24,608 nucleotides of DNA from Candidatus Zixiibacteriota bacterium (GTDB taxonomy: Bacteria > Zixibacteria > MSB-5A5 > CAIYYT01). A program made the position numbers and the translations under genes. The notes beneath the pieces are model-generated. The model was not told where the DNA came from. It made no database searches and saw nothing but the letters and a program-made list of their open reading frames with translations. The stretch lies in the NCBI GenBank assembly GCA_040235515.1, contig JBECKX010000027.1, positions 1 through 24,608 of the forward strand. The letters are read 5' to 3'. This document shows positions 1 through 24,608 of the stretch, piece by piece. The first letter of the stretch is position 1. The number at the start of each line of letters is the position of its first letter.

Positions 1-1
1 G

Positions 2-241
2 CGTATTCGTGACGAAATCGACAAGAAGCGCCCGTTCGGACTGCAGGACCTGGCAGTAAACGGCAATGACCTGAAGCGTGAGTTCGGGTTGCCGGAGAGT
101 CCGGTTGTCGGACAGATCCTCTACCATTTGCTCGAGTGTGTGCTGGATGAACCGGAGCGGAACGAGTATGGGGTGCTTATCAGCGAAGCTAAGAATTTTC
201 TCGATACATTTGATCAGAAAGGCTCTCAAGGAGACTCTTAA
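2..241 (+). CDS. 3' end (partial) of a probable CCA-adding enzyme / tRNA nucleotidyltransferase-family protein
   Basis: Frame 2 is open from the window edge to TAA at 239-241 and reads ...PFGLQDLAVNGNDLKREFGLPESPVVGQILYHLLECVLDEPERN...; the 'L(A/V)xGxDL..G..(P)..VG.IL..L...V' pattern is typical of the C-terminal tail of class II CCA/poly(A) polymerase proteins. Not in the ORF track. Confidence 0.65.
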   Translation, partial: RIRDEIDKKRPFGLQDLAVNGNDLKREFGLPESPVVGQILYHLLECVLDEPERNEYGVLISEAKNFLDTFDQKGSQGDS

Positions 242-251
242 GGAGAATTAG

Positions 252-1379
252 ATGAAGATCCACGAGTATCAAGCCAAGGAAATATTCGCCTCATTCGGGA
301 TCCCGATTCCGCGAGGTAAGATAGCAACCACGCCGGAGGAGGCTCGCTCGATCGCCCAGGAGTATGGCGTGCCTGTGATGGTGAAGTCGCAGGTGCATGT
401 CGGAGGACGTGGCAAGGCCGGCGGTATTAAGTACTGCGCTAACGCCGACGAGGCCTTCGAGAAGGCGCAGGCGATTCTCGGGATGGACATCAAGGGCCTC
501 ACCGTTGAAAAGGTGCTTGTGACGGAGGCCGAGGATATCGCGCACGAGGCCTACGTGGGCATCATCGTGGATCGTGCTTCAAAGAAACCTGTGATTATGG
601 TCTCGGCCGAAGGCGGTATCGACATCGAAGAGGTAGCAGCCAAGACTCCCGAGAAAATCCACAAGCTGGCGGTTGACCCGATCATGGGGATTCGCCCGTT
701 CGAAGCGCGCGACCTGGCCTACCGGCTCTATTCGAATCCCGAGACGGCCAGGCAGGCAGCAAAGATTATCCAGCAGCTCTACACCTGCTTCATGAACACA
801 GATTCTTCGCTGGCGGAGATCAACCCACTCGTCACGACACCAGAGGGAAAAGTGATCGCGCTCGACGCCAAGATCAACCTGGATGACAACGGCCTCTACC
901 GGCATCCCGAGTTCGAGAAGCTGCGTGATGTTCCTCCGGGGGAAAGGTCGGAAAATGAAGCGCGCCAGCAGGGCCTCTCTTTTGTCGGACTCGACGGCAA
1001 CATCGGATGCGTGGTCAACGGCGCCGGATTGGCGATGGCCACGATGGACCTGGTTAAGCACTACGGTGGTCAGCCCGCAAACTTCCTCGATATCGGTGGA
1101 TCATCCAACCCCGATAAGGTCGTCACCGCTCTGCGGATTATCCTGCGCGACAAGAATGTGAAATCGATTCTCTTCAACATCTTCGGTGGCATCACCCGCT
1201 GCGACGACGTGGCCAATGGCATCGTGAAGGCGCTCGGCGAATTCAAGCCCGAGGTGCCGATTGTGGTTCGTCTCACCGGTACCAACGAGAAAGAGGCGCA
1301 GGCGATCCTGAAGCAGGCCAACATCGAAAGCGCCGACACGATGGCAGGCGTGGTGCAACGCGCCATCGAACTGGCTTAA
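252..1379 (+). CDS. sucC: Succinate--CoA ligase beta subunit
   Basis: MKIHEYQAKE N-terminus, KSQVHVGGRGKAGG, EINPL, LDAK, GNIGCVVNGAGLAMATMD, ANFLDIGG, NIFGGITRCD and VRLTGTN motifs; AGGAGA SD at 241-246. Confidence 0.97.
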   Translation: MKIHEYQAKEIFASFGIPIPRGKIATTPEEARSIAQEYGVPVMVKSQVHVGGRGKAGGIKYCANADEAFEKAQAILGMDIKGLTVEKVLVTEAEDIAHEAYVGIIVDRASKKPVIMVSAEGGIDIEEVAAKTPEKIHKLAVDPIMGIRPFEARDLAYRLYSNPETARQAAKIIQQLYTCFMNTDSSLAEINPLVTTPEGKVIALDAKINLDDNGLYRHPEFEKLRDVPPGERSENEARQQGLSFVGLDGNIGCVVNGAGLAMATMDLVKHYGGQPANFLDIGGSSNPDKVVTALRIILRDKNVKSILFNIFGGITRCDDVANGIVKALGEFKPEVPIVVRLTGTNEKEAQAILKQANIESADTMAGVVQRAIELA

Positions 1380-1443
1380 TGGCACAGTGCAACGCCAATG
1401 AAGATGATCTTGACGAGACATTAATGAGACAAGGATTTTGAAG

Positions 1444-2766
1444 ATGGGAATTTTCGTAGATAAGAAGACGAAAGTCGTGGTGCAGGGCATCACCGGCCGC
1501 GACGGTTCATTCCATGCGCGTCAGATGCGCGAGTATGGAACTGATGTTGTTGCCGGCGTTACTCCCGGCAAGGGGGGTACCGGATTTGAAGGCATCCCGA
1601 TTTTCAATACCGTTGCTGAGGCTGTAGAGAAAACCAATGCCAATACCTCCGTCATCTATGTGCCGGCTGCATTCTCGATCGATGCGATTTATGAAGCGGC
1701 CGATGCGGGGATCAAGACAATCGTGTGTATTACCGAGGGTGTGCCGGCCAACGACATGCTCAAGGTGTACCACTATCTCAAAGCGAGAAGGATTCGACTG
1801 ATTGGTCCGAACTGCCCCGGTATCATCTCACCCGGCGTGACCAAGATCGGGATTATGCCCGGGCATATCCATAAGAAGGGCGCAGTCGGCGTCGTGTCGC
1901 GTTCCGGAACGCTCACTTATGAGATCGTCCACAATTTGACCATCCGCGACATCGGTCAGTCGACCTGTATCGGCATTGGCGGCGACCCGATCATCGGAAC
2001 GAATTTTATCGATTGCCTCGAAGCGTTCCAGGCCGATAAGCAGACTAAGGCGATCGTCATGGTCGGCGAGATCGGCGGCAACGACGAAGAGAAGGCTGCC
2101 GAGTTTATCAAGAAACATGTCACCAAGCCGGTCGTGAGTTTCATCGCCGGTCGCACTGCTCCTCCCGGAAAACGAATGGGGCACGCCGGTGCGATCATCT
2201 CGGGTGGTTCCGGAACCGCCGAAGAGAAGATCAAGGCGCTTGAAGCCGTTGGTGTTCCGGTTGGGACTTCACCGGCCGAGGTCGCTGAACTGATCGCCGA
2301 GATCATGTCGAAGACGGCAAAGAGCAAGAAAGCCACGACACCGAAGGCGACAGCTGCCAAGGGGAAGAAAACAGCCGTGAAATCGAAGGCAAAGTCTGCC
2401 AAACCTAAGGCTACCAAGACTAAGGCTGCCAAATCCAAGACGACCAAGTCTAAGACAACCAAATCTAAGACAACCAAGTCCAGGACGAGCAAGCCAAAGG
2501 CAGCGAAGAAGACGGTTGGCAAGAAGACAGCGTCTAAGAAGACAGCGTCTAAGAAGAGCGCGGTGAAGAAGCCGAAGGCTAAGACTTCCGCCAAGCAGAC
2601 CAAGGCACGCACGACCTCTGTGACTCCGAAGTCGAAGGCTGCCAGGGCGAAACAGAACGCAACGACAGGCAAGTCAGCCAGGAGCAAGTCGAGCAAGTCA
2701 AAATCAACCAAGTCCAAATCAACCAAGTCCAAGTCAACCAAGAGAGCGAAGGGCAACAAGAAGTAG
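1444..2766 (+). CDS. sucD: Succinate--CoA ligase alpha subunit with ~150-aa Lys-rich C-terminal extension
   Basis: [38 protein letters not shown] and phospho-His motif MGHAGA. ATG 1444 (AAGGA 8 nt upstream) preferred over TTG 1438. Low-complexity K/S/T/A tail from about 2308. Confidence 0.96.
2431..2742 (+). repeat. In-frame 15-nt tandem repeats within the sucD tail
   Basis: (KSKTT)x3 at 2431-2475; exact AAGAAGACAGCGTCT x2 (KKTAS) at 2521-2550; (KSKST)x3 at about 2695-2739. Confidence 0.85.
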
Positions 2767-2800
2767 GACCTCGATGTCGTGCTTCGAAGGAGATGATCAA

Positions 2801-3064
2801 ATGTCTGAATCATCGGGAGATGTTGAACAAGTGACGCCGGAGACAGGACAGCCCGAGACCAAAGCAAGAAATGGTCGAATGCCTCTGACGATCTATTTGC
2901 ACTGGTGCAAAGCATGCGGTATCTGCATCAACTTTTGTCCGCACCAGGTTTTTACCGCCGACCGCGACGGCAAGCCGATAATCGCACAGGGTGAGAAATG
3001 CACCCAATGCGCGATCTGCTGGCTGCACTGTCCCGATCTGGCCATCGTTTCCAACGAGAAGTAG
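2801..3064 (+). CDS. korD: 2-oxoacid:ferredoxin oxidoreductase delta subunit (2x[4Fe-4S] ferredoxin-like)
   Basis: Two CxxCxxCxxxCP motifs (CKACGICINFCP, CTQCAICWLHCP); AAGGAG SD at 2787-2792 favours ATG 2801 over 2774; lies directly before the alpha/beta/gamma genes. Confidence 0.88.
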   Translation: MSESSGDVEQVTPETGQPETKARNGRMPLTIYLHWCKACGICINFCPHQVFTADRDGKPIIAQGEKCTQCAICWLHCPDLAIVSNEK

Positions 3065-3078
3065 GAGAGTATGCGGTT

Positions 3079-4218
3079 ATGGCACCCACTATCAGATTGC
3101 TTCAAGGCAATGAAGCCGTAGTTGAGGGGGCGCTCCTGGGAGGAGTGCGTTTCTTCGCCGGCTACCCAATAACACCTTCAACCGAGGTGGCAGAAGGCAT
3201 GGCGCGCAGGCTGCCGAAGTATGGCGGCAAGTTCATACAGATGGAGGATGAGATCGCTTCGATGGCTGCAATCATCGGCGCCTCGTGTGCAGGCTCCAAG
3301 TCGATGACGGCAACCTCCGGTCCCGGATTCTCGCTGATGCAGGAGAACCTCGGATATGCTTTCATCGCCGAGACACCCTGCGTGGTTGTAAATGTGCAGC
3401 GCGGCGGTCCCTCGACGGGACTTCCGACGAAAGTGTCGCAGTCGGACACGATGCAGGCTCGCTGGGGCACGCATGGCGACTACGTCGCGATCGCGCTGGC
3501 ACCGCAGTCGGTTGAGGAGACGGTCCACCTGACGATCAAGGCCGTCAATCTCGCGGAAGAGTATCGCACGCCGGTGATCCTGCTGCTCGACGAAGTTCTG
3601 GGTCACATGCGGGAGAAAGTATCGATCCCCGATGAGGCTGATGTCAATATCTTCAACCGCGTCAAGCCGGACGTTCCGGCGCATTGGTACAAGCACTTCG
3701 AGATCACTCCCAGCCTCAAGTCGCCGATGGCATCGTTCGGCGAGGGTTATCGTTTCCATGTCACGGGTCTGACTCATAATGAGGAGGGATTCCCGACTGC
3801 CGAACCGAAGAAGATTCAGGCGAAGCTCGACAAACTGAGAAACAAGATCATGCGCTACGTCGATGACATCTGCGAAGTGGAACATGACGGTATGGAGGAT
3901 GCTCACGTCGCCGTCGTCTCGTACGGTTCGGTTGCTCGCGCAACCCGCCAGGCGGTGATGATGGCGCGCCAGAAGCGCATGAAGGTGGGTCAGATCCGGC
4001 CGATTACCATCTGGCCGACTCATGACGAGCTTTACCACAAGCTGTTTGAATCGAAGGCGCTGGAAGCGATTATCGTGGCGGAATTGAATATGGGGCAGTT
4101 GATCACCGAGATTCAGCGCCTGGCTCCACGCAATGTGAAAGTCGTGGGCCTTAACCGTTACGATTCAGAACTCATCACACCCCAGCAAATCCTTGACAAG
4201 ATCAGGGAGGTGCGCTAA
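3079..4218 (+). CDS. korA: 2-oxoacid (probably 2-oxoglutarate):ferredoxin oxidoreductase alpha subunit
   Basis: QGNEA, GYPITPSTE, QMEDEIAS, TATSGPGFSLMQE, VQRGGPSTGLPT and ELNMGQL motifs; no fused N-terminal gamma domain. ATG 3079 chosen from AGGAG at 3063-3067 and the family N-terminus. Substrate inferred from the sucCD context. Confidence 0.92.
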   Translation: MAPTIRLLQGNEAVVEGALLGGVRFFAGYPITPSTEVAEGMARRLPKYGGKFIQMEDEIASMAAIIGASCAGSKSMTATSGPGFSLMQENLGYAFIAETPCVVVNVQRGGPSTGLPTKVSQSDTMQARWGTHGDYVAIALAPQSVEETVHLTIKAVNLAEEYRTPVILLLDEVLGHMREKVSIPDEADVNIFNRVKPDVPAHWYKHFEITPSLKSPMASFGEGYRFHVTGLTHNEEGFPTAEPKKIQAKLDKLRNKIMRYVDDICEVEHDGMEDAHVAVVSYGSVARATRQAVMMARQKRMKVGQIRPITIWPTHDELYHKLFESKALEAIIVAELNMGQLITEIQRLAPRNVKVVGLNRYDSELITPQQILDKIREVR

Positions 4219-5045
4219 TGCTACAGAAATCATCAGTCATTCATGAATATCTGCGCCCCAAGAAACAGTTTCCGAACGTCTGGTGCCCCGGTTGCGGCAT
4301 CGGAATCGTCATGGGGTCGCTCGTACGCGCAATCGCAAAACTCGAACTGCAACGAGACGACGTAACTTTAGTCTCGGGAATCGGCTGTTCATCGCGTCTG
4401 CCGGTCTACCTGGATTTCAACACCCTGCATACGACCCATGGACGCGCGCTGGCTTTTGCTACCGGAGTGAAACTGGCCAAACCACAGATGAACGTGATCG
4501 TAATCACCGGTGACGGTGACGCGCTCGCGATTGGCGGTAATCACTTCATCCATGCCGCCCGCCGCAACATCAATATCACGACGATCCTGATCAACAATCA
4601 GATCTATGGTATGACCGGCGGACAGTTCTCGCCGACCACGCCGTCAGATTGTTACGGTACGACAGCGCCGTATGGCAACAAGGAGAACAACTTCGATATC
4701 CCGAAACTGGCGATGGCAGCCGGCGCATCGTACGTTGCTCGCGGCACGGTTTATCACGTGGCGCAGCTTGACAAGCTGATCGCTGAGGCAATCGCCAAGC
4801 GCGGTTTCTCGGTAGTTGAGGCATTTTCGAACTGCCATACTTATTTCGGACGTCTGAACCGCCAGGGAGATTCGGTCAAGATGATCGAGGATATGAAGAA
4901 GAATGTGATCCCGCTCAAGGCTGCGGAGAAGCTGCCACCAGACAAACTGGAAGGGAAGATGCTTACGGGAGTCTTCACCGACGTGGATCGCGAAGAGTAT
5001 TGCGATCGCTATGAGCAATTGATCGCCAGCCTGAGGGAGAAATAG
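4218..5045 (+). CDS. korB: 2-oxoacid:ferredoxin oxidoreductase beta subunit (TPP-binding)
   Basis: WCPGCG, SGIGCS, HTTHGRA, TPP motif GDGD...NN, YGMTGGQFSPT; TAATG overlap with korA. Confidence 0.93.
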   Translation: MLQKSSVIHEYLRPKKQFPNVWCPGCGIGIVMGSLVRAIAKLELQRDDVTLVSGIGCSSRLPVYLDFNTLHTTHGRALAFATGVKLAKPQMNVIVITGDGDALAIGGNHFIHAARRNINITTILINNQIYGMTGGQFSPTTPSDCYGTTAPYGNKENNFDIPKLAMAAGASYVARGTVYHVAQLDKLIAEAIAKRGFSVVEAFSNCHTYFGRLNRQGDSVKMIEDMKKNVIPLKAAEKLPPDKLEGKMLTGVFTDVDREEYCDRYEQLIASLREK

Positions 5046-5047
5046 CG

Positions 5048-5638
5048 ATGCCGACCAAGAAGAAATCAGAAGAACATAAGGATCCCTTCGATCGCTTCGA
5101 AATTCGTCTTTCGGGCTCGGGAGGTCAGGGGCTAGTGCTGGGTGGCGTAATGCTTGCCGAGGCACTGGCAACCGTTGATGGCAAGAATGTGGTGCAGACC
5201 CAGAGTTACGGCCCGGAGGCGCGCGGTGGTGCATCACGCACAGACCTGGTGGTCTCTTCGGCGGAAATTTATTATCCCAAGCCGATGGGGCTCGATCTGC
5301 TGCTGGCGATGACGCAGGAATCGTGTGATCTCTACCTGGACGCCCTCAAGGAGGGTGGTTTGCTGGTCTACGATTCCCACCTGGTGACGCAGGTGCCATA
5401 CAGCAATGCGGTCGGGGTCGATTTCACCCAGCTGGCTCGCCACGAGATCGGAATTCCGATCATGGCGAATGTCATTGCGCTGGGAGCCATCTGTGCGCTC
5501 ACCGGAGTGGTCTCGGAGAAGGGGCTGCGCCAGGTTGTGCAGCGCCGTGCCCCCCGCGGCACCGAAGAGAAGAACATGGCTGCGCTTGACCTGGGACTGA
5601 AAATCGGAAAACAATCAAAACAAGGAATGAAGGTTTGA
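5048..5638 (+). CDS. korC: 2-oxoacid:ferredoxin oxidoreductase gamma subunit
   Basis: IRLSGSGGQG, QTQSYGPEARGGAS, ANVIALGA and NMAALDLG motifs. Confidence 0.92.
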   Translation: MPTKKKSEEHKDPFDRFEIRLSGSGGQGLVLGGVMLAEALATVDGKNVVQTQSYGPEARGGASRTDLVVSSAEIYYPKPMGLDLLLAMTQESCDLYLDALKEGGLLVYDSHLVTQVPYSNAVGVDFTQLARHEIGIPIMANVIALGAICALTGVVSEKGLRQVVQRRAPRGTEEKNMAALDLGLKIGKQSKQGMKV

Positions 5639-6039
5639 AGCAACGTACATTGCTCATGATCAAGCCCGACGCAGTCGAGCGCAACCTGATCGGCAAGATA
5701 ATCGATCGTCTGGAGACCGCCGGGTTCAAGGTGGTTGAGCTTAAGATGGTTCATCTCACCGAGGAGCGTGCCCGCGAGTTCTATAAGGTGCACGAGGGCA
5801 AGCCGTTCCTCGACGAACTCGTTGAGTTCATGAGCTCATCGCCGATTGTCGCGATGGGTCTCGAGAAAGAGAATGCGGTCAATGACCTGCGAGATCTGAT
5901 CGGCGCGACCGATCCCTCCAAGGCCGCGTGCGGGACAATCCGCCAGAATTTTGCTATCGATATCGGCAAGAACTCGGTGCACGCATCGGACAGCCCCGAG
6001 AATGCCGAGATCGAATTGAAGTTTCACTTCGGAAGCTAG
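5635..6039 (+). CDS. ndk: Nucleoside diphosphate kinase
   Basis: RTLLMIKPDAV, FYKVHEGKPF, IGATDP, GTIR and catalytic NSVHASDS motif; TTG start overlaps the korC TGA (TTGA). Confidence 0.96.
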   Translation: MKQRTLLMIKPDAVERNLIGKIIDRLETAGFKVVELKMVHLTEERAREFYKVHEGKPFLDELVEFMSSSPIVAMGLEKENAVNDLRDLIGATDPSKAACGTIRQNFAIDIGKNSVHASDSPENAEIELKFHFGS

Positions 6040-6090
6040 ACCGCCTCTCCGCCAGGGCAGAGTGCGGTTTTGATATAGGAAAGTCGTTCG

Positions 6091-7329
6091 ATGAAACTCA
6101 GCGTCCATTATCACGACGCCAATATCGACCTGCAACTCCCTGATGGGTGGCAGGTCGATGTGTTTGATCCGCCGTTTGCGAACCACCAGCCGATTGACTT
6201 CGCGACCGGAGACTTTTCCGAGCTTCGCCTCGCCCTCAGTGACTTTGCCGCGCGGCAGGACAACCTGGTCGTGATCAACGATCAGTTCCGTGCCACTCCC
6301 TCCGCAACTTTGCTTGCTAACCTGTTTAGTGTTTCCGACATCCGACGCCTCAAGATTTTGATAGCGACGGGGGTTCATCCCAAACCGGAACGGGAAGTGA
6401 TAAAGAAGCTGGTGGGGGAACGCGTGTTTGATGGGGCGGAAATCCTGGTTCATTCAGCATTCGATCCTGATGAGATAGTGACGCTCGGAAGTGGTGACCA
6501 GAAGGTCGGGCTGAATCGCCATCTGGTCGATGCGGATGCCATTTACGTGATAGGCTCCGTCGAGCCGCACTACTTCGCCGGATTCACCGGTGGTCGCAAA
6601 GCCTTCCTCCCGGGCTGTGCTGCGTTTGAGGATATCGAAAAGAATCACGCGTTTGCCGTCTCTGAAACCAGTCAGCCGCTGGCGTCCAGAGGGAACCCGG
6701 TGTGGGAGGATATCAAGCAGCGAACCGCGGTGCTCGATGACAAAGAGATTACTTCATCGCAAGTGGTCTGCGATGCCCGAGGCAACGTGTACTTTCACGA
6801 CTATGGCCCAATTGACTTTGCCTATCAGTCTGCCTGCTGCAGGGTCAGGCGACAAGCTGCAACTGCAATCGGCGAGTGCTACGACCTGGTCATCTCTGTC
6901 GTCTACCCGCCTTTCGATCGCAATCTTTACCAGCTGCAGAAATCATACGAGAACGTCAAGAGCGCAGTCGCGGATGGCGGCACCGTGCTGCTCATATCGG
7001 CATGCTATGAGGGTATCGGCAACAGCTACTTCATCGAGCTGGCACGCTCCCTCGACGCGGCGGGTGGCGCGAAGGGAGCTGATGGGGGGAAGCCGACTGG
7101 TGAGGGTGGTGTTATGGGCACCCACAAGGTGCAACGTACTCAGCGGCTGGCTGAGCGTATCAACCTGGTGCTCTTTGCGGAGTTGAAGCAGGGTGATGTT
7201 GACCCGCTGCCGATCAAGATCAGCAACAACCTGGAGCAGACAATAGAAGATTTAATGGAGAAGTATGGCCCCTCATGTCGAGTTGCTGTAGTACTGGACA
7301 GCGCCTCGCAAGTTCTTTATTCTGATTGA
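6091..7329 (+). CDS. LarA-superfamily (nickel-pincer nucleotide-dependent) alpha-hydroxy acid racemase/epimerase
   Basis: INDQFRATP (cf. DxTRP), IATGVH, VEPHYFAGFTGGRK, NH, DRNLYQLQK and CYEGIG match LarA/DUF2088 motifs. Substrate unknown. Confidence 0.8.
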   Translation: MKLSVHYHDANIDLQLPDGWQVDVFDPPFANHQPIDFATGDFSELRLALSDFAARQDNLVVINDQFRATPSATLLANLFSVSDIRRLKILIATGVHPKPEREVIKKLVGERVFDGAEILVHSAFDPDEIVTLGSGDQKVGLNRHLVDADAIYVIGSVEPHYFAGFTGGRKAFLPGCAAFEDIEKNHAFAVSETSQPLASRGNPVWEDIKQRTAVLDDKEITSSQVVCDARGNVYFHDYGPIDFAYQSACCRVRRQAATAIGECYDLVISVVYPPFDRNLYQLQKSYENVKSAVADGGTVLLISACYEGIGNSYFIELARSLDAAGGAKGADGGKPTGEGGVMGTHKVQRTQRLAERINLVLFAELKQGDVDPLPIKISNNLEQTIEDLMEKYGPSCRVAVVLDSASQVLYSD

Positions 7330-7385
7330 TTGTTGTGACAACAACGTGAGATCGAATCTCACTAATTGAAAACCGGAGGAATTAG

Positions 7386-8312
7386 ATGCGTAAGAAGATT
7401 TCTGTTATTGGTGCAGGCAATGTCGGCGCTGCAGTGGCACAATATCTCGCCGAGGATAACGTTGCAGATATTCTGATGCTCGACGTGGTCGAGGGTCTTC
7501 CGCAGGGCAAGGCGCTTGATTTGATGCAGGCGGGCCCGGTGCGCGGCTATGATGTCAAGATCGAGGGCAGCAATGATTTCTCTGACCTCAAGGGTTCCGA
7601 TATCGTCGTGCACACGGCGGGACTTGCCCGCAAGCCCGGGATGTCGCGTGAAGATCTTCTCAACAAGAATGCCGAGATTATCGGCGGTGTGGCCGAGAAG
7701 GTAAAGGAGTATGCCTCTCACGCGATGATTATCATGGTGGCCAACCCGCTTGACCTGATGACATATCATGCGTACAAGAAATCTGGTTTCCCGACCAACC
7801 GTGTTTTCGGTCAGGCCGGTATTCTCGACTCGATCCGCTTCCGCACCTTCATCGGGATGGAACTGGGTGTTGCCCAGACCGAGACGCAGGCGATGGTGCT
7901 GGGTGGTCATGGTGACACTATGGTGCCGCTGCCGCGTTACACCACGGTCGCCGGCGTACCGATTCCGGAGTTGATGAGTGCTGACCGTGTTCAGGCGCTC
8001 AGCGATCGCACTGTCAAGGGCGGTGGTGAGATCGTGGCTTTGCTCAAGACCGGTTCGGCGTACTATGCGCCTGCGGCTGCTTCGGTTGAGATGGTGAAAG
8101 CTGTGCTGGGTGACACGAAGAAGGTGTTTCCCTGCTCGGCGTATCTGACCGGGCAGTACGGCATCGAGGACATCTACATCGGAGTACCGGTGGTCCTTGG
8201 CGCCGGCGGTGTCGAGAGGATCATCGAACTGAAGCTTGAGGATGCTGAATTGAAGGCGCTGCAGAACTCGGCCAACACCTACAAAGAGCATTTGAAGGTG
8301 ATCGGGTACTAG
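7386..8312 (+). CDS. mdh: Malate dehydrogenase (LDH-like type)
   Basis: GAGNVG Rossmann motif, substrate loop AGLARKPGMSREDL with the MDH-specifying Arg, NPLD, LGGHGD, GSAYYAPA; GGAGGA SD at 7375-7380. Confidence 0.96.
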   Translation: MRKKISVIGAGNVGAAVAQYLAEDNVADILMLDVVEGLPQGKALDLMQAGPVRGYDVKIEGSNDFSDLKGSDIVVHTAGLARKPGMSREDLLNKNAEIIGGVAEKVKEYASHAMIIMVANPLDLMTYHAYKKSGFPTNRVFGQAGILDSIRFRTFIGMELGVAQTETQAMVLGGHGDTMVPLPRYTTVAGVPIPELMSADRVQALSDRTVKGGGEIVALLKTGSAYYAPAAASVEMVKAVLGDTKKVFPCSAYLTGQYGIEDIYIGVPVVLGAGGVERIIELKLEDAELKALQNSANTYKEHLKVIGY

Positions 8313-8375
8313 GTTGCCTGCCAGCCATAGAATCAGAACGTCCGGCTAGAGAGTGTCGATTTAGCCTGGAAATTC

Positions 8376-8420
8376 AGAAAGCCCGCCGACCTGAGATATC
8401 TTCGGCGGGCTTTCTTCATA
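8376..8420 (+). terminator. Probable intrinsic terminator after mdh
   Basis: Perfect 14-bp inverted repeat AGAAAGCCCGCCGA (8376-8389) / TCGGCGGGCTTTCT (8402-8415), 12-nt loop, imperfect U-rich tail. Confidence 0.75.
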
Positions 8421-8451
8421 ATTGGGTGGAGTTCCACTCCCGATTTTCTCC

Positions 8452-8480
8452 TTGACACTCCACAAATACTCCTTTAACTT
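8452..8480 (+). promoter_or_regulatory. Sigma70-type promoter for the triplicated membrane-module operon
   Basis: TTGACA (8452-8457), 17-nt spacer, TAACTT (8475-8480), located just after the mdh hairpin. Confidence 0.75.
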
Positions 8481-8642
8481 GCGCCAAATTTTTACGGAAG
8501 AATATCTTACGTAAGTGGCTTGCACAAAGCCAGATGCGGCACGTCGAAGATACGGGAAGTGGCGTGTCCGAACCACAGCAGTGGACTCATGGACTCAGTG
8601 GGCAGTGGAGAGACCCAACAGGTTTCAAACTTCAGGAGACGG

Positions 8643-9884
8643 ATGAGAGTCGCTAAATTTACAACTCCACTAGCAATAACAGCATTCCTCATGGTTGTCC
8701 TGTTTGGCGCGCTTCAAGCCCAGCCGGATGCCATCCAGCGTGACTCGTTGGAAGTCGCGACCGATTCACTCTCGCCGATGCCCGCCGTTGCCCCCCTGGT
8801 CAAGCCAGTCAATCCTTCAGCCGAAGACACCCCAAATGATGCCGGAAACAGCATGGATATCGCCTGGGAGCTGGGCAGCGACGATGCGGCCCGGGTGACC
8901 AAGTACCAGGTGATGCGCTCTGAGTCTCCCGATGGCCCTTACGAGGTGGTCGGCGAAACCACCCAGGGGCAGTCAAAATTTACAGATAATACGGTAGCGG
9001 CAGGGGTTGACTATTACTACAGGATCGTGGCTGTCAGTGATCCGCTGGGAGATGGGGTGACGAACTTCGCCTCGGCGGAATCAGACATTATCGGTCCCGC
9101 GGTCTCGACCGGACAATGGTTTAACACTCGTCGCCTCAATGTGCTGCTCTGGACCCTCGTGCTCTCCGGGTCGGTGATCTTCTATATTTACCGAGCCAAG
9201 GGTGGCGGAAATCTTTACATCAGGAAGATCGCCGGTATCGATGCCATCGACGAGGCAATCGGTCGTGCAACCGAGATGGGCCGGAAGGTGTTTTACGTAC
9301 CGGGCATCAACGACATGGATGATGTCCAAACGTTGGCATCTATTGCGATTCTCGGCCGAGTAGCGCGGTTGGCGGCTGAGAGCGATACCTACCTTGAGGT
9401 GCCGGTATCAAAATCGCTGGTGCTTATCACGGCACGCGAAACCGTCAAAGAAGCTTATTCCAAGGTCGGGCGACCCGACTCCTTCCGCGAAGAGCAAGTT
9501 CACTACGTGACAGATGATCAGTTCGGTTATGCCGCCGCTATCGATGGAATGGTGGTGAGGCAAAAACCGGCCACAATGATATATATGGGTGCCTTCTACG
9601 CCGAATCCCTGATTCTGGCGGAGACGGGAAACGCCGCCGGTGCGATTCAGATCGCGGGCACGGCGCAGCCCGCACAGCTGCCGTTCTTTGTGGCGGCCTG
9701 CGACTACACCTTGATCGGCGAGGAACTCTTCGCCGCGAGCGCCTATCTTGCCCGTGAACCGATGCTGCTTGGTTCGCTCAAGGGACAAGATATCGGCAAG
9801 GCGTTGTTTCTGGCATCAATCGTATTAGGGACCATACTCCAGCTACTGGGATTAGACTTCCAATGGTTGCTGAGGGTCAGTTAA
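8643..9884 (+). CDS. Module protein A1: signal peptide + FN3-like ectodomain + TM + DUF6754-like domain + C-terminal TM
   Basis: ATG 8643 follows AGGAG (8634-8638) and yields a signal peptide ending ALQA; FN3-like pattern (IAW...YQVMRS...FTD...YYYRIVAV); conserved AIDEAIGRATEMG, AESLILAETG and QLPFFVAACDYTLIGEELFAASAYL shared with A2 and A3. DUF6754 name is from recall, not a search. Confidence 0.8.
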   Translation: MRVAKFTTPLAITAFLMVVLFGALQAQPDAIQRDSLEVATDSLSPMPAVAPLVKPVNPSAEDTPNDAGNSMDIAWELGSDDAARVTKYQVMRSESPDGPYEVVGETTQGQSKFTDNTVAAGVDYYYRIVAVSDPLGDGVTNFASAESDIIGPAVSTGQWFNTRRLNVLLWTLVLSGSVIFYIYRAKGGGNLYIRKIAGIDAIDEAIGRATEMGRKVFYVPGINDMDDVQTLASIAILGRVARLAAESDTYLEVPVSKSLVLITARETVKEAYSKVGRPDSFREEQVHYVTDDQFGYAAAIDGMVVRQKPATMIYMGAFYAESLILAETGNAAGAIQIAGTAQPAQLPFFVAACDYTLIGEELFAASAYLAREPMLLGSLKGQDIGKALFLASIVLGTILQLLGLDFQWLLRVS

Positions 9885-9917
9885 CGAGAGGATCAATCCA
9901 GGTAAGACTCTGAAGCT

Positions 9918-10589
9918 ATGAAACGAGAAATCCCACTAATAATCACATTCGTCGCCGGCTGCGTGTTTGTAATCCAGTATTTCATTCCGCACTGGCCCTT
10001 CAACGAGTTTGAGCAGGTCTTTACCGACTGGTTCTCCATTGTACAGGCCTTTGCTATCTGGCTTGGCGCGCTCAGTCTGCTCAAGTTCTCGATGCTGAAG
10101 ATTCAGCGTCGCCAAAAAGATTGGTACATGTCGGTGATTATCATCGTTGGGTTTGCGGTGATGGTGGCTTACGGTGCTTACGACGGTTTTGTCGGTATGA
10201 ATGCAAATCCCGCCTATTCATTCCGCGATCCGGGGACCCACTTCGATTGGTTATACCAAAATATTTACACGCCGCTGACTTCGACGATGTTCGCGTTGCT
10301 GGCGTTTTTCGTGGCCTCGGCGTCGTATCGTGCCTTCCGGGCACGTAACTTCCAGGCAACGCTGCTGTTGATCGCCGGCATTCTCGTTATGATCGGCCGC
10401 GTGCCTGTGGGTGACTTGATCACGCAGTTTTTGCCGGAATCGTACCGGGCAGCAAATCTGGCGGATTGGATTATGAATCCGCTCAATGCTACGGGGCAGC
10501 GCGCGATCATGATCGGAATTGCATTGGGTACAGTGTCGACTTCCCTGCGAATAATACTTGGCATTGAAAGATCGCACCTGGAAGGCTAA
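9918..10589 (+). CDS. Module protein B1: uncharacterised polytopic membrane protein
   Basis: About 6 hydrophobic segments; MKR(E/Q)xPL start, TMFALLAFFVASASYRAFRARN, GQRAIMIGIALG and LGIERS shared with B2/B3. Confidence 0.85.
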   Translation: MKREIPLIITFVAGCVFVIQYFIPHWPFNEFEQVFTDWFSIVQAFAIWLGALSLLKFSMLKIQRRQKDWYMSVIIIVGFAVMVAYGAYDGFVGMNANPAYSFRDPGTHFDWLYQNIYTPLTSTMFALLAFFVASASYRAFRARNFQATLLLIAGILVMIGRVPVGDLITQFLPESYRAANLADWIMNPLNATGQRAIMIGIALGTVSTSLRIILGIERSHLEG

Positions 10590-10620
10590 CGTTGATGGAA
10601 GTTCTAGAGGGTAAGCTCGA

Positions 10621-11607
10621 GTGAAGAAAATAGTCCCGGTTATAGTACTGGCGCTTCTGTTTGCCATCGCGCTTTTCAACGATTCGGCGTTGGAACTGTC
10701 GCCGACCTGGTCCTGGGTAGTGACGATACTGCTTGGACTGGCGATGGTGGTGGTTCTTATCCTGTCGATGACAGGCAAGATGATCGAACGCAGAATTGTC
10801 TTCCTGTTCGTCGGCATCTCTCTCGTCCTGCCCTTTTTCATGAATTTCACGATGCCGCTGAATGTGTCACCCGTGGTTCAGACACTTTACGATGCTCTGA
10901 ACAAGCTACCGAAGGGGTCCAAAGTACTGGCGTCCTTCGACTATGATCCGCCATCGGCTCCGGAGCTGCAACCGATGGCCGATGCGTTCGTGAAGTGGGC
11001 GTTCAGGAATGATATCAAAGTCATCATCGTCGGTCTCTGGCCGCAGGGTCCCTTGCAGGCAAACCTCTCGGTCGAGGCTGCCATGGCTGATCCTGAGATC
11101 GCCGCCAAGAACCCGAAGTATGGTGTTGATTACGTAAACCTGGGATTCCAGACCGGAAATGAGTTCGTGATTCAGGGAATGGGCACGTCATTCAGGGCCA
11201 AGTTCCCGACGGATCTCTATAATACACCATATGACAGTATTCCACTGATGCGTGGCGTCGAGAACTTCAGCAACATCGATTTTGTAATGAACCTGTCGTC
11301 CGGTTATCCGGGCACGGTTGAATGGGTGCAGATTGCAGTTGACCGATTCGGAGTTCCGGTCGGCGCCGGCAATACGGCCGTTCAGGCGCCGCAGGTATAT
11401 CCTTACGTTGAGTCTGGACAGCTTACCGGGCTATTGGGGGGGATGTCCGGTGCAGCGGAATTCGAAAAGGCGACCGGTGAGGCAGGCCAGGCCAATACAT
11501 TTTTGTTGTCTCAGTCATTTGCGCATCTCGTAGTCGTTGGTTTCATATTGATTGGAAACGTGGCCCTCTTCATTGGGCAAAATAGGCGGCGAGCCCCTCT
11601 GGTGTAG
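10621..11607 (+). CDS. Module protein C1: uncharacterised membrane-anchored alpha/beta-domain protein
   Basis: GTG start; N-terminal TMs, RRIVF, DYDP...ELQPMA, YGVDYVNLG, PTD...DSIP, GLLGGMSGAAEFE, AH...FILIGN and basic C-terminus, shared with C2/C3. Confidence 0.85.
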   Translation: MKKIVPVIVLALLFAIALFNDSALELSPTWSWVVTILLGLAMVVVLILSMTGKMIERRIVFLFVGISLVLPFFMNFTMPLNVSPVVQTLYDALNKLPKGSKVLASFDYDPPSAPELQPMADAFVKWAFRNDIKVIIVGLWPQGPLQANLSVEAAMADPEIAAKNPKYGVDYVNLGFQTGNEFVIQGMGTSFRAKFPTDLYNTPYDSIPLMRGVENFSNIDFVMNLSSGYPGTVEWVQIAVDRFGVPVGAGNTAVQAPQVYPYVESGQLTGLLGGMSGAAEFEKATGEAGQANTFLLSQSFAHLVVVGFILIGNVALFIGQNRRRAPLV

Positions 11608-11651
11608 CCTCGGGAAGATGAACAGTAGCTTGAGAGTGATTTGGTAGAAAG

Positions 11652-12305
11652 ATGCAGTTCGATATAGGTATCTGGATAGCGGCCCTGCTGACGCTGGGGA
11701 TTATATCGTTCCTCTATAAGGACAACGTCATCTACAAAGTGAGCGAGGCGATCTTTGTGGGTGTTTCTGCCGGCTTCTGGTTTATCTCGCTATTCTGGGA
11801 TAACATCTACCGCAAGTTCTGGGTAGGTGTGTTTCCAGACCCGACATCGGGCAAAGAGCCGCAATATATCCTTTTCGGTGGTGTGTTGCTTGGCGTGCTG
11901 ATGCTATCGCGCCTCTTTGGCAACAAAGCCGGCTGGATATCAAGATGGCCGCTGGCCTTCATCGTGGGTGCGACGGCTGGCTTAAAGATGATCACCTTCC
12001 TTGCCTCCAATGCGGTTGCCCAGATCAATGCGACCGTAGGGAATTTCGTCGCGGCGGTGGCCGCGCCGACTTTCGCCGGTCTGGTCACGGCCTCGACCGT
12101 GACTATCGGGACTTTCTGCGGATTGGTCTACTTCTTCTTCTCTAAGGAGCATAAAGGCTGGTTTGGTGGACTTGCACAAGTCGGTACCTGGGTGCTGATG
12201 ATCACCTTCGGTGCCTCGTTCGGATATACGGTCATGAGCCGTATGTCACTTCTGCTGGGGCGAATTGATTTCTTATTGTCTGACTGGCTGCATTTGATCA
12301 AGTAG
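11652..12305 (+). CDS. Module protein D1: uncharacterised polytopic membrane protein
   Basis: SFLYKDN, VGVSAG, WISRWP, YFFFSKEHKGWFG and FGASFGYTVMSR shared with D2/D3. Confidence 0.85.
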   Translation: MQFDIGIWIAALLTLGIISFLYKDNVIYKVSEAIFVGVSAGFWFISLFWDNIYRKFWVGVFPDPTSGKEPQYILFGGVLLGVLMLSRLFGNKAGWISRWPLAFIVGATAGLKMITFLASNAVAQINATVGNFVAAVAAPTFAGLVTASTVTIGTFCGLVYFFFSKEHKGWFGGLAQVGTWVLMITFGASFGYTVMSRMSLLLGRIDFLLSDWLHLIK

Positions 12306-12369
12306 TCTGAGCTACTCGATCGGTGTGTAAACACTCAAGCAGGGAGACGCTGCTATCAAGCGACCCGGA

Positions 12370-13638
12370 ATGACAGCAAAGCTCTATACAACGATTACTG
12401 CAATAACGATTACTGCACTTTCTTTACTATTACTTCTCATCGCGGCGCCGCATGCGCTCCTCGCGCAATCGGATGCAGTGGCGGAAAGCCCTGATAGCGC
12501 TACGACTGCAGTGGCACAAGTCCCCGACCTCGGACCAATCCTGATCACGGTTGAGGATTTCCCCAGTGATGCCGGTGAGGCTTTGATCATTGGCTGGGAG
12601 GACCCCGGCTACGTATCGTTGCCCGATTTCATCGAGTACCGCGTGACGCGTTACACGGATGATAGCGACAACGGTATGGTGATCGGAACTTCAGTGCTGA
12701 ATCCCGAGGTGATCGATGGGGAGGCCTCGCACAGTATCGCCCACAGCTACACCGTAGCTGCGGTGTTTCCGGACCATGAAGTGATCTCAGCCCGCAGCGA
12801 GCCGGCCATGGCCGAGATTCAATGGGTTGCGGCGGACAAGTATGCGGTGATAATCATCGGCATCTTCGTCTGTGCCGCCGTGATATTCTTCATCGAGACA
12901 GCCAAGCGTGGAAAAACTCTCTTCCTGCGCCGGATCGCCGGTCTTGAAGCGATCGACGAAGCCGTTGGGCGTGCAACCGAAATGGGTCGCCCGATCCTCT
13001 TTGTCGCCGGAATTCAGGATATGGATGATGTGCAAACACTGGCGGGGCTGACGATACTGGGTCGTGTCGCGCGCACCGTTGCGCAGTACGACTCAAAGAT
13101 CAATATGCCGTGTCGCGCTTCACTGGTAATGACCGCCGGGCGCGAAGTGATCAAGGAAGCCTACAATGTCGCCGGTCGTCCCGATGCTTACAGCGACGAT
13201 ATGGTGCACTATGTTACCGACGAGCAGTTCGGGTTCGTGGCAGCGACGAATGGTATTATGGTACGCGAGAAGCCTGCCACTTGCTTTTATCTGGGAGCAT
13301 TCTTCGCCGAATCACTCATTCTCGCCGAAACCGGAAACTCTATCGAGGCAATTCAGATAGCGGGTACCGCGATGCCCGCGCAGTTGCCGTTCTTTGTGGC
13401 GGCATGTGACTACACTTTGATCGGTGAAGAGTTGTTCGCAGCATCAGCCTATCTCTCTGAGGAACCACGTCAGCTTGGTTCGCTCAAGGGGCAGGATGTG
13501 GGCAAGGCGCTCGCCATGATCGCGATCGTCGTTGGCGGCATTTCGGTCACACTCGCTCAGGCATGGGATATCGGTTTGTTCCAGGTTATCGAGTCCGCGC
13601 TGCGCACAGCATTTAACATCCAGTTGCCGGTGAGATAA
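12370..13638 (+). CDS. Module protein A2 (diverged FN3-like ectodomain + DUF6754-like domain)
   Basis: Signal peptide ending LLA; AIDEAVGRATEMG, AESLILAETG, QLPFFVAACDYTLIGEELFAASAYL, GSLKGQD. Confidence 0.85.
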   Translation: MTAKLYTTITAITITALSLLLLLIAAPHALLAQSDAVAESPDSATTAVAQVPDLGPILITVEDFPSDAGEALIIGWEDPGYVSLPDFIEYRVTRYTDDSDNGMVIGTSVLNPEVIDGEASHSIAHSYTVAAVFPDHEVISARSEPAMAEIQWVAADKYAVIIIGIFVCAAVIFFIETAKRGKTLFLRRIAGLEAIDEAVGRATEMGRPILFVAGIQDMDDVQTLAGLTILGRVARTVAQYDSKINMPCRASLVMTAGREVIKEAYNVAGRPDAYSDDMVHYVTDEQFGFVAATNGIMVREKPATCFYLGAFFAESLILAETGNSIEAIQIAGTAMPAQLPFFVAACDYTLIGEELFAASAYLSEEPRQLGSLKGQDVGKALAMIAIVVGGISVTLAQAWDIGLFQVIESALRTAFNIQLPVR

Positions 13639-13653
13639 GGGTATTACTGCAAG

Positions 13654-14319
13654 ATGAAAAGACAGATACCTCTCATAATCATCATGACCGTCGGCTGGGT
13701 ACTGATGGTGTCAGTATTCGTTCCACCGTTCGAGAGCTGGGGCGAGGAAGCTTCGCTATTCTTCGACATCATTGCGGTGTTTGCCTTCTTCCTCGGTGGT
13801 GGCAACCTGATCAGGGTGCATTTCACCAAGATCAACAGAAAGAGTGAGGGGTGGGGTTTCTCGGTCGTGACGGTAGCGGGGTTTGCGGTGATGCTTATCC
13901 TGGGGCTGTTCAAGATCGGTGGCAGCATCTCCGCACCGGTTGACACCGCAGGGACACCGTTCGAATTGATGTTCCGCTATGTGATGTCGCCATTGCAGGC
14001 GACGATGTACTCGTTGCTGGCGTTCTACGTGGCCTCGGCATCGTATCGGGCGTTCCGCGCACGCAACATCGAGGCAACCATCCTTCTGATTGCTGCATTC
14101 GTGATTCTGCTCGGTCGCACGCCGTTCGGGTTCTATCTCACGGCGTGGATTCCAGAGTCATTCTCAATTCTTGAGATTCCGAATATGGCGGTTTGGATCA
14201 TGAACTCACCCAATCTGGCGGGCCAGCGTGCGATCATGATCGGTATTGCGCTTGGCGTGATATCGATGTCGCTGCGACTCCTGCTCGGTATCGAACGCAG
14301 CTACCTGGGGGGTGACTGA
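13654..14319 (+). CDS. Module protein B2
   Basis: MKRQIPL, ATMYSLLAFYVASASYRAFRARN, GQRAIMIGIALG, LGIERSYLG. Confidence 0.85.
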   Translation: MKRQIPLIIIMTVGWVLMVSVFVPPFESWGEEASLFFDIIAVFAFFLGGGNLIRVHFTKINRKSEGWGFSVVTVAGFAVMLILGLFKIGGSISAPVDTAGTPFELMFRYVMSPLQATMYSLLAFYVASASYRAFRARNIEATILLIAAFVILLGRTPFGFYLTAWIPESFSILEIPNMAVWIMNSPNLAGQRAIMIGIALGVISMSLRLLLGIERSYLGGD

Positions 14320-15236
14320 TGACTTTCCAACAGTACATTCCGATTATCGTTGTCGGCATCGGGCTGATCTGGATCTTCATCCGTTCATGGCGTGGTCAGG
14401 ATGTGGACCGCCGCATCGTATTCAGCTTCATCGGCCTGACGGTTGCCCTGGCGCTGATTTTCCAGGTGATGTTTGGTGAGCGCGCTACCGCGATTGTCAG
14501 AGCGGCTTATGACAAGATCGAAAATCTTCCTGAGGGGTCACGCATACTCCTCTCATACGACTTTGATCCGGCCATGGCGCCTGAGGTTCACCCGATGGCC
14601 AACTCCTTTATCCGCCATGCAATGGCGAAGAATCACAAGCTCTATCTCTATTCGCTGTGGGCGACCGGGCAGACTTTGTTGCAGGAGAGTTTGACTGAGG
14701 TACTGGAGCCTGAGTTTCCGGAGAAGGAGTATGGCAAAGACTGGGTCGTCATGGGCTACAAGGCGGGTAACGAGGGTGTGTTGAATGTGATCGTGACAGA
14801 TATTCGCAAGATGTATCCGACTGATGTCCACAATACATCGCTCGATTCACTGCCAATCTACGATGGTGTAAAATCCCTTAAAGATTTTGATCTGCTGATT
14901 TCGGTTGGTGGTGGCAAGCCGGGCGTAAAAGAATGGGTGCTCTTCGCTGGTGACCGGGCAAACGTACCTGTCGCCGGCGGGTCCGCTGCGGTGTCTGCAC
15001 CGTTGCTTTATCCCTACTATCCCCGCCAGTTGATCGGACTGTTGGGCGGAACCAAGGGAGCCGCTGAATATGAGTCGGAGTTGATCCGTGAATATCCGCG
15101 CTTTGCCGATATTGACACACCGGCTTTACGGATGATGGGTCCGCAGACGATGGCGCATGTCGTGATCATTGCGTTCATCCTGATCGGCAACGTCGCGTAC
15201 TTCCGTGGTAAGCGCAAGAGGAGGTCTGAGGTATAG
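14319..15236 (+). CDS. Module protein C2
   Basis: TGATG overlap with B2; RRIVF, DFDP...EVHPMA, YGKDWV, PTD...DSLP, GLLGGTKGAAEYE, AH...FILIGN, C-terminal RGKRKRR. Confidence 0.85.
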   Translation: MTFQQYIPIIVVGIGLIWIFIRSWRGQDVDRRIVFSFIGLTVALALIFQVMFGERATAIVRAAYDKIENLPEGSRILLSYDFDPAMAPEVHPMANSFIRHAMAKNHKLYLYSLWATGQTLLQESLTEVLEPEFPEKEYGKDWVVMGYKAGNEGVLNVIVTDIRKMYPTDVHNTSLDSLPIYDGVKSLKDFDLLISVGGGKPGVKEWVLFAGDRANVPVAGGSAAVSAPLLYPYYPRQLIGLLGGTKGAAEYESELIREYPRFADIDTPALRMMGPQTMAHVVIIAFILIGNVAYFRGKRKRRSEV

Positions 15237-16067
15237 ATGGCCAACTCTAAGAACTTGATGCGCATCATCTCGGCGGCTGTTGCGCTGGCATTTGTCATCA
15301 GCTGGATCTTCAAGAGCATGAACGGCATGGAAGACACGACGTGGCTCAATGTCCGCCAGGGCGCGCTGGTGACGATAGCGGCTTTCCTTACGCTGTCGAT
15401 CTACTCATTCCTGTATGGCGACAATCCGTTCTACCGATTTGCGGAACACCTGTTCGTGGGAGTCTCGGCGGCGTACTGGATGTCGCTCGGATTCTGGAGC
15501 ACGATTGTAGGAAATCTGGTGCCACGCACGCATCCCGCCATTGCTGATTTCTTCCAGATCGCCTACAGCCAGGATATACCGACTTACCTGCGCCTTATTA
15601 TGATCATACCGGTGGTGCTGGGCATACTGCTCCTGTTGCGGTTGGTGCCCAAGGTCTCGTGGATATCACGCTGGCCACTGGCTTTCATCATCGGCACAAC
15701 CGCCGGCCTTAACCTGCCACGTTACCTTCAGTCAGACTTTATCCAACAGATCAACAATACGTTCATCACGATGTTGCCGGCCTGGGAGGGTTTCGGCTCC
15801 TTCTTCTCCAACTTCTCGTTCTCCGCGTCGGGACAGTTCGCCATGATTATGTCGAACATCGTCATCTTCGTCGGTGTGGTGTGTGGCCTGGTTTACTTCT
15901 TCTTCTCGAAGGAACACCGTGGCTGGTTTGGGGTAGCATCACGCATCGGAATCTGGGTCTTGATGATCACGTTCGGTGCGTCGTTCGGTTACACCGTGAT
16001 GGGCAGAATTTCACTGCTAGTGGGTAGAATTACCTTTTTATTCCACGACTGGTTGAATATACTTTAG
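15237..16067 (+). CDS. Module protein D2 (extra N-terminal TM)
   Basis: Abuts the C2 stop (TAGATG); SFLYGDN, VGVSA, WISRWP, YFFFSKEHRGWFG, FGASFGYTVMGR. Confidence 0.85.
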   Translation: MANSKNLMRIISAAVALAFVISWIFKSMNGMEDTTWLNVRQGALVTIAAFLTLSIYSFLYGDNPFYRFAEHLFVGVSAAYWMSLGFWSTIVGNLVPRTHPAIADFFQIAYSQDIPTYLRLIMIIPVVLGILLLLRLVPKVSWISRWPLAFIIGTTAGLNLPRYLQSDFIQQINNTFITMLPAWEGFGSFFSNFSFSASGQFAMIMSNIVIFVGVVCGLVYFFFSKEHRGWFGVASRIGIWVLMITFGASFGYTVMGRISLLVGRITFLFHDWLNIL

Positions 16068-16159
16068 GCCAAAGCCGGCAAAGAGAGTTTAGTCAGGCAG
16101 ACGATCGCGCACTGAATTTGACTTTGAATTTTATTCTAATATCAGGTAAGAGGTAGCTA

Positions 16160-17425
16160 GTGCAAAAACTGGTGCAGAGAGCAGCCATTTTCTTTCTAGC
16201 GCTCCTGTGTATCGGCATCACTCCGCTGTTGGCGCAGTCGGGTGCTGATACCAGCGGAAGTGCGATGGATGATATGGCGCAGGCGACCATGGCAGATCTG
16301 CCCGTGCCTCCCGCTCCACCGACCAACGTTACCGTTCAGGATCGCTCCAACGACAATGGTACGGGAGTGATCGTGCGGTGGACCGCGTCGGCCGATGAGG
16401 GAGCCGCAGGCAAGGTCTTGATGTACAAGGTCTATCGCTCGCTGGTGTCCGATGCCCCGTTCGACCAATGGGTGGAGCGTGGCCAGGTGCAGATTAACGG
16501 TGGCGAGTATTCCTATGTCGACGAGGGAGCACGAGATAAGGACAAGTCAGATTATTTCCCGAAAGGTGTCGATCTCTTTTACAGGGTCGCGGCGGTAAGC
16601 GCCGATACGTTCGGTCTGTCGGCGAGTTCCGATCCGGTGCAGTCGGCCGATGAATGGTACAACACGACGCGAACCACCGTGCTGGTCTTCGTGCTGGTTT
16701 TCTTCGGGTTTACCCTCTACTTCATTAACGTAGCCAAAACAGGTAAGAGCCTTTATGTCCGCCCGCTGGCCGGCATTGAGGCGGTAGACGAGGCGATCGG
16801 TCGCGCAACCGAGATGGGCAAGCCGATCCTTTATGTGCTGGGTCTCGGAACGGCATCCGACATCGCCACCATCGCATCATTTTCGGTGCTCGGTCGTGTT
16901 GCCAAAAAGGTGGCGGAGTATCAGACACCGATTCTGGTGCCGTGCTACGATCCGATCGTGCTGACGGTGGCGGAGGAGACGGTGAAGACCGGTTACTCCG
17001 ATGCCGGTCGTCCAGACGACTATAAGGATGACTCGGTATACTTCGTGACGCAGTCGCAGTTCGCTTATGTCGCGGCCGTCAACGGCACGATGCTGCGTGA
17101 ACTCCCCGCGACGAATATCTATCTTGGAAAATTCTACGCCGAATCACTGCTGCTGGCTGAAACGGGAGCGGTGACCGGCTCGATCCAGATCTCCGGTACG
17201 GATGAAATCGCGCAGCTGCCGTTCTTCGTGGTGGCGTGCGACTATACCCTGATCGGCGAGGAGCTCTATGCGGCGAGTGTCTACCTGAATCGCGAACCGA
17301 TCCTGATGGGCACTCTGAAGGCACAGGATTACGCGAAGGCGTTCGTGCTGTTTTCGATAGCTGTCGGGTTGCTTGGACGAGTGGTTGCACCCGATTTACT
17401 TCACACAATCTTTAACATCAAGTAA
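16160..17425 (+). CDS. Module protein A3 (FN3-like ectodomain + DUF6754-like domain)
   Basis: GTG start after AAGAGG; signal peptide ending LLA; PPTNVTV...VRW...YKVYRS...YVD...YRVAAV; AVDEAIGRATEMG, QLPFFVVACDYTLIGEELYAAS. Confidence 0.85.
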   Translation: MQKLVQRAAIFFLALLCIGITPLLAQSGADTSGSAMDDMAQATMADLPVPPAPPTNVTVQDRSNDNGTGVIVRWTASADEGAAGKVLMYKVYRSLVSDAPFDQWVERGQVQINGGEYSYVDEGARDKDKSDYFPKGVDLFYRVAAVSADTFGLSASSDPVQSADEWYNTTRTTVLVFVLVFFGFTLYFINVAKTGKSLYVRPLAGIEAVDEAIGRATEMGKPILYVLGLGTASDIATIASFSVLGRVAKKVAEYQTPILVPCYDPIVLTVAEETVKTGYSDAGRPDDYKDDSVYFVTQSQFAYVAAVNGTMLRELPATNIYLGKFYAESLLLAETGAVTGSIQISGTDEIAQLPFFVVACDYTLIGEELYAASVYLNREPILMGTLKAQDYAKAFVLFSIAVGLLGRVVAPDLLHTIFNIK

Positions 17426-17440
17426 CTGGAGGACCGGTAA

Positions 17441-18481
17441 GTGAAGAGACAGTTTCCACTACTGCTGGTATTCCTCAGCGGTGTTTTCATGGTCATCCAG
17501 TACTTCGTGCCTGCCGGGTTTTCGGAAAAGGCATACGAGTTCCTGATTGACTGGACGATCATCATCGGCATCTTCGCGCTCGCGCTCGGGATCTGGTCAT
17601 TGGTCAGAGTGAGTTATCACAAGATCAAGACAGGGCATCCGGATGCCAAGTACTCTATGGTCACCCTTGCGGGTCTGGCGCTGATGCTCTTTTTTGGGTT
17701 TCAGTTCCCCGGCTATGACTACAAAGAGGTGTATCGGGCGTCGCAGGCGAGAGACTACATCGCCACGAACTTCAATAACGCCGGCGCCGCCGCCACGGAG
17801 AAGGTGTTCCTGCCGGAGAATGACACACTCTCGATCGATGTGGCCACTCTTCGGGCGGAGTTGCCGCAGTTCGCCGATTCGGTAGAGCACTGGGTCGAGC
17901 TGTTTCAGACCTCTGATTGGTTCGAAGGCGCTGATAATGAAGCCGAAGATCTGGCCGCAGTGACTGCTGCCGCAGAAGAGCTGCGAGCCATGGTCGCACA
18001 ATATGATGGAGTGAGCCGGGCAGATACTGCCACCCTCACCGCCCTCGGTGCGCAGATCTCCGGGATCTCAGAGCGGGGAGCGGAAGCGGCCAACCGCCTG
18101 GATGGCATCACCGATGTCTATCCTTTCACCGGTGGGCTTGAAAGCTACATGTTCAGGGCTTTCTTCGAACATATCATGATTCCGATCCAGGCTACGATGT
18201 TCAGCTTGCTGGCGTTTTACATCGCTTCAGCGGCATATCGAGCTTTCCGTGCACGCAACCTCCTCTCGACGGTGCTGCTGATTGCGGCATTCATCGTGAT
18301 GGCGCGCGTGCTCGAGATGGGTCCTTTGACTGATCTGGTGAACAAGCTGTCCGCCTGGGTGCTGCTGGTGCCCAATCTTGCGGCGAAGCGAGCGATCTGG
18401 ATCGGGGTCGGGCTGGGAATCGTTGCAACTTCACTCAAGGTGATCCTCGGTATCGAGCGGTCATACCTGGGAAGGGACTAG
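17441..18481 (+). CDS. Module protein B3 with a large soluble insertion
   Basis: GTG start after GGAGG; MKRQFPL, ATMFSLLAFYIASAAYRAFRARN, KRAIWIGVGLG, LGIERSYLG; 346 aa versus 221-223 aa for B1/B2. Confidence 0.85.
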   Translation: MKRQFPLLLVFLSGVFMVIQYFVPAGFSEKAYEFLIDWTIIIGIFALALGIWSLVRVSYHKIKTGHPDAKYSMVTLAGLALMLFFGFQFPGYDYKEVYRASQARDYIATNFNNAGAAATEKVFLPENDTLSIDVATLRAELPQFADSVEHWVELFQTSDWFEGADNEAEDLAAVTAAAEELRAMVAQYDGVSRADTATLTALGAQISGISERGAEAANRLDGITDVYPFTGGLESYMFRAFFEHIMIPIQATMFSLLAFYIASAAYRAFRARNLLSTVLLIAAFIVMARVLEMGPLTDLVNKLSAWVLLVPNLAAKRAIWIGVGLGIVATSLKVILGIERSYLGRD

Positions 18482-18491
18482 GAGGTCTGTG

Positions 18492-19376
18492 ATGGAAGAA
18501 GTGAAGAGGCAAGGTCCGAAGAACTTCAATGAGAAGCTGATGAGCATGGATCGGCGCTGGGTGTTCCTGGTGCTCGGTGTGGTCGTTATTGCCGCGCTGC
18601 TTACCGGGATCAAGGCTCCGCTGTCGATTACACAAGAAGTGCGCGACGTCTATAATTTCGTCGAGGGACTCAAAGAAGGTGACAATCTGCTGGTGGCGAT
18701 CGACTACGATCCGAACGCCAAAGCGGAGTTGCACCCGATGGCCTACGCCATCCTCGAGCAAGCAATGGCGAAGAAGCTGAAAGTGATTACCCTGACGTTG
18801 TCTCAGAACGGCGCCGGTATGGCCGAGCAGGTCGTGCGGGATGTCGTTGACTCGGTGTCCACTTATCATGGGTTCAGCCCGGAGTATGGGAAGGACTATG
18901 TGTTCCTCGGATACCGTCCCTACTATGCGCTCGTGATTCTCGGCATGGGACAGAACTTCCGGATTCCGTATCCCACCGACTACTACACGACGCCACTTGA
19001 TTCGCTGCCGATGATGCGGCGCATCCAGAACTACAACCAGGTGACAGGTGTAATTGATATCACCGGCAGCAATGTTGCGGATGCCTGGGTCGCAAATGCA
19101 AATGGTCGTTATGGTGTCAAGGTTGCTTTAGGGTTGACCGGAGTCTCGGCCGCGGACTACTATCCCTTCTATCAGTCGAAGCAGATTTTCGGGCTGATGG
19201 GTGGAATGAAAGGTGCGGCTGAATATGAAAAACTCACCGATAACCCCGGACTGGCTATGGAGGCAATGGGAGTGCAAACGTACGCACACCTCGTGATTAT
19301 CGCGTTTATCCTGATTGGTAATATCGGGTTCTTCCTGGATAAGCGTGCACGCAAGCAGAGAGGGGAGGCGGTCTGA
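18492..19376 (+). CDS. Module protein C3
   Basis: AGGAGG SD at 18480-18485 favours ATG 18492; RRWVF, DYDP...ELHPMA, YGKDYVFLG, PTD...DSLP, GLMGGMKGAAEYE, AH...FILIGN. Confidence 0.85.
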   Translation: MEEVKRQGPKNFNEKLMSMDRRWVFLVLGVVVIAALLTGIKAPLSITQEVRDVYNFVEGLKEGDNLLVAIDYDPNAKAELHPMAYAILEQAMAKKLKVITLTLSQNGAGMAEQVVRDVVDSVSTYHGFSPEYGKDYVFLGYRPYYALVILGMGQNFRIPYPTDYYTTPLDSLPMMRRIQNYNQVTGVIDITGSNVADAWVANANGRYGVKVALGLTGVSAADYYPFYQSKQIFGLMGGMKGAAEYEKLTDNPGLAMEAMGVQTYAHLVIIAFILIGNIGFFLDKRARKQRGEAV

Positions 19377-20047
19377 TGGTTCCCCTTGATCAACTTCTCT
19401 GGCAGGCGTTTGCCGTATTCCTGACCTTGTCGGTGTTGTCGTTCCTTTACAAGGACAACGCCTTCTACAAGTTTGCCGAGCATATCGTGGTCGGCGTCTC
19501 TGCAGGATACTTCGTTATCATTCTCTATTACAATGGTCTGAGACCGAACCTGTTCGATCACCTTTTCGAGCAAAACACCTGGGACCCGAAGGCGGGGCAG
19601 CTCTACTATATCGTTCCGCTCCTGCTGGGCCTGATCATGTGGGCGCGCTTTTCCAAGAAGTGGTCCTGGATCAGCCGCTATCCGATCGCACTCTATATCG
19701 GTATCGCGACCGGTGTTTCGATTCCGCTCGAGATGAAGAATCGTGTGATTGAGCAGGTCCGAGGTACGGTTCTTGAAACCGGCTTTGATTTTGGCAAGAC
19801 CGGGATGCTGGGGCTCCCGAGCGGAGTTTGGGATGTTGTTCTTGTCGTGCTGGTGGTATGCTCCCTGATCTATTTCTTCTTCTCGAAGGAGCACAAGGGC
19901 TGGTTTGGCGGGATTGCCAAGGTTGGCATTTACACTCTGATGATTGGCTTCGGAGCGTCGTTCGGTTATACCGTGATGGCGCGTTTGTCGCTGTTCATTG
20001 ACCGTGTCCAGTTTGTGAAGAACTGGGTTGAGCTACTGATAAAGTAA
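19376..20047 (+). CDS. Module protein D3
   Basis: TGATG overlap with C3; SFLYKDN, VGVSAG, WISRYP, YFFFSKEHKGWFG, FGASFGYTVMAR. Confidence 0.85.
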   Translation: MVPLDQLLWQAFAVFLTLSVLSFLYKDNAFYKFAEHIVVGVSAGYFVIILYYNGLRPNLFDHLFEQNTWDPKAGQLYYIVPLLLGLIMWARFSKKWSWISRYPIALYIGIATGVSIPLEMKNRVIEQVRGTVLETGFDFGKTGMLGLPSGVWDVVLVVLVVCSLIYFFFSKEHKGWFGGIAKVGIYTLMIGFGASFGYTVMARLSLFIDRVQFVKNWVELLIK

Positions 20048-20182
20048 ATAGGGGAGTTAGGAGGTGCACTAAGAACTGTTAGAAGTCCGTTAGAACGTTC
20101 TACCGCGTAAGCTTTTGAATGCTTTTAGTTTACAAGGTGTGAAAACTTTTGTCAAAAAAGTGAAATTTGTGTAAAAATCCAG

Positions 20183-20211
20183 TTGACACGGTAAGTGCAA
20201 CGCGTTAAATT
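20183..20211 (+). promoter_or_regulatory. Sigma70-type promoter upstream of the small basic ORF
   Basis: TTGACA (20183-20188), 17-nt spacer, TAAATT (20206-20211), preceded by A/T-rich tracts resembling an UP element. Confidence 0.75.
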
Positions 20212-20316
20212 AGTTGCATGTCGGGCATCGAAAAAAACCGCTAAAAGTCGATCTGTGAGGTCGAGTTTTTTGGGCCGTGTCGTGTAAATCGTTAACTTTT
20301 GCCACGGAAGGCGGGG

Positions 20317-20640
20317 ATGGCAAAAATCAATCTTACGAAGACCAGGCGAAGTCGCAAGGAGCCTCTCTCACCTGAGGAGGCTAAGCGGCGGCGGCGGGAG
20401 TACCAGCGCCAATACTACTTGGCTCACCGCGAGAAAGCCAAGGAGTATCAACGCCAGTACAACCTGCTGCACAAGAAGAAACAACGTGTACCGGGGGCGA
20501 AGGGGAAGAATGCCAAGTCGTATCAGCGGGAGTCTGAGAAGACGACCTACAATACTCACGACCTGATGCATGCTCCCGCCGAGAAGACCCTCAAGATACT
20601 TCAGAAGATCATTGCAGGTGAAAAGACATTCACCATGTAG
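20317..20640 (+). CDS. Small, highly basic hypothetical protein (107 aa)
   Basis: Only sizeable + ORF between a promoter and a hairpin; G/C-ending codons like neighbouring genes; ATG 20317 after AAGGCGGGG (alternative TTG 20299); EYQRQY occurs twice. Confidence 0.7.
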   Translation: MAKINLTKTRRSRKEPLSPEEAKRRRREYQRQYYLAHREKAKEYQRQYNLLHKKKQRVPGAKGKNAKSYQRESEKTTYNTHDLMHAPAEKTLKILQKIIAGEKTFTM

Positions 20641-20683
20641 GGGTTTTATCTTAGCATAATTCCAACCGGTGCAAACACTTACT

Positions 20684-20745
20684 AAAGTGCTGCTGTATAA
20701 CTCTTGAATCTTAAGATTTTTGCGGCAGCACTTTTGTTTTTGTCT
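20684..20745 (+). terminator. Probable intrinsic terminator after the small basic ORF
   Basis: AAAGTGCTGCTGTA (20684-20697) pairs with TGCGGCAGCACTTT (20721-20734) using two G-U pairs and is followed by TGTTTTTG; the 23-nt loop is unusually long. Confidence 0.55.
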
Positions 20746-20800
20746 TGGACTTTTGTATATTAGCTCGAAATTTGGAGGCAATTTTGAACGGGGTTGTTAA

Positions 20801-23800
20801 ATGACACCGAAAGCGACCAAGACAAAAGCCAAGAGTAAGAAGGCCCAAGCCAAATCTTCGAGGAAATCCGGCGCCAAGAAGTCGGCCGCGAAGAAACCTA
20901 CCTCAAAATCTACAAGCAGGAAAACGGCAAAGAAAGTGACAACCAAGGCTAAATCAACCGGTAAAGCCGCCGGGAAATCCACCCGCAAGGCTTCAGCTAA
21001 AACCTCAAGCAAGACAAAGACTTCCAGAGAAGACTCAACGATTGCAGCCGCCAAAGCCGCTACCAGGCCACGGCGAATCGGCGTAAAGGCCTCGGCCCCA
21101 AGCGACAATCAACCCCAGGAGCATCGGGCCAAACTCGACGATTCCACTAAGTATATCTACTCCTTCGGTGGCGGTAAAGCCGATGGTGAGGGCTCAATGC
21201 GTGAACTGCTCGGCGGCAAGGGGGCAGGATTGGCCGAAATGACCAATCTCGGAGTGCCGGTCCCGCCCGGATTCACGATTTCCACCGAGGCCTGTCGGCT
21301 CTTCTACGACAACAACCTCGCACTTCCGAAAGAGTTCGAAAAGCATATGCAGGCTGCGATGAAGCAGCTGGAAAAAGAGATGGGATCGAAATTCGGCGAT
21401 GCGGAAGATCCGCTGCTGGTCTCGGTGCGGTCCGGCGCGAAGTTCTCGATGCCGGGTATGATGGATACGATCCTGAACCTCGGTCTGAACGATGAGTCAC
21501 TGCAGGGTATCATCAACAAGACCGGCAACGAACGCTTTGCCTACGACAATTACCGCCGCTTCATCGCGATGTTCGGTAATGTCGTACTGGGAATCGACAA
21601 GGATGAGTTCGAGGAACTGATCACCAAGAAGAAGAAACAGCGCGCGATCAAGCATGACTCTTCGCTTTCGATCGAAGACCTGAAAGATATCGTTAAGAAT
21701 TTCAAGAAATTGGTACAAAAGAAGTCTGGTGAGCCGTTCCCGACAGATCCGTGGGACCAGTTGCGGATGGCGCGTGATGCCGTGTTCCGCAGTTGGAATT
21801 CTCCGCGCGCGATCACGTACAGGGCCAAGTACGAGATCCCGTCTGACCTGGGCACTGCTGTCAACGTTCAGGCAATGGTGTTCGGCAACATGGGTGAGAC
21901 TTCCGCCACCGGTGTCGGGTTTACCCGTAATCCGGCTACCGGAGCTAACGAGTTTTACGGAGAGTTTTTGATCAACGCCCAGGGTGAGGATGTGGTGGCG
22001 GGTATCCGGACGCCGCAGCCGATCAAGGAGCTGGAGAAGGAAATGCCCAAGGCGTTCGATCAGCTCAAGAAGATCACCGCGAAGTTGGAGCATCATTACC
22101 GCGACGTCCAGGACTTCGAGTTCACGATTCAGGAAAACAAGCTTTACATGCTGCAGACCCGCACGGGCAAACGTACCGCGCAGGCGGCAGTGAAGATTGC
22201 TGTCGATATGGTGAAGGAGGGTCTGATTACGAAGGAAGAAGCGCTGATGCGTTTAGAACCCTCCGACCTCGATCAGCTTCTCCACCCGCGCATCGACCCC
22301 GATGCCGAGACCGAGACGATCGCCAGGGGTCTGGCGGCATCACCCGGTGCGGCTTCCGGTAAGGTAGTCTTCCACGCCGACGAGGCGGTTCGCCTCAACG
22401 AGCGGGGCGAGAAGACGATCCTCGTGCGGATGGAGACAAACCCCGATGATATCGCCGGAATGATTGCCTCCGAGGGTATCCTCACTTCGCGCGGCGGTAT
22501 GACCTCGCACGCTGCAGTTGTGGCACGCGGGATGGGAAAGCCATGCGTCGTGGGTTGTGAAGATATTCGCGTGTACGAGTCGCGCCGCCAGTTTGCGATC
22601 GGTACGCTTGTGGTTAAGGATAAGGAGATCATTACGATCAACGGTACGACCGGTGAGGTGATGCTCGGCGAAGTACCCACACTTGAACCAGAGCTCTCGG
22701 GTGAGTTCGGTGAGTTTATGGAGTGGGCTGATGAACTGCGTGTTCTCCAGGTGCGCACCAATGCCGACAATCCGGAAGACTCGACGACCGCGCGCCGGTT
22801 CGGCGCCCAGGGAATCGGACTTTGTCGTACCGAGCATATGTTCTTCGGAAAGAACCGCCTGCCACATATCCAGGCGATGATCCTGGCGACGACACAATCG
22901 GATCGACAGACCGCGCTCGACAAGCTGTTGCCATTCCAGAAGTCAGATTTCAAAGCGATCTTCGAGGCGATGGAGGGTTTGCCGGTTACGATTCGCACGC
23001 TCGACCCGCCGCTGCATGAATTCCTCCCGAATGAGGAAGAACTGAAGCAGAAGCTCGCCGAGATCAGTGATGACCCGGACAAGTATGAAGAGGTCGAGAA
23101 GATCAAGAAGATGCTCGAACGGATGGAAGAGCTTGAGGAGCAGAATCCGATGCTGGGTCATCGCGGTTGCCGTCTCGGGATAACTTATCCGGAGATCACC
23201 GAAATGCAGGTAAAGGCAATCATGATGGCTGCGGCTGATCTGATCAAGCAGGGCAAGGAAGTCTATCCTGAGATTATGATTCCGCTGGTTGGCAATAAGA
23301 ACGAGTTGGCGCACCAGAAGGAAGTTGTCATGCGCGTCGCTGAGTTCGTCTCGCGCAAGTCGAAAGTTGAGATTCCGTTCCTGGTGGGAACTATGATCGA
23401 GATCCCGCGCGCAGCGTTGACCGCCGACGAGATCGCCAATGAAGCGCAATTCTTCAGCTTCGGCACCAACGATCTGACCCAGATGACGATGGGTTTCTCG
23501 CGTGATGATGCCGGCAAATTCCTGCGCCACTACTACGAGAAGGAAATCCTCGAAAAGGATCCGTTCGTCACGCTCGATCAGGAGGGTGTTGGTCAACTCG
23601 TAAAGATGGGTGCCGAGAAGGGACGTGCTACGCGCCCGGACCTTAAGGTCGGTATCTGCGGCGAGCACGGTGGTGATCCGAAGACGATCGAGTTCTGCCA
23701 TAAGCTTGGTTTGAATTATGTGTCCTGTTCACCGTTCCGTGTACCGATTGCCCGCCTTGCGGCGGCACAGGCGGTGATACGCGAGAAGTGGGAAGCCGGC

Positions 23801-23953
23801 GATCGTGAGAAGCCGAGCGGCAAGCCGTCAAAGTCATCCGGCAAATCGTCTTCGAAGTCAAGAAGCAGCAAGGCTGCGGCCAAGCCCAAGAAGGCAGCCA
23901 AGGCTGCGACTGCCAAGAAGTCTGCACCTAAGAAGAAGGCGAAGAAGAAGTAG
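20801..23953 (+). CDS. ppdK: Pyruvate, phosphate dikinase with Lys-rich N- and C-terminal extensions
   Basis: KYIYSF, LLGGKGAGLAEM, PLLVSVRSGA, MPGMMDTILNLGLN, NAQGEDVVAG, phospho-His motif GGMTSHAAVVARG, GIGLCRTEHMF, SFGTNDLTQ, GICGEHGG. Confidence 0.97.
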   Translation: MTPKATKTKAKSKKAQAKSSRKSGAKKSAAKKPTSKSTSRKTAKKVTTKAKSTGKAAGKSTRKASAKTSSKTKTSREDSTIAAAKAATRPRRIGVKASAPSDNQPQEHRAKLDDSTKYIYSFGGGKADGEGSMRELLGGKGAGLAEMTNLGVPVPPGFTISTEACRLFYDNNLALPKEFEKHMQAAMKQLEKEMGSKFGDAEDPLLVSVRSGAKFSMPGMMDTILNLGLNDESLQGIINKTGNERFAYDNYRRFIAMFGNVVLGIDKDEFEELITKKKKQRAIKHDSSLSIEDLKDIVKNFKKLVQKKSGEPFPTDPWDQLRMARDAVFRSWNSPRAITYRAKYEIPSDLGTAVNVQAMVFGNMGETSATGVGFTRNPATGANEFYGEFLINAQGEDVVAGIRTPQPIKELEKEMPKAFDQLKKITAKLEHHYRDVQDFEFTIQENKLYMLQTRTGKRTAQAAVKIAVDMVKEGLITKEEALMRLEPSDLDQLLHPRIDPDAETETIARGLAASPGAASGKVVFHADEAVRLNERGEKTILVRMETNPDDIAGMIASEGILTSRGGMTSHAAVVARGMGKPCVVGCEDIRVYESRRQFAIGTLVVKDKEIITINGTTGEVMLGEVPTLEPELSGEFGEFMEWADELRVLQVRTNADNPEDSTTARRFGAQGIGLCRTEHMFFGKNRLPHIQAMILATTQSDRQTALDKLLPFQKSDFKAIFEAMEGLPVTIRTLDPPLHEFLPNEEELKQKLAEISDDPDKYEEVEKIKKMLERMEELEEQNPMLGHRGCRLGITYPEITEMQVKAIMMAAADLIKQGKEVYPEIMIPLVGNKNELAHQKEVVMRVAEFVSRKSKVEIPFLVGTMIEIPRAALTADEIANEAQFFSFGTNDLTQMTMGFSRDDAGKFLRHYYEKEILEKDPFVTLDQEGVGQLVKMGAEKGRATRPDLKVGICGEHGGDPKTIEFCHKLGLNYVSCSPFRVPIARLAAAQAVIREKWEAGDREKPSGKPSKSSGKSSSKSRSSKAAAKPKKAAKAATAKKSAPKKKAKKK

Positions 23954-23980
23954 GCTCTGCTTAAACTTGGAACTACTGTG

Positions 23981-24015
23981 GCCGCCGGACGTTTTCGTTC
24001 GGCGGCTTTTTTCTT
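23981..24015 (+). terminator. Intrinsic terminator after ppdK
   Basis: GCCGCCGGACG-TTTT-CGTTCGGCGGC (11-bp stem, one G-U) followed by TTTTTTCTT. Confidence 0.9.
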
Positions 24016-24067
24016 GATTGCTCCATATGCGGCAGTCGCGGTTGATGCCCCCACCATAAATGGTGGA

Positions 24068-24608
24068 CCGGGTACCCCAGCCCTTGGGCTGGAGAATTCT
24101 GAATCCACCTCCCCAACCCAAGGGTTGGGCTACCCCAATGATTGCGTGCGCAGGCAGGCCAAGCTCCGTTGGAACTTGACACTCGCGCTGAACCGTTCGC
24201 TAACCTACCGCCTCAAAAAGTCCGGGTACCCCAGCCCTTGGGCTGGGGAATTCTGAATCCACCTCCCCAACCCAAGGGCTGGGCTACCCCAATGATTGCG
24301 TGCGCAGGCAGGCCAAGCTCCGTTGGAACTTGACACTCGCGCTGAACCGTTCGCTAACCTACCGCCTCAAAAACTCCGGGTACCCCAGCCCTTGGGCTGG
24401 GGAATTCTGAATCCACCTCCCCAACCCAAGGGTTGGGCTACCCCAATGATTGCGTGCGCAGGCAGGTCAAGCACCATTGGAACCTGACGCCCGCGCCGAA
24501 CCCTTCGCAGCCTATCGCCTCAAAAACTTGAACGGGTACCCTAGCCCTTGGGCTGGGGAATTCTGAATCCACCTCCCCAACCCAAGGGCTGGGCTACCCC
24601 AATGATTG
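24068..24608. repeat. Tandem array of ~154-bp units, each with an inverted REP doublet (REPIN/BIME-like); truncated by the window end
   Basis: Units start at 24068, 24222, 24376 and about 24532 (periods 154, 154, 156). Each has GGGTACCCCAGCCCTTGGGCTGGGGA, a 14-nt spacer, then TCCCCAACCCAAGGG(C/T)TGGGCTACCC, the near reverse complement. Confidence 0.9.

Follow-up and report, generated by a model that had tools for sequence, protein, structure and literature searches.

Three diverged copies of a four-gene membrane module in Candidatus Zixiibacteriota and their association with an actin-fold ATPase-like gene

Related systems

In group II ECF transporters, and where ABC ATPases of the MsmX type are shared, one separately encoded energising unit serves several membrane modules. 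ATP-driven solute transporters, to our knowledge, rely on ABC, P-type or rotary ATPases only. The system considered here consists of a four-gene membrane module (A-B-C-D), present in three tandem copies in the window (the whole stretch of 24,608 nucleotides analysed, from a Candidatus Zixiibacteriota bacterium), and of two genes that lie outside the window, T (GlmL/MutL-like, actin-fold ATPase-like) and its partner K. Its likeness to the ECF and MsmX systems would be one of logic only; the gene counts fit, genomes of the source phylum containing one T match against 2-6 matches to DUF6754, the family of subunit A. The linked ATPase has an actin/ASKHA fold (MutL, Pfam PF13941) instead of an ABC fold, and EcfT, S components and ABC permeases have no sequence or fold match here (Pfam, NCBIfam and PDB profiles; fold search with D).

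GlmL/MutL is described, in the part of PMC4682846 concerned, as a chaperone involved in glutamate mutase reactivation. T shares with it the PF13941 actin-fold ATPase domain, phosphate motifs intact, but a close T relative (L027) falls below the NCBIfam cut-offs for GlmL (229.5 against 475) and Or-4 (219.9 against 600). The relevant passages of PMC5167688 name a mutase cluster in Dictyoglomus and describe no membrane genes with it; those of PMC5898192 do not cover the system. A literature search, which covered few subscription papers and may miss mentions in tables, returned no paper on this system, DUF6754 or PF13941, and the Pfam entry for DUF6754 (PF20539) catalogues the family without a function. 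Rnf and Na+-NQR differ in that A-D give no Fe-S, flavin-binding or family match; K alone has a sub-threshold match to RnfC_N (20.5 against 25.6 bits).

The locus

The array comprises 12 intact ORFs in the order A-B-C-D, three times over, all on the + strand and free of internal stops, with intergenic gaps of -1 to 92 nt and a GC content about that of the remaining window. The positions agree with a preliminary description of this DNA, and the family motifs quoted there are present in the alignments. A GC-rich hairpin of 12 bp that leads into a short T-rich run (8378..8413, + strand, 3' of mdh) was read directly from the sequence and is likely a terminator separating mdh from the module array; it is absent from the output of the scanner, which permits only 3-8 nt loops. 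Rfam searches (8 sequence sources, 142,522 bases) gave 0 matches and no riboswitch. The position of the array between mdh and ppdK had been taken as a hint to the cargo. Among 73 related loci, mdh lies in the fetched flank of one and ppdK in that of five (lower bounds, the flank often ending inside the array); not being conserved neighbours, these genes say little about cargo. No conserved catabolic neighbour was seen among the A-anchored and K-anchored loci.

The complete A-B-C-D order recurs in 61 of the 73 loci, and 8 of the remaining 12 stop at a contig edge. Of 37 long D homologues, 5 (P0121, P0123, P0124, P0125, P0156) have C and D in a single ORF. One of them, P0123, may represent a sequencing frameshift, as may three C+D ORFs seen outside this set. 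No A-B or B-C fusion was found among 53 long B homologues or 150 A representatives, the search being crowded and its result weak. Seemingly long ORFs in GC-rich loci, considered as fusions, are actually overlapping frames.

The four subunits

Subunit A (A1, 8643-9884, 413 aa; A2, 12370-13638, 422 aa; A3, 16160-17425, 421 aa) belongs to DUF6754, the family that had been proposed for testing. A1-A3 match the full model and, at 376-403 bits, far exceed its cut-off of 27 (E 6.5e-120, 6.4e-121 and 7.1e-113, respectively); they are the sole matches above cut-off among the 12 proteins. ABC, Fe-S, kinase and HTH families, of which the preliminary description had seen no motif either, are absent from Pfam and NCBIfam results. 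The A profile is matched by 2539 clusters (50% identity clustering). B, C and D belong to no Pfam or NCBIfam family, and PDB profile searches of the subunits gave E 0.36 at best, or nothing. In A1 a hydrophobic N-terminus (from its sequence, likely a signal peptide) is followed by a weak Fn3-like head (fn3 E 0.068), a TM segment, the DUF6754 domain and a second TM segment (hydropathy, Pfam). Basic residues after the first TM segment place the DUF6754 domain, by prediction, in the cytoplasm. Among the 64 longest A representatives, the long heads contain fn3 in 3 and PQQ_2 propellers in 14.

Six hydrophobic segments make up B1 (9918-10589, 223 aa; N-terminus predicted inside; no family match). 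B2 (13654-14319, 221 aa) is 48% identical to it, and B3 (17441-18481, 346 aa) carries an insertion of ~125 aa in its third, predicted periplasmic loop, a site at which long B homologues accommodate insertions of ~300 aa or more. All 30 ESM Atlas matches of B are to unnamed clusters. D1 (11652-12305, 217 aa) is modelled by AlphaFold2 (pLDDT 90.4, pTM 0.62) as three repeats of a short and a long helix, not compact alone; a fold search found no clear solved relative for the model, a missing match not being proof of a new fold. D2 (15237-16067, 276 aa; 53% identity to D1) has an extra N-terminal hydrophobic segment by hydropathy, and D3 (19376-20047, 223 aa) is 44-45% identical to D1 and D2.

C3 (18489-19376, 295 aa) is built as a six-stranded Rossmann-like alpha/beta domain between two TM segments. 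C1 (10621-11607, 328 aa) repeats this arrangement, with the domain predicted periplasmic and its fold taken from the C3 model, and adds two N-terminal hydrophobic segments; C2 (14319-15236, 305 aa) is 40% identical to C1. The C3 model finds only generic Rossmann-like matches, with no clear solved relative, and ESM Atlas has no usable named match for C and offers a model for neither B nor C. Matches of C to RCK/KTN domains (KtrA 5but, TrkA 3l4b) and to DsrE-like MT0777 (1kjn) are at 6-9% identity and tied with unrelated Rossmann folds. The C domain differs from the RCK domains of Ktr/Trk in its predicted location outside and in its consensus, where strand 1 leads into no glycine-rich nucleotide loop.

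The preliminary description had favoured a secondary transporter or channel. One version of this, which we think improbable, is a self-contained carrier or channel in which A-B and C-D are inverted halves and T-K is a mere regulator or bystander. Between A and C, and B and D, hhalign gives probabilities of 1-9%, over short TM stretches only and within or near the range of shuffled controls (8-18% for B-D), none of the three profile tests of paralogy being significant. The tied RCK scores do not help this reading, which would also leave the tight link to T-K unexplained; that link weakens the secondary-transporter proposal as a whole. B, C and D match no known family of secondary carriers or channels (TRAP, MFS, APC, Ktr/Trk and others) above cut-off.

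The bias of Lys+Arg predicts the A domain inside and the C domain outside, with B N-in and D N-out (some loops are ambiguous). With sides so assigned, columns conserved at 95% or more number 68/196 in the inside domain of A and 17/215 in the C domain outside, a pattern to be expected of one common partner on the inner side and varied ligands on the outer. The same pattern fits receptors with one common output, and the modules might be transmembrane sensors, their outer domains binding ligands and the inner A domain toggling T-K, with no cargo moved; a weak KOW match and barrel-sandwich hybrid matches of K would suit such a role. We rate this slightly below even the inverted-halves carrier: a receptor would not need as many as twelve core membrane helices in which numerous Gly and Arg are invariant, and no part has a kinase, cyclase or DNA-binding domain (Pfam, NCBIfam).

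Divergence and pairing of the copies

Local identity between copies is 46-50% for A, 45-55% for B, 38-40% for C and 44-53% for D, with BLASTP E <=1e-46 for A, C and D and 2e-65 for B1-B2. (The match of B3 to B1 and B2 is split by the insertion into residues 1-86 and 238-343, and the longer piece gives E 3e-27 and 8e-34.) The best match between different families has E 0.1. In a 300-nt stretch of A, identity between copies is 72-86% at codon positions 1+2 and 37-49% at position 3, which argues for old duplication under purifying selection and not an assembly artefact. Phylum-wide, the tandem copies 1, 2 and 3 form separate clades (A2 falls in clade 2, A3 in clade 3), and each copy retains its own subunits; subunit distance matrices correlate with r 0.86-0.92 over 125 modules. 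An assembly artefact or recent duplication is ruled out by the BLASTP divergence, the codon-position pattern and the separate clades. On the evidence of their sequences, the three copies are an old duplication under purifying selection, as had been surmised; no studied relative was found for the four-protein membrane unit, of which the array contains these three ancient versions. The source genome has five modules in total.

Covariation was analysed in 56 three-copy loci. For cognate B and D, z is 13.0-13.2 for the pair B74-D30 and 11.6-14.6 for B122-D86. Non-cognate pairing of B and D within a genome lowers both to z -1.3 to 3.1, and the highest score that any pair attains in this control is z 10.4. 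The alignments are shallow (Neff 93-145), and B122-D86 and B116-D38 link residues at differing membrane depths in the predicted topology. A-B pairs (z 8-12) stay near the control ceiling, and no C-D pair stands out. Covariation points to B-D contact within one copy. A single inner-membrane complex is the likely product of each A-B-C-D set, and the proposal of an undescribed multi-subunit membrane complex gains from the conserved gene order, the C-D fusions and the copy-specific B-D covariation. That proposal had left a choice between three specificity variants and a hetero-oligomer: the variants fit better, each copy having its own clade and subunits, and a mixed hetero-oligomer fits poorly with pairs that vanish in mixed pairings.

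The linked genes T and K

In the source genome, T and K are on another contig than the 12-gene array. T matches PF13941 with E 1.3e-130, carries a C-terminal extension and adjoins K and membrane genes, not mutase genes. What we take to be both phosphate motifs are retained across 100 T sequences. Of the B12 mutase genes that could be clients of a GlmL-type factor, the source genome shows none by PF06368 (glutamate mutase E), PF16552 or PF09043 (controls matched PF06368 weakly and the other two not at all).

T or K lies in the flank of 30 of the 73 A-anchored loci, and A is present in 21 of 80 K-anchored metagenome loci; the other 59, many of them short, have no module in the flank. Three phylum samples have T-K next to A-B-C-D. 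In 7/10 genomes of one phylum (that of G123) the genes form a single co-directional series, T-K-A-B-C-D, and a T-K fusion directly precedes A-B-C-D in G336 and G355; six further T-K fusions are located away from any module. In a second phylum (that of G122) DUF6754 occurs in 56/61 genomes, K in the same 56, and the same five lack both; all five are of 1.5-1.6 Mb and may reflect one loss event. G122 itself matches only a fused K paralogue. In the source phylum DUF6754 is found in 121/121 genomes (2-6 matches each, mostly 5) and T also in 121/121, with a single match in 112. The DUF6754-module system was matched in 200/200 genomes of that phylum, a sample that overlaps the 121 and is not independent of it, and in 0/14 well-known control genomes.

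Presence in every searched genome of a phylum resembles a core function, and the same parts could form an ATP-driven exporter, translocase or envelope-building machine that moves lipid, polymer or protein outward or remodels the envelope. Fn3 and propeller heads would suit the binding of macromolecules, and in 12-14 of the 73 loci T-K continues into what are presumably tolQ-R-A-B-pal genes. The tol-like link is limited to part of one phylum, however, and T-K of the source genome has other neighbours; 2-6 diverged copies with variable outer domains better suit several incoming cargoes. We regard this alternative as unlikely, though deserving of some weight.

T also matches Hydantoinase_A above cut-off (E 3.7e-5). 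It might be a kinase or other ATP-dependent enzyme of a membrane-bound enzyme or group translocation system, modifying an incoming substrate or passing a group through A, which has several invariant Glu and, on its predicted cytoplasmic side, one nearly invariant Cys. Glycosyltransferase folds are among the weak C matches, and one module of the source genome follows genes that we take to encode HPr and enzyme I. These matches are generic and low in score (Foldseek TM 0.2-0.3), the HPr/enzyme I neighbourhood was seen once, and one T for five modules would need a single chemistry for several substrates; we consider such an enzyme distinctly unlikely.

Working model

The five modules of the source genome can tentatively be thought of as interchangeable modules for uptake that share a single T, encoded elsewhere, and its partner K as their drive, a reading by analogy that we prefer while holding it at somewhat less than even confidence. 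B and D, predicted to have six helices each in opposite orientation, would touch to form the membrane core. A would present its conserved Rossmann-like domain inside; its head, which varies and in relatives is Fn3 or a beta-propeller, would lie outside, as would the variable Rossmann-like domain of C. T-K might dock where the A domain and the loops of B and D make up a conserved cytoplasmic surface, and spend ATP to move across B-D a cargo that C and the head of A have captured, each copy taking a different cargo. Direction of transport and cargo are taken from analogy only, and kinases and chaperones likewise use the actin fold.

A transporter powered by an actin-fold ATPase would, if real, be a new class. 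With the same less-than-even confidence, we suggest a class of primary active transporter in which an actin/Hsp70-fold ATPase derived from the chaperones that reactivate B12 enzymes powers several exchangeable four-subunit modules, their membrane fold unmatched in the PDB and possibly of two inverted halves with a Rossmann-like domain on each membrane side. It would belong to the core equipment of Zixibacteria, Cloacimonadota and further little-studied phyla. Absence from the 14 well-known control genomes may explain why the system went unstudied, and annotations of 'glutamate mutase L' in such genomes may not mean glutamate fermentation. Homologues occur in the cultured planctomycetes Calycomorphotria hydatis, Thalassoroseus pseudoceratinae and Planctomicrobium sp. 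SH527, in which the system may be testable in culture.

The triplicated module

The twelve ORFs of the membrane module (subunits A, B, C and D in three tandem copies, A1-D1 to A3-D3, at 8643-20047) are all intact at the positions given in the preliminary description, lie on the + strand and are separated by intergenic gaps of -1 to 92 nt. Identity among the three copies is 38-55% within each family, with no relatedness across families, and between copies, over a 300-nt stretch of A, the third codon positions are far less alike (37-49% identity) than the first two (72-86%). Judged by these codon-position identities and by the divergence within families, the array is an old triplication maintained under selection, as the preliminary description had argued.

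A1-A3 match Pfam DUF6754 along the entire model, an assignment that had been suggested for A, and the heads of A1 and A3 give a weak Pfam match to Fn3. B, C and D have nothing above cut-off in Pfam or NCBIfam. (Profile searches of PDB sequences yield a best E of 1.2 for A and 0.36 for C, and no match for B or D.) The system is without a description in the searchable literature, in these two family collections or among structures (PDB profile and fold searches). Its nearest relatives are mostly from Candidatus Zixiibacteriota. The source genome holds five modules: three in the window, one on contig C138 and one on C15.

Conservation and descent

The gene-neighbourhood survey that had been proposed finds A-D together elsewhere: at least one complete A-B-C-D is present in 61 of 73 A-anchored loci, while 8 run into a contig edge before their first module is complete and the remaining 4 are interrupted in some other way. 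Three tandem A genes are found in 33 of the 73 (row count). DUF6754 is matched in 121/121 genomes of the source phylum (mostly five matches per genome), in 10/10 of a second phylum (that of genome G123), in 56/61 Cloacimonadota and in 0/14 control genomes searched.

A tree built from 125 concatenated modules places window copies 1, 2 and 3 with the modules that occupy the corresponding position (first, second or third) in most other genomes. The copy-2 clade has support 1.0 and the copy-3 group 0.86; a single divergent lineage departs from this pattern. The same window copy is nearest for all four subunits in 117/124 modules, and subunit distance matrices correlate at 0.86-0.92. On this phylogenetic reading, each copy has evolved as a unit, from before the split of these lineages.

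Evidence for contact between subunits

C and D are joined in a single ORF in 5 of 37 long D homologues, and in 4 of these 5 (Calycomorphotria hydatis included) a hydrophobic linker connects them, which fits the predicted orientations of C and D. When 276 paired modules (Neff 145) are analysed by inverse covariance, the top two of all residue pairs are B-D pairs; the highest inter-subunit z falls from 13-15 to 6.2-8.6 once partners are shuffled within clades. A more stringent control, one that preserves organismal history, matches each subunit with partners from another copy at its own locus. Across 56 loci with three copies, B74-D30 (z 13.0-13.2) and B122-D86 (z 11.6-14.6) appear only in cognate pairings, that is, within one copy, and exceed the top non-cognate score of 10.4. 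B116-D38, and three A-B pairs at z 8-12, are also cognate-only, but close to that ceiling. These loci give no outstanding C-D or A-C pair and no sign of mixed-copy complexes. The covariation supports a B-D contact within one copy; as evidence to the contrary, the residues of B122-D86 and of B116-D38 are at different depths in the predicted topology.

Linked genes T and K

T (a 617-aa MutL/GlmL-like protein) is, with K, the commonest neighbour of A (28/73 A-anchored loci); K, which is 375 aa long and shows weak barrel-sandwich and KOW matches, neighbours A in 25/73. In the source genome the two are adjacent on the minus strand of contig C60 (T at 9817-11706, K at 8568-9698). T matches 121/121 genomes of the source phylum, with a single match in 112; its identity among relatives is 75-82%, and its phosphate-binding motifs are retained in 100 sequences. 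T-K-A-B-C-D forms one run in 7/10 genomes of the G123 phylum (loci were fetched from 8/10), and 21 of 80 K-anchored metagenome loci hold A.

A paralogue (L082:8010-10958, L278:3555-6698) is a fusion of a MutL-like ATPase with a K-like region that has no C-terminal KOW part. Six such fusions, in six genomes of the source phylum, stand alone, away from modules; two from close relatives (G336, G355) directly precede A-B-C-D. K and DUF6754 are both missing from the same five small Cloacimonadota genomes, which may be one loss event; in G122, of that phylum, the K search matches only the fused paralogue. Two small families without a Pfam assignment (L198:6829-7239, L264:3837-4304), in 19/80 and 12/80 K-anchored loci and usually just 5' of T, are possible further parts of the system; in the source genome they are adjacent (C142:5328-5924 and 5938-6432).

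The role known for MutL/GlmL is glutamate mutase reactivation (PMC4682846). Searches of the source genome for glutamate mutase E, ornithine aminomutase alpha and lysine aminomutase alpha gave no match, and their controls were weak.

A possible common motor

Genomes carry two to six modules as against one T-K, the A inner domain has 68/196 columns conserved at ≥95% as against 17/215 in the C outer domain, and the A heads are variable and of a binding type. These properties suggest exchangeable modules that would draw on one common cytoplasmic motor, T-K. Group II ECF transporters place exchangeable modules on one common energising motor; the logic would be the same, the parts here are different. 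ATP-driven uptake is the leading but tentative reading, in which we infer T-K docking, ATP use, direction and cargo alike. Export or envelope work is rather unlikely, enzyme action or group translocation somewhat less likely still, a stand-alone carrier or channel improbable, and signalling the least probable reading.

Neighbours and cargo

The position of the array between mdh and ppdK had been taken as a hint to its cargo. Because mdh is near the array in 1/73 relatives and ppdK in at least 5/73, and a hairpin at 8378-8413 likely terminates the mdh transcript, these genes reveal little on cargo. Rfam finds no riboswitch. The fourth module of the source genome (L080:4078-9927) comes after genes that we take to be HPr-, PTS enzyme I- and phosphoglucose/mannose isomerase-like. 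The fifth module (L081:1297-7239) is divergent from what is presumably a sugar-type ABC transporter. In the G123 phylum (L118, L120, L122, L124) presumed glycine cleavage system-like genes precede the T-K-A-B-C-D run, which in L120 is followed by a presumed peptide-type ABC transporter; these neighbours are a weak hint of amino acids or peptides.

Other features of the window

A LarA-family nickel-dependent racemase gene (6091-7329) lies immediately 5' of mdh; its best NCBIfam model, malate racemase LarAH6, scores 194 bits, under the cut-off of 500. The product of 1438-2766, which we take to be a succinyl-CoA synthetase alpha-like gene, has a long histone-like Lys/Ala/Ser/Thr-rich C-terminal tail, and that of ppdK (20801-23953) has such tails at both ends. 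Preceding ppdK is a basic 113-aa ORF (20299-20640) with repeated Tyr-Gln-Arg motifs and no family in Pfam or NCBIfam; judged by eye, a similar ORF comes after the final D gene in L001, L003, L009 and L014. At 24068-24608 a 154-bp unit is tandemly arrayed in three full copies and a partial fourth that reaches the contig end. The array has no Rfam match; each unit bears a 26-bp inverted repeat. Similar copies occur on contig C212, while C169 and C176 carry short matches, and the array resembles a family of palindromic intergenic repeats.
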